Source: a virus
Taxonomy: Duplodnaviria > Caudoviricetes
Length of the DNA stretch: 64,000 nt
Strand: one strand, 5' to 3'
IMG/VR virus record: IMGVR_UViG_3300042451_000960
Both the position numbers and the translations under genes were made by a program. The notes under the pieces were generated by a model. The model searched no databases. It had not been told where the DNA came from and saw only the letters and a list, made by a program, of their open reading frames with translations. Positions 1 through 64,000 of this stretch are shown here, piece after piece. How positions within the stretch are numbered: the first letter of the stretch is position 1; the number at the start of each line of letters is the position of its first letter.

Positions 1-387
1 TGCCAAACCACTATCTGTCATATCTAAAGGAACTTTTAATTCCAATTCTTTTTTTTCTGACCACATTCCTAAGTTGAATGGTTTTACATTATCTTCTAAA
101 CCATTAAGTTTAATATTTTCTTCTAATGCTTCAAATGCCAATGGATTTGGTTCGAATGCATAGCATTTAATTGATTTATTAAGTATTGGTAAAAATATAA
201 AACTACCAGTATTAGCACCTATATCAAAAAAATTAATGGTATCTCTGTTAAAGATTATATTATTATAAAAAGTTGCTATTAATTGCTCATCATAAATTTC
301 ACCACCACGAGAAGCACCCCATATAGAGTTACATTTATCTGATAGTAAAATTTCATTTCCTAAAAACTTTGATTTAAAGTGATTCAT
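1..387 (-). CDS. FkbM-family SAM-dependent methyltransferase (partial, runs off window start)
   Basis: Not in the ORF track. Manual translation from ATG at 387 gives MNHFKSKFLG...FFDIGANTGSF...YAFEPNP, the FkbM motif I and EPNP signature; frame open to position 1. Confidence 0.8.
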   Translation of the reverse strand, partial: MNHFKSKFLGNEILLSDKCNSIWGASRGGEIYDEQLIATFYNNIIFNRDTINFFDIGANTGSFIFLPILNKSIKCYAFEPNPLAFEALEENIKLNGLEDNVKPFNLGMWSEKKELELKVPLDMTDSGLA

Positions 388-1300
388 AATTTTTCATTTT
401 TTGATATATTTTTTCAATCTCGTATTCCTTTACTTTTTCATATGCAGCATCTACAATTGGTTGATATGATTTATAGTTATGAATAATGTGATATAATTTA
501 TAAAAAAGGTCTTCTAAGTTATACCAATATATAAAATGTTCGTTTGGCGTGAACCAATTTTCTATAACATTCCATTGGTCATATTTTACCAAAACCAAAG
601 TTTTACAAACCATAGATTCTATCACTCTTGGTTTAAATTGTGGTATATATCCACTTTCCAAATCTTTAAATGCTTGGTTGTTTTGCCAACCATCATATTT
701 GGTTATAAAACCAGAATGTCCATTATTAATTGGTGCTAAGTTCATTGCTATTGAAACTTTACTTTTGGAAAGTATATCCCATTTCAATTTACTTTGAATA
801 TTAATATGGGTTGGTGTATATGGTGCCTGATAGCCGCTTATGGATGCATGAACATAATTGTAATTTTTCATTATATCAATTATTTTAAAATGCTCCTGTC
901 CTAATAAATGACCCATATAAATTACATCATATGTTTTTTCGGCAGTGTAATCAATTGATTCAAAAGATTCTTTAGCATATGGGAATGGTATTGGTATAAA
1001 TTTTGTAGAACTTTTTTTATTCATCCAATCACATGTATATGGACATAACGTATATACATGTGTAAAATACTCTTGCTCATCATTACAATTAGTTGTACTA
1101 CAATATGCACAAGGTGCTTCTAAATTAAGATATGTACGTTTATTAAAGTTTTTATATTTTTCTTTTAGTTCTGAATTAATTGATGTTGCATATCCTTGAA
1201 ATAATACTTCTGTTTCAGAGTTATCATCAAATCTTTCTAAATTATAAAAACTATTTATGACATCGCCATATTCTCCACTATGTTCTGCTACTATTTTCAT
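374..1300 (-). CDS. Putative glycosyltransferase (GT-B-like, Glyco_trans_1_2 type C-terminus)
   Basis: C-terminal YDVIYMG...LSKSKVSIAMN...KPRVIESMVCKTLV...FTPNEHFIY pattern; sits in sugar cluster. Confidence 0.6.
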   Translation of the reverse strand: MKIVAEHSGEYGDVINSFYNLERFDDNSETEVLFQGYATSINSELKEKYKNFNKRTYLNLEAPCAYCSTTNCNDEQEYFTHVYTLCPYTCDWMNKKSSTKFIPIPFPYAKESFESIDYTAEKTYDVIYMGHLLGQEHFKIIDIMKNYNYVHASISGYQAPYTPTHINIQSKLKWDILSKSKVSIAMNLAPINNGHSGFITKYDGWQNNQAFKDLESGYIPQFKPRVIESMVCKTLVLVKYDQWNVIENWFTPNEHFIYWYNLEDLFYKLYHIIHNYKSYQPIVDAAYEKVKEYEIEKIYQKMKNYESL

Positions 1301-1307
1301 TCATTTA

Positions 1308-2009
1308 TTATTTTACGAAAAACATACCATAATTTATACGTCTTTCTGAATTAATTATTTTTTCCAATTCCAATTCACTTCTTTTGTAAAAGTTTTTTGG
1401 GTATTCCAAATATGGGTCTCCCTTATCTGAAAATGTTGCTTTAGGAAATACGTCACCTTCATCAAACCAGCCAATGACACCAAATTGGTCATAACCCAAA
1501 CTTTCCAAATGGTCTAATATTTTATATAATTGTTCTGCTTCTTCTTCATGCCACTCAAAACAAATATCATTTGCTTTTTGTGTTAGTCCCTGCAACACAT
1601 TTAATTCATATCCCTCAACATCAATTTTTATTAAATCGGGTATACCAAATCTTTCAAGCATACTATCCAAACTTATAGATTCTATTTTAATAGGAGCTTC
1701 CCATTTAATTGAATTTGCTTCAACATTTTTACTTCCTTTTGTAAATCTAGAATTCTCCATAAAGGTTGTTGAAGCCGTTGATACACCTGTTGCATATTTT
1801 GATATGTAAAAATCAACCATGTCTCCTTCCTTATTGGAAACTAAATTGTTTAAAAGTGTAAAATTGTAGTTTGTATAAAAATGATTTGAAACTCTAGCCG
1901 CTAAATCCGGATTAGCTTCAACTGCCACTACTGAGCAATTTGGGAATTTGTTAAAGCATGTTTGTGTAAATTCACCAACGTTAAATCCTATATCAAATAT
2001 TAATTCCAT
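1308..2009 (-). CDS. FkbM-family methyltransferase
   Basis: IFDIGFNVG, AVEANP and LIKIDVEGYELNVL motifs. Confidence 0.85.
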   Translation of the reverse strand: MELIFDIGFNVGEFTQTCFNKFPNCSVVAVEANPDLAARVSNHFYTNYNFTLLNNLVSNKEGDMVDFYISKYATGVSTASTTFMENSRFTKGSKNVEANSIKWEAPIKIESISLDSMLERFGIPDLIKIDVEGYELNVLQGLTQKANDICFEWHEEEAEQLYKILDHLESLGYDQFGVIGWFDEGDVFPKATFSDKGDPYLEYPKNFYKRSELELEKIINSERRINYGMFFVK

Positions 2010-2014
2010 TGTTT

Positions 2015-2872
2015 TTATTTTAAAATGTATTCTTTTGGGTAAAATTTTTCCCTTTTTAAAGTTGGTTCATCGGGGTGATACCATTCTGGCGCTACAACTA
2101 TTTTGTTTGGGTTTGGATTAACATATGCTGCCCACCATCCGAAACTACTTGCATGTGATAGTATATTATGGTCACAACTCATTATTCTACAATAATCATC
2201 AATTTGTTCCTGTCCTTCAGAAAAAAGAAATCCATCTTCGCCAAAGAATTGTTTACACCAATCAACATCAATACTATTGTCTTCATTGAATCTCTGCCCA
2301 CCGGTGAATACTAAGAACTTTACATTCTTTCCATCGAATACTTTCTTTGCTTCTTTGAAATAAGTTTCATACATTCCATCAGGTTCATACGCTTGAATCA
2401 ATCCAGTTTGCCCATTAGTCATATTATCACCTCTCCTAACATGCACACTAACAATTTCACATTGATGTTGCTCTTTTAAGAAATCAATATAGTTCATTCC
2501 TTTATCCAAATATTCATTCTTTGGAGTAAGTTCTTTTTTAATTTCCTCAGCTATATGTTCAAAGTAAAATATACTTTGATAATACCCATCTATTGTTGTA
2601 TTGTCTGGTACACTAAAGAAGTTTGAGTCATATTTTTGCCAAGTTGGTTCTTCATATAAGTTTTGTAATTTATTTGCATCTTCTTGAGTCAAATATTCAC
2701 AATTAATATTAAACTTATCCAACAAAGAAATCTGACCATGCCAGCTCATAGTTTGTGGGTTTGGTATTTTCATTTGGTAACCATTCTTAGTAGCCAACCC
2801 CTTTAAAGCAGCATATTGAAATAATTGATTTCCTAATCTTCCATTTTCTCCTAATCTATGGAATGTTATCAT
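2015..2872 (-). CDS. Alpha-1,2-fucosyltransferase-like (GT11)
   Basis: GRLGNQLFQYA, GYYQS, SVHVRRGD and SSFGWWAAY are the GT11 motifs. Confidence 0.9.
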   Translation of the reverse strand: MITFHRLGENGRLGNQLFQYAALKGLATKNGYQMKIPNPQTMSWHGQISLLDKFNINCEYLTQEDANKLQNLYEEPTWQKYDSNFFSVPDNTTIDGYYQSIFYFEHIAEEIKKELTPKNEYLDKGMNYIDFLKEQHQCEIVSVHVRRGDNMTNGQTGLIQAYEPDGMYETYFKEAKKVFDGKNVKFLVFTGGQRFNEDNSIDVDWCKQFFGEDGFLFSEGQEQIDDYCRIMSCDHNILSHASSFGWWAAYVNPNPNKIVVAPEWYHPDEPTLKREKFYPKEYILK

Positions 2873-3504
2873 TATTGTATAACTTTATTATTTTTGAAAA
2901 CAGTGAATTCGGTTAAATCTCTATAGCCATTCAATTCACCTTGGTCCGAATTGTGTAAAGGTAAGTTTTGCATCATTGCCAATCCATGTGCTGCTTGTTG
3001 TGGAGTCATATACATATTCCAACCTAAGAACTCAATATCATCATCCTTATAATACTTCTCACTTCTACCCTCATATCTTGCTCTCTTAAACCATTCAGCT
3101 GCTTTAGGGTCATCAGTAAGAATCATACCACCTTTCCAAATTGGAAGTAACTTTTTAATATGAAATGATAATCCCATATAAGTTCCGGGTTGATACATAC
3201 CTTGAGTAAATCTTTTAGCTGCATCCCAAATTGGATATGGTTTCAATTGATAAGCCCCAACCCAATGATTTGTTTCAGGTCTCCTATCAAATATAACTTC
3301 ACCACCGGCGTGGATGATTGATTGTGGTACTGATAGATAAGTTTTAGATGGTATGGTTACCTCTTTAACTTCTAAGTACTTACAAATAAGGAATAGTGCA
3401 TTTGTGCAACTATCAATTGAAATAGCGAAAGGAGCTCCAGTGTACTCTGCCACTTCTTCCTCAAACATCTTTACGATTTTGTATGGGTTGTGTAATTTAA
3501 TCAT
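2872..3504 (-). CDS. DegT/DnrJ/EryC1/StrS-family PLP aminotransferase (short, 210 aa)
   Basis: FEEEVAEYTG...DSCTNALFL and SFHIKK..KGGMILTDD (PLP-lysine region). Confidence 0.8.
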   Translation of the reverse strand: MIKLHNPYKIVKMFEEEVAEYTGAPFAISIDSCTNALFLICKYLEVKEVTIPSKTYLSVPQSIIHAGGEVIFDRRPETNHWVGAYQLKPYPIWDAAKRFTQGMYQPGTYMGLSFHIKKLLPIWKGGMILTDDPKAAEWFKRARYEGRSEKYYKDDDIEFLGWNMYMTPQQAAHGLAMMQNLPLHNSDQGELNGYRDLTEFTVFKNNKVIQ

Positions 3505-3505
3505 G

Positions 3506-4123
3506 TTAATCTTCTTTTATTATTTCTATACAAAGGATATTCTTATCATTTATCATAACAAGTCTACCATCTTTTGTTTCAAACTTTGTGAACTGTCCCT
3601 GCTTAATTGAATCAGTATCAACTCCATTAAATGTTCTTTTTTCTCCACCAACAAAGTGTAGAATCTTAGAAACATATTTTCCTTTTTGTGTAATTGAACT
3701 TTTTAAGCTAACCATTTTATTTTTTAGTTTATAGTATGTGAAGTTTTCATCCCTACCACTTACTTCAAACCCACAACTAATGAATAACTTATCACTAGCA
3801 ATATTACCATGCTTTACTTTAGCGTATGCAGTTGGCCATATAGCCATAGCTGATTTTATCATAAACTTACCAACTCCCATTCCAAAAAAATCAGGATGGG
3901 TACATACTCTAATATCATCTTCAATCACACCAACATATCCTGCGGGCTTACCATCTAATAAAGCAATACGATAATGTTGTGAATTATCTGTCATATACTT
4001 TATCTGTTGTTCTTCGGTAATTGGAGTTGTTTGTAAAAAGCCATCAATTACTCTACCATCCATTCGAAGCTTTCTAACAAACTCCCAATAGTCTTTCGTA
4101 CATTCTACTAATTCCATATACAT
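3506..4123 (-). CDS. GNAT N-acetyltransferase (PseH-like) with an extra ~70-aa C-terminal domain
   Basis: HPDFFGMGVGK acetyl-CoA-binding motif A and N.AS.KLF..CGF motif B. Confidence 0.7.
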   Translation of the reverse strand: MYMELVECTKDYWEFVRKLRMDGRVIDGFLQTTPITEEQQIKYMTDNSQHYRIALLDGKPAGYVGVIEDDIRVCTHPDFFGMGVGKFMIKSAMAIWPTAYAKVKHGNIASDKLFISCGFEVSGRDENFTYYKLKNKMVSLKSSITQKGKYVSKILHFVGGEKRTFNGVDTDSIKQGQFTKFETKDGRLVMINDKNILCIEIIKED

Positions 4124-4890
4124 ATTTTTTGAAGGTCACCACCACCTCTATAATACCAAAACCTTTGAAGATAATCTCTTTCTGTTGGCATTTTCATTAA
4201 TGGTGTTAAGCAAGTACCAATATCAATAAAGGTGTTATTTGGGTGTTTTTTATATAGTTTATAAGTAGCTATATTTGTAAATGATGATGCTGAGAAAAGA
4301 AATACGTGATTTTCTATTTTATTTTCCGTAATCCAATTATCAATTTCATCAATTACATGCAAATCATTTACCATAGCATTGTAACCAACTCTAAAATCTT
4401 TTACAACAAATGGTAGTTTGGATGTATCGGCATCTTTATGACAAACCATAACACAATTTTTATTATAAAGTTCTGGTAGTACCCAACTTATAAATGTTGG
4501 ATAATTTCCATTAACCCATAGATTTGCCCAAGTTAAATCATCAGAATCACCATTAAACATTTTAATTTGTTTGTCAACATATTCTCTACCATTACAACAA
4601 ACACATCCGATTCCTTTATAGTATTCTGATTGTTTATGTTTCGCAGATTCTAATAATAATTCTCTAATATGTGCATGTTCTATTGGGTCAAAGTGTTTAA
4701 AATCTTGCGATTTATATAAACCACCTTGCTTATGCTCACCAATTTGAATAAGATTATCATCTAATTTTAATTCTTGGTTATCAAGAATATATTGCTCACC
4801 ATCAGAAAATCTTACGAAGGCAAAGTTTTGGTTATTTCTTAATTTATTTAAGAAAAAAGTTAGTTCTTTTTGAAATTGTTTATTTCTCAT
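4108..4890 (-). CDS. Putative GT-D-fold (DUF1792-like) glycosyltransferase
   Basis: FAFVRFSDGE N-terminal motif and FIDIG C-terminal motif. Confidence 0.55.
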   Translation of the reverse strand: MRNKQFQKELTFFLNKLRNNQNFAFVRFSDGEQYILDNQELKLDDNLIQIGEHKQGGLYKSQDFKHFDPIEHAHIRELLLESAKHKQSEYYKGIGCVCCNGREYVDKQIKMFNGDSDDLTWANLWVNGNYPTFISWVLPELYNKNCVMVCHKDADTSKLPFVVKDFRVGYNAMVNDLHVIDEIDNWITENKIENHVFLFSASSFTNIATYKLYKKHPNNTFIDIGTCLTPLMKMPTERDYLQRFWYYRGGGDLQKICIWN

Positions 4891-4891
4891 A

Positions 4892-6079
4892 TTATCTATG
4901 GTATAAATGTTCTCTTGCCATTAAAAAAATGTGCCATAATTGTTGATGTTTTTTAATAAAAGCACCGGTTATGTTTAGTGTATCACCACCCCAAGGAGTT
5001 TTTAAATAAGCCATCAATTCTTCTCCGGGCAAAATACCAGCTATCCATTGGGTTGGTGTTTCTTCTTTAGTTATAAACACAAATTGTTTATTCTTTGTAT
5101 CAATAAGTAAATTTTTACTATAATCAAAAAATTCAAGTATTACCATACCAGGACCTTCTATTCTATAACCCGAATCATATAATTTATTAAGTTCATTTAT
5201 AATAGAATCTTCGCTTGGGAAATCACTAACAGTAGTTATTTCTTTTCTACAATTTGCTATAACATCATTCCATTTAACAATATTGGTATCATTATTTTCA
5301 TTTGATGTTAATGATATTTCTTCATTGTAAAATGGTATTTGAGTTTTATATTTTGTAAGTGGAAGTAAGTCATTCAAACTAACAGCGTAATCATTTATGT
5401 AGTCATTGTATTGCTTACAAAAATAAACATAACTAGCAAATGGTACACTCATTTTTGGTTGAAGATAATTTTGGTATCTAATAAATTTATCTATATGAAA
5501 TTTTGTACCTTTTTCAATAATTGCATTTGGTTCGGTACTATTACCATAATAACCAGCTAAACTAAATTGGAATAACCATAAATCAATTTTAGGAAACATT
5601 TGTTTCATTCGAGGAAGAACTTCATCATCTAAATAAGCATCATTCTGATTACAAATCACATCATCACCAATTCTATAAACCAATGCGCTATCATGTCCTT
5701 CAGGAAATGCTGTTATTGTAAACCCTTCTTCTATTTCAGTTTCAATATAATGGTCAATGTATGCAAAACTGTATCCAAGCTTTTTACATTCATCCATTAC
5801 ATTTGGATTAGTTCTACGAGGAAATATAATTGTAATTTCGTTATCAGTTTTTGTTTTAATGTATTTTAATGTAGGCCAATGTAAATGGTCTGGGTGTTCA
5901 TGTGATACCGAAATATATTTTACTTTTGAATAATCAATTTTACTATCATCAGTATCTTTAAGTAAAGACCAACTATTATTGAATATTCTACCAAAATACC
6001 AAGGGTCAACTAATGTAATTGAATTGTCTGTTTCAATTGAAAACGATGCATGATTTAAAAACGTAACTTTATAATTCAT
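4892..6079 (-). CDS. Metallo-beta-lactamase-fold hydrolase (UlaG/CMP-Neu5Ac-hydroxylase-like)
   Basis: NHAS, LVDPW and SHEHPDHLH (HxHxDH) motifs. Confidence 0.75.
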   Translation of the reverse strand: MNYKVTFLNHASFSIETDNSITLVDPWYFGRIFNNSWSLLKDTDDSKIDYSKVKYISVSHEHPDHLHWPTLKYIKTKTDNEITIIFPRRTNPNVMDECKKLGYSFAYIDHYIETEIEEGFTITAFPEGHDSALVYRIGDDVICNQNDAYLDDEVLPRMKQMFPKIDLWLFQFSLAGYYGNSTEPNAIIEKGTKFHIDKFIRYQNYLQPKMSVPFASYVYFCKQYNDYINDYAVSLNDLLPLTKYKTQIPFYNEEISLTSNENNDTNIVKWNDVIANCRKEITTVSDFPSEDSIINELNKLYDSGYRIEGPGMVILEFFDYSKNLLIDTKNKQFVFITKEETPTQWIAGILPGEELMAYLKTPWGGDTLNITGAFIKKHQQLWHIFLMAREHLYHR

Positions 6080-7076
6080 CTTTTAATATTTTATAAATTT
6101 TTTCCGATGCTTTCCCATCTCCATATGGACAAGGTTTACAAATATACGGATTTTTTTCTAATTCACAAAATAAATCGGATAGTTTTTCTGGGGTTTCGCA
6201 AACAAATAAATGCCCAGAACCTTTCCCCTCTGGTCTTTCTGTTACTTTTCTACAAACTATTACTTTTTTGTTAAAGAAAGCCCCTTCCTCTTGCAATCCA
6301 CCACTATCAGTTATTACTAACTTAGAATCCTTTAGAATGTTAATAGTTTCATCGTGCGTAAGGGGTTCAACAACATTTATGTTTGTCAATAACCCCTTAT
6401 GCTTTTGAACGTTTGGATTTGGATGCATTGGTAGTATAAATTTATACTGTGGATAATCAATTGCTAACTGATTAATCTGCTTAAACCATTCATCCATCCA
6501 ATAAAAGTTTTCTCTACGATGCATTGTTACTAAGATAGTATCACCATAACTACCTTTGTCATACTTTAGGAGATTATCCAATACAGTATTTCCAACTATA
6601 TGAATATCTCCTTTTACTCTTTCCGCATCTAAGTTTTCAGCGGAAAGTTGTGTTGGCGCAAAGTTTACATCTGCCAAGCGTGCTATCATTTGTCTGTAAC
6701 CTTCCTCTGGATAAGGATTTTCTAAATCGTAACTACGGAGTCCCGCTTCTAAATAGTAAACCTTTATTCCTCTATGAAACGCTGCTAACGCACAGGCAAA
6801 AGCGGAGGCTGTATCACCTTGCACCAACACACCGCTGAACTTGTAATTTGGAAAATATTCCATACAAGCAATCATAATAGAATCTAATCTAGTATGACGA
6901 AAACTTTCTTCTATATTTACTCTAAAATCAACTCTTATATCTGCTAGTAGGTCTTCATGCTGACCTGTGAATAGTAGTTTGTATTCACTTCTATCCATTA
7001 TATCAATCAAAGGCTTTACCTTTAACCACTCAGGTCTAGTTCCAAAACATACTAATATTGGGTGTTTCTTATTCAT
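6069..7076 (-). CDS. wecB: UDP-N-acetylglucosamine 2-epimerase (non-hydrolysing)
   Basis: FGTRPE, TGQH, VQGDT, EAGLRS, HRREN, TDSGGLQEE and PYGDGKAS motifs. Confidence 0.95.
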   Translation of the reverse strand: MNKKHPILVCFGTRPEWLKVKPLIDIMDRSEYKLLFTGQHEDLLADIRVDFRVNIEESFRHTRLDSIMIACMEYFPNYKFSGVLVQGDTASAFACALAAFHRGIKVYYLEAGLRSYDLENPYPEEGYRQMIARLADVNFAPTQLSAENLDAERVKGDIHIVGNTVLDNLLKYDKGSYGDTILVTMHRRENFYWMDEWFKQINQLAIDYPQYKFILPMHPNPNVQKHKGLLTNINVVEPLTHDETINILKDSKLVITDSGGLQEEGAFFNKKVIVCRKVTERPEGKGSGHLFVCETPEKLSDLFCELEKNPYICKPCPYGDGKASEKIYKILKDEL

Positions 7077-7836
7077 TTACTAATTTCCAACCTTTTTGTC
7101 TTTGTTTATGAAAATAATCATTCATTAATTGTTTGAATGGTACACCTTCTACACTTTTTTGGTTTGATTCCCAAAGTGAGTTAGCATCACCACCATAAGT
7201 TGCTCCTTTTGTACTTCCCCACATTTCTTTATCAGAACGAGGATGTGGTGGTACAAATGTTTTTATTCCAGCATATTTTTGTAACATATAAGAGAAGTGC
7301 ATATCCTCACCGCATGTATTATATTTTGGGTCAGGTTGCTCCATCCACATATAAGATAACCATTCTTTTTTAAAGAACCAACTATGCCCAACTAAATCAA
7401 CTTGAATAGTCTTATCATTATTACCAGCTTCCGGCCATCCAAATCGTAAATAGTGTTCGTAATAAGATGAATGTTCTGCTGATAGTGGATTCAAATAAAG
7501 TAGTCCCACCGTCCCCAACAAACCTTCATTTTCTTTCATTGTGTTCATACAATTCTCTAGCCACTTTGAACCAGGTATTGTATCATCATCAAATATACAT
7601 ACATAAGGATTACGAGCCATAAATGCGAAAGCAAATCGTGCCCACACACCAAAGTTGTAATTACAATATGCAACGGGAACTTCTGTACCAATATCGTAAT
7701 TGATTAATTCATTATCATCAGGGTTATTATACCACACCAATATCTCATCCGGCTGAACAGTTTGTTTTTTAAGTGCTTCCATTTGTTCATTAAGATTAGC
7801 ACCTCTTTTGTAACCATTTAATATAACTGTTATCAT
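7069..7836 (-). CDS. GT2-family glycosyltransferase
   Basis: ITVILNGYKR, FDDD and GED motifs. Start reassigned to ATG at 7836. Confidence 0.75.
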   Translation of the reverse strand: MITVILNGYKRGANLNEQMEALKKQTVQPDEILVWYNNPDDNELINYDIGTEVPVAYCNYNFGVWARFAFAFMARNPYVCIFDDDTIPGSKWLENCMNTMKENEGLLGTVGLLYLNPLSAEHSSYYEHYLRFGWPEAGNNDKTIQVDLVGHSWFFKKEWLSYMWMEQPDPKYNTCGEDMHFSYMLQKYAGIKTFVPPHPRSDKEMWGSTKGATYGGDANSLWESNQKSVEGVPFKQLMNDYFHKQRQKGWKLVNE

Positions 7837-8834
7837 AATTCTCTTTTTATTCGTTGTAACCAAACTTCCTTTGAAAAACAAGCTTCATAATTTGATTTTG
7901 CTATTTCTGAACATTGATTATAAAACTCTTTATCATTTCTTAATTGTATTGCCAATTCTCTTGCAGTTTCCAAATCATTCACTGCTACCGATAAAGATGG
8001 ATGACAAAGTAATTGAGTATCTACATCTTGATTTCCAATACAAGGTATTCCAAAATATGCACAATTAAGAGCAAATGTTCCAGCTGCTACCGTTGGCATC
8101 ATATGAACTCCGTATTTGAATGTTGATAATACAGCCATCCATTCGTTCCACATCATTCGAGGTAAGTGAGTTAGATTATCCACACTATCCTCACCAATTC
8201 TCATAGCATGTGATGTTTGTGCCCAAATAGGAACTTCGAAATTACCAGCTATCATATAACTCTCAAACCCACCATACCATCTTGCGAAGTTACCACCTAT
8301 AATTGCTTTATCTTCTTTTGTTGGTACAATATCTTTAATTAAAGTATCAATCATTAATGTACCAATAGGTCTTACCTTTTTATTAGGAAACAATCCTTTA
8401 TAGTAATATACATCAGAATCATTATGTGTGAAAATTGAATCACAACTTGCTAAAAAGTTATAGAAATAAACTTGGTCTGATATTTCGTAATCGTTATACC
8501 ACCAATGAGGTCCTTCTTGAATATAGTGAACCGAACCATTACCTTTTGCTTTAATTCTTTCAACTATATCTTGCCTCAATAATTCAGAAACTGGATTAGT
8601 ACCTCTTACCAATGTACTGCCCTCCGAACTTAAAAATGTTTTACCTTTTGGAAATATAATAAAGACATGGTCATATCCTGTCAAATTTTTATCAGAACCA
8701 AATAGATGAAGATTATAATGGTCAGCATCTAAAGCATGCATCCAAGCAAACTCCGTTCTCATATTTGGATGATTAGCTGGAACTTTTCCAACAAATCCCA
8801 TTTCAGTTAGGAAAGCTATCTTAGATTGTATCAT
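7833..8834 (-). CDS. Putative GT-B glycosyltransferase
   Basis: C-terminal GTFALNCAYFGIPCIG resembles the GT-B nucleotide-sugar-binding region. Start reassigned to ATG at 8834. Confidence 0.5.
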   Translation of the reverse strand: MIQSKIAFLTEMGFVGKVPANHPNMRTEFAWMHALDADHYNLHLFGSDKNLTGYDHVFIIFPKGKTFLSSEGSTLVRGTNPVSELLRQDIVERIKAKGNGSVHYIQEGPHWWYNDYEISDQVYFYNFLASCDSIFTHNDSDVYYYKGLFPNKKVRPIGTLMIDTLIKDIVPTKEDKAIIGGNFARWYGGFESYMIAGNFEVPIWAQTSHAMRIGEDSVDNLTHLPRMMWNEWMAVLSTFKYGVHMMPTVAAGTFALNCAYFGIPCIGNQDVDTQLLCHPSLSVAVNDLETARELAIQLRNDKEFYNQCSEIAKSNYEACFSKEVWLQRIKREL

Positions 8835-9450
8835 ACAAAGCGTTTTGTTTTTCTTGTCTTTCAATTTGCTTATGATGATATAAACAATAAATTTCTTCTT
8901 GTGGTAAAACCGATAAAGTATTGTATCCTATAATTCGCTCATGCACTTTACCGCTCCATTCGATTTCAGAAGTTCTTCTATAAAGGCGAGTTTGGTAATC
9001 AGGAAAATTTATCCATCCGTTTTCATTAACTTGCCATTTCCATTTTTGGATATGTTGTTTTGTTAATCCTTCAACAGTATTAATACGAGGAACAAAGAAA
9101 AGGTCAACATCTTTATTATATTCTAAAAAGCTGTGTATATTTTCGACTAAGTATTCGGATGGTATTTCATCCGCATCAATTTGAAATATAAAAATACCAT
9201 TTGCATGATTCTTTAAATTATTCTTAAAAGAAGCAAAATCTTTATTTAAAGCAAACTCTATTACTCTAATATTTTTATGCAATTGAGCTATTATTTTTAA
9301 ATAATCTTTTATTTGATTTGTAGATGAATCAGAATCATACTGAACTAATATTTCATCTTCTTCTTTTAATCTAGGATGTAGGAAATTAATAAGATTTGTA
9401 ATTTCATTTATTTCATTACAAACCGTAATTGCATATGTAACATTTATCAT
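8821..9450 (-). CDS. GT2-family glycosyltransferase
   Basis: YAITVCNE, DFASFKN, IDADE, PDYQ.R and GKVHE motifs. Confidence 0.85.
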   Translation of the reverse strand: MINVTYAITVCNEINEITNLINFLHPRLKEEDEILVQYDSDSSTNQIKDYLKIIAQLHKNIRVIEFALNKDFASFKNNLKNHANGIFIFQIDADEIPSEYLVENIHSFLEYNKDVDLFFVPRINTVEGLTKQHIQKWKWQVNENGWINFPDYQTRLYRRTSEIEWSGKVHERIIGYNTLSVLPQEEIYCLYHHKQIERQEKQNALYDTI

Positions 9451-9456
9451 AACTTA

Positions 9457-9939
9457 TTATAACTTCTTTAAAATTTTAATATATTGCTTTATATAATCTT
9501 TTTTTATTATCACTTCTGATATTTGTTTAACACCAGTAATAGTGTATGTCCTATAAAGTTCTTTATTTGTTGTTCCTATTCTTTTATTTTTTACATGAGA
9601 TTCGTAAATATTAGAACCGGCCCTATCACCTATTTGTAACAACTCTTCAAGCATTTTAGATTGAGAAATAGATTCTTCGGTAAGATTTGTTAAAAATAAT
9701 TTTTTAAGCCATTTAAAAAAATCTTCAGGCTTTATTTCAGTTATTTTTAAACCTACGAGTTTTTTATCGTAAATTCCAAAAACAAAAACGATAGCAGTTT
9801 CGGGTCCAGATAAAGATTTTCTAGTCCCATCAACATACTCATACGAAGTAATCTTATAAATGTTTCTTGGTCTTACTAAACTTTTAGAAACTTTTTTTTC
9901 GGATTCTATTATTTTATCATATTGTTGTACAAATGGCAT
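9457..9939 (-). CDS. Hypothetical protein (possibly related to T4 gp2 DNA-end protector)
   Basis: Intact ORF with coupled neighbours; the C-terminal YRTY motif is only weakly reminiscent of gp2. Confidence 0.3.
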   Translation of the reverse strand: MPFVQQYDKIIESEKKVSKSLVRPRNIYKITSYEYVDGTRKSLSGPETAIVFVFGIYDKKLVGLKITEIKPEDFFKWLKKLFLTNLTEESISQSKMLEELLQIGDRAGSNIYESHVKNKRIGTTNKELYRTYTITGVKQISEVIIKKDYIKQYIKILKKL

Positions 9940-9941
9940 TG

Positions 9942-11249
9942 TTAAACTTTATTAAGTTTTGGAATTTGCATTTTAGATGTATTTAATTTTGGAATATTAA
10001 ATGGTACTAATTTTGGCTGTGGTTTTATGTACGAATCAACAATATTAGTAAATCTTTCATGCATTTTTTCTAATGTGAAATTTTTTAAAGTATTTTCTCG
10101 TAGCCCTTCTGATTTTTCTAAATAAGAATTATAATTTTTATAAACATCATATATCTTATTAGCTGCATTTGAATAATTTGCACTAAACCATTGTGCTTCC
10201 TTTAGAATAAATTGGTCAGCAGCGGATTCATCAATTTGAGTTAGTGTACCTTCCAAAAACACAGTGTGTTCAGCTGGTAGGAAATCCATATGCCCACTCC
10301 AACCACTAGCTATAATTGGTTTACCTGTCAAAGTAAACTCAGCCATTGGTCTACCATACCCTTCACCTTTTGTGAATGAAATCATTGCTTTTATTTTTGG
10401 ATGATGATAAAGATTACTCATATCTGTTTCTTCCATGTCACCATGTAACAAATAAATTGGTGGACATTTTTGACCAAATGATTTTACAACATCTTCTATT
10501 TTTTGTCTAATGTTTTCTCTATCAATAACACTAAATCCAGCGTGTGATGTTTTTATTAAAAGAGCAGGTTTTTTATCCTTCGGAGTGTGTTGAAATACAG
10601 TTGCGAATGTTTTTAAAGTCATTCCAATATCTTTTCTATCTTGTCCCAAATTACCCTTTAACCAATGACCAACAACTAAGAAACAAAAATCTTCTTTTAT
10701 ATTTTCTAATATGTCAGCTTTATCACCAGGTCTTTCAAATCCTTTATTGAATATTTCAGTATCAACACCTTCGAACAAAACTTCAATTGGTTTTTGTAAT
10801 TTTATTTCACCAACAATTTCTCCAGTTTGTTGATTTTTTTGTTGATATACTGTACCTGCTAAGTTTTGCATTGTAAATTTAGATGGTACTATAATCAAAT
10901 CCATTTTATTAGACCCATCAATAAAATCTTTTGGACAAATTGTAGTTTCTACACCAGCAGTTACACCAATGTTATAATGTCCTTTTGGTTCAAATTCATT
11001 TGCTACTGAAACTTGCATAAACACATCCGGTTTATCACCAATCTCACCAATTACTCTCTCTAACATCCAGCGGCCAAAATCATCATCATCACTTACTTGG
11101 TTTTGTGGTGTATTACCCCAACGAAGTGGAATAATCTTTATATCGTACTTATCCATCTTACGAAGTGATTTCATCAAATCTCTACAATGGTCACCATACC
11201 CACTTCTAGTAAAAATAGGTCCCTGAAATACTAATGTTGGTTTATTCAT
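9942..11249 (-). CDS. GT4-like (GT-B) glycosyltransferase
   Basis: RSGYG, DRKDIG and GEGYGRPMAE...GKPIIASGWSGH motifs. Confidence 0.85.
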   Translation of the reverse strand: MNKPTLVFQGPIFTRSGYGDHCRDLMKSLRKMDKYDIKIIPLRWGNTPQNQVSDDDDFGRWMLERVIGEIGDKPDVFMQVSVANEFEPKGHYNIGVTAGVETTICPKDFIDGSNKMDLIIVPSKFTMQNLAGTVYQQKNQQTGEIVGEIKLQKPIEVLFEGVDTEIFNKGFERPGDKADILENIKEDFCFLVVGHWLKGNLGQDRKDIGMTLKTFATVFQHTPKDKKPALLIKTSHAGFSVIDRENIRQKIEDVVKSFGQKCPPIYLLHGDMEETDMSNLYHHPKIKAMISFTKGEGYGRPMAEFTLTGKPIIASGWSGHMDFLPAEHTVFLEGTLTQIDESAADQFILKEAQWFSANYSNAANKIYDVYKNYNSYLEKSEGLRENTLKNFTLEKMHERFTNIVDSYIKPQPKLVPFNIPKLNTSKMQIPKLNKV

Positions 11250-11259
11250 ATACTATAAC

Positions 11260-12642
11260 TTATTTAACTTTAAATACCTCAAATCTTTGGCGAGGTTTCC
11301 AATTTTCAAATGTTGATTCAATTCCATCAATTAATGTTTGGCACATATTTGTATGAGATAATCCTGCTTCGTTTATAAAATGTTCTCTACCTTTAAGAGC
11401 GTTTGCTTTTCTTTCTTCTTTTGGTGTGTTATACATTTTCTCAATTGCTTCAGCAACTTCGGTTACATCAACTCTATCATCCCAAATATAAGGCGTTGGT
11501 ACTGAACCTGCTAATGCCATTGCTCTACTCCATACCGGAATAGCCCAAGGACCAGGTTCTGCTTTGGCTTCCCATTTTCTCCACTCATGTAATGAACCAA
11601 TTTTAATATAATCGTCAGCAACTAATACATTGCCTTCTACTTTAAATCCACATTGGTCTTGCAATCCACCAGTTACATTTACGATGATTGGTGTACCAGC
11701 CATTACCGATTCTGCAGTTGCTAATCCAAATCCTTCGTTGTTAGCGATGTTGATTGTACAATCTACTATATTATAGATAAGATTCAATTCTTGTTGTGAC
11801 CTTCTTTTTTCTGAAAACTTAATATTAACATCAGATGCTACAGCTTCGATAACAGCATAAAGGTCAGTTCCATTTTCATCCACCGGTTGTGTATGCATTA
11901 ATAGTAAGCACTTATCTGCTTTTTCTTTTCCAATCTTGTCACAAAATAATTTATAAGCATATATAACATCAGCTGGTTGCTTTCTTCTAATATTACGATT
12001 TGACCAATAAAGAACAAAATCGTATTCTTTATCACCTAATACATCTTTTTTGAATTCTGCCGAAACTTCTTCCGGTTTGTATATATCAGTATTAATACCA
12101 TGTGGTACGTATCCTACTTGCCAATCAGCTTTTGGTTTCCAAGTTGGTTTATCAATTCTTGCACTAATTCTTTTAATGATACCATATGTTTGGCGAGATA
12201 TACAACCAATCCAATCACAACTTTCATAGAAGTTACGATTATACATTGGGTCTGGTAAATCATCCCAAATTGCGTAAAATAATAGTGGTACGTTTTGTCT
12301 AATTTCGTGCTCAATATCATATAACCAAGTCCAATAACGAGGGTCAGTAAAGTGTAGGATAGCATCTGGTCTTTCTGCGTTAATTAGTTGCCTAATCAAA
12401 TCCGCATTACCATAACCATTCCAAGGTAAAATTTTTACATTAGCATCTGCAATTCCATAATTTTTTTGGATGTCTTCACTTACATCTAAAACTTTACCTG
12501 CTTCTGGGTGATTAATTGCCGCACCTACTTGAAACCAATCGTATTTGTGAGCAGTTCCTAAAACCAATTCCTTAGACATTGTAGCGATACCACTCGCCAT
12601 TCTTAAATCATCTGAAAGTAACAATATTTTTTTCTTTGCCAT
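11260..12642 (-). CDS. GT4-like (GT-B) glycosyltransferase
   Basis: PHGIN, NRNIRRKQ and NEGFGLATAESVMAGTPII motifs. Confidence 0.85.
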   Translation of the reverse strand: MAKKKILLLSDDLRMASGIATMSKELVLGTAHKYDWFQVGAAINHPEAGKVLDVSEDIQKNYGIADANVKILPWNGYGNADLIRQLINAERPDAILHFTDPRYWTWLYDIEHEIRQNVPLLFYAIWDDLPDPMYNRNFYESCDWIGCISRQTYGIIKRISARIDKPTWKPKADWQVGYVPHGINTDIYKPEEVSAEFKKDVLGDKEYDFVLYWSNRNIRRKQPADVIYAYKLFCDKIGKEKADKCLLLMHTQPVDENGTDLYAVIEAVASDVNIKFSEKRRSQQELNLIYNIVDCTINIANNEGFGLATAESVMAGTPIIVNVTGGLQDQCGFKVEGNVLVADDYIKIGSLHEWRKWEAKAEPGPWAIPVWSRAMALAGSVPTPYIWDDRVDVTEVAEAIEKMYNTPKEERKANALKGREHFINEAGLSHTNMCQTLIDGIESTFENWKPRQRFEVFKVK

Positions 12643-12650
12643 AACTAATT

Positions 12651-12851
12651 TTAAAATTGTGAACCTGAAACTTGAAGTTTTAAATACTCATTCATTTCTT
12701 TTCTGAAATCTTCATCATTAACATATCTTTCCACAGTTCGATTTACTAACTTCTGAAGTGTTACATCTGATGTGAATGATACTTTTTTAAAGGATGAGTA
12801 AACATCTTTCAAGATTTTCACAGTTGTTAATTTTGTGTTTTCTTGAGTCAT
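12651..12851 (-). CDS. Small hypothetical protein, possible ribbon-helix-helix DNA binder
   Basis: LTTVKI strand followed by two predicted helices (inference). Confidence 0.35.
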   Translation of the reverse strand: MTQENTKLTTVKILKDVYSSFKKVSFTSDVTLQKLVNRTVERYVNDEDFRKEMNEYLKLQVSGSQF

Positions 12852-12927
12852 TATAATATTAATTTATATATTTGTATATATAAGTATATTATAAAAATAA
12901 AAAACAACTATTTTTAAAGAACTTTTT

Positions 12928-13797
12928 TTATTTATCAGCCTTACCATCACAATGCTTTCCTAAGAACTCACACCATTTACAATTCTTTTTGTTGGTACCC
13001 GGTACTTTGGGGAACTGAATATCTTTATAAGTTCCATCATCATTAAACACCGTATTGATAAATTCCATAAATTCATCATGTGCTTTTGTAACTGATGGTG
13101 CTCCATGCGAAGGAGCATGTTTTGATATGTAAGGAATTGGAAATGCCGAATCTTCGGGCAACTTCCTTCTCATAATTTGATATTCAACTCTAATTTTGGA
13201 AAGTGGAATATTAAATAATTCTGAGTAATATTTTTTATATAATAGTATTTGTGCGTTCTTAAACTTATCAGCTTTTTGGTATTGATTCCAACCTTGAGTT
13301 GATGTTTTAAGGTCAATAATGATAATTGAGTTCTCTGCTAAATCTCTAAGTACAATATCTATGAATCCAATAAAATGAACCCCTTCTTTGATTTTAGCAT
13401 TAAGTGGAATCTCAATACCAACTAATTCAAATCCTGATTTAGAATAGAATTTATTAAGATTCTTTTTTAACCATTCTAATATTCTTCTACCATCACCATA
13501 AAATTCTTCTAATTCAATTTGAGTACACGGAGTTCCTTCACTAAGGGCTTCTTTTTCTTTAGTAAAGTTTTCTTTCAATCTATCTAATAATAATTTATCC
13601 AAATTAATCTCATCGGCTTGTTTTTTGGATACACCATACATTACTGAAAGATAGTGTTGAATAGTTTCGTGCATTGAACTACCAAAGATAGTATGAATGT
13701 TTCCAGAACTTTCACCTAACTTATCTATGTAATTTAACTTATATTGTTGTGGGCAGCTACTCCACATTGAGTACTGCGAAAATGATACTTTTGCCAT
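12928..13797 (-). CDS. PD-(D/E)XK exonuclease, Cas4/AddB-like with Fe-S cysteines
   Basis: E...GFIDIV...IIDLKT catalytic motif; one N-terminal Cys (SSCP) plus C-terminal CKWC...C. Confidence 0.8.
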   Translation of the reverse strand: MAKVSFSQYSMWSSCPQQYKLNYIDKLGESSGNIHTIFGSSMHETIQHYLSVMYGVSKKQADEINLDKLLLDRLKENFTKEKEALSEGTPCTQIELEEFYGDGRRILEWLKKNLNKFYSKSGFELVGIEIPLNAKIKEGVHFIGFIDIVLRDLAENSIIIIDLKTSTQGWNQYQKADKFKNAQILLYKKYYSELFNIPLSKIRVEYQIMRRKLPEDSAFPIPYISKHAPSHGAPSVTKAHDEFMEFINTVFNDDGTYKDIQFPKVPGTNKKNCKWCEFLGKHCDGKADK

Positions 13798-13801
13798 AAT
13801 G

Positions 13802-13833
13802 TAAAGATACGAAAAAATGGTGAATATACCAAA
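13802..13833 (-). promoter_or_regulatory. Bacteroidetes-type promoter (TTTG-N20-TATCTTTA)
   Basis: Minus strand TTTG GTATATTCACCATTTTTTCG TATCTTTA, ending 4 nt before the nuclease ATG. Confidence 0.65.
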
Positions 13834-14283
13834 TTAAACTTTGAGTTTTAATTTAGTAATTTGCTTAGTGTCAGTACCATAAGCCTCCGCAATTTCTTTG
13901 ATGTGTTGCTTACCTGCGGTTGTTTGATAAAGTATATGAACATAATCCTCAGCTTCTAACTTAGATACTTCATAATACTTTGCAACTAACTCAATAACCC
14001 AACCTTCATACTTATCGGCTGAAGCTGGTTTCATATATTTTAAGAATGCTCTAGTCTTTGGTATCAATCCGATAAGAGCAAGATACATTGCTTTTGGTGG
14101 AGCTTCCTGAATGTAAGGTGATATATCTGCTATCAACTCTATCCATTCGGATTTCATAGAAAGAAAACGGAGTATCATATAGTTACTCCATGTCTTTTTA
14201 TCGCTCTCATCAAGCTTATCCCAATACTTTGGGTCTTTATCTTGCGTTATTGCATTTATATGGTCGAATAATGTTTTAGCCAT
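13834..14283 (-). CDS. Clamp loader small subunit (T4 gp62-like)
   Basis: TLFDHINAI...WSNYMILRFLSM...FLKYMK pattern; adjacent to the gp44-like gene. Confidence 0.6.
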   Translation of the reverse strand: MAKTLFDHINAITQDKDPKYWDKLDESDKKTWSNYMILRFLSMKSEWIELIADISPYIQEAPPKAMYLALIGLIPKTRAFLKYMKPASADKYEGWVIELVAKYYEVSKLEAEDYVHILYQTTAGKQHIKEIAEAYGTDTKQITKLKLKV

Positions 14284-14573
14284 TAATCTTCTTTTTTATT
14301 CATCTTATCTTTAGCTTCTAAAGCTTTAAGTTCTATTTGTTTTGAAAACTCTTGTTCAGCACCACATTCACCACAAACTGCGATTTGAAATGGAATATGA
14401 ACGTCTTGGTCACCACCATACGCCAACTTAGATAATCTTCTAAGTTTCATAGCTGGGATGAACACATTATATCCACATTTTTCACACACCATTGGTGTTG
14501 ATGATGATATATCTAGTTTTGGTTGCATTCCGCCCATTTGTGGAATCTCCCCCTGTCCGATAATGTTAGCCAT
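14283..14573 (-). CDS. Zinc-ribbon hypothetical protein
   Basis: Two CxxCG pairs (CEKCG, CGECG). Confidence 0.5.
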   Translation of the reverse strand: MANIIGQGEIPQMGGMQPKLDISSSTPMVCEKCGYNVFIPAMKLRRLSKLAYGGDQDVHIPFQIAVCGECGAEQEFSKQIELKALEAKDKMNKKED

Positions 14574-14574
14574 A

Positions 14575-15513
14575 TTATATTATATTTAAAATTTGTATTA
14601 AGGTTGATGCTGCTATAATTTCTTTATCAATTGCTACCGCAGATTTAGCAATACTATCACCTAAAATAAGGATTACGCCCGATGTGTTATCAGCTGCATA
14701 TTCATCTACCTTATCATAAAGTAGTGTGTACAATTCTGAAAACTCCGATGCTCTACTATCAATTATAGCCTGTCTTAACTTCATGTATTTATTTCTTTTA
14801 TCATCATTTGATTTAAGAATATCCAATACTTTTAATTTGTAATCATTCTCTAATAGATTTTGCACATCCACTTTCAACTTACCTTTATGCGAGTTAAGTT
14901 GGCAAGTATTGATTACCTTACGAATATCAGGATAACTAGCATCAATTATTGGAACTAAATCTTTTGGGTCAAACTCCACTTCTTCAGCTTTCAAAATTTT
15001 ACTCATCTGAATTGCTACATCCTTTTTAGTTGGTGGAATGATTTGGAAAGATTGACATCTACTCTGAATTGGTTCGATTACTTTCTCAACATAGTTGCAC
15101 GTTAAGATGAATCGACAATGTTTAGAGAATGTTTCCATTAAGTTACGAAGGATTGCCTGAGCGTTTTGTGACATATAATCAAACTCATCCATTATGATAA
15201 TCTTAAATGGTTTGAATCCCATAGAAGATGCAAAGTTTTTTACTTTTGTTCTTACAGTCTCAACGTTATTTTCATCCGATGCGTTGATAATCATATAATC
15301 ACAATCTAACGATTTAACAATTAATTTTGCTAACGTAGTTTTTCCCGTACCTGCTCTACCGTATAATAGTAAATGTGGTACATCTCCACTTTCTAAATAA
15401 GTTTCTACTTTTGATTTTAGGTGCTCATTACCTACATAATCTACCAACTTATTTGGGCGATATTTTTCTACCCATAATGAGTGGTTATTTTCTTCTTGTT
15501 GATATTCAAACAT
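14575..15513 (-). CDS. Clamp loader AAA+ subunit (RFC / T4 gp44-like)
   Basis: LWVEKYRP, GRAGTGKT (Walker A), DEFD and SRC motifs. Confidence 0.95.
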   Translation of the reverse strand: MFEYQQEENNHSLWVEKYRPNKLVDYVGNEHLKSKVETYLESGDVPHLLLYGRAGTGKTTLAKLIVKSLDCDYMIINASDENNVETVRTKVKNFASSMGFKPFKIIIMDEFDYMSQNAQAILRNLMETFSKHCRFILTCNYVEKVIEPIQSRCQSFQIIPPTKKDVAIQMSKILKAEEVEFDPKDLVPIIDASYPDIRKVINTCQLNSHKGKLKVDVQNLLENDYKLKVLDILKSNDDKRNKYMKLRQAIIDSRASEFSELYTLLYDKVDEYAADNTSGVILILGDSIAKSAVAIDKEIIAASTLIQILNII

Positions 15514-15519
15514 ATTTTT

Positions 15520-15954
15520 TTATTTTCCAGTTGAACCGAATCCGCCTTCGCCTCTTTCGGTATTTGATAATTCTTCTGCTTCTACAAATTCAATAGGTGG
15601 ATGTGGTATAATCATAATTTGTGCAATTCTATCACCTATTTGGTATTTTTCAGATTCATTACCTTTCAACCAATTAGTTTTTTTGAATGTAGCTTGTAAC
15701 TCACCTCTGTACCCACTATCAATTACACCTACACAATTTGTTAATGCCAAATCATATTTTCTAACAGATGAACGAGGAAATATTAATCCTACAAATCCAT
15801 AAGGAATTTCCAATGCTATACCCATACCATAGGTAACATCAGTTATAGTTTCTGATATTATTGAAGTTGCTACTAAATCCATTCCAGCATCACCAGCTTT
15901 AGCGTATGTTGGAATTACTGCGTTTGGATTAAGCTTCTTTATTCTCACTTGCAT
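15520..15954 (-). CDS. dut: dUTPase (trimeric type)
   Basis: AGMDL, PRSS, GVIDSGYRGE and RGEGGFGSTG motifs. Confidence 0.95.
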   Translation of the reverse strand: MQVRIKKLNPNAVIPTYAKAGDAGMDLVATSIISETITDVTYGMGIALEIPYGFVGLIFPRSSVRKYDLALTNCVGVIDSGYRGELQATFKKTNWLKGNESEKYQIGDRIAQIMIIPHPPIEFVEAEELSNTERGEGGFGSTGK

Positions 15955-16333
15955 ATTCTTCCATTTTTTGGTCAAAATTTTCCATATCAGCTTCTTTTAA
16001 ACTAAAAGCTTCTCTTTGTTTTTCTCTCATTACTCTACCTTCATCGGATAATTCTCTAGCAAATATTTTAAAACATTTACCAGATTCTCCATTTGTAAAT
16101 GTAATATAAGAATTTTCTACATTTGTAATTGTAAAAATTACTTTAGGGTCTTCTTGCTTATTTAATTGGTCATCTGTCCAAGCAAATACTTGTGGTTTAT
16201 CTTCATCAAATTGAAAACACCATTCACAATCTTCATATTTTTTTTGTTGGATTGAAATTACACCCAGATCATTTTGAGTTGGGGTTTCAAATTCAACTTC
16301 TTTTACTTCTTCTTTTTGTTTTTTCTTTGCCAT
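15929..16333 (-). CDS. Hypothetical protein
   Basis: Intact ORF within the replication operon. Confidence 0.5.
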   Translation of the reverse strand: MAKKKQKEEVKEVEFETPTQNDLGVISIQQKKYEDCEWCFQFDEDKPQVFAWTDDQLNKQEDPKVIFTITNVENSYITFTNGESGKCFKIFARELSDEGRVMREKQREAFSLKEADMENFDQKMEEYASENKEA

Positions 16334-16347
16334 AATTTTATTTTTTT

Positions 16348-17559
16348 TTATCTTCCTACTTCTCCCAAATATTTTTCTTTCATTTCTTCCCAGCTGATTC
16401 CAATCGCATCTATGTAGAATAAATGTTCAGGTTTGATTCTGCCTTCATCATGTAGTTTTGTGTATCTACTAATAGCGTGTTTTTTCCACCATTTATTGAT
16501 GTATTCTGTACCTTGCTTAAACTTATCTTTGATGATTAGTTTATCTTCGGTAATTTCGTTACGAAGGAATTCACAACCATTCTCATACATCATAGCCATA
16601 TACACACCTCTTTTAAATCCGTGATGATATTCAGTTGCCTTAATACCACATTCTTTAAAGATTTGTCCTAATATCTTTTGTTTGATACCACTAACAGGTC
16701 CGTTAGCTTCATATCCCATGTTAGCACCATTACGAGCTCTCTCATCTGATATATTTTCTTTATACCATTCGGCACGATTTTCTTTTAACCATTGATGCCA
16801 AGGGTCATAATACTTATCATCCGGCTTAATGCTAATCTTACCAGCCGATTCACCTAAAGTTTTGAAAAGTGGAATACCATTGTATTGAGAATGGATACCA
16901 TACAAAGATGTTGTACCTACTGCTATAAGTACATTCTCATATTTCTTCTTCCAATACTCTCTTACTTCCGGCACCGTAGTCATCATAGCGATTAACTTAC
17001 CACCTAAGAAGTTATAACCCAATGGTTGAGTACATACAATTGTAGAAGCAATAGTTGTATTATTTAACTTACCTTTTACAAATTTATCATCTTTAGTCCA
17101 ACCAATGAAGTTATCTCTCACACCTAATGCGGTTACATCGGATGCTAAAGAGATTTGACCTAATAACTTTCCGCTTGTTCTATCTTTTACATTAATCTTT
17201 ACATTTCTGCCAGGGTTTGCTGTAAAATCCATTGTGTGAATCATTCGTCTTACCGCTGCCCACTTAGTAGATTCTTTGGCATCATCCACAATCTCAACGT
17301 AAGGGTCTAACGATTCAATTTCTTTTATCGTTAGCTCCTTATTGTTGATGTCAGTTGGTCTCCATTGAAGGTCATAATAAGATGCAATTTGGGATTTAGC
17401 CTGAATCATTGTAGGGTCTTGCAACTCTACCCACTTTTTGTATAAAGTTTGCTCCTGCACAGACATCGTCATTAGATAGTCCATGTTTTCTTTTAACTTT
17501 TGTTTTTCAACATCAAAGTCAAAGACAGGTTTTTGTGGTTCGGTATCCCAAAAGCTCAT
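16348..17559 (-). CDS. DUF4338 (Druantia DruA-like) family protein
   Basis: PGRN...GKLLGQISLAS...RDNFIGW...PLGYNFLGGKL...TTSLYG pattern recognised as DUF4338-like. Confidence 0.65.
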   Translation of the reverse strand: MSFWDTEPQKPVFDFDVEKQKLKENMDYLMTMSVQEQTLYKKWVELQDPTMIQAKSQIASYYDLQWRPTDINNKELTIKEIESLDPYVEIVDDAKESTKWAAVRRMIHTMDFTANPGRNVKINVKDRTSGKLLGQISLASDVTALGVRDNFIGWTKDDKFVKGKLNNTTIASTIVCTQPLGYNFLGGKLIAMMTTVPEVREYWKKKYENVLIAVGTTSLYGIHSQYNGIPLFKTLGESAGKISIKPDDKYYDPWHQWLKENRAEWYKENISDERARNGANMGYEANGPVSGIKQKILGQIFKECGIKATEYHHGFKRGVYMAMMYENGCEFLRNEITEDKLIIKDKFKQGTEYINKWWKKHAISRYTKLHDEGRIKPEHLFYIDAIGISWEEMKEKYLGEVGR

Positions 17560-17561
17560 AA

Positions 17562-18257
17562 TTACTTAATTTCTACGAGGTAATAGTTTGAAGTGTAATC
17601 ACCATCGGTAAACGATACGTGTGATAATCCTTTAGATGAAATCTTTAATGAAGATGTCTTAGAACCTTTGTTAGCCATTAAGATAGCTTTCAAATACTTT
17701 GCTGAAAATGCTATTGGTTCAATATCTTCTTTACATTTACAATCTACAGCGATTGAAATTCGGTTAGAGTTAATTGAAGAATAACCCAATATAACTTCAC
17801 CACTTCCACCTTTACAAGTGAATGTAAATGTATCAGCATCAGCCAATGCACCTTTAGATTTGATGAACTTGTTAATAAAGTCATCATTAAGTGTAATCTC
17901 TGCATCAAATTCAGGCAAAGCCTTCAAATCGGGTACCGCAGGAATTACTGAAGGTGCTGCTAACATATATTGTACCTTAGTACCTTTATCAGCGAACTTA
18001 ACTGCTCCAGTTGTTTCTTCTACAGTGATTGCCTCATCCAATACACTCAACAATCCTTTTAATTGTGATGTAGTGTAGATGCCAAATTCACCTTTTGGAA
18101 AATCCTTTTCAGCTACAGTAACATCACCCAATAGAGTTTTGTCATCTGAAATCATTCTTACTGAAAGATTCTTACCATCGGCTTTTACCATAACGGATTC
18201 AATCTCACCACCAAGGTTGTAACGATTGATAAAACCATCAAATTTACTTTTGTTCAT
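17562..18257 (-). CDS. Sliding clamp (T4 gp45-like)
   Basis: 231 aa, two-domain clamp-like sequence, FGIYTTSQL motif; lies between PolB and the clamp loader. Confidence 0.75.
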   Translation of the reverse strand: MNKSKFDGFINRYNLGGEIESVMVKADGKNLSVRMISDDKTLLGDVTVAEKDFPKGEFGIYTTSQLKGLLSVLDEAITVEETTGAVKFADKGTKVQYMLAAPSVIPAVPDLKALPEFDAEITLNDDFINKFIKSKGALADADTFTFTCKGGSGEVILGYSSINSNRISIAVDCKCKEDIEPIAFSAKYLKAILMANKGSKTSSLKISSKGLSHVSFTDGDYTSNYYLVEIK

Positions 18258-18290
18258 AATATACTTTTTATAGTTTAAGTTTTAGAAATA

Positions 18291-18322
18291 CAAATATACG
18301 AAAAATTATTCAATCTACCAAA
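18291..18322 (-). promoter_or_regulatory. Bacteroidetes-type promoter (TTTG-N20-TATATTTG)
   Basis: Exact consensus on the minus strand upstream of the clamp gene. Confidence 0.7.
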
Positions 18323-20839
18323 TTAAAATGAAAAGAATTTTTCAGCGGTTTTAGCTGCGGAAAGTACCTCTCCCCATCCTAATGCTCCATAAAAATCCTC
18401 TAATTTCTTTAATAACTCCCTTTCAAAGATTTTGTCATAATCAATATATTGAGTTACCAACTCCATAATCTCAGGTGAATCATTATATCCTTTAAATGCC
18501 AATCCCTCTAATCCGTATGGGTTTTGTTTTAGATATACCCATTTAACTTTATCACCATCTCTCATTGGTTCGTATTTAGATGGAGATTTAAAGTGAACTA
18601 ATAATTGATTATGTGCAATTGCTGCTTTAACGTGCGCCGGAGTTGCTGATGCAAATTGGAACATTGCCGTTGGTTTCTTAGGCATGTACTTAGATAATTC
18701 CTTTACAGCCGAATTCTTAGCTATTGAAGTTACATCCATATTAACCAAATCTTTTTTGAATGCCTGAATCTTATCAGTCAAAATATCTTCAGTATCACCT
18801 TTTAGAATTTGAATAAGAACTTCACCCATAAATTTACGGAACTCGGCCGGATACGATGAACGTACTACGTCCAATCCTTTCACATCCAATCTATCCATCG
18901 GAATACCATTCTCAGCCACAATCCATTGTGCGTATCTTTTCTTAGCAATCCAAATACCACTTCTACTAACAAACTCTTTTTTAATTTGGAAACGATGTTT
19001 TTCTTTTGCTACGTTGAATATTTTTTCAGCCAATACATCATAAAAGTTATTTAAGAAATCCTGCGTTTCACCAGCTATACCATCCACTAATTGTGCAATC
19101 TCACTATCTTCTCTTTGTTTCCAATCAGGAAATCTAAAATCTAAGATAGGAACTGCTGAAAAGAATACGGAATCAGTATCAATATAAATGTTATAATCAC
19201 CGCCTTTAGTTCCCAACTCTTTGTTGTATTTAATGTTAGCCATATCCGCAGTTGATTTAATTACGGTCTGACCTGTTAGTGTTACCGCCTCAGCGTTATC
19301 CACATCATAGAAACGGAAAGCAGGTAATCCTAATACTCCATAAAGAGAGTTCAATAGAATCTTTTGTACCAGCTGTCTTTTCTTATAAAATGCGTATTTT
19401 TCTTTATCACCAGCTTCACCAAACTTCTTCTCCAACTTACGGAATTCAACCCTTTGGTCAAACCATAAATTAAGAATATCAGGGATACAACCCGGCTTAT
19501 CAGTTTTATATAGGACACCATTTGATGCTACCGAACACTTAGCTTCTTCAAATAGTTTCTTTAAGTTTTCTTTTGTAATCTGCCTATCACCAATTGTGTA
19601 CATATCAACTTCACCTTTCATAAACTTTTGTGCATCCCAATCATTAATCTTACCAATCTTAGTTTCAGGACTGATGTTTACAGTCATAATGATTGATGGG
19701 TAAAGTGAAGTTAAATCCAAGTCATATATCCATTCGTATTTACCAACGATAGGTGCTTTAACATATGCTCCAATAAACTTCTCTTCGTGATTCTCACGGA
19801 TTGCTTCCATACGTTCTTGTCTATCCGCAGGTTTGTTTGGTGCTACAATATTCTTTCTTTTAAGGTAAGTAAGCATCGCACCCTCTAAGTATTTAGATGA
19901 GTAAACGAAATCTTCATACGGAACATGTCCAGCGTGGCATATACCTCTACACAAATCAATGAATTGTAATTTTCTATCCAATGATACTACGAGGTCAACG
20001 TCAATTAAGTTATACTCAATAAACTTTTCAATATCATTCTTAAACAATTCATCTAAGTTACCTTTATATTCAACCTTACCACGTTTAAGTTCTTTCATAG
20101 CGATAGAATCTAAACGATAGTTATCCAATTCTGAATAAGTGTATGTACGATATAATTGTAAGTAGTCCAAATACGATACACCTGCCATAAAGAATCTCTT
20201 ACGATATGGTGACCAGAAACATTCTCCGATTGGTGATAGCCTATTAGCGTGTTTAGCACCCAATAATCGTTTAATACGATTGTATAAGTAAGGAGTATCA
20301 AAATAATCAATGTTCCACCCAGTAACAATACTTGGATTTATCATTTCATACAAATCCAAATACTTTAAAATCATATCCCTTTCATCTCTAAATGGAATTA
20401 CAGTTCTATTACCGGTATTACTTTCTTTCATCTTACCAGCCTTATCCATAATAAGAACCCAATAATGGTCAGTAGCAGAATCGTGCAAACCTATCGCTGT
20501 AAGTTCGTTCTCTGCTTTTTCCATATCAGGCAAACCCGTTTCCATTTCAACCTCAATATCGTATGTAAGCGTAACATGCCCTTCCGATGGAATATCGGAA
20601 TCGGTATAGGTATCAACTAAAACACGTGTGGTTTCAGGAACATCAGATTCAAATAATTCAGGATCATCTTTTTTGAATTTCCATATTTTAGTTAGCCTAT
20701 CACCATAAAGAGAAACATATTCACCTCTATCAGCTTTCTCATAAGCATATCTACTATATGGGAAAGTGCGGTATCCCAATTTATCATCCCAAATGTGCAC
20801 TAAATTCTTTTCTCTTTGATAATAACAATTTTGATACAT
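18323..20839 (-). CDS. DNA polymerase family B (T4 gp43-like)
   Basis: Exonuclease DIE and GWNIDYFD; polymerase DLTSLYPS, KILLNSLYG, YIDTDS and KKRYA. Confidence 0.97.
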   Translation of the reverse strand: MYQNCYYQREKNLVHIWDDKLGYRTFPYSRYAYEKADRGEYVSLYGDRLTKIWKFKKDDPELFESDVPETTRVLVDTYTDSDIPSEGHVTLTYDIEVEMETGLPDMEKAENELTAIGLHDSATDHYWVLIMDKAGKMKESNTGNRTVIPFRDERDMILKYLDLYEMINPSIVTGWNIDYFDTPYLYNRIKRLLGAKHANRLSPIGECFWSPYRKRFFMAGVSYLDYLQLYRTYTYSELDNYRLDSIAMKELKRGKVEYKGNLDELFKNDIEKFIEYNLIDVDLVVSLDRKLQFIDLCRGICHAGHVPYEDFVYSSKYLEGAMLTYLKRKNIVAPNKPADRQERMEAIRENHEEKFIGAYVKAPIVGKYEWIYDLDLTSLYPSIIMTVNISPETKIGKINDWDAQKFMKGEVDMYTIGDRQITKENLKKLFEEAKCSVASNGVLYKTDKPGCIPDILNLWFDQRVEFRKLEKKFGEAGDKEKYAFYKKRQLVQKILLNSLYGVLGLPAFRFYDVDNAEAVTLTGQTVIKSTADMANIKYNKELGTKGGDYNIYIDTDSVFFSAVPILDFRFPDWKQREDSEIAQLVDGIAGETQDFLNNFYDVLAEKIFNVAKEKHRFQIKKEFVSRSGIWIAKKRYAQWIVAENGIPMDRLDVKGLDVVRSSYPAEFRKFMGEVLIQILKGDTEDILTDKIQAFKKDLVNMDVTSIAKNSAVKELSKYMPKKPTAMFQFASATPAHVKAAIAHNQLLVHFKSPSKYEPMRDGDKVKWVYLKQNPYGLEGLAFKGYNDSPEIMELVTQYIDYDKIFERELLKKLEDFYGALGWGEVLSAAKTAEKFFSF

Positions 20840-21955
20840 CTATTCTTTTAATTTTTTATGTAATTCAATAAGCATCTTTCCTTCATTTTCTGAAAGTTCT
20901 AATGCTCTTTCAATACTTTTTTGTTCTCTTTCTTTTCTATAAGTATCGTCATCCAATATCTTGTCTAATAGTTCAAATAGGTCTTTTTTAAATTTAAAGA
21001 ACAATCCGTTTGGTTCTATTTCCTGATAACATAGTGATTCTTGATATATCATTGGTGTACCATTCATCAAGCAATCCGTTGCCGATACACTCCAACCATA
21101 ATTTGTTTGCCTCATTTGAATACCAACTTTACATTGTTGTAATCTACCATAATATTCATGCTTTGGAAGTTTAGTAGCATCAATCCAATTATGTTCCGGT
21201 GTTCCTTTTAATTGAGGCACCCATACACTAAAATCTTGTCTACGTTCCCTATATTCTTCCATCAATTTAATGAAAGCGGGATAACCTTTATAAGCTGCTG
21301 CTCTATGATTGAATACTATAATATTTCGTTTTTCTTCCGATGCTGATTCTATTACATTTTGTTTTGGTAAACCTAAGTTCCATACCACTAAAATATCATC
21401 TAGCTTTTTAACAAACTCATCATTGAACCAAATCTTAGCTTCTTCTAATACTCTATTCTTTTGGTCTTGTGTATTAAGGTAGCAAGTTTCCATTTGAGAT
21501 ATACCTAATAATTCAATTGGCATCCATCTCCATTTATTTTTTCTATCTTCCGCATTGCAGGATTTCATTTCCCACCAATGGCAATATCCAATTATTTTAG
21601 TATCAAATGAATTCTTATATCTTCCAACTTGAGGCCAATCAGGCAAATGTGAATAGATAACATCATACTCTAATGTTTCTAACAGCTTATTGAAATCCGG
21701 CGGATAGGTACGCATTTTAATCATATCACCAGAGAAGGGTAAGATATGCTGCTTTACATTTAGTAAATTCAATTTCTTAACCGGCTCGGGTAGTATAATA
21801 TTCCAAAAGTATTCTCCGTGTTGCTCTAAACCTTTTATATGGTTATAGATAACATCAACGAATGAATCCTTTTCTATATTAGCGGAATTGGTGATATTAG
21901 GTATCACCAAAACACGCCTTGCTTCTTTACTTAATTGCCCTTCCCAAAAATTCAT
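20840..21955 (-). CDS. GT-B glycosyltransferase, candidate DNA-modifying enzyme
   Basis: DVIYSHLP, VFNHR..YKG and WSVSATDCLMNGTPMI. Its stop (TAG) directly abuts the polB ATG. Confidence 0.65.
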   Translation of the reverse strand: MNFWEGQLSKEARRVLVIPNITNSANIEKDSFVDVIYNHIKGLEQHGEYFWNIILPEPVKKLNLLNVKQHILPFSGDMIKMRTYPPDFNKLLETLEYDVIYSHLPDWPQVGRYKNSFDTKIIGYCHWWEMKSCNAEDRKNKWRWMPIELLGISQMETCYLNTQDQKNRVLEEAKIWFNDEFVKKLDDILVVWNLGLPKQNVIESASEEKRNIIVFNHRAAAYKGYPAFIKLMEEYRERRQDFSVWVPQLKGTPEHNWIDATKLPKHEYYGRLQQCKVGIQMRQTNYGWSVSATDCLMNGTPMIYQESLCYQEIEPNGLFFKFKKDLFELLDKILDDDTYRKEREQKSIERALELSENEGKMLIELHKKLKE

Positions 21956-23232
21956 TAATCTAATTGATTTGTAATTGTTGTTTGCATTTCAATAATTTGA
22001 AATGTATATTTAAGTGGATGTAAGAAATATTTTAATTTTGCAATTGCATCCGGTTGATAATCTTGCTTCCACTTATCTTCAGCAGCTGGTCCGTTGTGAT
22101 GAACCAATATAACCAACTTTGATTTTGTCTTTTCTCTACTTTTTGTTTTCTTATCAATTTCAGTTTCACTAAATATATGATTAAAAATATTATCCCACTT
22201 AAACATTGCTGATGATAAAGCTATACACATTGTATCTTTATCTTTAGTACTATCTTTTTTTGCTTCCAAAGCTTTCTTACCAGACCCAGTTGTATAATCA
22301 ATCCACAATTGATTGGCCTTCTTTAAATCATCTTTATCTATTTCTTTCTGAGCTTCTAAAAGAATTGATTTTATTTGTTTATTTGTAAACTTCATTTCTT
22401 TAAGAAACTCTTTGTTAGATGAATCATTTACTGGTACTCCTTTTAAGTGTTGAGTTTGGATATATTTTATCATATCCAACTTACTAGCACGTTGCTTTAC
22501 TACATCAGAAGGTCTATTTAAAAGATTACCAACTGCTATTAATTCCTCATTTGTATATTCATTATGTACATCTTCAGGAATTACAGCAACAATAACATCT
22601 CTACCATGCTTTGATTTAAGAATACCAGCAACTGTATGGTTTCCATCAATAATAACATTATTACCAGCTTGTCTAGCTTTAGCTACAACCACTGGGTTAC
22701 ATTTATCAGTATTTCCACCCGCATCATCAATCTTTTCTGAAATTTCTCTTACATGCTCAGGATTTTCTAAAAACCTTACCTGTAACTTAAAGTACTTACT
22801 TACTTCTTCTATTGATTCTTTTGTATCCAATGTAAATTCGCCATTTTCAATTCTTGCAACTAACTCCTTAACTTTATCCACATCAATTGGTTTATACTTT
22901 GGAGCTCCATTTGTTAAATTGAAATACATAGGATTGTTTTTAGCATCAGCTTCAGAAAGTATTTTGTGTTCCGACACAGTCATTTGATTATAATCACCAT
23001 ATTCTAAAATTTCAAATTTAAGATTAGAATCGGTATTAGATAATAGTTTATTAAACTCTTTATTTTGTGATGAATGCCAATAACCATCACCAACATATCC
23101 TTTATGGACACCAACATATACTCTATTGGTATCCATATCGGTAAAACGATATAAATATCCCTCATATGTAGTGGGCATATTTCCTAACTGAACATCTTTA
23201 ACTGATTCCGGTTTATTTGCAAATAAATTCAT
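21955..23232 (-). CDS. GIY-YIG (Seg-like) nuclease domain fused to a ParB/Srx-like domain
   Basis: N-terminal YLYRFTDMDTNRVYVGVH...ILEY...YFNL; central PVVV...IIDGNHT. Confidence 0.6.
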   Translation of the reverse strand: MNLFANKPESVKDVQLGNMPTTYEGYLYRFTDMDTNRVYVGVHKGYVGDGYWHSSQNKEFNKLLSNTDSNLKFEILEYGDYNQMTVSEHKILSEADAKNNPMYFNLTNGAPKYKPIDVDKVKELVARIENGEFTLDTKESIEEVSKYFKLQVRFLENPEHVREISEKIDDAGGNTDKCNPVVVAKARQAGNNVIIDGNHTVAGILKSKHGRDVIVAVIPEDVHNEYTNEELIAVGNLLNRPSDVVKQRASKLDMIKYIQTQHLKGVPVNDSSNKEFLKEMKFTNKQIKSILLEAQKEIDKDDLKKANQLWIDYTTGSGKKALEAKKDSTKDKDTMCIALSSAMFKWDNIFNHIFSETEIDKKTKSREKTKSKLVILVHHNGPAAEDKWKQDYQPDAIAKLKYFLHPLKYTFQIIEMQTTITNQLD

Positions 23233-23268
23233 TCTTTTATGTTTTATGATTTTAAAAATTTTACTATG

Positions 23269-23300
23269 TAAAGATACGAAAAATCCCCCAATTTGCCAAA
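23269..23300 (-). promoter_or_regulatory. Bacteroidetes-type promoter (TTTG-N20-TATCTTTA)
   Basis: Consensus on the minus strand upstream of the GIY-YIG/ParB-GT-polB genes. Confidence 0.65.
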
Positions 23301-23313
23301 TAAATTAGGGGAT
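23279..23313 (-). terminator. Intrinsic terminator after the Mom-like gene
   Basis: 12-bp stem AUCCCCUAAUUU/AAAUUGGGGGAU (one G-U pair) followed by a U-run. Confidence 0.6.
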
Positions 23314-23348
23314 AATTTATAATCAATTGATTATCAATGAGTTACATA

Positions 23349-24149
23349 TTACCAATAGTTTTCAGCCCCTTCAGGTGCTACATAATTCGTTTCATGTCTT
23401 ACCACTTCGGTGTTAAAATCGGTAGCACTTTTTGGATATGATTTGATGGGATGTTTGAGTGCCTTCATCATAGCCTTTCTTTCTTTCTTATCTTGTGGAA
23501 GTAATTGTACATATCGGTGCTTTGGTGGCTCCATTCTTCTCCAAAAGTATTGATAACCTTCTTTACCAATTTCATTTTTTAAATGCTCTAAGTTACCACT
23601 ACCCCATTTACTGAATACAGTTCTACTATGAATCCATTTGTAAGGATTTTCTTGCAAAGATATACCCCAATTTGGCATTAATGCAATATCAGATGAAATA
23701 CCCTGATATATCCAATTGGTAGCTTGATAAATTGCTCCTAAGTGTTGTTGTCCTGCATCAGCATAAGATAGTAACAACTTAATATTTTTATCATTTTCTT
23801 TAATCCACTTAAACGATTGTGATATTGCATATGATTCAATATTAGAACCATAACCATCATCACAATACAAACGGGTCAATTCTAAAATGTTATCTTTAGT
23901 CAATCCTTCACAAACAGATGTTGCTGCTTTTGCTCCAACAGGGAATCCGTAAATAATACAACCTATAAGTTTATCACCATCAAAGGTCATAGCATCTTCT
24001 GATTTATAATAGATACCTAATGCATAACGGCAAGATGTCCAAGCGTGAGTATAGTGTCTCTGAACAATAATATCTTTTGCGATATTTTTAGCTATTGGTG
24101 CGATGTACACTTTACTTACATCACAATATTGTTTACCTTCTACTTTCAT
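23349..24149 (-). CDS. mom: Mom-like adenine-modification acyltransferase (paralog 2)
   Basis: HY...LIGCIIYGFP...LELTRL...NIESYAISQS...SYADAGQQHLGAIYQATNWIYQG, the Mu Mom family signature. Confidence 0.8.
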   Translation of the reverse strand: MKVEGKQYCDVSKVYIAPIAKNIAKDIIVQRHYTHAWTSCRYALGIYYKSEDAMTFDGDKLIGCIIYGFPVGAKAATSVCEGLTKDNILELTRLYCDDGYGSNIESYAISQSFKWIKENDKNIKLLLSYADAGQQHLGAIYQATNWIYQGISSDIALMPNWGISLQENPYKWIHSRTVFSKWGSGNLEHLKNEIGKEGYQYFWRRMEPPKHRYVQLLPQDKKERKAMMKALKHPIKSYPKSATDFNTEVVRHETNYVAPEGAENYW

Positions 24150-24313
24150 TACCAGAATTTCTTTTTATCTTTTTTAGGTGGATTGGTTTCCAATTCCTTT
24201 TTTAATTTCTTTTTTTCAGCCGGCGTTAGGTTTGTCATCTTCTGCCATTCTTCCAACTTTTCCCAACTATCAATTATATAATAACCTTCCTTATCCTTTG
24301 TTAGCTTTGCCAT
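24149..24313 (-). CDS. Small basic hypothetical protein (54 aa)
   Basis: Not in the ORF track. MAKLTKDKEGYY...PPKKDKKKFW; its stop overlaps the Mom ATG and its start overlaps the upstream ORF end. Confidence 0.6.
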   Translation of the reverse strand: MAKLTKDKEGYYIIDSWEKLEEWQKMTNLTPAEKKKLKKELETNPPKKDKKKFW

Positions 24314-24539
24314 TTGCTAATGCTTTTTCCAATGTTGATTGTTTCTTTTCCAACTTTGCCAACTTTGCTCTTTGCTTCATTTGTTTATCATAGCCGGCTG
24401 GATATTTGTTTGTTACTTCAATAGGTCCATTTGGAAATTTCTTTAAATCATATTTCCAAACTGATTCAACCCCATCATCATCTTTATATACGTGTTCAAA
24501 CTTTGTGGGTTTTTCTATTGGTCCTTTAGATACTGCCAT
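24291..24539 (-). CDS. Hypothetical protein (82 aa)
   Basis: ORF directly downstream of a consensus promoter. Confidence 0.6.
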   Translation of the reverse strand: MAVSKGPIEKPTKFEHVYKDDDGVESVWKYDLKKFPNGPIEVTNKYPAGYDKQMKQRAKLAKLEKKQSTLEKALANGKANKG

Positions 24540-24553
24540 ATCATAAATTTATA

Positions 24554-24585
24554 CAAATATACGAAATTATTCTGAAACTACCAAA
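24554..24585 (-). promoter_or_regulatory. Bacteroidetes-type promoter (TTTG-N20-TATATTTG)
   Basis: Exact consensus on the minus strand. Confidence 0.7.
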
Positions 24586-25340
24586 TCTATCGGGTCCATT
24601 CTATGAACTTCATCAATAATATCCAACTCTACCTTTGGATACGGAAAGACCTCATGTTTAAGTGATTTTAAGAGGGCTTTACGCTCCTTCTTATCTTTGG
24701 TTAGAATATACACATATCGGTGCTTACGGGGTTCTCTTTTAATCCAGAATGGGCTTGTAACCATTGTCTGAATTATCTTCGGGTCATTCGTTCCGTACTT
24801 CACATAAGATGTCCGAGAATGATGCCATTCATCATCTTCACTCCATTTGAAACTCCAACTATCTGACCATCTGATTTTATTACCCTGATATATCCAATTG
24901 GTAGCTTGATATACCGTTCCTAAGTGCCCAGCATTTGGGTCTGAATAAGATATAAGTGCTTTGATACGAGGTACATTAGTTCTTAACCATTCGAAAGTTT
25001 GTCCAACGAACCAACTTTCAATGTTACTACCATACCCATCGAATACGAATAGTCTTGTCAATTCTAATACACCATCTCTAGGAAGTAATTCGGAAATTGA
25101 TGCTCCGGCGTTTCTACCAACCGGGTCACCATAACAGGCAACTCCAACTAATTGTTCGTTTACACCACTAAAAAAATTATGTTCATCTTCGGATATATAA
25201 AACAAGCCAATAGCATAGGATACCTTTGTCCATATACCACTGTAATGGTTATTGACAATAATATCCTTTGCAATATTCTTATTGATTTCTCTTATTGAGA
25301 ATTTGGATATGTCACAATATTGTTTTCCTTCTACTTTCAT
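24567..25340 (-). CDS. mom: Mom-like adenine-modification acyltransferase (paralog 1)
   Basis: HYSG...GVACYGDP...LELTRLF...NIESWFVGQ...SYSDPNAGHLGTVYQATNWIYQG. Confidence 0.8.
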   Translation of the reverse strand: MKVEGKQYCDISKFSIREINKNIAKDIIVNNHYSGIWTKVSYAIGLFYISEDEHNFFSGVNEQLVGVACYGDPVGRNAGASISELLPRDGVLELTRLFVFDGYGSNIESWFVGQTFEWLRTNVPRIKALISYSDPNAGHLGTVYQATNWIYQGNKIRWSDSWSFKWSEDDEWHHSRTSYVKYGTNDPKIIQTMVTSPFWIKREPRKHRYVYILTKDKKERKALLKSLKHEVFPYPKVELDIIDEVHRMDPIDLVVSE

Positions 25341-25540
25341 ATACTACCAGACCAAAATTCATTTAGATGATTCCAAGTTTTACGTTGGATAATCTTCATT
25401 ACATTGGCTGGGGAAACTTTATTGTTTCTTGCAATCACCTTTACGTTTCGGTGACCCATATTCCATAATCTTCTGATGTTTAGAACTTGCTCATCTGTCA
25501 GTTTAGCGGCAGGATGAGTTTGCCCTCTTAAAATAGCCAT
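25337..25540 (-). CDS. Stand-alone HTH protein resembling the DNA-binding tail of HNH homing endonucleases
   Basis: G.THPAAKLTDEQV..IR...IA....VS...V..I...KTW pattern. Confidence 0.6.
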   Translation of the reverse strand: MAILRGQTHPAAKLTDEQVLNIRRLWNMGHRNVKVIARNNKVSPANVMKIIQRKTWNHLNEFWSGSI

Positions 25541-25560
25541 GTAACCTTTATTAATATTTT

Positions 25561-25827
25561 TTATCCTATTGCTTCATTGATAGCGTTTTTATAAGCTACC
25601 TTTGAAGTTAATCCTTGAAATCTTTCAACAACAACACCATCCTTTTCAACAATAACTAATGGAATTGAAGTTACATTATATTGTTGTGCTTCATTTGGAG
25701 AATTATCTACGTCATATTCAATGAAAGTTGCCTTACCATTAAATTCTTCTTTTAATTGTTCCAAAACAGGTTTTAGCATTCTGCATGGTCCACACCATTC
25801 TGCTCCAAATTTTTTAATCGTTACCAT
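25561..25827 (-). CDS. Thioredoxin
   Basis: WCGPC active site and cis-Pro motif SIP. Confidence 0.95.
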   Translation of the reverse strand: MVTIKKFGAEWCGPCRMLKPVLEQLKEEFNGKATFIEYDVDNSPNEAQQYNVTSIPLVIVEKDGVVVERFQGLTSKVAYKNAINEAIG

Positions 25828-26008
25828 CGTTTATTGTTTTATATTGTTTTTCTAATTCTATATTTCCTTTTATGTGTTTAGGTTCGTAAGGACAGTGTCT
25901 ACACCCATTACCACAACAATAGCCACGCTCTATGTGGTATTCAGGTGTAAACACTATCCTACTACCTTCAAAGTAATACAGCTCCTCTCTTTCTTTATTT
26001 AACTTCAC
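25814..26008 (-). CDS. Small Cys-rich protein (DUF5522-like)
   Basis: YY...IVFTPEYHIERGYCCGNGCRHCPY. Likely GTG start at 26008, overlapping the RNR stop. Confidence 0.65.
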   Translation of the reverse strand: MKLNKEREELYYFEGSRIVFTPEYHIERGYCCGNGCRHCPYEPKHIKGNIELEKQYKTINDGND

Positions 26009-27851
26009 AAGCTCCCCCTGCACATGCCAACTCACCACTTAAGTCAGTTGTATCTTCCAATTCTACAACTTTACTTAAATCAACATCATGTAATGTTTTC
26101 ATAAGTTCTTCGTACTTCTCTTTAGTGCAATCTTCAAATGGAGCTTGAATATAAGTTCCACCATCATAAGGTAATACTGAAAGTCCATTGTAGAATTCTT
26201 TATTATCCCACATCCATTGCCCAACCGCATCCCACTCATGCTCTCTAATTGAGATTGTAGCAGATACGTTGTGTGTATTGTTACCACTTCTATGCCCTGG
26301 CTTAATCCATTCACCATGCACTCTCTTAACTCTTTCCAATAATTGAATTGGAGATTCGGTTCTAAAAATTGCATCTGCTGGAGCCATTTGTGGAATACCA
26401 ATTACCGCAGTATCATGTGGTCTAAAATATTCATCTTCTACCAATTCAGGGTGATGTATTACTAAGTGAGAATAAATTGCTTCATTCTTACCCACCCTTA
26501 CTCTACGAATATAATAATCATTGTGCCAAGCGTGAATACCGGATGATGTTCCCAAAGTTAATGATGTAGTTCCAGCAGGCTTAACAGTTGTAGTTCTAGC
26601 CGATGCGTTGATACCCATAACTTCTGCTAATCTTTTGTTTTCTACTTTAACAACTTTAGCTGCTTCTTTCATATCTAACTTTAATACTGCACCACTTCCG
26701 ATACCAGTCATAGATACTCCGATAAGTGCATCCTTTTCAGTTGTTCTTTGCCAAATAGGTCTTAGATAATGGAAATCAGTATATCCAGCCTGTAATGTTC
26801 CAATGAATGATGCTGCTTTAACTCTTTCGTTTAAATCTTTTTGGTCAACTACATCAGAAACATTTACTTCACATAAGTTACAGAATTGGAAAGGTCTTAA
26901 TGCAATCTCACAACAAGGATTAGTTCCCCAATCTTTATCGTTTGATAAGTAGATACCAGGTTCACCTGCTCCACTTGCTTCAATTCTTTTCCATAAATCC
27001 ATAAAATACTCTTTGGTAATTTTATGTCTCATTAATACTGCCGAGTTATTTGCTCTACCTCTTTGTGGATTATTTTCCCACCATGCACCACTCTTACAAC
27101 TAATCATTTGCTCATCAGTTGCGGAGAATAATGCAATCAATGCTGCTCTACGGATACCACCTGCTAATACTGCATCGGCAATGTGACAAACCATATCATG
27201 CACTTCAATTGGTTTTAATTTCTCACCATCTTTTTTTGCATCTAAGATACCTTCCAATTTGATAAGGCACTCTTTCAATGGTTGAGGACCAGGTGCTTTA
27301 CCACCAGATGTTACCAATCGTGCTCCCTTCTCTCTAATATCTCTAAAATCAAATACCGGCTTACTACCACCAAAGAAATATGCTTTTACAATTACTGAAA
27401 CTGCATCAGCCCATCCTTCAATAGAATCACCGATTAAAAATCTTCTTGTCTTATCAGCTGATGGCTTCCTGATTTCAGGCAAAGCATCAACGTGATGTTG
27501 TTGTACTGAATAACCTACTCCCGTCCCACCTAAAAGTAAGAACATAATTTCTGAAAATACTCTCCAATCATCAACCGGCGCAAATGCACAGTTGTATATT
27601 CTATTTGGTGACAATTCAATTGGTTTACCAGCGAACTGCATTGAACGCATTGAAGGTAAAACCTTTTTATCATATACGAGTTTGTAGTTCTCTCTAATTT
27701 CTGCTTCTAATTTTGGGAACTTCTTAATATGCATATTCATATTACGAGTTACCAATTCTTCCCAGGTTTCCCTTCTTTTTAATTCTGGTCTGTACTTTGC
27801 GTACTTCATATAGACCGTAATCTCTGATAAAATTCTTTGTGAAATGTCCAT
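25995..27851 (-). CDS. nrdJ: Class II (adenosylcobalamin-dependent) ribonucleotide reductase
   Basis: PSMR, NCAF, TNPCCE, KPAGT and C-terminal CAGGAC; 618 aa with no ATP-cone. Confidence 0.92.
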   Translation of the reverse strand: MDISQRILSEITVYMKYAKYRPELKRRETWEELVTRNMNMHIKKFPKLEAEIRENYKLVYDKKVLPSMRSMQFAGKPIELSPNRIYNCAFAPVDDWRVFSEIMFLLLGGTGVGYSVQQHHVDALPEIRKPSADKTRRFLIGDSIEGWADAVSVIVKAYFFGGSKPVFDFRDIREKGARLVTSGGKAPGPQPLKECLIKLEGILDAKKDGEKLKPIEVHDMVCHIADAVLAGGIRRAALIALFSATDEQMISCKSGAWWENNPQRGRANNSAVLMRHKITKEYFMDLWKRIEASGAGEPGIYLSNDKDWGTNPCCEIALRPFQFCNLCEVNVSDVVDQKDLNERVKAASFIGTLQAGYTDFHYLRPIWQRTTEKDALIGVSMTGIGSGAVLKLDMKEAAKVVKVENKRLAEVMGINASARTTTVKPAGTTSLTLGTSSGIHAWHNDYYIRRVRVGKNEAIYSHLVIHHPELVEDEYFRPHDTAVIGIPQMAPADAIFRTESPIQLLERVKRVHGEWIKPGHRSGNNTHNVSATISIREHEWDAVGQWMWDNKEFYNGLSVLPYDGGTYIQAPFEDCTKEKYEELMKTLHDVDLSKVVELEDTTDLSGELACAGGACEVK

Positions 27852-28017
27852 TTGTTTTGTAAAATTTAAATGTTTGTGAGTTTGATTTTTTCAGGAAAAC
27901 CCGAAAATAAAAAAATAAATATAAGGCCTCTCACCAAACGATTCAATTTTGTGGATAAAAAATCCACTTTTCTTTAAATTTTTTTGGTGTCAAAATTCTA
28001 ACCTATTAAAACATAAG

Positions 28018-28039
28018 AAAAGGGGAGAGTTACTCCCCT
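28018..28039 (-). terminator. Intrinsic terminator after the histone-like gene
   Basis: AGGGGAG/CTCCCCT stem followed by a U-run on the minus strand. Confidence 0.6.
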
Positions 28040-28043
28040 ATCA

Positions 28044-28217
28044 TTATGCTGCCTTTTGCTCTTCTGTTGAAGCTTTCTTATACGCAGTTACTAATTTCTT
28101 CAACTCACCAATCGCTTTTCTAGCTCTTGATTTGTTTACTTTCTTAGTACCATTGTGCTCAGTTTCAAAAGTTGTGAATAGAGCTTTCATTTGTTCGAAT
28201 AGTTCTTGACTGTTCAT
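28044..28217 (-). CDS. Histone H1-like (Hc1-type) small basic protein, 57 aa
   Basis: Not in the ORF track. MNSQELFEQMKALFTTFETEHNGTKKVNKSRARKAIGELKKLVTAYKKASTEEQKAA; the N-K..RARK...EL.K...(F/Y)(R/K)KAS pattern is typical of Bacteroidetes H1-like proteins. Confidence 0.7.
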   Translation of the reverse strand: MNSQELFEQMKALFTTFETEHNGTKKVNKSRARKAIGELKKLVTAYKKASTEEQKAA

Positions 28218-28236
28218 AGTTTTTGTTTTTAAATGT

Positions 28237-29631
28237 TTATCCTAACCCCGTATTGGTATTTGGTTTACTACCAACCGGCATTGCTTCCATATACTTTTTG
28301 TGTAACAATTGTCTTTCCATTTCGGCTCCATTAGCACTCTCTTTAGTTGCCATCATTCCATCTGCTGATGTAGCGGTGTAAACATCCAAAGTACCATGTG
28401 TAGTATCCATCTTCGCTGGGAAGGTGATACCATCTTGTCCGAAACGATTTTTCATAACATGCACCCTAGCGGTATTGTTCAATTTATCTTTTGCTTTTCT
28501 ACTCAAACTCATAATGAAATCGGCGTTCATTACTTTAGCGTAAGAATCTGCAATTTTATCAGCTTCAATAACCTCACTATCAATTGCTGAACGATTGGTT
28601 TGTGATGCTGTCCAAATTGGTATTCCTAACTCACCACTCATTCCTCTTAAATCAATGTACACACCACCTTGCTCAGCGTATGTACTATCCGTTTTGTTTG
28701 AATGTGATAATAACAAATCAGCATAATCCACAATAACTAAATCGGGCTTATTACCGGCTGCTATCATCTTTTCTAAGTGAGCTTGAATTGTTTTGGAACT
28801 TGCTGCTTTTGGTGGGAAGTATTTGATTTTTAATTTACCTCTTAATTTCTTTAAGGAAATCAATACTTCTTCTTTCTTATCAGATAACTCATGCGATGCT
28901 ATGTGAGAGAATACCGTATCGTATCTCAAACCAACATACTCTTGCGATAATTCTAATGAGTAGTGTACCACAGTCTTTCCAGCTTTTACAGCTGCTGCTC
29001 CTAAAGCACATAATACCCAAGTCTTACCAACACCGGATGGTGCAACTACAACCCCCAATTCACCAGGTCCTAATCCACCATTCATAAGTTCATTGATACA
29101 TTCCCAATCGGTTGCCACCGTATCTCTTTTTGTTTCATCATATCTTCTTTCAAAGTCTATGAGATAATCCATACCTAAATCAGAATCAACACCAACTTTC
29201 ATTGCCTTATCAACCAACTCTTTGATTTTATCATAGTTGCCTGATTTTAGTAAATCAATTGATTGTACGATTACATTCTTTAAGTTTTGATTAATACAAA
29301 ATGCTGTGAACTCATCTTTAATATATTCCAAATCGGTATTACCAATTTGTCCATATACTTCTTTGAGTTGAGTTACGATTGTTTTTTGTAGAGATTGATT
29401 ATCAAGCTTAGATACTTGAACTTTAAATACATCTAACGAAGGTACTTTATTGTAATCTTTATGGTGCGATACAATTTCATCCACTATCCACTTATTTGCT
29501 TCGGACTCAAAGAACTTCTTATGGATTACATCTGAAAGTGTATCCATCATTCGTTCATCCGTAAGCAAAGCAGATATTACTTTGGTCTGAAATGATTGCC
29601 CATATTTAGAGAGTGTATCTTCGCTGTGCAT
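28237..29631 (-). CDS. Replicative DnaB-like helicase (T4 gp41-like)
   Basis: APSGVGKT (Walker A), SLEL, IVDYADLL, TASQTNR and KNRFG motifs. Confidence 0.93.
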   Translation of the reverse strand: MHSEDTLSKYGQSFQTKVISALLTDERMMDTLSDVIHKKFFESEANKWIVDEIVSHHKDYNKVPSLDVFKVQVSKLDNQSLQKTIVTQLKEVYGQIGNTDLEYIKDEFTAFCINQNLKNVIVQSIDLLKSGNYDKIKELVDKAMKVGVDSDLGMDYLIDFERRYDETKRDTVATDWECINELMNGGLGPGELGVVVAPSGVGKTWVLCALGAAAVKAGKTVVHYSLELSQEYVGLRYDTVFSHIASHELSDKKEEVLISLKKLRGKLKIKYFPPKAASSKTIQAHLEKMIAAGNKPDLVIVDYADLLLSHSNKTDSTYAEQGGVYIDLRGMSGELGIPIWTASQTNRSAIDSEVIEADKIADSYAKVMNADFIMSLSRKAKDKLNNTARVHVMKNRFGQDGITFPAKMDTTHGTLDVYTATSADGMMATKESANGAEMERQLLHKKYMEAMPVGSKPNTNTGLG

Positions 29632-29646
29632 AATTTAATTGGTTTA

Positions 29647-29678
29647 CAAATATACAACAATTTAGTGGTTTCACCAAA
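29647..29678 (-). promoter_or_regulatory. Bacteroidetes-type promoter (TTTG-N20-TATATTTG)
   Basis: Exact consensus upstream of the helicase gene. Confidence 0.7.
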
Positions 29679-30722
29679 TTATTTTACTATTATATTTGTA
29701 TAAGTTGATTTTAACCAATCGTTTATATCTTTCCAGTTTTGAAGAATTTTATACTTCATAGCGGCTTTGATAAATTCCATCTTGTCAAACTTTTTATTTG
29801 GTTCGGCAAAACGGTCATTAATTTTCAACTTCGTATTTGTATTGATATGTGGTTCTTGCAATTGCATGATTTGTTTATTTCGTAATACATCATTTTTAGC
29901 TGCAAGAATATCTTCATAGATTTTAGCATCTCCCCTTCTATCTTCACATATTTGAAAGAACTCATCAAAAGTTATTTCTCTATCTTCGGATAATTCAGGA
30001 AATCTTTTAAGAACAGTCTTTAATCCACATCCTTTAACACCAGGTACATTATCTGAATTATCTCCATCCAATGTTCTGAATAGTAAAAGGTTTTGCGGAT
30101 ACATTCCCCATTCTTCTTTAACCAATTCTCTATTGTATAATTTCTTTTTAGTTGGTGAAAATACAAATGTTTTTTCATCTACTAATTGTAAAAAATCTTT
30201 ATCGGTAGAAACAATGTAACATTCTTCATCTTCTGCTAATACGTGCTTAGCTATGTGTCCTATTACATCATCTGCTTCGATACCATCATATATCATTGTA
30301 GTAATTGGTAAACTATCTAATAGGTCTACCAACCATACAAATTGTCTTTTCATTGAAAGTTGCTCATCTTCTTGAGACATCATTTCTGGGTATTGTCTAT
30401 TAACCCTAAAACGATTCTTACCTCTATCAGCTTTATATCCTTCAAACAATTCTTTCCTACCTTTAGAACCACCCTTACCATCAAAGGTTAAGATAACTCT
30501 AGTTGGATTGAATTGGCGGATTTGATACCCGATTGAATTTAATGAACCAATAACTCCACCCGTATGTTCACCATCCTCATTCATAATGGGGTTGGTAGTC
30601 CAGCTACGGATGAAGGTATTTAGTCCATCTATGATAAGAACTCTACCATTCCTTACCCTTTGGGCATTAGATTCATGTTCAGATTCTACTTCATTGAGTA
30701 ATTTTTTGTATAATTCTTTCAT
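29679..30722 (-). CDS. 5'-3' exonuclease / flap endonuclease (T4 RNase H, Pol I 5'-nuclease-like)
   Basis: IIDGLN, EADDVIG, STDKDFLQL and GDNSDNVPGVKGCG motifs. Confidence 0.92.
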   Translation of the reverse strand: MKELYKKLLNEVESEHESNAQRVRNGRVLIIDGLNTFIRSWTTNPIMNEDGEHTGGVIGSLNSIGYQIRQFNPTRVILTFDGKGGSKGRKELFEGYKADRGKNRFRVNRQYPEMMSQEDEQLSMKRQFVWLVDLLDSLPITTMIYDGIEADDVIGHIAKHVLAEDEECYIVSTDKDFLQLVDEKTFVFSPTKKKLYNRELVKEEWGMYPQNLLLFRTLDGDNSDNVPGVKGCGLKTVLKRFPELSEDREITFDEFFQICEDRRGDAKIYEDILAAKNDVLRNKQIMQLQEPHINTNTKLKINDRFAEPNKKFDKMEFIKAAMKYKILQNWKDINDWLKSTYTNIIVK

Positions 30723-30741
30723 ATTGTTTTGTAACATTTAA

Positions 30742-31863
30742 TTAATCACCGATTACTTCTGAGTCTGTCACCAAACTATCAGTATCCAATGAATCTTTTT
30801 TGTATTGAGAAATTGTTGCTTCACAAATCCTTTTATAGATTTGCTCTTTAACTTCCTGATTAGATTCCAATGTTGTTGGAAAATCTTTGGATTGGAATTT
30901 AATCACTTCGCCAGTATCAATATCAGTATATTCATACCAAGCTCCTGATTGTTTCACAATACCATTATCCTTCATTATTGCTAACCAAGCTCCATAGTTA
31001 TCAATTCCTCTGTCAAAGAAAATATCAAAATCTGCGGAACGTAACGGCGGTCCCATACGATTCTTTACTACTTGACAACGAACTTTAATACCTACGATTC
31101 TTTCGTTACCATTTTCTTTTGCTTTAATCGTTCCCATACTCTTTAATCTCAAACGAACCGAAGCATGGAAAGCGATTGCTTTACCACCACTCGTTGTCCA
31201 AGGGTCAGAGAAAGGCATTGCGTTCATCTTCTGTCTTAATTGGTTTGTGAAAACCAAAGTGATTTTCTGTCTACCAATAAGGTTTGTAATTTTACGCATT
31301 GCTTTGGAAATGATAATTGCTTTATCCGTAGCGTAACCATCCTTACCATAATCAGCTTCCATCTCCTTTTCAGTTGATGCTGCTGCTACTGAATCCACAA
31401 CGATTGTTACATACTTATCCTTTGAGTTAGTTCTCACTTTCTCAATAATAGTTTCGGTATATTCAAAACATTGTTCAACAGTCTCAGCTGCTACATAAAG
31501 TAATTTGGTTGTATCTACTCCAATGGCTTCTAAGAATTCTCTACTTACGGCGTTTTCAGTATCAATCAACACAGCTATACCACCTAACTTTTGTGTTTCG
31601 GCAAGTAAGTGAGCTGATAGTAATGATTTACCACTTTGTTCCAAACCTGTCACTTCGGTAATTCTACCAACAGGCAAACCACCATACGGGCGATTTGAGA
31701 TAGCCACATCTAACATTGATGCTCCGGTTGAAATCCATCCCTCTACATTAGTGGGAGCCTCATCCGAGTCCAAAAAGAATGCTACCTTTTGGTCTTTTGA
31801 TTGTTTGTTTAGTGACTCAGCAAGCACTGCTGCTAAGTCCACTTCCTTAGTTGCTTTAGCCAT
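30742..31863 (-). CDS. recA: RecA/UvsX recombinase
   Basis: GLEQSGKS, IDTE, VDSVAA, FTNQLR, GGKA..FHASVR and KNRMGPP motifs. Confidence 0.95.
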   Translation of the reverse strand: MAKATKEVDLAAVLAESLNKQSKDQKVAFFLDSDEAPTNVEGWISTGASMLDVAISNRPYGGLPVGRITEVTGLEQSGKSLLSAHLLAETQKLGGIAVLIDTENAVSREFLEAIGVDTTKLLYVAAETVEQCFEYTETIIEKVRTNSKDKYVTIVVDSVAAASTEKEMEADYGKDGYATDKAIIISKAMRKITNLIGRQKITLVFTNQLRQKMNAMPFSDPWTTSGGKAIAFHASVRLRLKSMGTIKAKENGNERIVGIKVRCQVVKNRMGPPLRSADFDIFFDRGIDNYGAWLAIMKDNGIVKQSGAWYEYTDIDTGEVIKFQSKDFPTTLESNQEVKEQIYKRICEATISQYKKDSLDTDSLVTDSEVIGD

Positions 31864-31876
31864 ATATTAACTTATT

Positions 31877-32692
31877 TTATGAATTGAAAAGGTCATCAAA
31901 TGCTGCTGCCACATCATCTAATTTCTTAGCTGGTGCTGCGGCTGGCTTTGATGGAATTGTATCGAATGGTGCTTCATCATCGTTAGCAGTTGAAGATAAA
32001 GTTTCAGCTGATGCTGATTTTTCATCTTCAGAAGTTGCTGATGGATTCAACCAACCTTCTAATACATTTTTCAATTCTGCATAAGTTAATTCTGAATAAA
32101 GTTCAGTAATTTCTTTTTGAGAAGATAAGTACTTATCCGTTTCTTCTTTTGAAGTTGCCAATGGAGTTTCCTTTGGTTTAACACGGATTGTTGTTACAGG
32201 GTAAGATGTACCACTGTCTTCAGCTGATACTACTTCAACAGTAATATCTCTACCTTCATTTGGGTCAGTAATATCACCATAATCAGGATCTGCCATATAA
32301 CCAAGAATTTCTTGATATACAGTTTTTCCAAAGCCCCAGAATCTTACGCCTTCACCTTCTTCACCTCTTACCAATACTGGTACAAAAGTTCTAAGTTTCG
32401 GCTCCATTTTCTTAGCAGCTTTCCAATCTTCCTTATCACCCATTCTTTTAAGTTTATCAGCAAACTCAACGATTGGGTCAGGTCTACCGAATGACATCGG
32501 AGATAGATAAGTTTTGTTGTTAATGTTGTAGTGAAAGTACAATTCAATGAAAGGATTCTCTTTATTGAATTTGTAAGGGACTAAACGAATAGTGTGTTTG
32601 CCCGGTGCTGGTTTCCAAAGTTCTACAGTTGTTCTTTGGGTGTTTTGCAGTTTGTTAAGTCTGCTCTTAATTGCGTCTAAATTAATAGCCAT
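31877..32692 (-). CDS. Single-stranded DNA-binding protein (T4 gp32-like)
   Basis: WKP..G..TIRLVP, HY, aromatic-rich core and acidic C-terminus ending AFDDLFNS. Confidence 0.85.
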   Translation of the reverse strand: MAINLDAIKSRLNKLQNTQRTTVELWKPAPGKHTIRLVPYKFNKENPFIELYFHYNINNKTYLSPMSFGRPDPIVEFADKLKRMGDKEDWKAAKKMEPKLRTFVPVLVRGEEGEGVRFWGFGKTVYQEILGYMADPDYGDITDPNEGRDITVEVVSAEDSGTSYPVTTIRVKPKETPLATSKEETDKYLSSQKEITELYSELTYAELKNVLEGWLNPSATSEDEKSASAETLSSTANDDEAPFDTIPSKPAAAPAKKLDDVAAAFDDLFNS

Positions 32693-32767
32693 GTCTTTTA
32701 AGTTTTAAGAGTTTAAGTTTTAAAACGTTTATGTTTTAAGGTTGGATTATAGTGTCTTTCCTACACT
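32693..32767 (-). promoter_or_regulatory. Putative gene-32-like translational operator
   Basis: Leader has a hairpin (AGUGU/ACACU) followed by five UUAAA units before the SSB AUG. Confidence 0.45.
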
Positions 32768-32797
32768 TCCGTTACACATATAAATATAAAGGAGATA

Positions 32798-32829
32798 CAA
32801 ATATACGAAGAATTCCTGATATTTCCAAA
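32798..32829 (-). promoter_or_regulatory. Bacteroidetes-type promoter (TTTG-N20-TATATTTG)
   Basis: Exact consensus; proximal of two tandem copies upstream of SSB. Confidence 0.7.
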
Positions 32830-32866
32830 TCTTTTTTCTACTATATTTTTATGGTAAAAGATGTAA

Positions 32867-32898
32867 CAAATATAGTAAAAATTTGTTACAATACCAAA
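32867..32898 (-). promoter_or_regulatory. Bacteroidetes-type promoter (TTTG-N20-TATATTTG)
   Basis: Exact consensus; distal tandem copy upstream of SSB. Confidence 0.7.
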
Positions 32899-32900
32899 TA

Positions 32901-32929
32901 AAAAAGGGAGTATTTTTTACTCCCTTTTT
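32901..32929 (-). terminator. Intrinsic terminator after the endolysin
   Basis: AAAAAGGGAGTA/TACTCCCTTTTT inverted repeat with A/U tracts. Confidence 0.75.
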
Positions 32930-33763
32930 TTATGCCAATAAATGATAATATTCTTTAAAGTGTTTGATTCTGTCCGGTAATCCAATTGTTCCTCCGTTTA
33001 CTCTTTTAGTAATCTTTGTTACAACTGTATCACTAGCTCCCTCATCTGCCATCTTATGTAATCCGTTTTTAGAGAAGAACCAAGCTGCTGATAATAATGC
33101 GTACTTAGATGCTACTACATCAGGATTAGAAGGAATATCTTCTCCGATTGATTTACCAAATGCAGTATAGTTTTCCTTACCTGTTAATTGGATATATCCT
33201 CTACCTCTGAATTTGTAGCCTTCACCACTGGCTTCATCGCCATTACCCATACGAGATGCATATACTTTGTTTGCAATCTTTTGTGGGTTTCTTTGATATG
33301 CATTTGCAATTGCTTCAGTTGGGAAATACTTTTTGAATATACCCATTAGTCCTTTCGCAGAATAATTTAAGTTCTCTTGCGTTGCTTTGAATCCACCACT
33401 CTCATGTCCACATTGTGCTAAGAAGTGTGCTAATCTTAATGGAGTGTTAATTTGGAATTTAGCTGCGGTATCGGGAATCATTGCGATTACTGCATCAGGA
33501 ATATGTCCTTTTAACTTATCCAATTTCAATCCACCTACCGGTACTATTGGTTGAACTGGTGCTGGTGGTGGAGTTCCCTCTCCCATAATTTTAGCCCAAG
33601 TTGCATCACCTACAATACCATCGGCAGGAAGTCCGTGCTTTGCTTGGAATTCTTTTACTGCCTGTTCCGTTTTAGGTCCAAAGTTAGTAACTGCTGGAGA
33701 TATACCTAATTTCTCCTGCATCAATTTTACGTTTTCGTTATTATCACCTTTTTTTAATAACAT
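32930..33763 (-). CDS. Endolysin: peptidoglycan-binding domain plus GH19 catalytic domain
   Basis: FGPKT..AVKEFQ...GL.ADGIVG; HFLAQCGHES, ENLNYS and RGRGYIQLTG. Confidence 0.92.
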   Translation of the reverse strand: MLLKKGDNNENVKLMQEKLGISPAVTNFGPKTEQAVKEFQAKHGLPADGIVGDATWAKIMGEGTPPPAPVQPIVPVGGLKLDKLKGHIPDAVIAMIPDTAAKFQINTPLRLAHFLAQCGHESGGFKATQENLNYSAKGLMGIFKKYFPTEAIANAYQRNPQKIANKVYASRMGNGDEASGEGYKFRGRGYIQLTGKENYTAFGKSIGEDIPSNPDVVASKYALLSAAWFFSKNGLHKMADEGASDTVVTKITKRVNGGTIGLPDRIKHFKEYYHLLA

Positions 33764-33767
33764 AGCT

Positions 33768-34538
33768 TTAATATTTTTTAATTTCTTTGTACATTATAAC
33801 TTGTTTAGGTTTTATAACTATTTCATTCCATAGGGATGTCTTATTATCTCTACAATCTTCCACATTTCTGCAAAGATTACTTTCATTATCAGGATATGAT
33901 AATCTGAACATATTAACAGCTTTATGTCCTCTATCAGTTGCGAATGTTTTTGCATCTGATTTGAATGCTGCTACCAATGTTCCACTTAATTTTACTAATA
34001 TATTACTTTCCGGTCTGAAAAATTCTTTAGCTTGTGTTGTAAATCCAGATATAGAAAATCCATATCCATTTTGTACACTATCAATTAAGTTTATTAATCC
34101 CTCTTTTGATGTCCAATGTAATACTGTCATTTCTTCATCAACAGTTCCATAGGTATCCATAGTAAATTGTACATCCATTAATAGATATGGTTCTATCGCT
34201 CCTCTAGAATAAAAGAAAGCAATCTTATCATTATCTATATTGATTATATAATCTTTATAATCTTTTTTTAAAGACCATACTTTATGATTTACAAAATCTT
34301 CTATAAAATCCAATACCTTCTTTCTTGTCAAATCGGGAAATTGTTCGGTTTCAATAAATAATTGATACGAAAAGTATTTGTTAATTAAATCTATTAATTG
34401 TGGACTATAATCAATTGTACCACCTCTAGTATCAAATCCGTTTTTTTGTAGGGCTAGAAATTCTTTACAAATGGATTCCCATTCGGATATTGTGTGAAAT
34501 GAGCTTTCCGGTTTAAAATACCCTCTAACCTTATACAT
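33768..34538 (-). CDS. Hypothetical protein (possible ADP-ribosyltransferase-like fold)
   Basis: VLHWT...SISGFT...NEIVI spacing resembles an ART H/S/E triad (weak). Confidence 0.3.
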   Translation of the reverse strand: MYKVRGYFKPESSFHTISEWESICKEFLALQKNGFDTRGGTIDYSPQLIDLINKYFSYQLFIETEQFPDLTRKKVLDFIEDFVNHKVWSLKKDYKDYIINIDNDKIAFFYSRGAIEPYLLMDVQFTMDTYGTVDEEMTVLHWTSKEGLINLIDSVQNGYGFSISGFTTQAKEFFRPESNILVKLSGTLVAAFKSDAKTFATDRGHKAVNMFRLSYPDNESNLCRNVEDCRDNKTSLWNEIVIKPKQVIMYKEIKKY

Positions 34539-34552
34539 AGTAATTATAAATA

Positions 34553-34969
34553 TTACTGCTGTTTATTTTCACCCTCACCGAAGTCAATTACTTCAAAAAC
34601 TCTTGTCTGAATTTTCTTAGTTCCTTCGGCATTTGTTAATATGATTGAATTCTTAAATTTCTGCCAATTGATGACAAATGAATTATCTAACACGCCACCA
34701 TTTTCTTCTTTTACCAATTCGTTTAGGGCGTTGATAGTATATAATGTATTAGATTCTTTCTTTCTATGTATTAAAATAGTGTTTTCCAACGGGGTATCGG
34801 GTTGGAAAGCTGTATCAATATTGTACGTGATGAATAACTCATCTAAATTCGCCTTATTTTGGAGAATATAAATGTAATTATAAACAATGTGGTAAGTTTC
34901 TCTAATTAATTGTAATGTATTTTGTAACTCACCTTTTGTTGTAAACGTACATAATAACTGTGTTTTCAT
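34553..34969 (-). CDS. Hypothetical phage protein
   Basis: Intact ORF (MKTQLLCTF...HRKKESNTLYTINALN) preceded by the TATTTATA motif. Confidence 0.6.
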   Translation of the reverse strand: MKTQLLCTFTTKGELQNTLQLIRETYHIVYNYIYILQNKANLDELFITYNIDTAFQPDTPLENTILIHRKKESNTLYTINALNELVKEENGGVLDNSFVINWQKFKNSIILTNAEGTKKIQTRVFEVIDFGEGENKQQ

Positions 34970-35035
34970 CCTCTTTTTCCTTTTTCTTTTATATCATCTA
35001 TAAATATGAAAAAACGGATGAAAGGATATTTTCAG

Positions 35036-38000
35036 TTATTTTGATTTTAATAAATTCTTTGGTGGCTCGGATTCAATATGCGATGGATTCTGATTTGTTG
35101 GTGCTCCAGTCACACATCCCGTCTTTTCATCTACAGCTGTACCAAATCCTGGGTTGTGGTGTGGATTCATATAACAAGGTTTATTTACACCATCTGCTAT
35201 ATCATCGGTAATTCTAGTTGCAACACCATCTTTATTTTGAGAAACTTCTTCATTAAAATTACTAAATCTAGTATATGCTACATCTTTATTATTAATAACG
35301 GCTGTAAGGTGCATCATAGTATGGTGTAACACGGTTGCTTTTTCAAAATTAGCTCTATTAGCCCCTTTACATCTAGCTATATCTTTTAATCCACCTTTTA
35401 ATGTATTTGCCGCTTGACCTTGTCCAATTTTTTTAATTAATTCCGCATCTTGCTTTGTAATAATTCCCGATTTTATAGCGTAAGCCATAGCTTCGTTTAT
35501 TTTTTTATCTGCGGCTTTTATATCAGAATCTTTAATGTTTAATTGATTATTTTTATCTTTTGGATACGCCAAAGAATAAACATCTTGCATACCCAACAAA
35601 ACATCTTTAGTTTTAGGATTTCTATATTCAGTTTGTGTTATTTTTGAATAGTTGGCAGAACCACCACCACCTTTGTATTTAACACTCAGCCCACCAACAT
35701 ACGTTACGGTTACAGCATAGAATTGAAGATTTTCAGCTATTGATTCTTCTACTGTTTGTCCCTTCTTAGGCTTAACACTAAATTCATCCGGCATTACTAT
35801 AATATCAGCTGTTTGGAAGTTTTCAGATGCTGGGAAATAAACTTGTTTACCCTCTGCTAAGAATTGTAATCCGGCTTTCATTTCTGCAAAATCTGCCACA
35901 GAATCTTTAAAATCAGGCGCATTTGCCATATCTAAAAGTAATTGGTCTAAAGATTCTTTATATAAAGTTCTTGTTTTTTCATCAGTTTCTAAAGATGCTT
36001 TAGAATTAAGAACTTTTAATTTATTTAAAGTATCAAATACTTTTTTATTTTCAGGTGTACCTTTTAAATTTTCTTTACCAAATGTTTTACCAAAATTATC
36101 CAATTCGGTTTCAAACCTTTTGGTAATACCATCTAATATAGTTGATGCTGTCTTTTTTCTAGTTTGTGGTGTTGTTACATCACCAAAATTTGCCATAGAT
36201 ATTTTACCACCAGATGCATCACCAATTCTAGCCAAATCATCTAATTTTTGATTATAAGCTCTAGTTTGTAAATGTAAAATATTTGCTTTTTTCTTAGCCT
36301 CTTCTGGATTAACTCCCCTTTTTATTAAGATTTGTGTTAGTTGCTTTTCATCCAAATCTTTTAGTCTTTTCATTTCTTTACCAGCTATGTTTACTCCATT
36401 GGTTGTTTTTTTAATATCAACCATAGTTTCTGGCTTAGATGGATTTATTGCCGATGACATTTTCAATGGTGTGAATACTTTCTTACCAATTGCACCTTCC
36501 GATGATTTACCCACATTTAATTTTCTAGAAAGAGCAAAACCTCTAATAGAATCACCCATAGCTGTATTATCTGAAGAAATCTCCACACTTTCATATCCTT
36601 GTTGAGGATGTCTACCCACAAGCTTTTTAGCAAAGTATAATTTATTACTTCCGTTTTCAGGGTTAGTTACTATTTTTGTAGTTTTATTTAATACCTTAAT
36701 ATCATCTACACCAAGTTGCTCCCCACTTAACAATTTTTTTACTGCCAATTGTGCGGTTTTCAATGGTATATAATCAAACTTACCACTACCAGGCGCAGTT
36801 TCTAATTTAATTAATCCTTTTTTATCACTAAGATTTGAAATTTTTTGCAATTGAGAATTAGATGCTTCTATTTTTTTAGCTATAATAGCCATTTTTTTAG
36901 AGTCATCTTTTTGTTTTGAATTTTTAAAAAAAGCATCTTTGAAAGAAGAAACTTTAGAAGATGTTTTTTGCGATTGTGGTTCTAATTCTTTTTCTTTAGT
37001 TTTTCTAAATCCTAAACCTTGACCAGGAATTTCTTTTGGTTTTGGTTTCGCCCCCAATTCTTTATCACTAACACCTGATTTTTTTAACAATTTAATTGCC
37101 GATTGATAAGCTTGTATTTGTCCTTTATTTTTAGCATCTTTATATTTTAGAGCTGATGATACTTTAATATCTTTTCCAGTTTCTGGGTTTTTAACTGTTT
37201 GGTCTAATACATCTATTGTTTTATTAATTGGATTTGCTTCATCAATAAATCCATAAATCATTTCTAACATTAACTCATCTGCTAATTGTAAGTTTTCTTC
37301 TTTCATTTCTGGATTTTGCATATTATCTATTTCTCCTTTGTCTTTCTTTTCATTATAGGAATCAACCATTGCTTCCATTTGCTCCTCACTTATATCCATT
37401 TCCTCAATACCCTTAGAAATCATTTCCATAAACTTTTCCATATTTGCATCAATCTCCGCTTCACCATCCGCATCGGCAAATATTGCTGCCCTTCCTGCAC
37501 CTTTCAATATTGTTTCACCAACAACGTGTGGTATAAATTCAATTGCAACATGCTTAGCAAATCCAGCAGCTCCATATGATAAGCCACCCATAGCGGCACC
37601 GAATATAGCCGTTGTTGCTATTTTAATACCCACTGCTTTTAATGCCTTTGCCTCATGCTCACTAACAGGTTTGCCACTAAAGAAATTCTTAGCTCCCATT
37701 CCAGCAGCTTTGAATTCTTCAATTTCATGCTTAGCTCCTTTCTTAATTGCTTTTAATGCACCCTTTGCTTTATCTTTAATAGCTTGACCTAAAGTTCTTC
37801 TTGGTTCTGCTCCTGCTTTGTAATATCCTTTTTCAAAAAATTCCTTTTCATCCTCTTGCCACTTAGAAATTTTATTCTTAATCTTATCAGTAAGTTTTGT
37901 GAATGATGAAACTTTTTTAGGTTTTTCATCTGCCGGCTTTACATCAGTTTCTTTGTTAGCATCTGCTTTTTTAGCCGCAATACCCATATCTTCTGCAAAC

Positions 38001-39268
38001 TTATTTGCCATTGGAATTGCATCTTTAATATCTTGGTCTAACACCTGAACCTTCATTGGAATTTGCTTTTCAGGATATTTTGCATTATAAGCTGCTACCG
38101 CTGCCCAACGATGATGTCCATCAATTACAAATCCATCTCTACTTACATAAATTGGAGCTGTAATCTTTTCGTGGTTAGGGTCTTTTTCTAACGCACCCAT
38201 CATACCAACTACTTTAGCACCAACCAATTCCGATTGAGTTGCTTTTAATTTATCAGCAGGTACTTCGGTTTGTGTTACCTTAATACCTTTTTCTTTCAAC
38301 ATTTCTCTAAACACAGGTTCGGTATCTACCTCACCGCTTGCATCAACAGGCATATTAGCCGCTCTACTACCAGGTTGAGCCGTACCTTTAAATTGTGGCA
38401 TCTCAGAACGTGGGATACCCATATTATCATCACAATATAAGTTAGTACCAGGCACAGTCACATCACATAAGTTAATATTTGGTGCCTTCTCTCCCTTAGC
38501 CTTTGCATCAGCAACCATTTGCTGAACTTTACTAATATCGGTATTGAATTTATTTAAATCTTCTTTATCTACCCCATCAGGTATATCCGAACTTGCGCCA
38601 AATGTTTCTGGGTCAGCTTGTGGAATTTCCGATTTTACATCTTGTGCTGGAATTGGTTCGAATCCCGCTTCTGCTTTTGGTTCTTCTTTTGGACTTTCAG
38701 CTTCTTTATCAGATTCTGCATCTTTTGCTAATTGAGCTTGAACTTCTTTTTCCTTATCCATACGAGCTGCCATAGCAGGGTCTGCTTTAGGGTCAAACAT
38801 AGCTTGTGCTTGCTTCATTTTTTCTTCTTCACCACCACCCTTATCTTCACCGCCTTCTTTACCTTTTGGTTCTGCCGGCTTTGTTGGTTGACCTTCTCCA
38901 CCTAAATCTTTATTAAGTGCATCTCTTTCTTCAGAACCTTCCGGTGGTAAAGTTCTTTCTGCTGCTTGTCTACCAGGGTGTTCTTTTGGTAATCTTAAAA
39001 GGTTACCAACTATACCTTCAGCATCCTCACCCTTTGTGTTTTTATAATTAATTTTTTTATTAAGAGCTGGGTTTTTGAATCCACCTTCTTCCGCTTCGTT
39101 AAGATTTTTTACTAAGTCACTTTGAATATGAGATAGACCCATTTCAGAAAGTACAATACCCAACTCCTTTATATGGGTTGGGTTCTTTGGGTCAGGCATA
39201 CCATTTTCAACTCTATATGCCCATTCGGATAGTATTTCGTTTATTAATTCAGATAAATTCATATTCAT
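35036..39268 (-). CDS. Large mosaic protein (1410 aa) with a ParB-like domain, a hydrophobic segment and a possible C-terminal PD-(D/E)XK domain
   Basis: PIYVSRDGFVIDGHHRWAA (ParB-like); AIFGAAMGGLSYGAAGF (hydrophobic); TADIIV...SVKYK (nuclease-like). Confidence 0.55.
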   Translation of the reverse strand: MNMNLSELINEILSEWAYRVENGMPDPKNPTHIKELGIVLSEMGLSHIQSDLVKNLNEAEEGGFKNPALNKKINYKNTKGEDAEGIVGNLLRLPKEHPGRQAAERTLPPEGSEERDALNKDLGGEGQPTKPAEPKGKEGGEDKGGGEEEKMKQAQAMFDPKADPAMAARMDKEKEVQAQLAKDAESDKEAESPKEEPKAEAGFEPIPAQDVKSEIPQADPETFGASSDIPDGVDKEDLNKFNTDISKVQQMVADAKAKGEKAPNINLCDVTVPGTNLYCDDNMGIPRSEMPQFKGTAQPGSRAANMPVDASGEVDTEPVFREMLKEKGIKVTQTEVPADKLKATQSELVGAKVVGMMGALEKDPNHEKITAPIYVSRDGFVIDGHHRWAAVAAYNAKYPEKQIPMKVQVLDQDIKDAIPMANKFAEDMGIAAKKADANKETDVKPADEKPKKVSSFTKLTDKIKNKISKWQEDEKEFFEKGYYKAGAEPRRTLGQAIKDKAKGALKAIKKGAKHEIEEFKAAGMGAKNFFSGKPVSEHEAKALKAVGIKIATTAIFGAAMGGLSYGAAGFAKHVAIEFIPHVVGETILKGAGRAAIFADADGEAEIDANMEKFMEMISKGIEEMDISEEQMEAMVDSYNEKKDKGEIDNMQNPEMKEENLQLADELMLEMIYGFIDEANPINKTIDVLDQTVKNPETGKDIKVSSALKYKDAKNKGQIQAYQSAIKLLKKSGVSDKELGAKPKPKEIPGQGLGFRKTKEKELEPQSQKTSSKVSSFKDAFFKNSKQKDDSKKMAIIAKKIEASNSQLQKISNLSDKKGLIKLETAPGSGKFDYIPLKTAQLAVKKLLSGEQLGVDDIKVLNKTTKIVTNPENGSNKLYFAKKLVGRHPQQGYESVEISSDNTAMGDSIRGFALSRKLNVGKSSEGAIGKKVFTPLKMSSAINPSKPETMVDIKKTTNGVNIAGKEMKRLKDLDEKQLTQILIKRGVNPEEAKKKANILHLQTRAYNQKLDDLARIGDASGGKISMANFGDVTTPQTRKKTASTILDGITKRFETELDNFGKTFGKENLKGTPENKKVFDTLNKLKVLNSKASLETDEKTRTLYKESLDQLLLDMANAPDFKDSVADFAEMKAGLQFLAEGKQVYFPASENFQTADIIVMPDEFSVKPKKGQTVEESIAENLQFYAVTVTYVGGLSVKYKGGGGSANYSKITQTEYRNPKTKDVLLGMQDVYSLAYPKDKNNQLNIKDSDIKAADKKINEAMAYAIKSGIITKQDAELIKKIGQGQAANTLKGGLKDIARCKGANRANFEKATVLHHTMMHLTAVINNKDVAYTRFSNFNEEVSQNKDGVATRITDDIADGVNKPCYMNPHHNPGFGTAVDEKTGCVTGAPTNQNPSHIESEPPKNLLKSK

Positions 39269-39876
39269 TAAAATTTGTGGTCTTCAGCTTCACATATCAT
39301 TTCTAATTCTTCCCAAGAAAACTTAGGCTTTTCATTTAGAAATACAAAACATTTCCATTTCTTTTGTTTTTCAAAGTAAACGTGTTTTTGTAAGTGTGAT
39401 GGAATCGCTGCACCAGTTGGTACTCTTTTAACCGGAGTATCAAAGAAAGTTTTTATTAAAACGGTGATTGGTTCTACATCATCCCATTTACGGATTTGTT
39501 CTTCCAACATTCTCCACTCACCTCTATTAAGATATTGATTTTGCATTATTGAATTTAGATATGAGAATGTTTGCTTTAAGTTCACTTCATTATCAGAAAA
39601 TGTTGCTGCAGGAGCTCCATGTCCTTTATCGTAAACATTTCCTTTATAATCATCACCATCGGATGTTTTAATTCCCTTTTCAGTATAGAAATCCATATGA
39701 CCTCTATTAACGTTTGTAGGTCGGTTTGTAGAACGATATTTAATCACTAAAGGTTGTTCTAATGATTGTGAATAAAGTATATCAAACACTTCATTTTTCA
39801 CTCTCACATCAGCCAATTGTCCAAACGATGTTAAGGAAACAATTAAAAACAATAAAAGGAACGTAATTTTTCTCAT
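39268..39876 (-). CDS. DNA/RNA non-specific endonuclease (NucA/Serratia type) with signal peptide
   Basis: YDKGHGAPAA (DRGH variant), TFSYLN..MQ...LNRGEW; N-terminus MRKITFLLLFLIVSLTSFGQ. Start reassigned to ATG at 39876. Confidence 0.85.
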   Translation of the reverse strand: MRKITFLLLFLIVSLTSFGQLADVRVKNEVFDILYSQSLEQPLVIKYRSTNRPTNVNRGHMDFYTEKGIKTSDGDDYKGNVYDKGHGAPAATFSDNEVNLKQTFSYLNSIMQNQYLNRGEWRMLEEQIRKWDDVEPITVLIKTFFDTPVKRVPTGAAIPSHLQKHVYFEKQKKWKCFVFLNEKPKFSWEELEMICEAEDHKF

Positions 39877-39914
39877 ATTATAGCATATTTTTGTATATAC
39901 TATAAATATGTTCT

Positions 39915-41195
39915 TTAGAGGTTTCCGTAAGTTTTTCCCCAACTTGCTTTGATTGGAAACCCACCTTCTTCAATTATTTCTTTCAAACCCTTAATCAAAC
40001 TCTTATCCACATTGGTAGGTACATCAAATAGAAACGAGTCATAGGTATATAGGTCTAATGTAATCCCAGTCCCCTTAATAAAATCTAATATCTTTCTCAT
40101 CTTTTCAACATTCACTTCCGTTTCAAATGCCTGAAGTAGATAGTTAAATACTTTTTGTGGGTTTGCTTGTTCAACCCAATCCAATGGAATTAATCGGTTT
40201 GGTGTCTTAATACAACTACATTCAACACTCGCATCCCAAAATCGGTCTATGAAATCTGCCACCTTATCAAAGTACGGAATCTGTCTAAATTCGTCATCAA
40301 TCCCACCATATAAAAGACGGAATGTTACTCCTTTAGCCTCATCAATTCCACAACCATATTGTTCAGCCAACCATTGGTGAACGTTTCCATCAGGCATAGG
40401 GTATCCTACCAATTTACCGATTAGTCTTGGGTGATATGCGTTGTAATCCATTTGTAGGAATATCCCATCAGAAACGAACACATCTCTACTACCATCGGTT
40501 TTGTTTAGGGCGGCATAGTTCACACCGGCATGTCTATTCGAAGGTCTACCAGTTACAGTGAACGGATTGTATTCGGTGTACACTACATCACCTTTGAGAT
40601 GTTTGTAGGCTTGGGGCCATCTATCAACAAATTTTTCCCTATCGACCCGAATCCCAAATCGTTCAATATCTGAAAGGGTTGGTAAGAAGGTATCGTTGTA
40701 CCAATTATAAGTTTTACTCTTTTGATTTGTATGTTTAAGTAATTGTGGTTCTATTGCTTCCGCAAGTTTAAGAATAGGAATGGATTGAATGACATCTTCT
40801 CGGTAACCCCTATGAATAAGGGGAGCTACTAAGTGGTGTAGTGGTTGAGAATAGTCTATTGTTTCACCTGTCTTTAAGAAATAAGCGGTGTCAATGTCAT
40901 TCAGTCCTTCCCTTAGTGTAACAAAAGATTGTAGTAGCTTTTTCTTTTGGAATACCCATTTTTCTCCGGCAGTATTCAACAGTCCCTCTATTTGCTCATT
41001 AGAGAGTGATAGAGCGTCTGTGTGTTGATGTGGTAGTATATACCTGTCCGTTAGGGTTCTTACGAATATAAACGATATAGGGGTATTACATGGGTGCTTA
41101 TCATTATCTACCCATAGTGAATACCAAATGGATGGTTCAGTTTCCAGCTTTACCTTTAATTCGTTTAATTCGTCAATAGACTCAACAATTCTCAT
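39915..41195 (-). CDS. Divergent short family-A DNA polymerase-like protein
   Basis: TGRPS, motif A QMDYNAYHPR, motif B AKGVTFRLLYG, motif C YTYDSFLFD. Start reassigned to ATG at 41195 because the track's longer ORF overlaps the tmRNA. Confidence 0.75.
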   Translation of the reverse strand: MRIVESIDELNELKVKLETEPSIWYSLWVDNDKHPCNTPISFIFVRTLTDRYILPHQHTDALSLSNEQIEGLLNTAGEKWVFQKKKLLQSFVTLREGLNDIDTAYFLKTGETIDYSQPLHHLVAPLIHRGYREDVIQSIPILKLAEAIEPQLLKHTNQKSKTYNWYNDTFLPTLSDIERFGIRVDREKFVDRWPQAYKHLKGDVVYTEYNPFTVTGRPSNRHAGVNYAALNKTDGSRDVFVSDGIFLQMDYNAYHPRLIGKLVGYPMPDGNVHQWLAEQYGCGIDEAKGVTFRLLYGGIDDEFRQIPYFDKVADFIDRFWDASVECSCIKTPNRLIPLDWVEQANPQKVFNYLLQAFETEVNVEKMRKILDFIKGTGITLDLYTYDSFLFDVPTNVDKSLIKGLKEIIEEGGFPIKASWGKTYGNL

Positions 41196-41200
41196 TACCA

Positions 41201-41232
41201 CAAATATACAAAAAAAATCCCAAACTACCAAA
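41201..41232 (-). promoter_or_regulatory. Bacteroidetes-type promoter (TTTG-N20-TATATTTG)
   Basis: Exact consensus ending 5 nt before the polA-like ATG. Confidence 0.7.
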
Positions 41233-41249
41233 TAATAGTTCGGGATTTT
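41211..41249 (-). terminator. Intrinsic terminator of the tmRNA
   Basis: 14-bp stem AAAAUCCCGAACUA/UAGUUUGGGAUUUU (one G-U pair) plus a U-run just 3' of the CCA end. Confidence 0.7.
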
Positions 41250-41250
41250 G

Positions 41251-41640
41251 TGGTGGAGATGACCGGACTCGAACCGGTGTCTTACGAAGTAACCACAATA
41301 CCAGCTTTTCACACGTTTAGGATAAGGTTTAATCTTATTCACCTTCCAAAATAATTGGGGCCGAATGGTTAGTTCAGCGCTACCACCAACAGGTCCGGAT
41401 TTTAAGAGGCGATCTGTAATCCTCTCTTTTGTTCACTTCTATTTAAATTCCACGAGTGATGCGGAAGGGATTAGGCTGCTACAGCGTAATCAGCACCTAC
41501 GAATGCCATAACGTCATCGAAGGTCCAAGTAGATAATTCTACGTCATTTATTGTTTGATTCCGAGATTTAAGTGGTTTGAGAACCTTCCCACTACGTGTG
41601 ATACTATGTTTCGCATCGCAATCAATTCCAAAACATCCCC
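41251..41640 (-). ncRNA. ssrA: tmRNA (transfer-messenger RNA), 390 nt
   Basis: 5' GGGGAUG pairs with 3' CAUCUCC-A-CCA, giving the G3-U70 alanine identity pair. T-arm ACCGG-UUCGAGU-CCGGU. Internal tag ORF 41471..41545 ends YAVAA*. Confidence 0.95.
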
Positions 41641-41653
41641 ATATCAATAAATA

Positions 41654-41685
41654 CAAATATAAGAAAAAATATTTAGATTTCCAAA
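41654..41685 (-). promoter_or_regulatory. Bacteroidetes-type promoter for tmRNA
   Basis: TTTG-N20-TATATTTG ending 13 nt before the mature tmRNA 5' end. Confidence 0.7.
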
Positions 41686-42380
41686 TTAAAATTAATTACA
41701 CATCGGTGTTTTTTACCATAAAAAGGTTTTACCGAATGAACTATATCATTTGGCCATAACATTAACATTCCTTGTTTAGGTCTTACAAAATGTGACATAC
41801 CTCTTAGGTGAAAACAAAATGCTCCGCTGTATGGGTGGTCTTTTAGCGGTTCACCATCACTTAGATAATATCCACCACTAAACCCAACTTTAGGTTCTTC
41901 ATCGGATTTCCAACGGCAGTGATTATGTTGGTTGTGTCCCCTACCCTCATATGGGTCATAATATTGTATCCAACTTTCGGTTATTTTACATTGATGATTG
42001 TGCGGTATTTCCAGAGAATCTAAAAGTTCAAAAAAACTATCTTCAATTCTTTTTCTGATTATTTTTACACCTTCGTTTTCATCATCCAAAAAATTATTTG
42101 GTGGTGTATGAAATCTACTACCTATTGGATTAAATTCAGTATCTTCAACCCACATATCACTATTATCGTTTGTTTCATATGTTGCCTGCCTTTGTTCATC
42201 ATATCTTTCAGGCAATTCCTGCCCCATTTTCTTTTCTGTTTTGTTTAATTTATTATAACCATAAACATAGACCGAATCATGCAATTGTTTATCATCGTAT
42301 TCTTTACGAAGAACTGGAATAGGAGCTAGATAATAAAGATTATCTTTGTCCGATTTAATTAGTGGTTGTTTGAAGTTCAT
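41673..42380 (-). CDS. Putative 2OG-Fe(II) oxygenase (TIGR02466-like)
   Basis: ESWIQYY...HNQHNH...FSGGYY...P.QG.LMLWP..IVHSV.P...R.VINFN. Confidence 0.75.
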   Translation of the reverse strand: MNFKQPLIKSDKDNLYYLAPIPVLRKEYDDKQLHDSVYVYGYNKLNKTEKKMGQELPERYDEQRQATYETNDNSDMWVEDTEFNPIGSRFHTPPNNFLDDENEGVKIIRKRIEDSFFELLDSLEIPHNHQCKITESWIQYYDPYEGRGHNQHNHCRWKSDEEPKVGFSGGYYLSDGEPLKDHPYSGAFCFHLRGMSHFVRPKQGMLMLWPNDIVHSVKPFYGKKHRCVINFNLEI

Positions 42381-43149
42381 GATATAAATAAATTTCTTTT
42401 TTTACTCGTTCACCAACATATTGGTTTATCGTTTTGAAAGCCCAATCCATATTTGGTAAGTTCACATCTTTTTCTTTTCCTCTTATTACAAATGGTTCAT
42501 ACTTTAATACATATTCCTCTAGTGAACAATTTGAAAATAACCACATAGCAAATTCTTCAATACAAGTATCTAAATTATTGTCAACCATTAGTTTATGTAA
42601 CTCGGATGCTGAATTAGTTTTGTTTGAATAAAAGAAACAAAAGTTTGGTAAAACATATAAATCATCTGTTTGCCAACTGTATTTTTTTAGTCCCTCTATA
42701 TGATACTTTAAAAATTCATCTATGTGATTTGTAAGAGTTCCTCTTTGTTTGTAGTATTCTAAAATATCATTTCTATAATTTTTGTTATAGGCATATATTG
42801 GACATTGTATATTATTTCCACTTCGTATTAATTGCCAAAAATTATTATCAATGTTTTTAACAACACCAACATCCCAATCTAAAAAAAGGTATTCATCAAA
42901 CATTTCCTCAGCCATCTTTATTACTTCCAATTTATGACCATAATGTTTTAAATGATTATCATATACATTTTCCAAAGTTTCATCATAGCCAATAAGTTTA
43001 GTTTGGTATCCTAAATTTTTTAGAAATTGTTCATTTTTAATTCCATATACAAAAACTAATTCATCTTTGAATATAGGTGATTTAGGAATTTCTTTATGAA
43101 TAGCAAAATTCTTGCCCCAAAGTGCTCGTATAACTTTAATTGGTTTCAT
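42355..43149 (-). CDS. GT-A-like DxD protein (paralog of 46860..47624)
   Basis: FLDWD motif; colinear similarity to 46860..47624 (RALWG/RIFWG, HKL/HKI, PNFCFFY/PNTGFFY). Confidence 0.5.
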   Translation of the reverse strand: MKPIKVIRALWGKNFAIHKEIPKSPIFKDELVFVYGIKNEQFLKNLGYQTKLIGYDETLENVYDNHLKHYGHKLEVIKMAEEMFDEYLFLDWDVGVVKNIDNNFWQLIRSGNNIQCPIYAYNKNYRNDILEYYKQRGTLTNHIDEFLKYHIEGLKKYSWQTDDLYVLPNFCFFYSNKTNSASELHKLMVDNNLDTCIEEFAMWLFSNCSLEEYVLKYEPFVIRGKEKDVNLPNMDWAFKTINQYVGERVKKEIYLYHELQTTTN

Positions 43150-43840
43150 CTATTTTTTTTATTATATTTTCAAATATACCATAATGGCCGTTTTCATCGG
43201 GATGGCTATCATATGGAACTTCATTTGGTCTACTATCTCCTAATGTAAATTTATTTTCAACACCCCAATCTAAAATAGAATTATTATTTTTATTTTTTTT
43301 AATAGGAAAAACAATTTTATTTGGATTTTTATATTTTTCAAATCCATCATCTAAAAATAATAAACAATAGTTTACACCAACTTTATTTTTTAAAAATTCT
43401 AAAGTATTTACAACTCTGTTAAATTTGTGAAATTTAGTATGACATACCCAACCATCCATATAATCCAATAATATTTCCAATTGCTTATCCGATACTTTAT
43501 ATGTAGTTCTTCCCTTACCCCATCTATCCAATATCCAAGCAAATCTTTTTAAATCTTTAGTTAATGCTGCTGTTGTGAAATATAGTGAATCGTCATTCAC
43601 CATATATCCTTCTCTATCCGATGATGTAAATTGATAAACAATCAAATCATCTTTTTCAAAATTTTTTAAATCATTTGTTAATCGTAAATAAGCTTCATTA
43701 TGGCATGTTGCAGAATCTGCTCTATTAATATATTCAACATTAAAATGTTTTGATAATAAATTTGGGTAAATGTTTTCTTCACCTATCCAAAAGTTTACAG
43801 AAAAAGAACAACCATATATGTAAATTTTATTTACATTCAT
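43136..43840 (-). CDS. SGNH/GDSL hydrolase-like protein
   Basis: N-terminal YGCSFS and C-terminal DSHP catalytic motifs. Confidence 0.7.
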   Translation of the reverse strand: MNVNKIYIYGCSFSVNFWIGEENIYPNLLSKHFNVEYINRADSATCHNEAYLRLTNDLKNFEKDDLIVYQFTSSDREGYMVNDDSLYFTTAALTKDLKRFAWILDRWGKGRTTYKVSDKQLEILLDYMDGWVCHTKFHKFNRVVNTLEFLKNKVGVNYCLLFLDDGFEKYKNPNKIVFPIKKNKNNNSILDWGVENKFTLGDSRPNEVPYDSHPDENGHYGIFENIIKKIDETN

Positions 43841-44531
43841 TTTTTATAAATTTTAAAATTTTAGAAGCTATATGGTATTGAGCTTTTTCGTTTGGGTGAG
43901 TATCCCATTTAGGTCTAATTGGATTTGAATCTGCTATTGTTAAATTATTCATAACTACCCAATCTCTTATAGATACACTTTTTGAATTTGTTTCTATTGG
44001 AAATTCTATATAATTGTTTGTGCAAAATTTTTGAAAATAATTATCTAAAAACAACATAACATAGTTTACATTATATTTTTCTTTTAAAAATTCCAAAGTA
44101 TTGTGTACAATATTATATTTGTAAAATAGAGAATGCTTTTCCCAAACATTATTATAATCCAATAATTTAATTAAATCAGAATCAGATATTTCATACTTTT
44201 CTCTACCAACTCCCCACTCATTTAAAACTAAAGTATTCATATCTATATCTTCTGTTAATAAAGATGTTGTTATATATAAAGAATCGTTATTTACCCAATA
44301 ACCACCTCTATCTAATGCTGTAAATTGGTATATAATAAAATCCCCTTCATTAAATAATTCAAAATCTTTAGTAAGTCTATGATATATTTCGTTATTACAT
44401 ATTGCCGGCTCGGCTCTTCTTATGTAATCACATCGCAATTGTTTGGAAACTAAAGCTGTATAAGTTTGTTCTTCATTAATCCACCAATCAGATGAAAACG
44501 AGCAACCATATGTATATAACTTATTTATCAT
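43827..44531 (-). CDS. SGNH/GDSL hydrolase-like protein (tandem paralog)
   Basis: YGCSFS and DTHP; colinear with 43136..43840. Confidence 0.7.
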   Translation of the reverse strand: MINKLYTYGCSFSSDWWINEEQTYTALVSKQLRCDYIRRAEPAICNNEIYHRLTKDFELFNEGDFIIYQFTALDRGGYWVNNDSLYITTSLLTEDIDMNTLVLNEWGVGREKYEISDSDLIKLLDYNNVWEKHSLFYKYNIVHNTLEFLKEKYNVNYVMLFLDNYFQKFCTNNYIEFPIETNSKSVSIRDWVVMNNLTIADSNPIRPKWDTHPNEKAQYHIASKILKFIKNECK

Positions 44532-44532
44532 A

Positions 44533-44646
44533 TTAATGTGGGTATGTGAATGGGTCTCTTTTTTTGAGCTCTTTTATTTTTGTTTTCAATCTTTTTCTAG
44601 TTTGATATTTTTTTATTTTTTCAAATATCCATTTTAAAATTCTCAT
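44533..44646 (-). CDS. Small basic peptide (37 aa)
   Basis: Not in the ORF track. MRILKWIFEKIKKYQTRKRLKTKIKELKKRDPFTYPH fills the gap between the carbamoyltransferase and SGNH genes exactly. Confidence 0.55.
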   Translation of the reverse strand: MRILKWIFEKIKKYQTRKRLKTKIKELKKRDPFTYPH

Positions 44647-44649
44647 ACA

Positions 44650-46332
44650 TTAATGTTTATATATAATAAAATTTCCAATAATTAACAAATCAATATCACT
44701 GTTTAAATATGAATCTACTGCGTTTTTTGGTGTCAAAACCATAGGTCTATCTTTTGTATTAAATGATGTATTTAAAAGAATAGGATGATTCGATAATATT
44801 TCAAATTCTAATAATAGTTTGTGAAACAATGTATTTTTATTTACACTTTGTATTCTAGCTGTTCCATCTACATTTGATACTTCTTTTAAAAGTTTTTTAT
44901 ATTTTCTTTTAACATTAACAATTTTATTCATATATGGTACATCACCAATTGTATTAAAATATTCATTTTGTTTTTCTACAATTACTGCAGGTGCCAATGG
45001 TCTAAAATTTTCTCTTTGTTTTATAATATTATTTATTTTATCTTTTACACCATTTATAAAAGGATTTGCCAATATTGAACGATTTCCCAATGCTCTTTGT
45101 CCAAATTCATTGTGTCCGTGATACCACCCAATTATCTTACCTTCCCATAATAATTTTGCAACAACCTTTAACATTTTTTCTTCAGATGTAAATTGTTTGT
45201 ATTTCAGTTTTCCTATTGCTTCGATTACATTATTATACAAATACGAAGGACCTAAAAATGGGTTTGGTGTTATTTTATATACTTTATTTTTAGAAGCCAA
45301 ATAATTTAAACAAGCTCCAACACAAGAACCAGCATCGGATGGTGCTACTGGTATCCACAATTTTTTGTATTTTGTTCTTTTTAAAATTTTTCCATTTGCC
45401 AAACCATTGTATGCACAACCACCCCCTAATATTAAGTTTTTTATTTCATATTTTTTGTACAAATCATTAAGAATTTTAATTAATATGTTTTCATAGTTTA
45501 GTTGTACAGCTGCAGCCAAATCTTTATGAATTTGAACTATTGGTAAATTTGTATCTTTGGGTTCTATTTCCAACAATTCGCATAACTTAACATTAAACAT
45601 TGAAGAATCTTCTCTATCCCAACAAAAAACTTTCATATTGCATTTTAATGTACCATTTTCATAAGATATTAATTTTTTTACTTTATCCATATAAACATTT
45701 GGATTACCATAAGCTGCCAATCCCATTACCTTATACTCACCTTCATTTGGTTTGAATCCTAAAAATGCAGTCATCGCTGAATAAAATAAACCCAACGAAT
45801 GTGGATACTCTGCAATTGTGTTTTTTTCAGGGACACCATTTTCTATTGTACAAAAAGTTGTTGTATCAAATTCACCAACACCATCTACACTTAAACCTAT
45901 CGCATTATCAAAATTTGAAGTATAATAAGAATAAAATAGATGGGAATTATGATGGTCTGAATAAAATACGTTTTTAGATACTAATTCTAAATTGTTTTTA
46001 CAAGTTATCATTTTTATTTTAAAGCCGATTATAGACTTTACACAATACCAAAAACTTCTATACCAATTATTTTTAAAATTTTGAATTAATCTTTTGTATT
46101 TAAGTTTTGGGTCTTCATAATAACACACTACGTCAATATCTTTTTTTGATAATTTATATGTTTTAAAAATATATCGTATTGAATTAAATGGAAATGAACT
46201 ATCATGCTTTTTGCCTGTAAATTTTTCTTCTTCGCAGGCAAATATTAATTCGCCATTTTTAAACAGGCATGCAGATGAGTCGTGATAATAAGCCGATACT
46301 CCAATTATATAACTATTTTTTTTGGTATCCAT
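44650..46332 (-). CDS. Carbamoyltransferase (CmcH/NodU family)
   Basis: HDSSAC..EEE, HH.SH, DGVGE, HSLG, EYKVMGLAAYG, GGCAYN, DAGS, GQRALGNRS, FRPLAP and LLNTSFN motifs. Confidence 0.93.
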   Translation of the reverse strand: MDTKKNSYIIGVSAYYHDSSACLFKNGELIFACEEEKFTGKKHDSSFPFNSIRYIFKTYKLSKKDIDVVCYYEDPKLKYKRLIQNFKNNWYRSFWYCVKSIIGFKIKMITCKNNLELVSKNVFYSDHHNSHLFYSYYTSNFDNAIGLSVDGVGEFDTTTFCTIENGVPEKNTIAEYPHSLGLFYSAMTAFLGFKPNEGEYKVMGLAAYGNPNVYMDKVKKLISYENGTLKCNMKVFCWDREDSSMFNVKLCELLEIEPKDTNLPIVQIHKDLAAAVQLNYENILIKILNDLYKKYEIKNLILGGGCAYNGLANGKILKRTKYKKLWIPVAPSDAGSCVGACLNYLASKNKVYKITPNPFLGPSYLYNNVIEAIGKLKYKQFTSEEKMLKVVAKLLWEGKIIGWYHGHNEFGQRALGNRSILANPFINGVKDKINNIIKQRENFRPLAPAVIVEKQNEYFNTIGDVPYMNKIVNVKRKYKKLLKEVSNVDGTARIQSVNKNTLFHKLLLEFEILSNHPILLNTSFNTKDRPMVLTPKNAVDSYLNSDIDLLIIGNFIIYKH

Positions 46333-46873
46333 TTGGTGCTATGTTTGAAACAAATTTATTGGTTTGTACAAATACAGGTTCATCTACAAATTTAAAATTA
46401 AGATGATTAATTTTTGCTAACTCCCAATCATATGCCTGAGTAATTTTCGTTTTGGAAAAATGTTCTAATATACTTTCTGCTCCTTTATAAGAAACAAAAT
46501 AAGCATAACATCCAAATTTTGTTCCTAAACTAAATAAATCAAACTCATCGAAATTTATAGAATTCCAATCAAATGAGTTTACAATATCTATATCATCCTC
46601 AATAACCAATAAATTTGTTTTAGATTTTACTGCCATATTAAGTAAACTAATATGACTCATAAAAGTTGCCATCACTGCTTTATCATCAATATTCCATTCG
46701 TGAAAATCGGTATGTGAAAAATATGCATTTTTTATAACTTCAGTAATATCTTCGGAAGTTACCGCATTAAAAAAATCAAAATTCAATCCTATCTTATCTT
46801 TTATTGATAGCATCCAATCTCTACGTTCTTTATCCCTTCTTAATGATATTACATATGTTTTAAAGATGTTCAA
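46313..46873 (-). CDS. GT25-family glycosyltransferase
   Basis: YVISL....RR, FFNAV, SHI.L...LVIEDD and YFVSYKGA motifs. Confidence 0.8.
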   Translation of the reverse strand: MNIFKTYVISLRRDKERRDWMLSIKDKIGLNFDFFNAVTSEDITEVIKNAYFSHTDFHEWNIDDKAVMATFMSHISLLNMAVKSKTNLLVIEDDIDIVNSFDWNSINFDEFDLFSLGTKFGCYAYFVSYKGAESILEHFSKTKITQAYDWELAKINHLNFKFVDEPVFVQTNKFVSNIAPNGYQKK

Positions 46874-47624
46874 AATATATTTCTTTTTTTAATGTTTTTA
46901 ATTTATACTTTTCTAAATCATTTTCTTCTTCGTTCCACCAATCATAACCATGTTGTTTTGCGCCAATAACTAATGGTTCATAGTTTTTTATGTAACTATC
47001 AAAATCTGCATTTGAAAATATAAATACTGATAATTCATCTGGAACAGTTTGTAATTTATACTCATCTATTATTTCTAATAAATCTTCTACTATTGTTTTA
47101 TCGGCACAATAAAAAAATCCGGTGTTTGGTATTATATAATTACCCTCTTTTGTGTAGGAGTATTTTTCTATAAACAATTTTAGTTTTTTAAAAAACTTTT
47201 GCATTAAATCATCTTTAATATTATTCAATAAATAATCAAATGCTTTGGTTGGATAGGTGTATAATGGAACTTGTAAATCACATTCTCTATCTCTTAGTAA
47301 TTTATAAAAGTTATCATCAATTTCTTTTATCTTTCTAACATCCCAATCTAAAAAAACAATTTCGGAATATGTTTCCATTGCTATATCAATTCCTTTTATT
47401 TTGTGAATCAAACTTCTATGATGTTTAAACGTATGTGCATTAGCTATTGTATAATCGTATGGTTGCATATCTATCAAATCACAATTGTATCCCAACTCTT
47501 TTAGCTTAACATAGTTATCGTATCCCCATACAAATACCTTTTCATCTAAATTATCTTTTTTAGCTTCAATAATTTGTTTTTCGTATCTATTATAATCTCC
47601 CCAAAATATTCTTATAAACTGCAT
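46860..47624 (-). CDS. GT-A-like DxD protein (paralog of 42355..43149)
   Basis: VFLDWD motif; see paralog. Confidence 0.5.
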   Translation of the reverse strand: MQFIRIFWGDYNRYEKQIIEAKKDNLDEKVFVWGYDNYVKLKELGYNCDLIDMQPYDYTIANAHTFKHHRSLIHKIKGIDIAMETYSEIVFLDWDVRKIKEIDDNFYKLLRDRECDLQVPLYTYPTKAFDYLLNNIKDDLMQKFFKKLKLFIEKYSYTKEGNYIIPNTGFFYCADKTIVEDLLEIIDEYKLQTVPDELSVFIFSNADFDSYIKNYEPLVIGAKQHGYDWWNEEENDLEKYKLKTLKKEIYFEHL

Positions 47625-48541
47625 AACATTTTTATTTCTTTATTATAACGATTACAATACTCTAACATCATTTCTTTATCATCGTTAAAATGTGCTTTTA
47701 AATACCAAAGATGCTCCCAACTAAATTTATCTACATTATCCGTGTCAATAAATTGAAACCAAGGTTCTGACATTCCTTTGTATCTTTGTGTTGAATCGGT
47801 GTGGTCACTATCACTTAAAAATACTCTATTTGTAATTGTACCCACATTGTAGTTACCTTCTCTTATACAATGTCCTAATATACCTTGGTCTGTCATTAAC
47901 CAAAACCATTCAGGAACTTCAACCCCTTTATTATCAACCAATTTAGAATGTGCATTAACATATTCTTTAACCAAATTCAAATTATTAAAATACATAAATG
48001 ATGTATTTGGCGTTAATGAGTTACAATTATAGTTTTCAGGAAAGCGGCAATGTTTAATTTCTTTCTGAAATTGGTATTTGGTAAAATAATAATATCCTCT
48101 TGGTATTTCCCAATATCCTATTATTAAGTCAAATTGTTTTAATCTATATTCATTTATTTTTTCCCTTACAATAAAATCATTATCTATAAAAACAAATGGC
48201 TCAGTTTCATATTGTAAACAATTTATTTTACCACTTGTCCAAAAATATGCAGCATCTACATCATTGTAATTATCTAATATATCAGTATCAACTTCATCAT
48301 AAAGTTCTAACAAACCAATCGCATCATAATATGCTTTACCAATACTATCGGTGTACAATTTTATAGGCCCATTCCACTTTTTCCAATTTAATATTGAAAG
48401 TTTAGTAACTAATATTTGATAAGTTGGTAATGAATACTCTTTTGATTTGTTGTTTTTAAAAACTTTAAATCCATGTCCTCGTAACCTATCTTTTTCAAAA
48501 AATGGTTTAGTCCAATTTATATGTATTGCTTTTATTGACAT
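47612..48541 (-). CDS. GT-A-like DxD protein (DUF6734-like)
   Basis: LYTD..G, FWTSGKI..L....PFVFIDND pattern. Confidence 0.5.
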   Translation of the reverse strand: MSIKAIHINWTKPFFEKDRLRGHGFKVFKNNKSKEYSLPTYQILVTKLSILNWKKWNGPIKLYTDSIGKAYYDAIGLLELYDEVDTDILDNYNDVDAAYFWTSGKINCLQYETEPFVFIDNDFIVREKINEYRLKQFDLIIGYWEIPRGYYYFTKYQFQKEIKHCRFPENYNCNSLTPNTSFMYFNNLNLVKEYVNAHSKLVDNKGVEVPEWFWLMTDQGILGHCIREGNYNVGTITNRVFLSDSDHTDSTQRYKGMSEPWFQFIDTDNVDKFSWEHLWYLKAHFNDDKEMMLEYCNRYNKEIKMLCSL

Positions 48542-49398
48542 AGTTTATGTAACAATGGAAGTAATTCTGGATTATGTTGTTTTGTTAATCCTATTATTTC
48601 ACCTTTTATAATTAAAAATTTGTTAGTTCCTTCTGTTGCATACATTTTCTCAACACTTAAATGTCTATAATATTCTTCTGTTTGTTTTGGACTTAAAAAT
48701 CCCTCTATTATTTCTGGGTCACATTTTCCCGTAACATCGTTAAACTTTTGATTCATTAACAAATTCCAATTCCAATTATTTACCAATGCTAACTCATATA
48801 ATATTGTTTGTTCCAAAAATACACTATGCCCTTGTGTTAATTCTTTATCATTAATTTGCTTCATATATGAAAGACACATATCCGTATATTTTTTTGCAAC
48901 ATCCGAATTTCTTACATAAAAAAAGCATGTGTTATGTGCCGTATCTTTAAATGTAAACTCTTTTGGAAAATTTAATTCTTTAAAAGTCTTATCGTAATAT
49001 GGTGGATAGTAATTTTTTGTGTTTTCTGCAAAAGCACAAACATAATCATAATTAGTATAGTCCGATAATCTTTTTTTAATGTAGAAATCCATATCCATAA
49101 AAGTAAATGGAGTTTCTAAATGTTGAAACAATCGTATTTTATCAATTGTCCAAAAAGCTTTACGATTATAAATGTCTTGGGTTTGGTGAATGGATGTATC
49201 TACGTTATCCCAAAATTGAAGTAAATCAACTTCGGTAAGATATTTTTTTACCGATTCATCACAATACAAATAGGTTGGAACTTCTGGGTAGAATTTTTTC
49301 CACAAAGTAATTGATGCAAATACAGTTATAAGTTCTAACTTTGAAAATTTAAAAGATTTGGTCCAATCATTATTTCCATACGCCCATACAGCTTTCAT
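48532..49398 (-). CDS. GT-A-like DxD protein (DUF6734-like)
   Basis: LYCD, FWTIDKI.LF.....PFTFMDMD and EQ..L pattern; paralog of 47612..48541. Confidence 0.5.
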   Translation of the reverse strand: MKAVWAYGNNDWTKSFKFSKLELITVFASITLWKKFYPEVPTYLYCDESVKKYLTEVDLLQFWDNVDTSIHQTQDIYNRKAFWTIDKIRLFQHLETPFTFMDMDFYIKKRLSDYTNYDYVCAFAENTKNYYPPYYDKTFKELNFPKEFTFKDTAHNTCFFYVRNSDVAKKYTDMCLSYMKQINDKELTQGHSVFLEQTILYELALVNNWNWNLLMNQKFNDVTGKCDPEIIEGFLSPKQTEEYYRHLSVEKMYATEGTNKFLIIKGEIIGLTKQHNPELLPLLHKLCQ

Positions 49399-49413
49399 AA
49401 CATTTATTTATAA

Positions 49414-49842
49414 CTATGCAAAATACGCTCTTAAATTAAGAACTCCACTTTGATTCCAATTCACATTTGGGGCAGAGCCATACGAAAATACACCACCACC
49501 TTCATAAAACCAATATTGAAAATTATAAGGATATATACCTTGTGCATATATTGATGTGTAAGGATAATCTCCACTTCTAAACCATGGGCTTAAATAACTA
49601 CCAAAAATTTGACCGCTATTAACTGGGTAAGTCATTTGAACCCATCCCCTAGAACCATCATCAGGCATTATCCTATATCTCCACAATCCTTGGTTTTGGA
49701 ATGCACTTAAGCTTCTAAATCCAACACTATAAGGATATACCGTATCCTTAATAGTTTCTATATCAATATTAGGTCCACCATATCCAAACCCATCTCTAAG
49801 CGTAGACATTGGAACAGAACTACCTATACTAAAATTTGCCAT
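49414..49842 (-). CDS. Hypothetical protein (possibly virion-associated)
   Basis: Gly/aromatic-rich beta-type sequence at the end of the tail operon. Confidence 0.4.
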   Translation of the reverse strand: MANFSIGSSVPMSTLRDGFGYGGPNIDIETIKDTVYPYSVGFRSLSAFQNQGLWRYRIMPDDGSRGWVQMTYPVNSGQIFGSYLSPWFRSGDYPYTSIYAQGIYPYNFQYWFYEGGGVFSYGSAPNVNWNQSGVLNLRAYFA

Positions 49843-49846
49843 TTAA

Positions 49847-50389
49847 CTAACTATTTATTACGTTTTCTTCACCAAAAATCCCTTTGAACTCCGATGTAAC
49901 TACATTGTACATATATGGAAAAACATTACCTGTAATAAGTTCTTTATTTAATATATCTTGCTCTTTTATTTCTGTTCCTATTTGTACAGATTGTGAAAAG
50001 TATTCCCATTTAAATTTTTCAACAACATCTCCATTATCATCAAAATCGTAATAACTTATACTTTGACTGGTAATGTGATTGGTGTAAATTGGCACCTCAA
50101 CATTTGCAGATGATGTGAGTGGAATATTTATTAATGTTGGATATGTTATTGTTTCCATAGAACCACTTAACATAATATCAACACCAATAATATTATAATC
50201 CATAAAATTAACAGGATATTCTATTAATTCATTTGATTTTGCTCCTCTACTATTTGTATAAAGTGCAATTGTAGTAACTAAATTACCAGAATTTCTATTA
50301 TATCTAAAAGAATCTATTCTCCCATATAAAGAATCAAGTTCACCATATACAGTAGTAATAAATTTTGAACCTGTTATTGTAAATCCCAT
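49847..50389 (-). CDS. Hypothetical protein (possibly virion-associated)
   Basis: Intact ORF at the end of the baseplate operon. Confidence 0.45.
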   Translation of the reverse strand: MGFTITGSKFITTVYGELDSLYGRIDSFRYNRNSGNLVTTIALYTNSRGAKSNELIEYPVNFMDYNIIGVDIMLSGSMETITYPTLINIPLTSSANVEVPIYTNHITSQSISYYDFDDNGDVVEKFKWEYFSQSVQIGTEIKEQDILNKELITGNVFPYMYNVVTSEFKGIFGEENVINS

Positions 50390-50409
50390 AATTTATTTTT
50401 TATTAAATA

Positions 50410-50769
50410 TTAATCTTTTGGTTTTCTAAATTGTAAAAGATTTGGTAAATATAATGACAAAGCTTTCAACTTTTTTACACCCAAAAGTATTGATTTTGAA
50501 TTTGCATCTTTAATTTGTTCATCAGTACCAATTATTTTCCAGTCAATTGATGTAGTTTGATAAAATGTATTATTTCCAAAAACATCAAATGCATTCTGGT
50601 CTATTTCATAAACAGGTGCAGTTTCATCATTTATTTTTTGGACAAAATACCTTGTTATATATCCTCTCTTATAATCAAATTCATTTGGATTTGGTTTAAA
50701 TGCTTTGATTCTAATAGGTTTAAAGTTTATATCCTTTTTTATTATCTTATCGTATCTTTCTTTACTCAT
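50410..50769 (-). CDS. Hypothetical protein, baseplate region
   Basis: PNEFDYKRGYITRYFVQKIN. Start reassigned to ATG at 50769, adjacent to the upstream stop. Confidence 0.5.
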   Translation of the reverse strand: MSKERYDKIIKKDINFKPIRIKAFKPNPNEFDYKRGYITRYFVQKINDETAPVYEIDQNAFDVFGNNTFYQTTSIDWKIIGTDEQIKDANSKSILLGVKKLKALSLYLPNLLQFRKPKD

Positions 50770-50770
50770 A

Positions 50771-53065
50771 TTATTTTCTTTCAACTCTAAATCCACCTTC
50801 AACTTCAGTTTTCCAAACCATATCTTGTACAATATGCTTTACAGCAGTTACTTGAAAAAATCCTCCGGTTGCATATTGTCTTGGAATACCATTTACTTTA
50901 AATTTCTGTCCTCTTGTTATACCACTAACTCCATGTATTGTAAATGTAAATTTTATTGGTAGTAATGCTGATGTTCCTTGTTTAGATGTTTCATCAACTT
51001 TATCTTTTCCAAATTTGAGTGTATCAAAAACTACTTGGTCATTATAACAAGCTACATATGCAATTTCTTCTAATTTTCCAGAAGGAACAGAACTTACATG
51101 TTCAACTTTTGGATATATTCCAATTTTATTTAAAAATAACTGAAGATTTTTTTCTTTCAATTTTTCTTCATCTTCGGAAGTACCTCCTGTTGTTGTACTT
51201 TTAGTATTATCTGTTTGTTTTTGTTTTTTCTTAATTTCTGTTAATACCAAATCCTGCATACCTTTCGCAAATAGATTACCTTTTATTGATGGTAAACTAC
51301 CATTCATTTTTGTTGATAATCTATTACCTATAATTTGGCTCATTTTAGCACCACTCATTTCCATATCAAATGATGCATCCATAAAAATAGAATCACTACC
51401 TATTACATTAAAAGTAACAGGTTCTGAACCTACTTTGTCAGATGAAAGATTTAATTCAATAATATCTAATTGAGTTGATTTTTTATCATCGGATTCGTTT
51501 TCTATAATTTGAAAATCCCACATACCACCTGCTGCCGATGACATTCCGTTTAGAATTTGATATACTGCATCTTTTACTGAAAAGTTTTTTGATTCCAATA
51601 TTGGTTTAACAAAATCAAAATTTACATAAAGATTATCCAAATAACCCCATGTATAAGCTTCTCTTTGTAAACCTTCCACATCATCTTGACCTGATGGTTG
51701 TAATTGTCTTTCTGGTTTACTTTTACCAACGCCATTTTCAATCTTACCTTCTTCAGGAAATAAAACAATAGTTTCTCCATCTTTTACACTGCAATCATTT
51801 GTATTTGTAAATGTGGTTTGTGGACTATCCGTATTTGCTGCTTGGAATAATGAAAACGCTGGTGTAAACTTATTTGGTATTAATAGCTTCTTTTTATCAG
51901 TACTAAATATTTTTTGAAATGCTGAACATACCGTTCTATAAGAATTTACTGTTGCCTTTACATCTATATTTTTAAGTGTAAATGCTTCCAATCCCATTTC
52001 ATTAATTATAGCCATTAACGTACCAAATCTTATGAAACTCTCATCACCTACCAATTTTGTTCCAGATGGTACTTCAACATCACCTTCACCCGTTGATACT
52101 TCTTCATCATTTACAGACAATCCAAAAAATTCAGTACCACCACCTAAAGAATTTAAAGATTCTTTTACATTTTCATCAAAATTAATAAAATTTGCTGCAT
52201 TTGCTATTTCTTTATTACTTAACAAATTTTTTACAGCAGTTGATTGTCTTGAACTTGGTAGATTATTAAACATCATCTTAAATCTCTTTTTACCCAAATC
52301 ACTCTCACCACTTATTTCAGATGGTTTAAATGCTAATGTATCTTCATCTTCTCCATCTTTTGGAGCATCACCTTCAGCTTCGTGATTATCAGATGCCATC
52401 AAATATGCTGGTAGTTCGGTGAATCCCGTACACTTAATGTTTATATTCCATGTCGAACCTTCCATTGATATACTTCCACCTGTAATAAATCCTAAGTAAT
52501 TATCATACATCCCATTACACTTCTTTCTTTTTTCATTTACTTTTGTAAACGATTGATTTTCTGCAACATTTTCTGCAGTTAATCTAGCGCTATATGCGTT
52601 TAACGAATCCGGTACATTCCAGCCCCATTCTAAAAAAATAGTATAACCAGGTTCTAAAAAATATTTACATAATGTATTTAATTGTGCCTCAGTATATGCG
52701 GTTATTGTAAACGATGCTTTTCTACTTAAATTTCCAGCTCCCTCATCTATTTCAATTGAGGTAACATTTGGTTTTGGTCTATATCCAATATCACCACCAG
52801 AACTTAGTCCACCAATAATTGCACTGCCAGCCCAAGTTGTTCCCAAAGTTCCACTTGATGTACCAGAACCATAAACTGCTTTTTCTCCAGCAGCTGCAAA
52901 TAAAGAATAATTTGGATTTGAAATCATAGATAATCCACCCCCCGCCGCAGAAGAAATTCTAACCCATGCATTGTATTTATTTACTACAGATGGGTCTTTA
53001 ATTCTTTTATTTAATTCACCTCTAACATACTTTGGTACGTTAGAAAAATTAGGAAATGATGACAT
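50771..53065 (-). CDS. Baseplate hub protein (gp27/gpD-like)
   Basis: Position after the LysM gene; PNVTSIEI...RKASFTI...FLEPGYTIFLEWGW and C-terminal FQVTAVKHIVQDMVWKTEVEG. Confidence 0.6.
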   Translation of the reverse strand: MSSFPNFSNVPKYVRGELNKRIKDPSVVNKYNAWVRISSAAGGGLSMISNPNYSLFAAAGEKAVYGSGTSSGTLGTTWAGSAIIGGLSSGGDIGYRPKPNVTSIEIDEGAGNLSRKASFTITAYTEAQLNTLCKYFLEPGYTIFLEWGWNVPDSLNAYSARLTAENVAENQSFTKVNEKRKKCNGMYDNYLGFITGGSISMEGSTWNINIKCTGFTELPAYLMASDNHEAEGDAPKDGEDEDTLAFKPSEISGESDLGKKRFKMMFNNLPSSRQSTAVKNLLSNKEIANAANFINFDENVKESLNSLGGGTEFFGLSVNDEEVSTGEGDVEVPSGTKLVGDESFIRFGTLMAIINEMGLEAFTLKNIDVKATVNSYRTVCSAFQKIFSTDKKKLLIPNKFTPAFSLFQAANTDSPQTTFTNTNDCSVKDGETIVLFPEEGKIENGVGKSKPERQLQPSGQDDVEGLQREAYTWGYLDNLYVNFDFVKPILESKNFSVKDAVYQILNGMSSAAGGMWDFQIIENESDDKKSTQLDIIELNLSSDKVGSEPVTFNVIGSDSIFMDASFDMEMSGAKMSQIIGNRLSTKMNGSLPSIKGNLFAKGMQDLVLTEIKKKQKQTDNTKSTTTGGTSEDEEKLKEKNLQLFLNKIGIYPKVEHVSSVPSGKLEEIAYVACYNDQVVFDTLKFGKDKVDETSKQGTSALLPIKFTFTIHGVSGITRGQKFKVNGIPRQYATGGFFQVTAVKHIVQDMVWKTEVEGGFRVERK

Positions 53066-53074
53066 ATTATAACT

Positions 53075-53365
53075 TTATTTATTAAAATTTCTTTGTATCT
53101 CAATATAATTAGATGGTATTCTTAAAATCGTTCCATCTTTTATACCTAATGGTGCATTGTGAATATTATTAGCTGTTGCTATAATCCACCATAATGTTTG
53201 GTCTTTATAATATTGATATGCTAGTGTATCGAGTCTATCACCTGTTTCTGTTATTATATATACATCATCATCCCTTAATGGAATATTTGGATATATTTTA
53301 CTTCTATATACCTGCTTACCATCAAAGGTTTTTTTTATTTCGTTATTTTCGTATCTACTAACCAT
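53075..53365 (-). CDS. LysM-domain baseplate protein (gpX/gp53-like)
   Basis: GDRLDTLAYQYYKDQTLWWIIATAN...G.ILRIP. Confidence 0.85.
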   Translation of the reverse strand: MVSRYENNEIKKTFDGKQVYRSKIYPNIPLRDDDVYIITETGDRLDTLAYQYYKDQTLWWIIATANNIHNAPLGIKDGTILRIPSNYIEIQRNFNK

Positions 53366-53380
53366 CGTATATTATGTTAT

Positions 53381-55768
53381 TTAAAAAGTACTTAATTCTG
53401 CTTCCAAATCATCAAGTGCATCTTTTGCCGTTTCAAATCCAGCACTTCTAAGTACATAAGTTTTTGCCTTACCAGTACCATCATATGCTACTGCTTCATA
53501 AAATCCATATTGATTTGGCCCCTTTGTATATAAATCCAATGGAATTAACGGCGGACCTGCTACTAAATATTTCTTTTCAAACTTTCCTCTTACATCAGAT
53601 ATTGTTGCTGTTTTTGCTGCAGCTGTATTTTCTACTTTTGGAACTTCAGCAACTTTTTCAGATTGTGGTTGACCGGGTTGATTTACGTTTGTTTGTGGTG
53701 CGGGTTGTGGTTTTGGTTGTTCTAATGTTGGCTTTTCCGCTTCTTCATCTCTTGTTGAAATTCTTTCATCATTGTTTGCGGATGAATTTACATCTGCTGT
53801 TTTTTCTTGATTTGCTGTTTGTTGATTACTTTGAACAAGTTTAACATTTCCGCCAATTTTCTTAAATCCATACAATTCACCACCATATGTGTTACTTGCA
53901 CTTTCAACAAATTTAAGAGTTATATCAACAGTTATTACTCTAGGTAATTTAAATTCATTTAATTTTACATTTGTTTTTCCAAAAGTAAAATCATTTTTTG
54001 TTTTATCCACATTTCCGATTTCCCATCCGCCATTATCATCAACATTATATGAAAGAGATTCAATAAAACATTCTTTTTCAACATATAAACTACCTAATGT
54101 TAATTTTAAGAATGGTGGAATCATATAACCCTGATTATATGCTTGTGGATATGCTAATTCCGTAAGAAAATTAATTCTTTGCCAAGCTGCTATATGTTCT
54201 ACTGCATTTGTTGAATATACTAAGAAAGTAAATGTTACACTTCTTTCAATACCAGTGTAGTTATAATAGTTAAATGGTGAACCTAAAAATTTAGCAGTAT
54301 CCCAAGTTGGACTTACAGTTTCAGAAAGTCCAGTAATAGTTGCCATAAAATTTACTGTGTTTATTTTTCTTCCGCTTGTTACCGAAGTAAATTTTAATGG
54401 AATAAAATCATAATCATCCAATGTTGTATTATCCGATATTTGTAAAGTAGGTCCTTGATATGGAGTTTTTTCATTTAATAAATTTGATTTAGTATCAATT
54501 CTATATCTATTTGCTAATGATGTTTTATTTACACCACTATCAACTTTTTTAGAAAATTTTGTTTTTCCTTCTTTTCTTGGTAATAACTTATACTTTACAG
54601 GTTTTTTATCTTTTATCAACTTTTCATTTAAATCAATTGCAGATTCATATAAAGTTGATGCATCGTTTCTTGATTTTATTTCCGTATTTAATGCATCTAC
54701 TGTAGTACCATATTGTTTTAAATTATCGTACTTATTTTCTCTTATTGAATCACCATCCGAAGCTGCTTGCTGAGCTAATCTTTGTTGACCTTCTTTTCTA
54801 CCATCGGCAACACTTTTTTCATTTTCTTTCTTTAATGCCGATAAAGTATCTTTTGGTGATAATCCATCAGGTGCTTTAATATTTCCCAATGCCTTTTTAG
54901 CATCAGGCTTTGGTGGAGTTTTTAAAGACTCACCATTTTGCGAAGATGATTGATTTTTAGCTTTTGCTTCATCTCTCATTTTTAATAATGAAGATAAATC
55001 ATTTCTTTCACTTACAAAATCATCTTCTAACGCCGGTTGAACAGTATTTGAATATTTTGATGTACTATCATACTGAACTTCTCCTTCGGATTTTGATGCT
55101 AAGTTTTGTGCTCCTTGCTTTGGTGCTCCAAATAATTTTTTCTTAACTTCTTTTTTTAGTAAATCAATACCAGCACCTAAAACTTGGTTTCCTATTTGTT
55201 TAGGAGTTCCTTTTGCATTTTTTGCTAATAATTTTCCAACTAAATTACCAGCAGCATCTTTTTTAATTTCTGCCAAAGTAATCATTGTATCCGATTCTTT
55301 GCCTTTTATAAACTTATCATTAGCTTTAATTTTTGTAGGAATCATATTTTCAGGAAACTCAATACCTATCTTCTTTGCTAATTCTAAACCTTTTGATTTT
55401 GCTTTGTTAAATGCATTTCCTAATATACCAGCATTTCCACCATCAGTAGGATTAACCGAATCTTTCATCGTCTTAACCATATCCGTACTTTGTGTACTTA
55501 ATCTGAAAATATCCGTACCATAAATAATTGGTCCGCCCAACTTACTTATAATTCTTACACCAGTTACTTCTTCTTCTATTCTGGTTTCTTTAGTTCTTGC
55601 TGATAAATTTCTTCTCGCTATTTGTACTGCCTTAAATGGCAATCCCATAGCACCAGTTGCTGAACTCAATGGAAGTTCTTTTGAATTACGAATATCGTAT
55701 TTCTTTTCGGCAGTTTTACCATCTGCCAATACTTTCGTCTTAAATAATTCTTCTATCGTCCTTGCCAT
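53381..55768 (-). CDS. Baseplate / tube-initiator protein (gp48/gp54-like domain within a large protein)
   Basis: FMATITGLSETVSPTW...GSPFNYYNYTGIERSVTFTF...PPFLKLTLGSLY domain; position between tape measure and LysM gene. Confidence 0.55.
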   Translation of the reverse strand: MARTIEELFKTKVLADGKTAEKKYDIRNSKELPLSSATGAMGLPFKAVQIARRNLSARTKETRIEEEVTGVRIISKLGGPIIYGTDIFRLSTQSTDMVKTMKDSVNPTDGGNAGILGNAFNKAKSKGLELAKKIGIEFPENMIPTKIKANDKFIKGKESDTMITLAEIKKDAAGNLVGKLLAKNAKGTPKQIGNQVLGAGIDLLKKEVKKKLFGAPKQGAQNLASKSEGEVQYDSTSKYSNTVQPALEDDFVSERNDLSSLLKMRDEAKAKNQSSSQNGESLKTPPKPDAKKALGNIKAPDGLSPKDTLSALKKENEKSVADGRKEGQQRLAQQAASDGDSIRENKYDNLKQYGTTVDALNTEIKSRNDASTLYESAIDLNEKLIKDKKPVKYKLLPRKEGKTKFSKKVDSGVNKTSLANRYRIDTKSNLLNEKTPYQGPTLQISDNTTLDDYDFIPLKFTSVTSGRKINTVNFMATITGLSETVSPTWDTAKFLGSPFNYYNYTGIERSVTFTFLVYSTNAVEHIAAWQRINFLTELAYPQAYNQGYMIPPFLKLTLGSLYVEKECFIESLSYNVDDNGGWEIGNVDKTKNDFTFGKTNVKLNEFKLPRVITVDITLKFVESASNTYGGELYGFKKIGGNVKLVQSNQQTANQEKTADVNSSANNDERISTRDEEAEKPTLEQPKPQPAPQTNVNQPGQPQSEKVAEVPKVENTAAAKTATISDVRGKFEKKYLVAGPPLIPLDLYTKGPNQYGFYEAVAYDGTGKAKTYVLRSAGFETAKDALDDLEAELSTF

Positions 55769-55771
55769 TTA

Positions 55772-58645
55772 TTATACTTTTGCATATGAGTTAGAACCTA
55801 TCTTATCTACTATACCAGAGATTCTAGAAGTAACTTTAACACCATCCATACTTACACCAATCTTACCAGCAACCAAATCCGCTCTTAATCCTTTTATCTC
55901 ACCAATCAATTCATCCATTTTTTCATCTTCTTTATCACCACCACCAAATCCTAAAGCACCAGCAGCAGCGCCTAATGCACCCAATCCCAATAATATTGGT
56001 AATGCTAATAATCCAGCACTAGCCAATGATAAAAGAGAAAATGCTAAAACACTAATAGCTCCAGCTAAACCAAATATAGGTTGGTAATCCATTGATACCA
56101 ATTGTGATATTTGGTCCATAACCATAGGTAAACTTGTACTTAATGCAACCATAGCCGATGATAACACCGTAAATGCAGCTCCTAATACAACTATACCAGG
56201 TGCTGATAAAGCCATAAGGAAAAATAATGGTGCCATTGCTGCCAAACTCATTAATGGAGATAAATCAACACCACCCAATTGTCCTACTGCAGTTACAAAA
56301 TTTGGTAAAGCCGCACTAAATAAAGCAAGAGCTCCACCCAATGCTGTCATACCTACCGCTGCCATTAACATAAATGGACTTACTAAACCAAATGTTGTTA
56401 ATGCCACCGCAAGACCTGCCATACCTAATCCAAATCTTATATATGGGGCATCAACAAATGCAACCATACCAGCTGAGAATCCTATTAGTGCCGGCCCTAA
56501 CATAGCTAAACCTTTAGCAACTTCTTGAGATGCCAATCCAAAAACATAAAATGCTCCTGCCGCTAATAACATAGCAGCGGCTCCAATTAATATCATAGGT
56601 CCTGCCAATCCTAATAATGCTGCCACACCACCCAATAGTGCCATAGCACCAATTCCAATAAATACATTTGGCCAGTTTACTTTATCACCAAATTCTTGTG
56701 TTGCTTTAGCAAATATCCAAAGTGCCCCAGCCATAATTGCTACAGCCGCTGCTCCTTTTATTAATGATGATGCATTTATCTTACCAAATGCACTTGCTTT
56801 TTCAGGGCCACCTGTTGGTATTTCGGGTTTTACTCCACCACCACCAACACCTGCCATCAATTTATCTTTTAATGCACCAACACCTTTTCCTAATTTAGAT
56901 TCACCAATAGCACCACCAAATGCTTTACTTGCTTCAAGTAATTTAGTTGGTGCTATCATAGAAACTAAATTCTTCAATACTTGAACTGTTCCTTTTGCCA
57001 TTCCACCAATAGATGTACCAACTGCACCCAATCCCATATTTAATTGACCGGCTGCTATAACCATACCACCCATACCTTTCAATGCACCACCCAATGGGCC
57101 TGTAACAAATCCAGTTAATGCTTCCGTTATTGTATTCCATTTTTCTTCAACTACACCAGTTCCTTCACTAAGTTTATCTTGGTTAGCTGCCATTTTTTGG
57201 AATTCACTAACTGATATTCCTAATAATTCTGCGGTTTTCTTTTTAGAAAAAATATCCATTTTATTGAATTCCTCTATCCCACCCAATTCATCTAATGTTG
57301 CTCCAACAGCTCCTGCAATATCTTCTTCATATGCCAATGCTCTTGCTTTATCCAAATTAAGGTTTCTACCAAGCATCGCACCTAATTCCAATTCATTTGT
57401 TATAGATGTTTCAAAATCTAAAAGGGAATCGGTAACTTTTGTCATCGAATCCATTTCTACACCTAACTTAGCTGCTGCTACAGCTGCTTGAGCTATATTC
57501 TTTCCACCATTTTTACCATATAAAGCAAATGCTTCAGTTGAGTTAGCAACATCTTTCATTACCTTACTAATAGGAACACCAGCTGCTTTAGCCATTGATT
57601 TGGTAGTTGCTGCCATATCCACAGCAGTATCTGCTGACATATTATTCAATCTAGCAAAACTACCAACAACATTTGCCGCCTCATCACCAGTAATACCCAT
57701 ATTATTGGCCATAAGGTTTGTATTCAATTGGGTTGCAAATGATACATCTTTTAATCCACCAAATTGTTGTGCCAATGATGCCGCAGTTTCTTCAGCATCT
57801 TCAAATATTAAACTTAACCCTAATGCTGAAAATTGTGCCGAATCTACGAACCCACCAAACTTTTTAATATTTGCACCAAGTTTATCAGCAGCCATTCCAG
57901 CTCCAAATAAAGAAGTACCAACAAACCCTCGCCATCCACTAAATAATTGTTTTGCTGTACCTACGATTCCTCTTAATGATTTTTTTATACCATCGTAGGC
58001 ATCTATTTGCGATTGTATTAATTCTTTTTGTTCTGCCGATATTGTAGCATATTGTTCAGCTATACTAAGATTTGCGTCTTGTTGTGAAACGATTCTTTCT
58101 AATGCTTCAGCTTGAGCTAGAGTTAATTCTCCCATTGCTCTCTGCTGTTTAATAGAATCTAATATTTCATTTTTTTGAGCTTCGTATTGTTCTCTTATTG
58201 AATTTTGTGCTTCTACATTATCAGGTCCACTTTCTGCTAATGATTGTTGTAATGCATTTAATTTACTTACATCAGAAAGTGTATCATTCATTATTTTTGC
58301 TTCACTTTCAGATGCACGATATTGTTTTATTCTATTAGTTAAGTCTTGCTCAGCTATTTTTAATGAACTTTTTTGAGAATTTACTAAAGATGAATAAACA
58401 CCACTTATTGAAGATAATTCGCCAACTTGTTTAGCAGTTTCAACATTTATTTGTTTAGAAATTTGAAGACTTGTTTTTTGGTCTGCTAATTTTTTCTTTT
58501 GTTTTGCTGTAAGACGTTCTACTGCTGCATCCACTCTTGTTAATTGGTCAAGCTCCCTTTCAGTAGCTTCACCAATATCTTTTTTAAGTTGAAGTTGCTC
58601 CTGTAATGCTTTTTGTTGACGTAAATAATCTGCTGATGTTGGCAT
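55772..58645 (-). CDS. Tape measure protein
   Basis: 957 aa; coiled-coil N-terminus and Ala/Gly-rich hydrophobic C-terminal repeats; canonical position. Confidence 0.8.
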   Translation of the reverse strand: MPTSADYLRQQKALQEQLQLKKDIGEATERELDQLTRVDAAVERLTAKQKKKLADQKTSLQISKQINVETAKQVGELSSISGVYSSLVNSQKSSLKIAEQDLTNRIKQYRASESEAKIMNDTLSDVSKLNALQQSLAESGPDNVEAQNSIREQYEAQKNEILDSIKQQRAMGELTLAQAEALERIVSQQDANLSIAEQYATISAEQKELIQSQIDAYDGIKKSLRGIVGTAKQLFSGWRGFVGTSLFGAGMAADKLGANIKKFGGFVDSAQFSALGLSLIFEDAEETAASLAQQFGGLKDVSFATQLNTNLMANNMGITGDEAANVVGSFARLNNMSADTAVDMAATTKSMAKAAGVPISKVMKDVANSTEAFALYGKNGGKNIAQAAVAAAKLGVEMDSMTKVTDSLLDFETSITNELELGAMLGRNLNLDKARALAYEEDIAGAVGATLDELGGIEEFNKMDIFSKKKTAELLGISVSEFQKMAANQDKLSEGTGVVEEKWNTITEALTGFVTGPLGGALKGMGGMVIAAGQLNMGLGAVGTSIGGMAKGTVQVLKNLVSMIAPTKLLEASKAFGGAIGESKLGKGVGALKDKLMAGVGGGGVKPEIPTGGPEKASAFGKINASSLIKGAAAVAIMAGALWIFAKATQEFGDKVNWPNVFIGIGAMALLGGVAALLGLAGPMILIGAAAMLLAAGAFYVFGLASQEVAKGLAMLGPALIGFSAGMVAFVDAPYIRFGLGMAGLAVALTTFGLVSPFMLMAAVGMTALGGALALFSAALPNFVTAVGQLGGVDLSPLMSLAAMAPLFFLMALSAPGIVVLGAAFTVLSSAMVALSTSLPMVMDQISQLVSMDYQPIFGLAGAISVLAFSLLSLASAGLLALPILLGLGALGAAAGALGFGGGDKEDEKMDELIGEIKGLRADLVAGKIGVSMDGVKVTSRISGIVDKIGSNSYAKV

Positions 58646-58650
58646 TTATA

Positions 58651-58857
58651 TTACAGCTTTTTTAATTGTTTACGGAATTCTTCTGATTCTTTTTTCATTC
58701 TCTCCATTCTCTTAACCACATCATCAGGTAATTTAGCTTTTTCAGCCTGCTTAATTATAGAATCAGCTGCTCCTTTTTTTAAACCATCAAAAAATGCGGT
58801 TATAAACTTATCAGTTGCATCAAGGATTCCTTCGTTTTGTATTTTTTTATTAGACAT
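58651..58857 (-). CDS. Small hypothetical protein
   Basis: ORF preceded by TATTTATA and GGGG; lies just upstream of the tape measure gene. Confidence 0.55.
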   Translation of the reverse strand: MSNKKIQNEGILDATDKFITAFFDGLKKGAADSIIKQAEKAKLPDDVVKRMERMKKESEEFRKQLKKL

Positions 58858-58893
58858 AGTTCCCCTATTTATATTCTATAAATATTGGCAAAT

Positions 58894-58926
58894 AAAAAAG
58901 TGAGGATATTAACGCATCCTCACTTT
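58894..58926 (-). terminator. Intrinsic terminator after the chaperone extension ORF
   Basis: AAAGTGAGGAT/ATCCTCACTTT inverted repeat plus a U-run. Confidence 0.65.
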
Positions 58927-59127
58927 AGGTGTTTTCATTTTAGATTGGGCCTGTTTGGCCTGTTCTGCTTCTTTTTTCTTAAATTCAACTAACTTATTGA
59001 AATAAAATTTACGAAGGTAGGTTGGCATAAAATAAACTTCTGACCAAGTAAATCCATTACCAAATTGAACCATTTCCCAAATTTGGTTATGAAGTTGAAT
59101 TTTATAATCAGACGGTAGGGTAAAAAA
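58909..59127 (-). CDS. Frameshift extension of the tail-assembly chaperone (G-T-like / gp51-like C-terminal domain)
   Basis: +1-frame ORF overlapping the chaperone end at TCC TTT TTT TAC; it has no plausible start (the track used TTG). Reads FFTLPSDYKIQLHNQIWEMV..WSEVYFMPTYLRKFY. Confidence 0.65.
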   Translation of the reverse strand, partial: FFTLPSDYKIQLHNQIWEMVQFGNGFTWSEVYFMPTYLRKFYFNKLVEFKKKEAEQAKQAQSKMKTPKVRMR

Positions 59128-59878
59128 AGGAAACCCCAAATGGGATGTCCAGCGCCTCCGTTTCGCCAGTAACCTCTGATGTAAAGTTGAATGTTAAATC
59201 TAAATCAGGTGAAATACTCTTTACATATGTTCTAAAAGCTTTTGTATCTCTTGCTAAAAATTCATTTGCAACCCATCTGTTTATATATCCTCTATCTTTG
59301 TTTCCATCAACGGATAAAATCATATATTTTAAACGAGTTGTTACATCAAACGCAGTAGAAGCGTTTTTATTTAATTTTTCTAATGCTTGAATTTCTTTTG
59401 TTATTTCTTGCTCATCACCATGATTTAATAACTTAAATTCCAATTGTTTTTTGGATGTTGGACAAATAAATTTATATTGGTTATTACCATTAAGTAAATC
59501 TTCATCAGTATCTTTGGTTTTAACTTTACCCAAATCAATTACTACTTTTTGCTTTTCCATTGAAAATGGGTCTACCATTTCAACTTCATAATCTGCACCA
59601 TATCCTAAAATACGTGTTGCTAAGAGTATTGCATTTTTGTCACCAATCAGTACATCATTCGGATTTACACCTGGTTCAACAAGAACCGATTCGAACAATT
59701 TATCTAATACTATACCTTTTTTAATAAGGTTTTGAGAAGCAAGAATATCTTCTTCTCTTGCGGTCATATACTTAATTTCCACTGTTCCCTTTCTAAGTGG
59801 ATGACCTTCTGGATATGCTAATCCTTTTGATGGAAGTTCAATTACTTCCGTAGGAAAATCAAATTTGTTTTCTGCCAT
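59108..59878 (-). CDS. Tail/baseplate assembly chaperone (T4 gp26-like)
   Basis: IELPSKG..YP, KYMTAREEDIL and C-terminal IPFGVSFFYP; lies between tube and tape measure genes. Confidence 0.75.
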   Translation of the reverse strand: MAENKFDFPTEVIELPSKGLAYPEGHPLRKGTVEIKYMTAREEDILASQNLIKKGIVLDKLFESVLVEPGVNPNDVLIGDKNAILLATRILGYGADYEVEMVDPFSMEKQKVVIDLGKVKTKDTDEDLLNGNNQYKFICPTSKKQLEFKLLNHGDEQEITKEIQALEKLNKNASTAFDVTTRLKYMILSVDGNKDRGYINRWVANEFLARDTKAFRTYVKSISPDLDLTFNFTSEVTGETEALDIPFGVSFFYPTV

Positions 59879-59931
59879 AACTAAAGTTGTTTTTGTATAT
59901 ATAAATACATTAATTCAAAAAAATTGAAAAT

Positions 59932-59961
59932 AAAAAAGGGATACTTTTTGGGTATCCCTTT
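59932..59961 (-). terminator. Intrinsic terminator after the tail tube gene
   Basis: AAAGGGATAC/GTATCCCTTT inverted repeat plus a U-run. Confidence 0.75.
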
Positions 59962-59982
59962 ATTTTTATAGTTTTTCTTAGA

Positions 59983-60471
59983 TTAGAATTCAAGAATTGC
60001 GTAATCGTAAGCCAATGTTAATTCAATAGTTGCAGGTTCGTTAGAATCAAATGCAACATCACCAAAGTTTGCAGATAAGATAAATGCACCTTTTAACTTC
60101 CACTGCTCAATCTTATCACCAACTGGTCCTAACATATAGAAATCTATATCTTTTTTATAGAAATCTGCGTATCCACGTCTACCAGTTACAGATTCGTGTC
60201 CTAAACGTACCCACTCCATTACCGCTTGTGCACCAGATGGTACAATTGGGTCATAAAGTGTAATGGTAATATCTTGCCACTCACCTTTTCCTTGCAATTT
60301 TCTTTTGATGTTGATGTGGTCTAATACAACAGGCTCAAATTGAATTGAAGGTCTTGCTGCTGCCTTTACCATATATGATGGAATATTGTCAATCTCCATC
60401 ACATAACGATTCTTCATCTTAGGTTCGAAGTTCGTATAGAACATCTTATCAAACTCTAGTATCTCTGCCAT
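59983..60471 (-). CDS. Tail tube protein (T4 gp19-like)
   Basis: EPKMKNRY, WQDITITLYDP, EWVR, YKKD and EQWKLKGAF; follows the sheath gene. Confidence 0.88.
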   Translation of the reverse strand: MAEILEFDKMFYTNFEPKMKNRYVMEIDNIPSYMVKAAARPSIQFEPVVLDHINIKRKLQGKGEWQDITITLYDPIVPSGAQAVMEWVRLGHESVTGRRGYADFYKKDIDFYMLGPVGDKIEQWKLKGAFILSANFGDVAFDSNEPATIELTLAYDYAILEF

Positions 60472-60524
60472 TTTATTTTCCTTTTATTTTATATTAATAA
60501 ATATCAGTTTGCTTCAAATTCATA

Positions 60525-62873
60525 TTAAGCGTTAAAAGATGCTCCAGTTGGAAGAATGTTGAAATCAATTACTATGAATTCTGCAGTCTTCGCCGGTTGT
60601 AGGAATATCTGTCCAGCTAATATGTTTCTATCAATTACATCAGGTGTGTTATTGGTTTCATCCATAACAACTCTGAATGCGTACAAACCTTGTCTTTGTT
60701 GAATTGCTTCTAAGTAAGGGTTTACAGTGTTTAAGAATCTAGCTCTTGTTGTAGAAGTATTTTGTTCGAATACTAAGAAACGAGATGTAGATGCTATAAA
60801 CTTCTTAACAGTGATAAGTAATCTTCTTACGTTGATTCTATCTAATGCTGAAGCCTTATCTTGCAATGTCTTTTGTCCGAATGCTACAATACCTTGCCCA
60901 GGGAATGCTGCTATTGGATTTACTTTGTTCTCATATAGAGTATCTCTTTCAGCGTGCGTTAATCTATTCAACACACTAACTGCTCCAGTGATACCACCTC
61001 TATTCAAACCAGCAGGTGCGAACCATTCTGCTGCCAATCTATCGTTTGCTGCGTAAACAGCCGGTAACAATACTGATGGTGGAACAGAGATTAATTTATT
61101 TGTATTTGTATCTACCGTCTTAACCCAAGGATAATAAGTACCTACATAGTTTGAATCTACTGAATTTGCTTGCTCAGTTGCTTCAGTTATTGTATCATCA
61201 ATTGCGTTGAAATCTGCAATATAGAAACAATCTTGTCTATCTTCAACCATATCAATTACATTTGTAGTAATTGCTGGGTGTAATCTTCTGATGATACCAG
61301 GTGTTACAACCATATTAATATCATACTCATCGGCGTTTGAAATTGCTGCAATTGCTTTGTTATAAGCTACCGAACCAGATGATGTTGAAGTAGAACAATT
61401 CAAACCTTGTGTATTTGCTGCTGCTATATTTGAACCTAAATTAACTGATAAAGTTGGATTTACACCATCAAAACCTCTTTGGAATCCTAACACAAATTGT
61501 CTCTTAACCATATCAGATGATGCCGAACCGGTCATTTGATAAGTTAATTGAGAATCGAATGCGAACAATACGTTTGCACCAGTACCAGCTCCATCAGGAA
61601 TTGGTTTAAGATAGTTTTTATTATCAACTGCTATATCAGCTGTTTCAAAATCAAAACCAGCATAATATACAGGAGATGATGATGTGTTATTTGCTGAACC
61701 AGTTTGGTAAACAACTGCAGGTACATAACCATCTTCAGTTGTGTTATTAGTTTTAATTGGATTTATATATGCTGCATGTCCGAATGGTGCTGCTGAGATT
61801 GGGAATGAACCTTGCTCAGATACTTCAACTCTAATATATTTTGATTTGTTAGAGTAATCACCATATTCAGTAATCTTTCCTGCAGTATCTACAGTGAAAT
61901 ATCTATCACCAATTCTCTTAGCGATATAGTTTGGAGATGCAGGGTCTAAGTTTACATTGTTATAAGTTTCAATTACACTCTTTCTCTTATCAGTATCACC
62001 AAATGAACGTACAGTTACAGTGAAAGTTGCGTAATCAGTTGAACCATCTTCACCAGCTGCCTTCACATTAGAAATACCAACTTTAAATTTAGTATTGTAT
62101 CCATTACCATGTCCAATTGTATGGAAACGGAAAAGGTCATATCTACTATCGTTTTGGTCTTTTTGAGATTTAACCCAAGGTGTAGATGCTACTTGTGCAT
62201 CATATGCAAAATCTTGCGTTGGTAGATTTAATTCACTTATTACAGAAATATTTGTACCATTATCACCAGAACCAGTAAAGTCTGCTGCTATATCACTAAA
62301 GTATGTATATGCATATGCCTTTTTAGCGCCAAAAGGAGATGTACCAAAAACATCAACAACATCAGCTGTAGATGTTTCTAAAATTGAACAAGAAATAGCT
62401 GCTTGTGCAGAAGAACCGGATTGAACTATACCATGTAATACAAAGTTTCCACTTCCATCTAAACTAGATGAAACGCTTGTAGATGCTACCGCAAATCCAA
62501 CACCTTCATCACCCGCTTGAGTTGAGTGAAGTGTTGCTACTAATTTTGGACCACTACCTTTAGTAGAACCAGATACCAAAATACCCAAAGGTGCCAATTG
62601 TTGGTATCCACCAACACCTGCTACCCTTACGATAGTTGCTGTTCCAGCTTCTCTTAAATAGTTTTCTACTGCATAATCAGTATAATATGTGCCATCAGGA
62701 GTTCCGAATATTTCGTTAAACTCTGAACGACTTCTCACAATAGTTGGAACAAATGCAGGTCCTTCTTTGAAAGGTCCTATAAATGCTGCTCCGATTTCAC
62801 CAATTCCTTGCGCTAAGAAGGATAGGTCATTTTCTCTTGTGAATACACCAGGTGATACAATTCTTTCTGCCAT
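60525..62873 (-). CDS. Tail sheath protein (T4 gp18-like)
   Basis: SPGVFTREND; WFAPAGLNRG, GQKTL, DRINVRRL, FEQN and KTAEFIVIDF. Confidence 0.95.
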   Translation of the reverse strand: MAERIVSPGVFTRENDLSFLAQGIGEIGAAFIGPFKEGPAFVPTIVRSRSEFNEIFGTPDGTYYTDYAVENYLREAGTATIVRVAGVGGYQQLAPLGILVSGSTKGSGPKLVATLHSTQAGDEGVGFAVASTSVSSSLDGSGNFVLHGIVQSGSSAQAAISCSILETSTADVVDVFGTSPFGAKKAYAYTYFSDIAADFTGSGDNGTNISVISELNLPTQDFAYDAQVASTPWVKSQKDQNDSRYDLFRFHTIGHGNGYNTKFKVGISNVKAAGEDGSTDYATFTVTVRSFGDTDKRKSVIETYNNVNLDPASPNYIAKRIGDRYFTVDTAGKITEYGDYSNKSKYIRVEVSEQGSFPISAAPFGHAAYINPIKTNNTTEDGYVPAVVYQTGSANNTSSSPVYYAGFDFETADIAVDNKNYLKPIPDGAGTGANVLFAFDSQLTYQMTGSASSDMVKRQFVLGFQRGFDGVNPTLSVNLGSNIAAANTQGLNCSTSTSSGSVAYNKAIAAISNADEYDINMVVTPGIIRRLHPAITTNVIDMVEDRQDCFYIADFNAIDDTITEATEQANSVDSNYVGTYYPWVKTVDTNTNKLISVPPSVLLPAVYAANDRLAAEWFAPAGLNRGGITGAVSVLNRLTHAERDTLYENKVNPIAAFPGQGIVAFGQKTLQDKASALDRINVRRLLITVKKFIASTSRFLVFEQNTSTTRARFLNTVNPYLEAIQQRQGLYAFRVVMDETNNTPDVIDRNILAGQIFLQPAKTAEFIVIDFNILPTGASFNA

Positions 62874-63015
62874 TTTATTTCTCCGATTTGTTATTTAATG
62901 TGTTGTTTTGGTTATAATACCAAATTACCTATATAAATATAAAGAAAATGTTCAAAACACAAATCTATTATTAAATCCATGCTTTGAACATTTACTATTA
63001 AAATATCTAATAAAT

Positions 63016-63393
63016 TTATGGTGTTGGTGTTCCAGAACCCGATGGAGTCCAAGGGAAATTCATATAATCAACAGTAGATACTTGGAATTTTGTATCATTT
63101 ATTTGTTTTTGGATTTGTCCTTCTATGTGGGGCCAATAAGAATTTACTGCCGATTCACTTACTGAATACTTTATCCAATTTAATACTATTTCCTCATTCA
63201 ATTGACTATATGGTACAAATTCGTCAGGATTTATTTCATCTGCTCTAAAAGGTGTTGCTCCAGAAAAAGTACCTGTTACGCCATCTTCATCTGTAGCTGT
63301 TACTGCCCATGTAGTTCCAAAAATAATGTTATCGTAACTACCCGAGTTCATTTTTCTTAAACTCTTTAATTCCCATGTATATGTGTTTGCCAT
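63016..63393 (-). CDS. Tail-fibre-associated small protein
   Basis: TYTWEL...FVPYSQLNEEIVLNWIK pattern, as seen in small proteins beside fibre genes. Confidence 0.5.
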   Translation of the reverse strand: MANTYTWELKSLRKMNSGSYDNIIFGTTWAVTATDEDGVTGTFSGATPFRADEINPDEFVPYSQLNEEIVLNWIKYSVSESAVNSYWPHIEGQIQKQINDTKFQVSTVDYMNFPWTPSGSGTPTP

Positions 63394-63431
63394 ACTAATA
63401 ATATTTTCTTTGTAAATAAATATAACTCATT

Positions 63432-63998
63432 TTACTTTTTAGATAGTTGCTCTTTTAACTCTTTTATTTCTGCTCTAGCACTATCCAAGTCAGCTTTCAA
63501 TTCTTTAATAGATTCTATAAACAAACCTGCTAAGTTACCATATGCTACATTATATATACCAAGATTATCTTTACTTACAACTTCAGGCACAATATCCATA
63601 ATTTCTTGTGCAATAACACCCATTTGTTTTCCTGTAGGTCCATCTTTATCAGTTCTTACGAATGTTACACCTCTTAATTTATTAACTTTATCTAAAGCAT
63701 TTGGTATTGTTTCAATCTCACCTTTTAATCTAACATCAGAATATGCCGTTACGTTACCTGCCATTGTCAAGTTACCACTCATATCCATTACAAATCTATT
63801 AGCTCCTGCAGACCATCCACCTATTCTAAATACGTTATCATCATCCAATCCCATATTAATAGCGTAATGACCACCTTTATGGAATGACATGAATGCTGAG
63901 TTATTACCAGTAGAATATGCTTGAAGTATTGCACTATTTGAATTGTTTACAGCTTGCCCACCATTATTTGTTAAATGGTATTTGATACCTGTATAAGT
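63432..63998 (-). CDS. Tail fibre C-terminus with S74-type intramolecular chaperone (partial, runs off window end)
   Basis: AYSDVRLKGEI...ALDKVNKLRGV...GVIAQE...PEVV...VAYGNL plus coiled-coil end. The frame stays open upstream of the track's Met (TYTGIKYHLTNNGG...). Confidence 0.85.
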   Translation of the reverse strand, partial: TYTGIKYHLTNNGGQAVNNSNSAILQAYSTGNNSAFMSFHKGGHYAINMGLDDDNVFRIGGWSAGANRFVMDMSGNLTMAGNVTAYSDVRLKGEIETIPNALDKVNKLRGVTFVRTDKDGPTGKQMGVIAQEIMDIVPEVVSKDNLGIYNVAYGNLAGLFIESIKELKADLDSARAEIKELKEQLSKK

Positions 63999-64000
63999 TA

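What the first reader, a model, noticed from the sequence alone, without database searches (positions are those of the whole stretch)
16348..25340. Candidate multi-enzyme DNA hypermodification island wired into the replisome operon
Seen: around polB and the clamp sit two Mom-family acyltransferases, a GIY-YIG/ParB fusion, a GT-B whose stop abuts the polB start, and a DUF4338-like gene, all co-oriented. Known: Mu Mom modifies adenine N6; T-even GT-B enzymes glucosylate DNA; ParB-like and GT genes have been linked by gene neighbourhood to phage base-modification systems. Inference: this phage may install more than one modification, or a compound acyl-plus-sugar base, during or right after replication. 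I know of no characterised system with this gene combination.
Basis: partly seen in the sequence, partly recalled or inferred. Interest (0 to 1): 0.85.

Follow-up and report, generated by a model that had tools for sequence, protein, structure and literature searches.

The report
Phage DNA-modification genes inside replisome operon
An uncultured lake-water phage has put two Mom-type DNA-modifying enzymes, and a widely conserved nuclease/ParB protein paired with a sugar transferase, into its DNA-replication operon, so it most likely decorates its DNA in more than one way, although no chemistry has been shown.

Summary
On the minus strand, 16348-25340 carries two Mom-family genes, an unnamed 425-aa protein, a glycosyltransferase whose TAG stop is followed directly by the polB ATG, polB, the clamp and a DruA/DUF4338-like gene. 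Structure prediction shows the 425-aa protein is GIY-YIG + ParB/Srx + helical + C-terminal domains, and the transferase has a GT-B fold.

Across 79 distinct related contigs the 425-aa protein ("P425") has a glycosyltransferase directly next to it in 47. In divergent members that neighbour is a T4 alpha-glucosyltransferase-family enzyme, a TET-associated glycosyltransferase, or a C5 DNA methylase (once with a TET-like gene). The P425 family therefore partners with DNA-base-modifying enzymes. The DruA-like gene travels with this pair, even where no polB lies in the fetched flanks. It also occurs alone in replisome clusters of cultured cyanophages and pelagiphages.

The Mom pair is an old duplication. 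Both copies keep most of Mu Mom's catalytic residues. It is a separable module.

My reading is two or three DNA-modification modules, not one proven compound pathway. The chemistry is untested. This is a new variant of a known kind. The scan noted this stretch before (e1-5391921) and a Mom/DUF4338 kit on other DNA (e1-3427586).

The parts
25337..25540 (-). 67-aa small protein; its stop overlaps the MomA start. It sits in the order thioredoxin - this gene - Mom in relatives.
   Evidence: ORF; homologues in 24 loci; gene order; weak PHROG match to the C-terminal part of HNH endonucleases, E=1e-6. Function unknown.
24567..25340 (-). MomA, 257 aa, Mom-family GNAT. By homology it is an aminoacyl-tRNA-dependent modifier of adenine N6 in dsDNA.
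   Evidence: PF25680 E=1.5e-43. Mu Mom structure 8bv8 E=6e-11, with the equivalents of H58, Y59, R111, S124, D149 and Y159 kept and R151 not kept. MomA clade support 97/96.
24291..24539 (-). 82-aa lysine-rich ORF between the two Mom genes. It is conserved only in the closest relatives.
   Evidence: homologues in 8 loci; no family match. A DNA contig in run X1 skips 24150-24419.
23349..24149 (-). MomB, 266 aa, Mom-family GNAT, 48% identical to MomA.
   Evidence: PF25680 E=1e-44; 8bv8 E=1.2e-6; paralogue comparison; MomB clade support 98/94 with one member per phage.
23283..23313 (-). Terminator-like hairpin (12-pair stem followed by a T run) in the 116-bp gap between MomB and the 425-aa gene. 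A near-perfect 11+11 palindrome lies just before it.
   Evidence: Weak evidence: the region holds no more terminator-like sites than shuffled sequence does.
21955..23232 (-). P425: GIY-YIG (about residues 20-110), ParB/Srx-like domain (about 130-235), helical HTH-like domain (about 247-308), and an unassigned alpha/beta C-terminal domain (about 309-425).
   Evidence: Model pLDDT 90. Foldseek and VIA matches. Invariant residues Y28, Y39, G41, E88, N100, N105, Q151, R153, G197, H199. 273 clusters at 50% identity reach E<=1e-30.
20840..21955 (-). GT371: divergent GT-B (GT4-like) glycosyltransferase, translationally coupled to P425 (TAATG) and to polB (TAG then ATG).
   Evidence: Directly adjacent to P425 in 41 of 79 distinct loci. 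Absent from PHROGs and from cultured phage records.
18323..20839 (-). Family B DNA polymerase.
   Evidence: PF00136 and PF03104; phrog_262 E=2.5e-184. 52% identical to the polB of Microcystis phage Mel-JY01.
17562..18257 (-). Sliding clamp (processivity factor).
   Evidence: phrog_223 E=1.4e-14.
16348..17559 (-). DruA/DUF4338-like protein, 403 aa. PMC10853773 calls this domain a GNAT.
   Evidence: PF14236 E=3.8e-18; phrog_19197; viral DruA clusters in the ESM Atlas; invariant residues.

Best explanation
The stretch is the replisome operon of a large uncultured freshwater phage. Two, possibly three, separable DNA-modification modules have been built into it.

Module 1 is the Mom pair. By homology to Mu Mom, each copy should move an aminoacyl group from a charged tRNA onto N6 of adenine in double-stranded DNA after replication. 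Two anciently duplicated copies, both retained, imply two specificities (sequence context or amino acid) or a heterodimer.

Module 2 is P425 plus GT371. P425 is a DNA-binding ParB/Srx-type protein with a Seg-like GIY-YIG nuclease domain, and it is the dedicated partner of a DNA-acting transferase. GT371 uses a nucleotide-sugar to glycosylate a base in phage DNA, probably a hydroxyl-bearing modified base. P425 either loads or activates the GT on duplex DNA, as ParB-like activators do for phage thymine dioxygenases. Alternatively or additionally, it cuts DNA that lacks the modification, as T4 endonuclease II does to host DNA.

The DruA-like GNAT commonly rides with module 2. It may supply a further acyl-type mark or the acceptor for the sugar.

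Shown here: gene identities, folds, conserved residues and conserved linkage. Inferred: every chemical step, the modified base, the sugar, and the role of P425.
For: Mom: both paralogues score E~1e-44 against PF25680. They keep the Mu Mom residues reported as needed for activity, except R151. The MomA and MomB clades each hold one copy per phage.

P425 and GT371: high-confidence folds and translational coupling. A GT lies directly adjacent in 47 of 79 distinct loci and within two genes in 17 of the 24 loci that have at least 3 kb on both sides. The gene order is sometimes inverted.

Neighbour swapping in divergent P425 loci. L056: C5 methylase, Tet_JBP-like gene (E=1.3e-6, below cut-off), T4 alpha-glucosyltransferase family (PF11440, E=1e-18), then P425. 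L066 and L022: TET-associated GT (PF20691, E=9e-8 and 8e-11). L048: C5 DNA methylase (E=4e-55).

The DruA-P425-GT371 trio recurs with no polB called in the 6-kb flanks fetched (L146/L147).

Precedents in the literature: a ParB-like activator is needed for a phage thymine dioxygenase on dsDNA (PMC13229309). DNA GTs are found beside ParB-like, polymerase and clamp genes (10.1101/2023.12.21.572611). Modification-plus-nuclease pairing has been proposed for Mom-REase fusions (PMC7824862).
Against: No modified nucleoside has been observed. No read-level data were available, only assembled contigs.

GT371 is not a sequence member of any known DNA-GT family. Pfam hits are sub-threshold, and hhalign against the AGT-type neighbours gives probability 0.5%. 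Its nearest solved folds act on small molecules and lipids.

No source of hydroxymethyl-pyrimidine was found in the window. The only 2OG oxygenase here is not TET/JBP-type.

The genome is rich in other glycosyltransferases, so a non-DNA acceptor is possible.

The DruA-like gene exists without P425 or the GT in cultured cyanophages and pelagiphages. It shows no significant profile similarity to Mom.

P425 lacks the canonical ParB GERRxR box (it has GDGNHT instead) and has no obvious equivalent of the I-TevI catalytic Arg.
Confidence: 0.55

Rival explanations
1. One integrated pathway. A GNAT (Mom or DruA-like) installs an aminoacyl or acyl group on a base, and GT371 then glycosylates that group under the control of P425. 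The product is a compound acyl-plus-sugar base.
For: DruA-like, P425 and GT371 travel together through rearrangements and with no polB in the fetched flanks. No hydroxymethyl-pyrimidine source was seen in the window, so another acceptor is needed. Mom chemistry shows that a GNAT can put an amino-acid-derived group on DNA.
Against: Mom genes are absent from the fetched flanks of most DruA-P425-GT loci. The DruA-like gene occurs without P425 or a GT in cultured phages. Its relation to Mom was not significant here. A hairpin separates the Mom pair from P425-GT. In one relative a TET-associated GT sits between P425 and GT371, which points to a hydroxymethyl-pyrimidine route.
Confidence: 0.17
2. 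P425 is chiefly a modification-sensitive nuclease, the restriction half of a phage-borne modification/restriction pair. It degrades unmodified host or competitor DNA, and the neighbouring transferase protects the phage genome. It is not an activator of the transferase.
For: The GIY-YIG motif residues are invariant across the family (Y28, Y39, G41, E88, N100, N105). The partner enzyme varies while P425 stays, which is how restriction-modification-like pairs behave. The GIY-YIG fold also matches a 5hmC-specific restriction endonuclease (9u75, Z 5.3). PMC7824862 proposes the same logic for Mom-REase fusions. That T4 endonuclease II is a GIY-YIG enzyme sparing modified phage DNA is from my own knowledge.
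Against: No equivalent of the I-TevI catalytic Arg is evident. ParB-like partners of phage DNA dioxygenases act as activators. No nuclease assay has been done.
Confidence: 0.3
3. GT371 does not act on DNA. It glycosylates a protein (replisome or virion) or a small molecule, and it sits beside polB only for reasons of expression timing.
For: The closest solved folds are MshA, BshA, PimA and glycogen/sucrose-phosphate synthases. Top viral structural matches include Arthrobacter phage glycosyltransferases of unknown acceptor. The window carries many other GT genes.
Against: The adjacency to a DNA-binding ParB/GIY-YIG protein is tight, conserved and often translationally coupled. That partner family sits beside bona fide DNA GT and methylase families elsewhere.
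Confidence: 0.15
4. The phage DruA-like protein is a counter-defence decoy or inhibitor aimed at host Druantia-type systems, not an enzyme of a modification pathway.
For: It belongs to the family of a bacterial defence protein. Lone phage copies are common.
Against: Many residues are invariant across deep divergence, including a GNAT-motif-A-like QPxGxN..GGKL stretch, which suggests catalysis. It holds a fixed place in replisome clusters of cyanophages and pelagiphages and is linked to P425-GT.
Confidence: 0.07

Closest known systems
Mom of bacteriophage Mu (PF25680; PDB 8bv8; PMC13219725)
   Same: Both window paralogues are clear family members and keep the equivalents of H58, Y59, R111, S124, D149 and Y159. 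Having several Mom genes in one large phage is already reported (PMC7824862).
   Different: There are two diverged copies (48% identity), kept as orthologous pairs across relatives. They sit in an early/replication-type operon rather than being a tightly controlled late gene. R151 is not conserved. The amino acid, the tRNA and the target sequence are unknown.
Phage DNA glycosylation gene clusters (T4 alpha/beta-glucosyltransferases; C5-methylase + 5mYOX/TET + GT clusters; Pyle et al., bioRxiv 10.1101/2023.12.21.572611)
   Same: A GT-B enzyme lies beside ParB-like, polymerase and clamp genes. One relative (L056) has the textbook order of C5 methylase, TET-like gene and AGT next to a P425 homologue.
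   Different: GT371 is a separate GT-B family with no significant sequence link to AGT or TAGT. No methylase, TET or hydroxymethylase gene lies next to it in the window.
ParB-like activators of phage thymine dioxygenases (PMC13229309)
   Same: A ParB/Srx-fold protein is encoded beside a post-replicative DNA-modifying enzyme.
   Different: P425 carries an N-terminal GIY-YIG nuclease domain, an HTH-like helical domain and a different C-terminal domain. Its partner is a glycosyltransferase. No activation has been shown.
DruA of type I Druantia (PF14236/DUF4338)
   Same: The domain matches over nearly the whole Pfam model (positions 46-296 of 297).
   Different: There is no druBCDE. The gene is phage-encoded, lies in a replisome cluster, and is linked to P425 and a GT.
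Seg-type GIY-YIG homing endonucleases and T4 endonuclease II (comparison from my own knowledge)
   Same: Same nuclease fold, with the motif pattern Y..YxGxH..D.Y...E...N.
   Different: P425 is a conserved single-copy orthologue at a syntenic position in at least 79 phage contigs, and it has fixed extra domains. This is not the sporadic distribution of a homing element.

Membership tests
Mom (PF25680) | Profile match above Pfam's gathering score | tested here: met
   153 and 149 bits against a cut-off of 27.1.
Mom (PF25680) | Residues reported as essential or important in Mu Mom (R111, S124; also H58, Y59, D149, Y159) | tested here: met
   Pairwise alignments to 8bv8 and the 21-sequence alignment: HY, ELxR, NxES, SYxD and GxxY are invariant or nearly so. 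Residue list from PMC13219725.
Mom (PF25680) | R151 (essential in Mu Mom) | tested here: not met
   The aligned position is N in MomA and G in MomB. A conserved His three to five residues later might substitute; this is not tested.
Mom (PF25680) | tRNA-dependent aminoacyl transfer to adenine N6 in dsDNA | not testable with these tools
   Needs an enzyme assay or nucleoside mass spectrometry.
GT-B glycosyltransferases (GT4-like) | Two-Rossmann-domain GT-B fold | tested here: met
   Model pTM 0.83. MshA TM 0.70, E=4e-13, and hundreds of GT-B hits.
GT-B glycosyltransferases (GT4-like) | Pfam GT4/GT1 profile match above threshold | tested here: not met
   19.6 and 18.5 bits against cut-offs of 28.5 and 26.4.
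T4-type DNA glucosyltransferases (AGT PF11440) and TET-associated GT (PF20691) | Sequence membership | tested here: not met
   No Pfam hit. hhalign against the AGT-type neighbours gives probability 0.5%. This lowers 'is an AGT/TAGT', not 'acts on DNA'.
ParB/Srx (ParB-CTPase fold) | N-terminal ParB/Srx fold | tested here: met
   Foldseek: 6sdk, 7bnr and 8qa8 at probability 1.0, E about 3e-4. VIA: PadC Z 8.0, KorB Z 7.4, sulfiredoxin Z 7.3.
ParB/Srx (ParB-CTPase fold) | Canonical CTP-binding GERRxR box | tested here: not met
   The family has an invariant GDGNHT (DGQHR-like) plus an LQVR motif. Nucleotide binding was not tested.
GIY-YIG nucleases | Fold and the Y / YxG / E / N motif residues | tested here: met
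   I-TevI catalytic domain Z 6.8, TM 0.60. Y28, Y39, G41, E88, N100 and N105 are invariant.
GIY-YIG nucleases | Catalytic Arg (I-TevI R27 equivalent) | tested here: inconclusive
   No invariant Arg lies at the expected spacing. H43 and K44 are nearly invariant, as in the Seg-type pattern (the Seg comparison is from my own knowledge).
DruA / DUF4338 (PF14236) | Profile match above the gathering score | tested here: met
   66.1 bits against 27.
Type I Druantia system | druA followed by druB-druE | tested here: not met
   The neighbours are the clamp, polB, dUTPase and the clamp loader.
Mom-like fold for the DruA-like protein | Detectable homology to Mom | tested here: inconclusive
   hhalign probability 1%, E=0.05, over one short stretch.

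The most novel reading that the evidence does not exclude
The DruA-like GNAT puts an acyl or aminoacyl group on a DNA base. The P425-guided GT-B enzyme then glycosylates that group, giving a new class of compound (amino-acid-plus-sugar) DNA base made at the replication fork. This would also reveal that DruA of type I Druantia is a DNA-modifying enzyme.
Probability: 0.15. Interest if true: 0.85.

Novelty: new variant of a known kind. Interest (0 to 1): 0.6.

Why it matters
Phage DNA hypermodifications defeat restriction and CRISPR, and they are a source of enzymes for biotechnology.

This work defines a large uncharacterised protein family: GIY-YIG + ParB/Srx, with at least 273 clusters at 50% identity. 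The family marks DNA-glycosylation and DNA-methylation gene sets in aquatic phages. It is paired with an undescribed GT-B family that is absent from cultured phage records.

The work also ties the enigmatic DruA/DUF4338 domain to such sets, and to the replisome clusters of cultured cyanophages and pelagiphages. Those cultured phages make the function of DruA experimentally approachable.

Finally, it gives a natural case of two long-maintained Mom paralogues. This could show how the specificity of Mom for tRNA, amino acid or DNA sequence evolves.

Tried and rejected
- Complex prediction of P425 with GT371 gave no verdict. It is not evidence either way.
- hhalign of the DruA-like family against the Mom family was not significant.
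- hhalign of GT371 against the AGT-type neighbours was not significant.
- PDB sequence and profile searches for P425, GT371 and the DruA-like protein found nothing useful.
- Megablast of the stretch against cultured phages found no match.
- No whole genome is held for this window. The ThyA gene mentioned in earlier notes could therefore not be examined.
- A thymidylate-synthase search in five relatives' contigs (22-41% complete) found nothing, which proves nothing.
- Single-sequence locus searches from distant P425 members added little.
- RNA-library contigs touch the DruA-like gene, clamp, polB, the GT/polB junction, the 82-aa ORF and MomA. Contigs from RNA libraries do not prove transcription.
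- Homing-endonuclease reading of P425: rejected, because the family is a conserved syntenic orthologue with fixed extra domains.
- Primase or another replisome role for P425 or GT371: rejected on their folds.
- A winged-helix reading of the roughly 80-aa C-terminal extension in long GT371 homologues rests on one faint Pfam hint (E=0.048) and is not claimed.
- The ~330-aa family between the DruA-like gene and P425 in marine relatives showed no similarity to the TET-like gene of L056.
Full report
**What is there.** All genes between 9.9 kb and 41 kb of the window run on the minus strand. They form a T4-like replication module. In order it holds:
- a gp32-like SSB, RecA/UvsX, a 5'-3' exonuclease, a DnaB-type helicase, a class II ribonucleotide reductase and thioredoxin;
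- the stretch in question (below);
- an unassigned 134-aa gene, dUTPase, the clamp-loader subunits and a PD-(D/E)XK nuclease.

Inside 16348-25340 the genes are, in order of transcription:
- MomA (24567-25340);
- an 82-aa ORF (24291-24539);
- MomB (23349-24149);
- a 425-aa protein, here called P425 (21955-23232);
- a 371-aa protein, here called GT371 (20840-21955);
- polB (18323-20839);
- the sliding clamp (17562-18257);
- a DruA/DUF4338-like protein (16348-17559).

The P425 stop overlaps the GT371 start (TAATG). The GT371 stop (TAG) is followed at once by the polB ATG. The closest cultured phage by polB is Microcystis phage Mel-JY01 (52% identity). It has polB, clamp and clamp loader but none of the extra genes beside them.

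**Checking the two unnamed proteins.** P425 has no Pfam, PHROG or PDB sequence match. It belongs to a large metagenomic family of constant length. An exhaustive profile search found 273 clusters at 50% identity with E<=1e-30. With a 42-sequence alignment, AlphaFold2 gave a confident model (pLDDT 90). Its domains are:
- Residues 24-107 match the I-TevI GIY-YIG catalytic domain (VIA Z 6.8; Foldseek TM 0.60).
- Residues 130-297 match ParB-CTP structures, KorB, PadC and sulfiredoxin (Foldseek E about 3e-4; VIA Z 7.3-8.0).
- Residues 247-308 form a small helical bundle.
- Residues 309-425 have no clear match.

The invariant residues fit these assignments. Y28, Y39-x-G41, E88 and N100/N105 lie in the nuclease part. 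LQVR and GDGNHT (a DGQHR-like box) lie in the ParB part.

GT371 has only sub-threshold GT4/GT1 hits. Its model (pTM 0.83) is a GT-B fold. The best solved match is MshA (TM 0.70, E=4e-13), and hundreds of GT-B hits follow, including phage enzymes. It is absent from PHROGs and from 50,697 cultured phage records.

**Is the linkage conserved?** I fetched about 140 related loci and reduced them to 79 distinct ones by the sequence of the P425 homologue.
- A glycosyltransferase lies directly next to P425 in 47 loci. It belongs to the GT371 family in 41.
- The fetched stretch also holds a DruA-like gene in 36 loci, Mom genes in 22 and polB in 32.
- Among the 24 loci with at least 3 kb on both sides, a GT is within two genes in 17 and a DruA-like gene is present in 15.

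The order changes between lineages:
- window: Mom-Mom-P425-GT-polB-clamp-DruA;
- L002: Mom-Mom-DruA-P425-GT-polB;
- L003: clamp-DruA-GT-P425-clamp loader-x-Mom (x = one small gene);
- marine clades: polB-DruA-(x)-P425-GT.

A distant member (L146/L147) has DruA-P425-GT371 with UvdE, an ATP-grasp ligase and a sigma-like gene around it. No polB was called within the 6-kb flanks fetched.

**The most telling result.** Where the GT371 family is missing, the gene beside P425 is another DNA-modifying enzyme:
- L056: a T4 alpha-glucosyltransferase-family protein (PF11440, E=1e-18), preceded by a C5 DNA methylase and a TET/JBP-like gene (E=1.3e-6, below Pfam's cut-off);
- L066 and L022: a TET-associated glycosyltransferase (PF20691);
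- L048: a C5 DNA methylase (E=4e-55); its relative L065 was labelled the same way by the local profile search;
- L047 and L053: a different GT1-type enzyme.

A protein that stays while its enzymatic neighbour is swapped among known DNA-base modifiers is most simply a dedicated partner of such enzymes. By the same logic GT371 most likely acts on DNA. This is association evidence, not chemistry.

**The Mom pair.** Mu Mom has recently been shown to transfer glycine from Gly-tRNA(Gly) to N6 of adenine in duplex DNA; the glycyl group then rearranges on the base (PMC13219725). Both window paralogues match the family at E~1e-44. They keep the equivalents of H58, Y59, R111, S124, D149 and Y159, but not R151. 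The two are 48% identical. In a maximum-likelihood tree they fall into two well-supported clades (97/96 and 98/94). Most phages in the tree contribute one copy to each clade, so the duplication is old and both copies are kept. Relatives carry further classes, a 199-aa form and a 281-aa form. The 281-aa form sits between the two clamp-loader genes.

A 116-bp gap with a terminator-like hairpin separates MomB from P425. Most DruA-P425-GT loci have no Mom in reach. I therefore treat the Mom pair as its own module. Several Mom genes per jumbo phage is already in the literature (PMC7824862). That fits a tRNA-dependent enzyme, but I did not test it.

**The DruA-like gene.** It matches PF14236 over nearly the whole model. 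PMC10853773 calls DUF4338 a GNAT domain. The family has many invariant residues, including a motif-A-like QPxGxN..GGKL stretch, which argues for an enzyme.

Profile-profile comparison with the Mom family was not significant. So I could not confirm the Mom-like fold that earlier notes of this scan report for other DUF4338 proteins (e1-3427586, e1-5236446).

Homologues exist in cultured phages. They are full-length in Pelagibacter phages Mosig and HTVC008M, and domain-length in many T4-like cyanophages. In S-CAM9 the gene lies between the two clamp-loader genes, about 3 kb from gp43. Those phages lack GT371 and mostly lack P425. The DruA-like protein can therefore work without them. Its link to P425-GT is real but not obligatory.

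**How it most likely works.** Shown: identities, folds, conserved residues, conserved and partly translationally coupled gene order, and the swapping of neighbours. Inferred:
- MomA and MomB aminoacylate adenine after replication, with different specificities.
- GT371 transfers a sugar to a base in phage DNA.
- P425 binds DNA through its ParB/HTH part. It either activates the transferase on duplex DNA, as the ParB-like partner of a phage thymine dioxygenase does (PMC13229309), or cuts unmodified DNA through its GIY-YIG domain, or both.
- The DruA-like protein adds a further acyl-type mark or makes the sugar's acceptor.

The acceptor base is unknown. No TET-type or hydroxymethylase gene is in the window, and the rest of the genome could not be searched.

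**What is known and what is new.** Already described:
- Mom chemistry;
- several Mom genes per phage;
- ParB-like partners of DNA-modifying enzymes;
- DNA glycosyltransferases near polymerase, clamp and ParB-like genes.

I found no description of the following in the papers I could search:
- the GIY-YIG-ParB family itself;
- its pairing with this GT-B family;
- its recurrent company with a DruA-like gene.

I therefore class the finding as a new variant of a known kind, with interest 0.6. The phage is common in lake-water metagenomes: 18 runs hold half or more of the sampled words, and the 20 runs holding any part come from 19 studies. Environmental DNA for a direct test should therefore be obtainable.

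Noticed in passing
window 41251-41640 (-): ARAGORN calls a tmRNA-like gene with a 24-residue tag peptide ending in AA. It overlaps the start of the 475-aa ORF at 39915-41342.
   Followed up: no
window 24149-24238 (-): A 29-codon lysine-rich ORF whose TAA stop overlaps the MomB ATG (TAATG). A DNA contig in one lake metagenome run skips 24150-24419, removing this ORF and part of the 82-aa ORF.
   Followed up: partly
window 11260-12642 (-), and 9942-11249 (-): A 460-aa glycosyltransferase matches Pfam 'GT4 in conflict systems' (PF20706, E=1.5e-6). It is conserved downstream of the PD-(D/E)XK gene in 11 related loci. The next gene (435 aa) has no family. These might be further DNA-directed transferases, or the edge of the glycan cluster.
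   Followed up: partly
window 41673-49398 (-): A NodU/CmcH-type carbamoyltransferase (E=4e-60), a GT25, two DUF6734 proteins and a 2OG oxygenase that is not TET/JBP-type lie together. Carbamoyltransferases are known both from sugar tailoring and from 5hmC modification.
   Followed up: partly
L143 (Synechococcus phage S-CAM9) 5677-6828; L142 (Pelagibacter phage Mosig) 6911-8209: DruA/DUF4338-like genes sit inside the replisome clusters of cultured T4-like cyanophages (between the two clamp-loader genes) and pelagiphages. One record annotates such a gene as 'methylcarbamoylase mom'.
   Followed up: partly
L053 8945-9931, L062 2546-3553, L137, L066, L047, L043: In marine relatives that use a GT1-type or TET-associated transferase, a ~330-aa protein family with no Pfam or PHROG match lies between the DruA-like gene and P425. 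It may be another pathway enzyme.
   Followed up: partly
L146/L147 2175-3996: A UvdE endonuclease and a RimK-type ATP-grasp ligase lie just upstream of a DruA-P425-GT371 trio with no polB in the fetched flanks. Amino-acid ligases are plausible hypermodification enzymes.
   Followed up: no
L052, L055, L075, L022, L146 (long GT371 homologues, residues ~370-460): Many GT371 homologues carry an extra C-terminal part of about 80 aa with a conserved GWG(R/V)xIKWxxYR motif. There is one faint winged-helix hint (E=0.048). This part is absent in the window's copy.
   Followed up: partly

Follow-up and report, generated by a model that had tools for sequence, protein, structure and literature searches.

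An unusual characteristic of the phage DNA analysed here is the presence of two intact Mom genes, momB and momA, in close succession on one strand. This raises the question as to whether the two copies are redundant, are needed at different times, depend on each other, or act on different DNA targets or with different amino acid donors. The mechanism by which Mom transfers glycine from a charged tRNA onto DNA adenine was solved in 2026 for one enzyme from one phage (PMC13219725), and Mu has one mom gene where there are two here. The phage is uncultivated, T4-like and from lake water, and the window, i.e. the whole stretch of 64,000 nucleotides that was analysed, holds the pair in the arrangement listed in Table 1. 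As originally predicted, two small ORFs (orf82 and orf54) lie between the paralogs, in a spacer of 417 nt. A family HMM finds momA and momB but no third Mom-like gene in the window, and a DruA-family protein (16348-17559), considered as a further Mom, has no profile similarity to Mom.

Table 1 Features of the Mom locus, in order along the coding strand
Feature	Position	Strand	Description
orf67	25337-25540	-	Small HTH-like protein; stop overlaps momB start (ATGA)
momB	24567-25340	-	Upstream Mom paralog, 257 aa
Promoter-like motif TTGGTA-N17-CGTATATTTG	24554-24584	-	15 nt upstream of orf82
orf82	24291-24539	-	Small spacer ORF, function unassigned
orf54	24149-24313	-	Small spacer ORF; stop overlaps momA ATG (TAATG)
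momA	23349-24149	-	Downstream Mom paralog, 266 aa
Terminator-like hairpin	23283-23313	-	12 pairs and T run, after momA
p425	21955-23232	-	Variable neighbour downstream of momA; possible nuclease

Profile searches place both proteins in the Mom family, as had been proposed from the letters of the sequence, and the catalytic residues and the fold agree. PF25680 (cut-off 27.1 bits) matches momA with 153 bits (E=1e-44) and momB with 149 bits (E=1.5e-43), both over profile positions 2-202 of 202, and PHROG 1384 matches the two alike (E ~1e-47). AF2 models with pLDDT values of 90.6 (momA) and 92.0 (momB) have Mu Mom (8BV8) as their best PDB match in Foldseek, with E-values of 6e-15 and 3e-13 and TM-scores on the 8BV8 chains of 0.68-0.74, other GNATs being matched at E>=1e-4. 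The paralogs thus resemble Mu Mom (8BV8; PMC13219725) in Pfam family, GNAT fold, HTH-like insertion and catalytic H, Y, R, S, D, Y and W, but are only 20-24% identical to it. The motifs noted at the outset (HY, ELTRL, SY(A/S)D and GxxYQATNW) are all found in both. The Mu Mom residues important for activity (H58, Y59, R111, S124, D149, Y159 and W181; PMC13219725) have counterparts in momB (H32, Y33, R96, S109, D134, Y144 and W172) that are invariant in 33 orthologs, and in momA (H32, Y33, R93, S106, D131 and Y141) that are invariant in 36, with W172 retained in 35 of those 36. In related contigs, all 13 Mom classes found retain the set H58-Y159, two of them including members with T in place of S.

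Two residues of Mu Mom are not retained. W48 corresponds to Asn22 in both paralogs, and R151, essential in Mu Mom (PMC13219725), to Gly133 in momA and, in the momB clade, to Asn or Lys (Asn136 in momB itself). This replacement counts against the reading favoured below, i.e. two independent enzymes. Since this position varies throughout this whole Mom branch and between most Mom classes, R151 is better regarded as a feature of the Mu lineage than of the family. A His three residues on, at Mu position 154, is invariant in 85 of 86 representatives of the branch and may substitute for R151. The best explanation of these sequence features is that momA and momB are probably catalytically competent Mom-family GNAT enzymes; by analogy with Mu Mom, their chemistry is presumably likewise aminoacyl-tRNA-dependent and directed at N6 of adenine.

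Could one of the two nevertheless be kept as a spare, serve as a regulator or persist as an inactive remnant, with no joint function? One enzyme can suffice, as single-Mom relatives exist, and one relative (L044) has a decayed Mom fragment flanked by two Mom genes. We nevertheless regard such redundancy or decay as very improbable: both copies are intact in every complete locus, with invariant catalytic residues, and comparison with the window gives dN/dS far under 1 (0.06-0.17 for momA, 0.02-0.16 for momB), i.e. both genes are under purifying selection. With values of 0.02-0.17 overall and more than 50 distinct relatives retaining both genes, neither copy appears inactive or redundant. The 48%-identical paralogs (BLASTP, 256 columns, E=3e-82) have moreover stayed together in relatives with orthologs diverged to 60-65%, so that the pair is diverged, as anticipated, and not a recent duplicate. 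Among 84 co-resident Mom pairs identity never exceeds 52%, and recent duplicates kept for dosage are therefore not seen.

The similarity between the two genes is unevenly distributed. Both proteins start with MKVEGKQYCD(V/I)SK, the first 30 nt differing at one base, and the C-terminal divergence (HSRTVFSKWG vs HSRTSYVKYG) is also present as originally described. Further identical DNA runs span 30 nt (YQATNWIYQG codons), 14 nt (KHRYV) and 11 nt (LELT), and the N-terminal 33 residues are 73% identical compared to 48% overall. Gene conversion between the paralogs was considered and rejected: in the 5' block, A-B identity is 0.808 within and 0.815 between genomes (permutation, p=0.91), and the two are equal elsewhere too. 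A few synonymous variants common to both genes (CAC CGA in the KHRY block) indicate micro-conversion at most. The near-identical blocks reflect conserved motifs encoded by the preferred AT-rich codons, with no within-genome homogenisation. In a Mom phylogeny, proposed alongside the original prediction, the momB clade is sister to a clade of momA and c2 (SH-aLRT 92, 95, 85). The pair would go back to an ancient duplication inside the Mom clade of aquatic T4-like phages; momB and momA may since have been passed on together as a module adjoining the replication genes.

The distribution of the pair gives information about the independence of its members. The arrangement momB>momA occurs in 52 distinct IMG/VR loci, and a second scan with momB as query found another Mom in 71/71 new loci with sufficient flank. 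None of these 52 + 71 loci, all with adequate flank, has the momB type as its sole Mom, whereas the momA type is often solitary: the related contigs L035, L039, L040, L041, L083, L095, L101 and L102, which share the same backbone, carry it without a second Mom. Overall, related contigs carry one to four Mom copies, from up to four Mom classes. No sequenced phage isolate shows such an arrangement: of the 333 Mom-bearing records found among 50,697 deposited phage genomes, not one carries a second copy. Megablast of the locus against phage records gave no match, a scan of prokaryote genomes found no momB relatives, and our literature searches returned nothing on multiple Mom genes or on a link between Mom and ATP-grasp proteins.

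Independent action is supported by the contigs in which the momA type is the sole Mom. The fact that momB is never alone counts against independence, as it suits a dependent or heteromeric role equally well as that of an add-on. Specifically, momB could be a heterodimer partner of momA or could act second, on the product made by momA, as among FemX/FemA/FemB, and we consider such dependence unlikely. Mu Mom is an obligate homodimer with Y28 and W48 among its dimer-interface residues (PMC13219725), and the N-terminal 33 residues in which momA and momB are most alike align with the Y28/W48 stretch; in addition, many relatives have the two genes overlapping or coupled in translation. On the other hand, momB has a complete catalytic set plus a DNA-reading insertion of its own, as a self-sufficient enzyme would, and the momA and momB trees are incongruent, with momA alleles swapped against a near-constant momB (78-98% vs 93-99% identity), which argues against tight co-adaptation. 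The asymmetry can also be explained neutrally: recombination between the similar 5' blocks would delete momB and leave orf67>momA, a layout seen in L035 and L039, and no equivalent route would remove momA. An uncontrolled prediction of the momA+momB complex (score 0.00) neither supports nor opposes binding. Diversifying selection on the momA insertion, considered separately, was rejected, the variable sites of momA being spread over the whole protein.

Another possibility is that the paralogs have the same activity and differ in timing only, with momB expressed along with the nucleotide-metabolism genes that lie upstream and a promoter of its own driving momA. The original prediction placed a consensus promoter at 24554-24585, and this did not hold for sigma-70: the site (TTGGTA-17-TATATT) matches at 9/12 positions, and it gains no weight from a sigma-70 scan of the DNA, since shuffled sequence yields more sites. 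Instead, the 31 nt belong to a repeated phage-specific motif, TTGG(T/A)A-N17-(C/T)GTATATTTG, whose core GTATATTTG occurs 8 times, always on the coding strand, against 1.46 expected. Other copies precede the clamp, helicase and SSB genes and further genes; one lies between momB and orf82, and none directly upstream of momB. The motif and the sequence past the momB stop are conserved in ~20 relatives having the spacer. The window has a promoter-like motif for separate transcription of the second paralog, but such transcription does not extend to the pair in general: at about half of the distinct pair loci there is no spacer and the two genes overlap by 4-17 nt, leaving no room for a promoter, and both are retained all the same. 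A separate promoter is thus not a conserved feature of the pair, and 48% identity with class-specific insertions exceeds the divergence that timing needs, making timing alone a distinctly doubtful explanation. Contigs from RNA libraries of four freshwater studies cover parts of both mom genes, one of them without differences over 24065-24319, although such contigs cannot show transcription, starts or levels and gaps in their coverage carry no meaning.

The small genes around the pair vary in how closely they accompany it. orf67 is immediately upstream of the first mom gene in 47/52 pair loci; it matches PHROG 20467 (E=1e-6), in the C-terminal part of an HNH-endonuclease family, and Pfam gives faint HTH matches with nothing credible at E<=5. 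orf82 is found by tblastn in 25/52 distinct pair loci and is missing where the mom genes overlap, and orf54 in just 4/52, with 57-100% identity where present; orf82 matches no Pfam or PHROG family and orf54 no family either, Pfam giving nothing credible for the two at E<=5. p425 is present in only 6/52 pair loci at ~47% identity and has no Pfam (tried to E<=5), PHROG or PADLOC family. By-eye motifs make it a possible GIY-YIG/ParB protein, unconfirmed by profiles. The glycosyltransferase and the Mom genes were likewise without a PADLOC match.

What, then, distinguishes the two enzymes? The HTH-like insertion (Mu 175-209) is essential in Mu Mom, where an AF3 model, rather than a solved complex, places it in the DNA major groove (PMC13219725). 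momA and momB align across this insertion, for which AF2 predicts helices at 175-182 and 187-196 in momA and at 175-182 and 187-191 in momB, and its length is specific to the class, with 63 residues in momA (~150-212), 56 in momB (~153-208), 35 in c3 and c7 and 49 in Mu. Fixed differences between the A and B types concentrate here, with 21/37 in the 60 columns aligned to Mu ~170-210 (Fisher p=8e-7), which favours different DNA targets. DNA methyltransferases have a comparable arrangement, combining a conserved catalytic core with a variable DNA-reading module, the target-recognition domain, that sets the motif. These domains mirror the class-specific Mom insertion although fold and chemistry are unrelated, and we put forward the hypothesis that the insertion sets the motif of each Mom. 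Our tentative preference, held at slightly below an even chance, is for two independent enzymes distinguished mainly by the sequence context in which they modify DNA. That the enzymes act independently and differ in target context is our inference, as is their chemistry. A point against this reading is that the DNA-reading role of the insertion is taken from the literature AF3 model.

Fixed differences also occur near catalytic residues, at Mu positions 115 (D in momA, F in momB), 126 (A, F), 148 (A, S) and 151 (G, N or K), and those at 115, 126 and 151 could alter the donor or acceptor pocket instead. The paralogs might accordingly differ in donor, using distinct aminoacyl-tRNAs (glycine vs another) and producing two different adenine adducts, which we regard as improbable. 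Mu Mom is selective for Gly-tRNAGly (PMC13219725), a property in which paralogs could differ, and the differences lie beside the catalytic Arg, Ser and Asp, one of them, 151, at a position that distinguishes most Mom classes. In some relatives, Mom is coupled in translation to a RimK-type amino-acid ligase, suggesting adducts that can be extended, which carbamoylmethyl not obviously is. L106 has a Mom+RimK pair of this kind and L003 the set momB-RimK-momA. However, the window has no RimK-like gene, the fixed differences are mostly in the insertion and not around the active site, and as no donor-choice residue is known the argument is one of sequence proximity alone.

Compared to known systems, the regulatory setting differs from that of Mu, where com, encoding a small zinc-finger protein that activates mom translation, overlaps mom and the late com-mom operon lies at the genome end; here the pair is in a replication-gene neighbourhood and has a motif in common with the clamp, helicase and SSB genes. 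No Com-like zinc-finger regulator was found, orf67, orf82 and orf54 being cysteine-free and without a match to a Com or zinc-finger family, and coupling in the window consists of stop/start overlap only. For sequential chemistry, a precedent is provided by FemX, FemA and FemB, paralogs that add successive glycines in a stepwise manner. The likeness (charged-tRNA donor, paralogous GNAT-fold enzymes, sequential action) is one of logic only, and the acceptor of the Fem enzymes is a peptidoglycan precursor and not DNA. FemX is a GNAT-fold analogue (PMC13219725). The closest functional analogy is with the alpha- and beta-glucosyltransferases of T4, two enzymes that act on the same base after replication and that are reported to raise counter-defence as a pair (PMC13216743); in contrast to Mom, they have a GT-B fold and transfer glucose onto hydroxymethylcytosine. 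Finally, jumbo phages encode Mom-REase fusions, or momylation systems, in which the nuclease paired with the Mom domain is presumed by Iyer et al. 2021 (PMC7824862) to target DNA lacking the modification. Nuclease-like neighbours are found here too (the putative p425, and GmrSD_N+HNH proteins among the variable genes beside the pair in relatives), but the Mom proteins are stand-alone and multiple, not fused.

In phage Mu, Mom shields DNA adenines from restriction enzymes. Based on homology with it, each of the two enzymes would transfer an amino acid from charged tRNA to the N6 position of adenine in the double-stranded DNA of the phage, a modification that would likewise protect this DNA from restriction. 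Mu Mom modifies SAS, ~20% of dA, and its modified nucleoside is a 308 u species. In this AT-rich DNA just 8.5% of A is in an S-A-S context, so that wider marking would be useful, and both enzymes together would mark more, and more varied, adenines than one. The presence of multiple Mom copies suggests wider or more varied DNA camouflage.

Common lake-water T4-like phages thus hold two, and their relatives up to four, long-diverged Moms side by side. With a fixed catalytic core and a predicted DNA-reading insertion that is class-specific, these enzymes form a natural panel for studying the choice of motif and donor, and for asking if adenine adducts beyond carbamoylmethyl exist, of which the Mom-RimK pairs in relatives are the strongest hint. 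A bolder proposal, to which we give a rather low probability, is that the Mom classes use different aminoacyl-tRNAs or act sequentially and that, in some lineages, the coupled RimK-type ATP-grasp ligase extends the adduct. If true, abundant freshwater phages would carry undescribed aminoacyl or peptidyl hypermodifications of adenine, made by an interchangeable array of enzymes.

The two Mom-family genes of the window, momB and momA, lie on the minus strand, as do nearly all genes of this stretch (G+C ~32%). In gene order, ribonucleotide reductase, a DUF5522 protein and thioredoxin precede orf67, followed by momB, the small ORFs orf82 and orf54, momA, a terminator-like hairpin, a 425-aa protein without a match in a profile search, a glycosyltransferase-like gene and DNA polymerase, all likewise on the minus strand. 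The replication and structural genes of the window are of T4 type, among them those for a family-B DNA polymerase, sliding clamp, clamp loader, UvsX-like recombinase, gp32-like SSB, DnaB-like helicase and tail sheath. A DNA-level search of deposited phages gave no close relative; the nearest isolate by polymerase, Microcystis phage Mel-JY01 (52% identity), shares the thioredoxin-polymerase-clamp backbone but, unlike the window, has no Mom gene. The stretch is present in many lake-water metagenomes, and we interpret it as belonging to a T4-like myovirus of fresh water that is uncultivated.

Coordinates of features in the window and in related IMG/VR loci (L-numbers)
Feature	Location	Strand	Remark
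momB	24567-25340	minus	PF25680, PHROG 1384
momA	23349-24149	minus	PF25680, PHROG 1384
Terminator-like hairpin	23313-23283	minus	minus-strand order
Mosaic genes downstream of momA	20840-23232		compared with L001-L049
GTATATTTG sites	6139, 7590, 18291, 24554, 29647, 32798, 41201, 43171	minus	motif copy at 41201-41231
tmRNA gene	41251-41640	minus	ARAGORN; RF00023
475-aa ORF	39915-41342		annotated extent
DruA-family protein	16348-17559	minus	PF14236
NodU/CmcH-type carbamoyltransferase	44650-46332	minus	PF02543, PF16861
2OG-Fe(II) oxygenase-like protein	41673-42380	minus
Second Mom 2-3 kb downstream	L057-L078, L146-L149
Three tandem Mom genes	L079:2523-4780
Four Mom genes in a row	L196:1647-4741
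Distant Mom class and Mom fragment, upstream of momA-type gene	L044:5094-7148
RimK-type ligase, single-Mom loci	L106:3157-4050; L084, L087, L103, L189, L192, L193		PF08443
RimK-type ligase between momB and momA	L003:4675-5559; L048:5369-6253
DruA homolog in island	L102:6227-7450		example
GmrSD_N + HNH protein	L007:6957-8528; L018, L028, L049, L088

The original prediction of two diverged Mom genes at this place is borne out: the proteins are 48% identical (E=3e-82), both match PF25680 along the entire profile as well as PHROG 1384, and the predicted motifs, common N-terminus and near-identical 5' DNA are all found. Mu Mom is a homodimeric GNAT that transfers glycine from Gly-tRNAGly to N6 of adenine in dsDNA, and its activity depends on H58, Y59, R111, S124, D149, R151, Y159 and W181 (Silva et al., Nat Commun 2026, PMC13219725). 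An alignment of Mu Mom, momA, momB, their orthologs and 86 family representatives shows that all of these residues other than R151 are retained in momA and momB, and that they vary little or not at all among 36 momA and 33 momB orthologs. At the R151 position momA has Gly and momB has Asn or Lys, and three residues past it a His is invariant across the whole family branch of the two proteins; the dimer residue W48 of Mu Mom is Asn in both. The AlphaFold models are confident (pLDDT 90.6 for momA, 92.0 for momB) and have Mu Mom (PDB 8BV8) as best solved match, with other GNATs well behind. Relative to the window copies, dN/dS ranges over 0.06-0.17 (momA) and 0.02-0.16 (momB). Assignment to the Mom family is secure, and neither protein looks inactive; redundancy of one copy is very improbable.

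IMG/VR scans gave ~300 loci, the queries being momA, momB and three representatives of the family, and a family HMM, applied to the first 228, identified 52 distinct loci in which momB is followed by momA. In 26 of these the two genes lie directly side by side or share 4-17 nt, while a spacer of <1.2 kb separates them in 25 and one of 1.35 kb in the last; the spacer ORFs are variable, orf82 occurring in 25/52 pair loci and orf54 in 4/52. The pair is still intact where ortholog identity drops to ~60% (momA) and ~64% (momB). Quick-search trees of moderate support, with Mu Mom as root, place the momB clade (SH-aLRT 95) as sister group to momA plus a related class (85), the two groups together forming one clade (92), which fits an old duplication inside this aquatic phage branch. 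In the phages closest to the window, identity is 93-99% for momB and only 78-98% for momA, synonymous divergence of momA is ~2x that of momB, and the branching order differs between the two gene trees, which argues that momA alleles were exchanged by recombination against a nearly constant momB. The near-identical DNA blocks fall on the most conserved peptide motifs, encoded in common AT-rich codons, and momA-momB identity is no higher within a genome than between genomes.

The momA type is often the sole Mom on its contig, also where orf67 and the polymerase backbone are the same, whereas the momB type was never found alone. A momB-query scan found a second Mom in 71/71 new loci with enough flank, and in six seemingly solitary momB loci the contig ends <1.6 kb past the gene. 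This asymmetry could reflect a momB that is dependent on another Mom, in a heteromer or for a second step. Alternatively, momA and momB have a conserved 5' block in common, in direct orientation, and recombination there, a neutral route, would remove momB and place orf67 directly before momA, which is the layout of two loci (L035 and L039) that nest among pair-bearing relatives. Because such a deletion could account for the asymmetry, we regard dependence of momB as unlikely.

Arrays are not confined to this pair. In 18 distinct loci a momA-type gene is followed at 2-3 kb by a gene of a short Mom class (210-220 aa), and up to four Mom genes occur in a row. The catalytic core is retained in every class, the one exception being that some members of two classes have Thr in place of Ser at the S124 position. 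Since no co-resident Mom pair is more than 52% identical (n=84, median 43%), the arrays are always made of old distinct classes, never of fresh duplicates. By tblastn, 274 (momA query) and 333 (momB query) records among 50,697 deposited phage genomes have a Mom homolog, none with two copies, and a literature search found no paper on multiple Mom genes. Upstream of its momA-type gene, the locus L044 has two further Mom sequences, one of a distant class with 27-29% identity to momA and momB, the other a short fragment that covers residues ~63-153; this fragment may be what decay has left of a momB whose place another class took.

A consensus promoter had been proposed at 24554-24585, between the paralogs. 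As a sigma-70 promoter it is a weak match, and it holds up instead as one copy of a repeated phage motif, TTGG(T/A)A-N17-(C/T)GTATATTTG, with ~8 copies on the coding strand. The core GTATATTTG occurs 8 times against 1.46 expected, a number that no shuffle reached, and in most cases belongs to the longer motif, which at six of the eight core sites is found 6-106 nt upstream of a gene start (clamp, helicase, SSB, orf82 and others). It is probably the phage's promoter class for replication genes, and resembles the TAnnTTTG -7 box of Bacteroidota promoters. The motif sequence after the momB stop is kept in ~20 relatives with a spacer and missing where momB and momA overlap, which points to a probable extra momA promoter of this class in the window lineage, and not to the reason why the pair exists; a difference in timing only is a distinctly remote explanation. 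Another motif copy lies by a full-length tmRNA gene (tag peptide ending ...YAVAA; Rfam 76 bits vs gathering score 47, E=9e-28). At its annotated 5' end the 475-aa ORF overlaps the tmRNA, and the real start of this ORF probably lies further downstream.

The stretch from orf67 to the polymerase is a variable island, which in relatives holds glycosyltransferase variants, DruA-family proteins, GmrSD_N+HNH proteins and PD-(D/E)XK nucleases. Downstream of momA the gene content is mosaic: only 6/52 pair loci have the 425-aa protein, and variants of the glycosyltransferase-like gene are ~31%, 58% or >90% identical to the window copy. In at least seven distinct single-Mom loci, a RimK-type ATP-grasp ligase (E=1.6e-51, with a RimK_N pre-ATP-grasp domain) overlaps the Mom stop codon, and two other loci have a version of it, 43% identical, between momB and momA. 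These arrangements suggest that in those phages the amino-acid adduct may be extended by a coupled ligase; the window has no RimK-type gene, and a literature search found no Mom/ATP-grasp link. The window's DruA-family protein (PF14236 E=4e-18; PADLOC DruA E=2e-17) adjoins the sliding clamp and is the window's only Druantia gene; profile comparison gave no similarity to Mom, and DruA homologs lie inside the Mom/polymerase island in ~20 related loci. Some relatives have a GmrSD_N (DUF262-type) + HNH protein, the architecture of restriction enzymes cutting modified DNA, between momA and the glycosyltransferase. The window also has several glycosyltransferases, and its carbamoyltransferase (E about 1e-56 to 1e-60) and oxygenase-like genes sit in a very AT-rich block (26-29% G+C, 42-52 kb).

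What distinguishes the paralogs is concentrated in one region. Columns fixed in momA orthologs and fixed in momB orthologs, but unlike between the groups, number 37, and 21 of them fall in the 60 columns aligned to Mu residues ~170-210 (Fisher p=8e-7). This is the HTH-like insertion, which in Mu Mom (residues 175-209) is essential and was modelled in the DNA major groove (PMC13219725). The stretch between YQATNW and KHRY also has a length typical of each class (momA 63 residues, momB 56, short classes 35, Mu 49). A smaller group of fixed differences adjoins catalytic residues (Mu positions 115, 126, 148 and 151) and keeps alive the alternative that momA and momB use different donors, although we find this improbable. 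The overall pattern is that of a fixed catalytic core with a variable, putative DNA-reading module. Mu Mom targets S-A-S sites, ~20% of Mu adenines, and only 8.5% of adenines here are in this context, so that Mom enzymes with other context preferences would give a much wider adenine coverage. Given the insertion differences and this low share, we tentatively favour different DNA-context specificities for momA and momB over the donor, dependence, timing and redundancy readings, a preference somewhat short of even odds. The two genes form a module that is old, conserved and under selection, one case among the multi-Mom arrays of aquatic T4-like phages.
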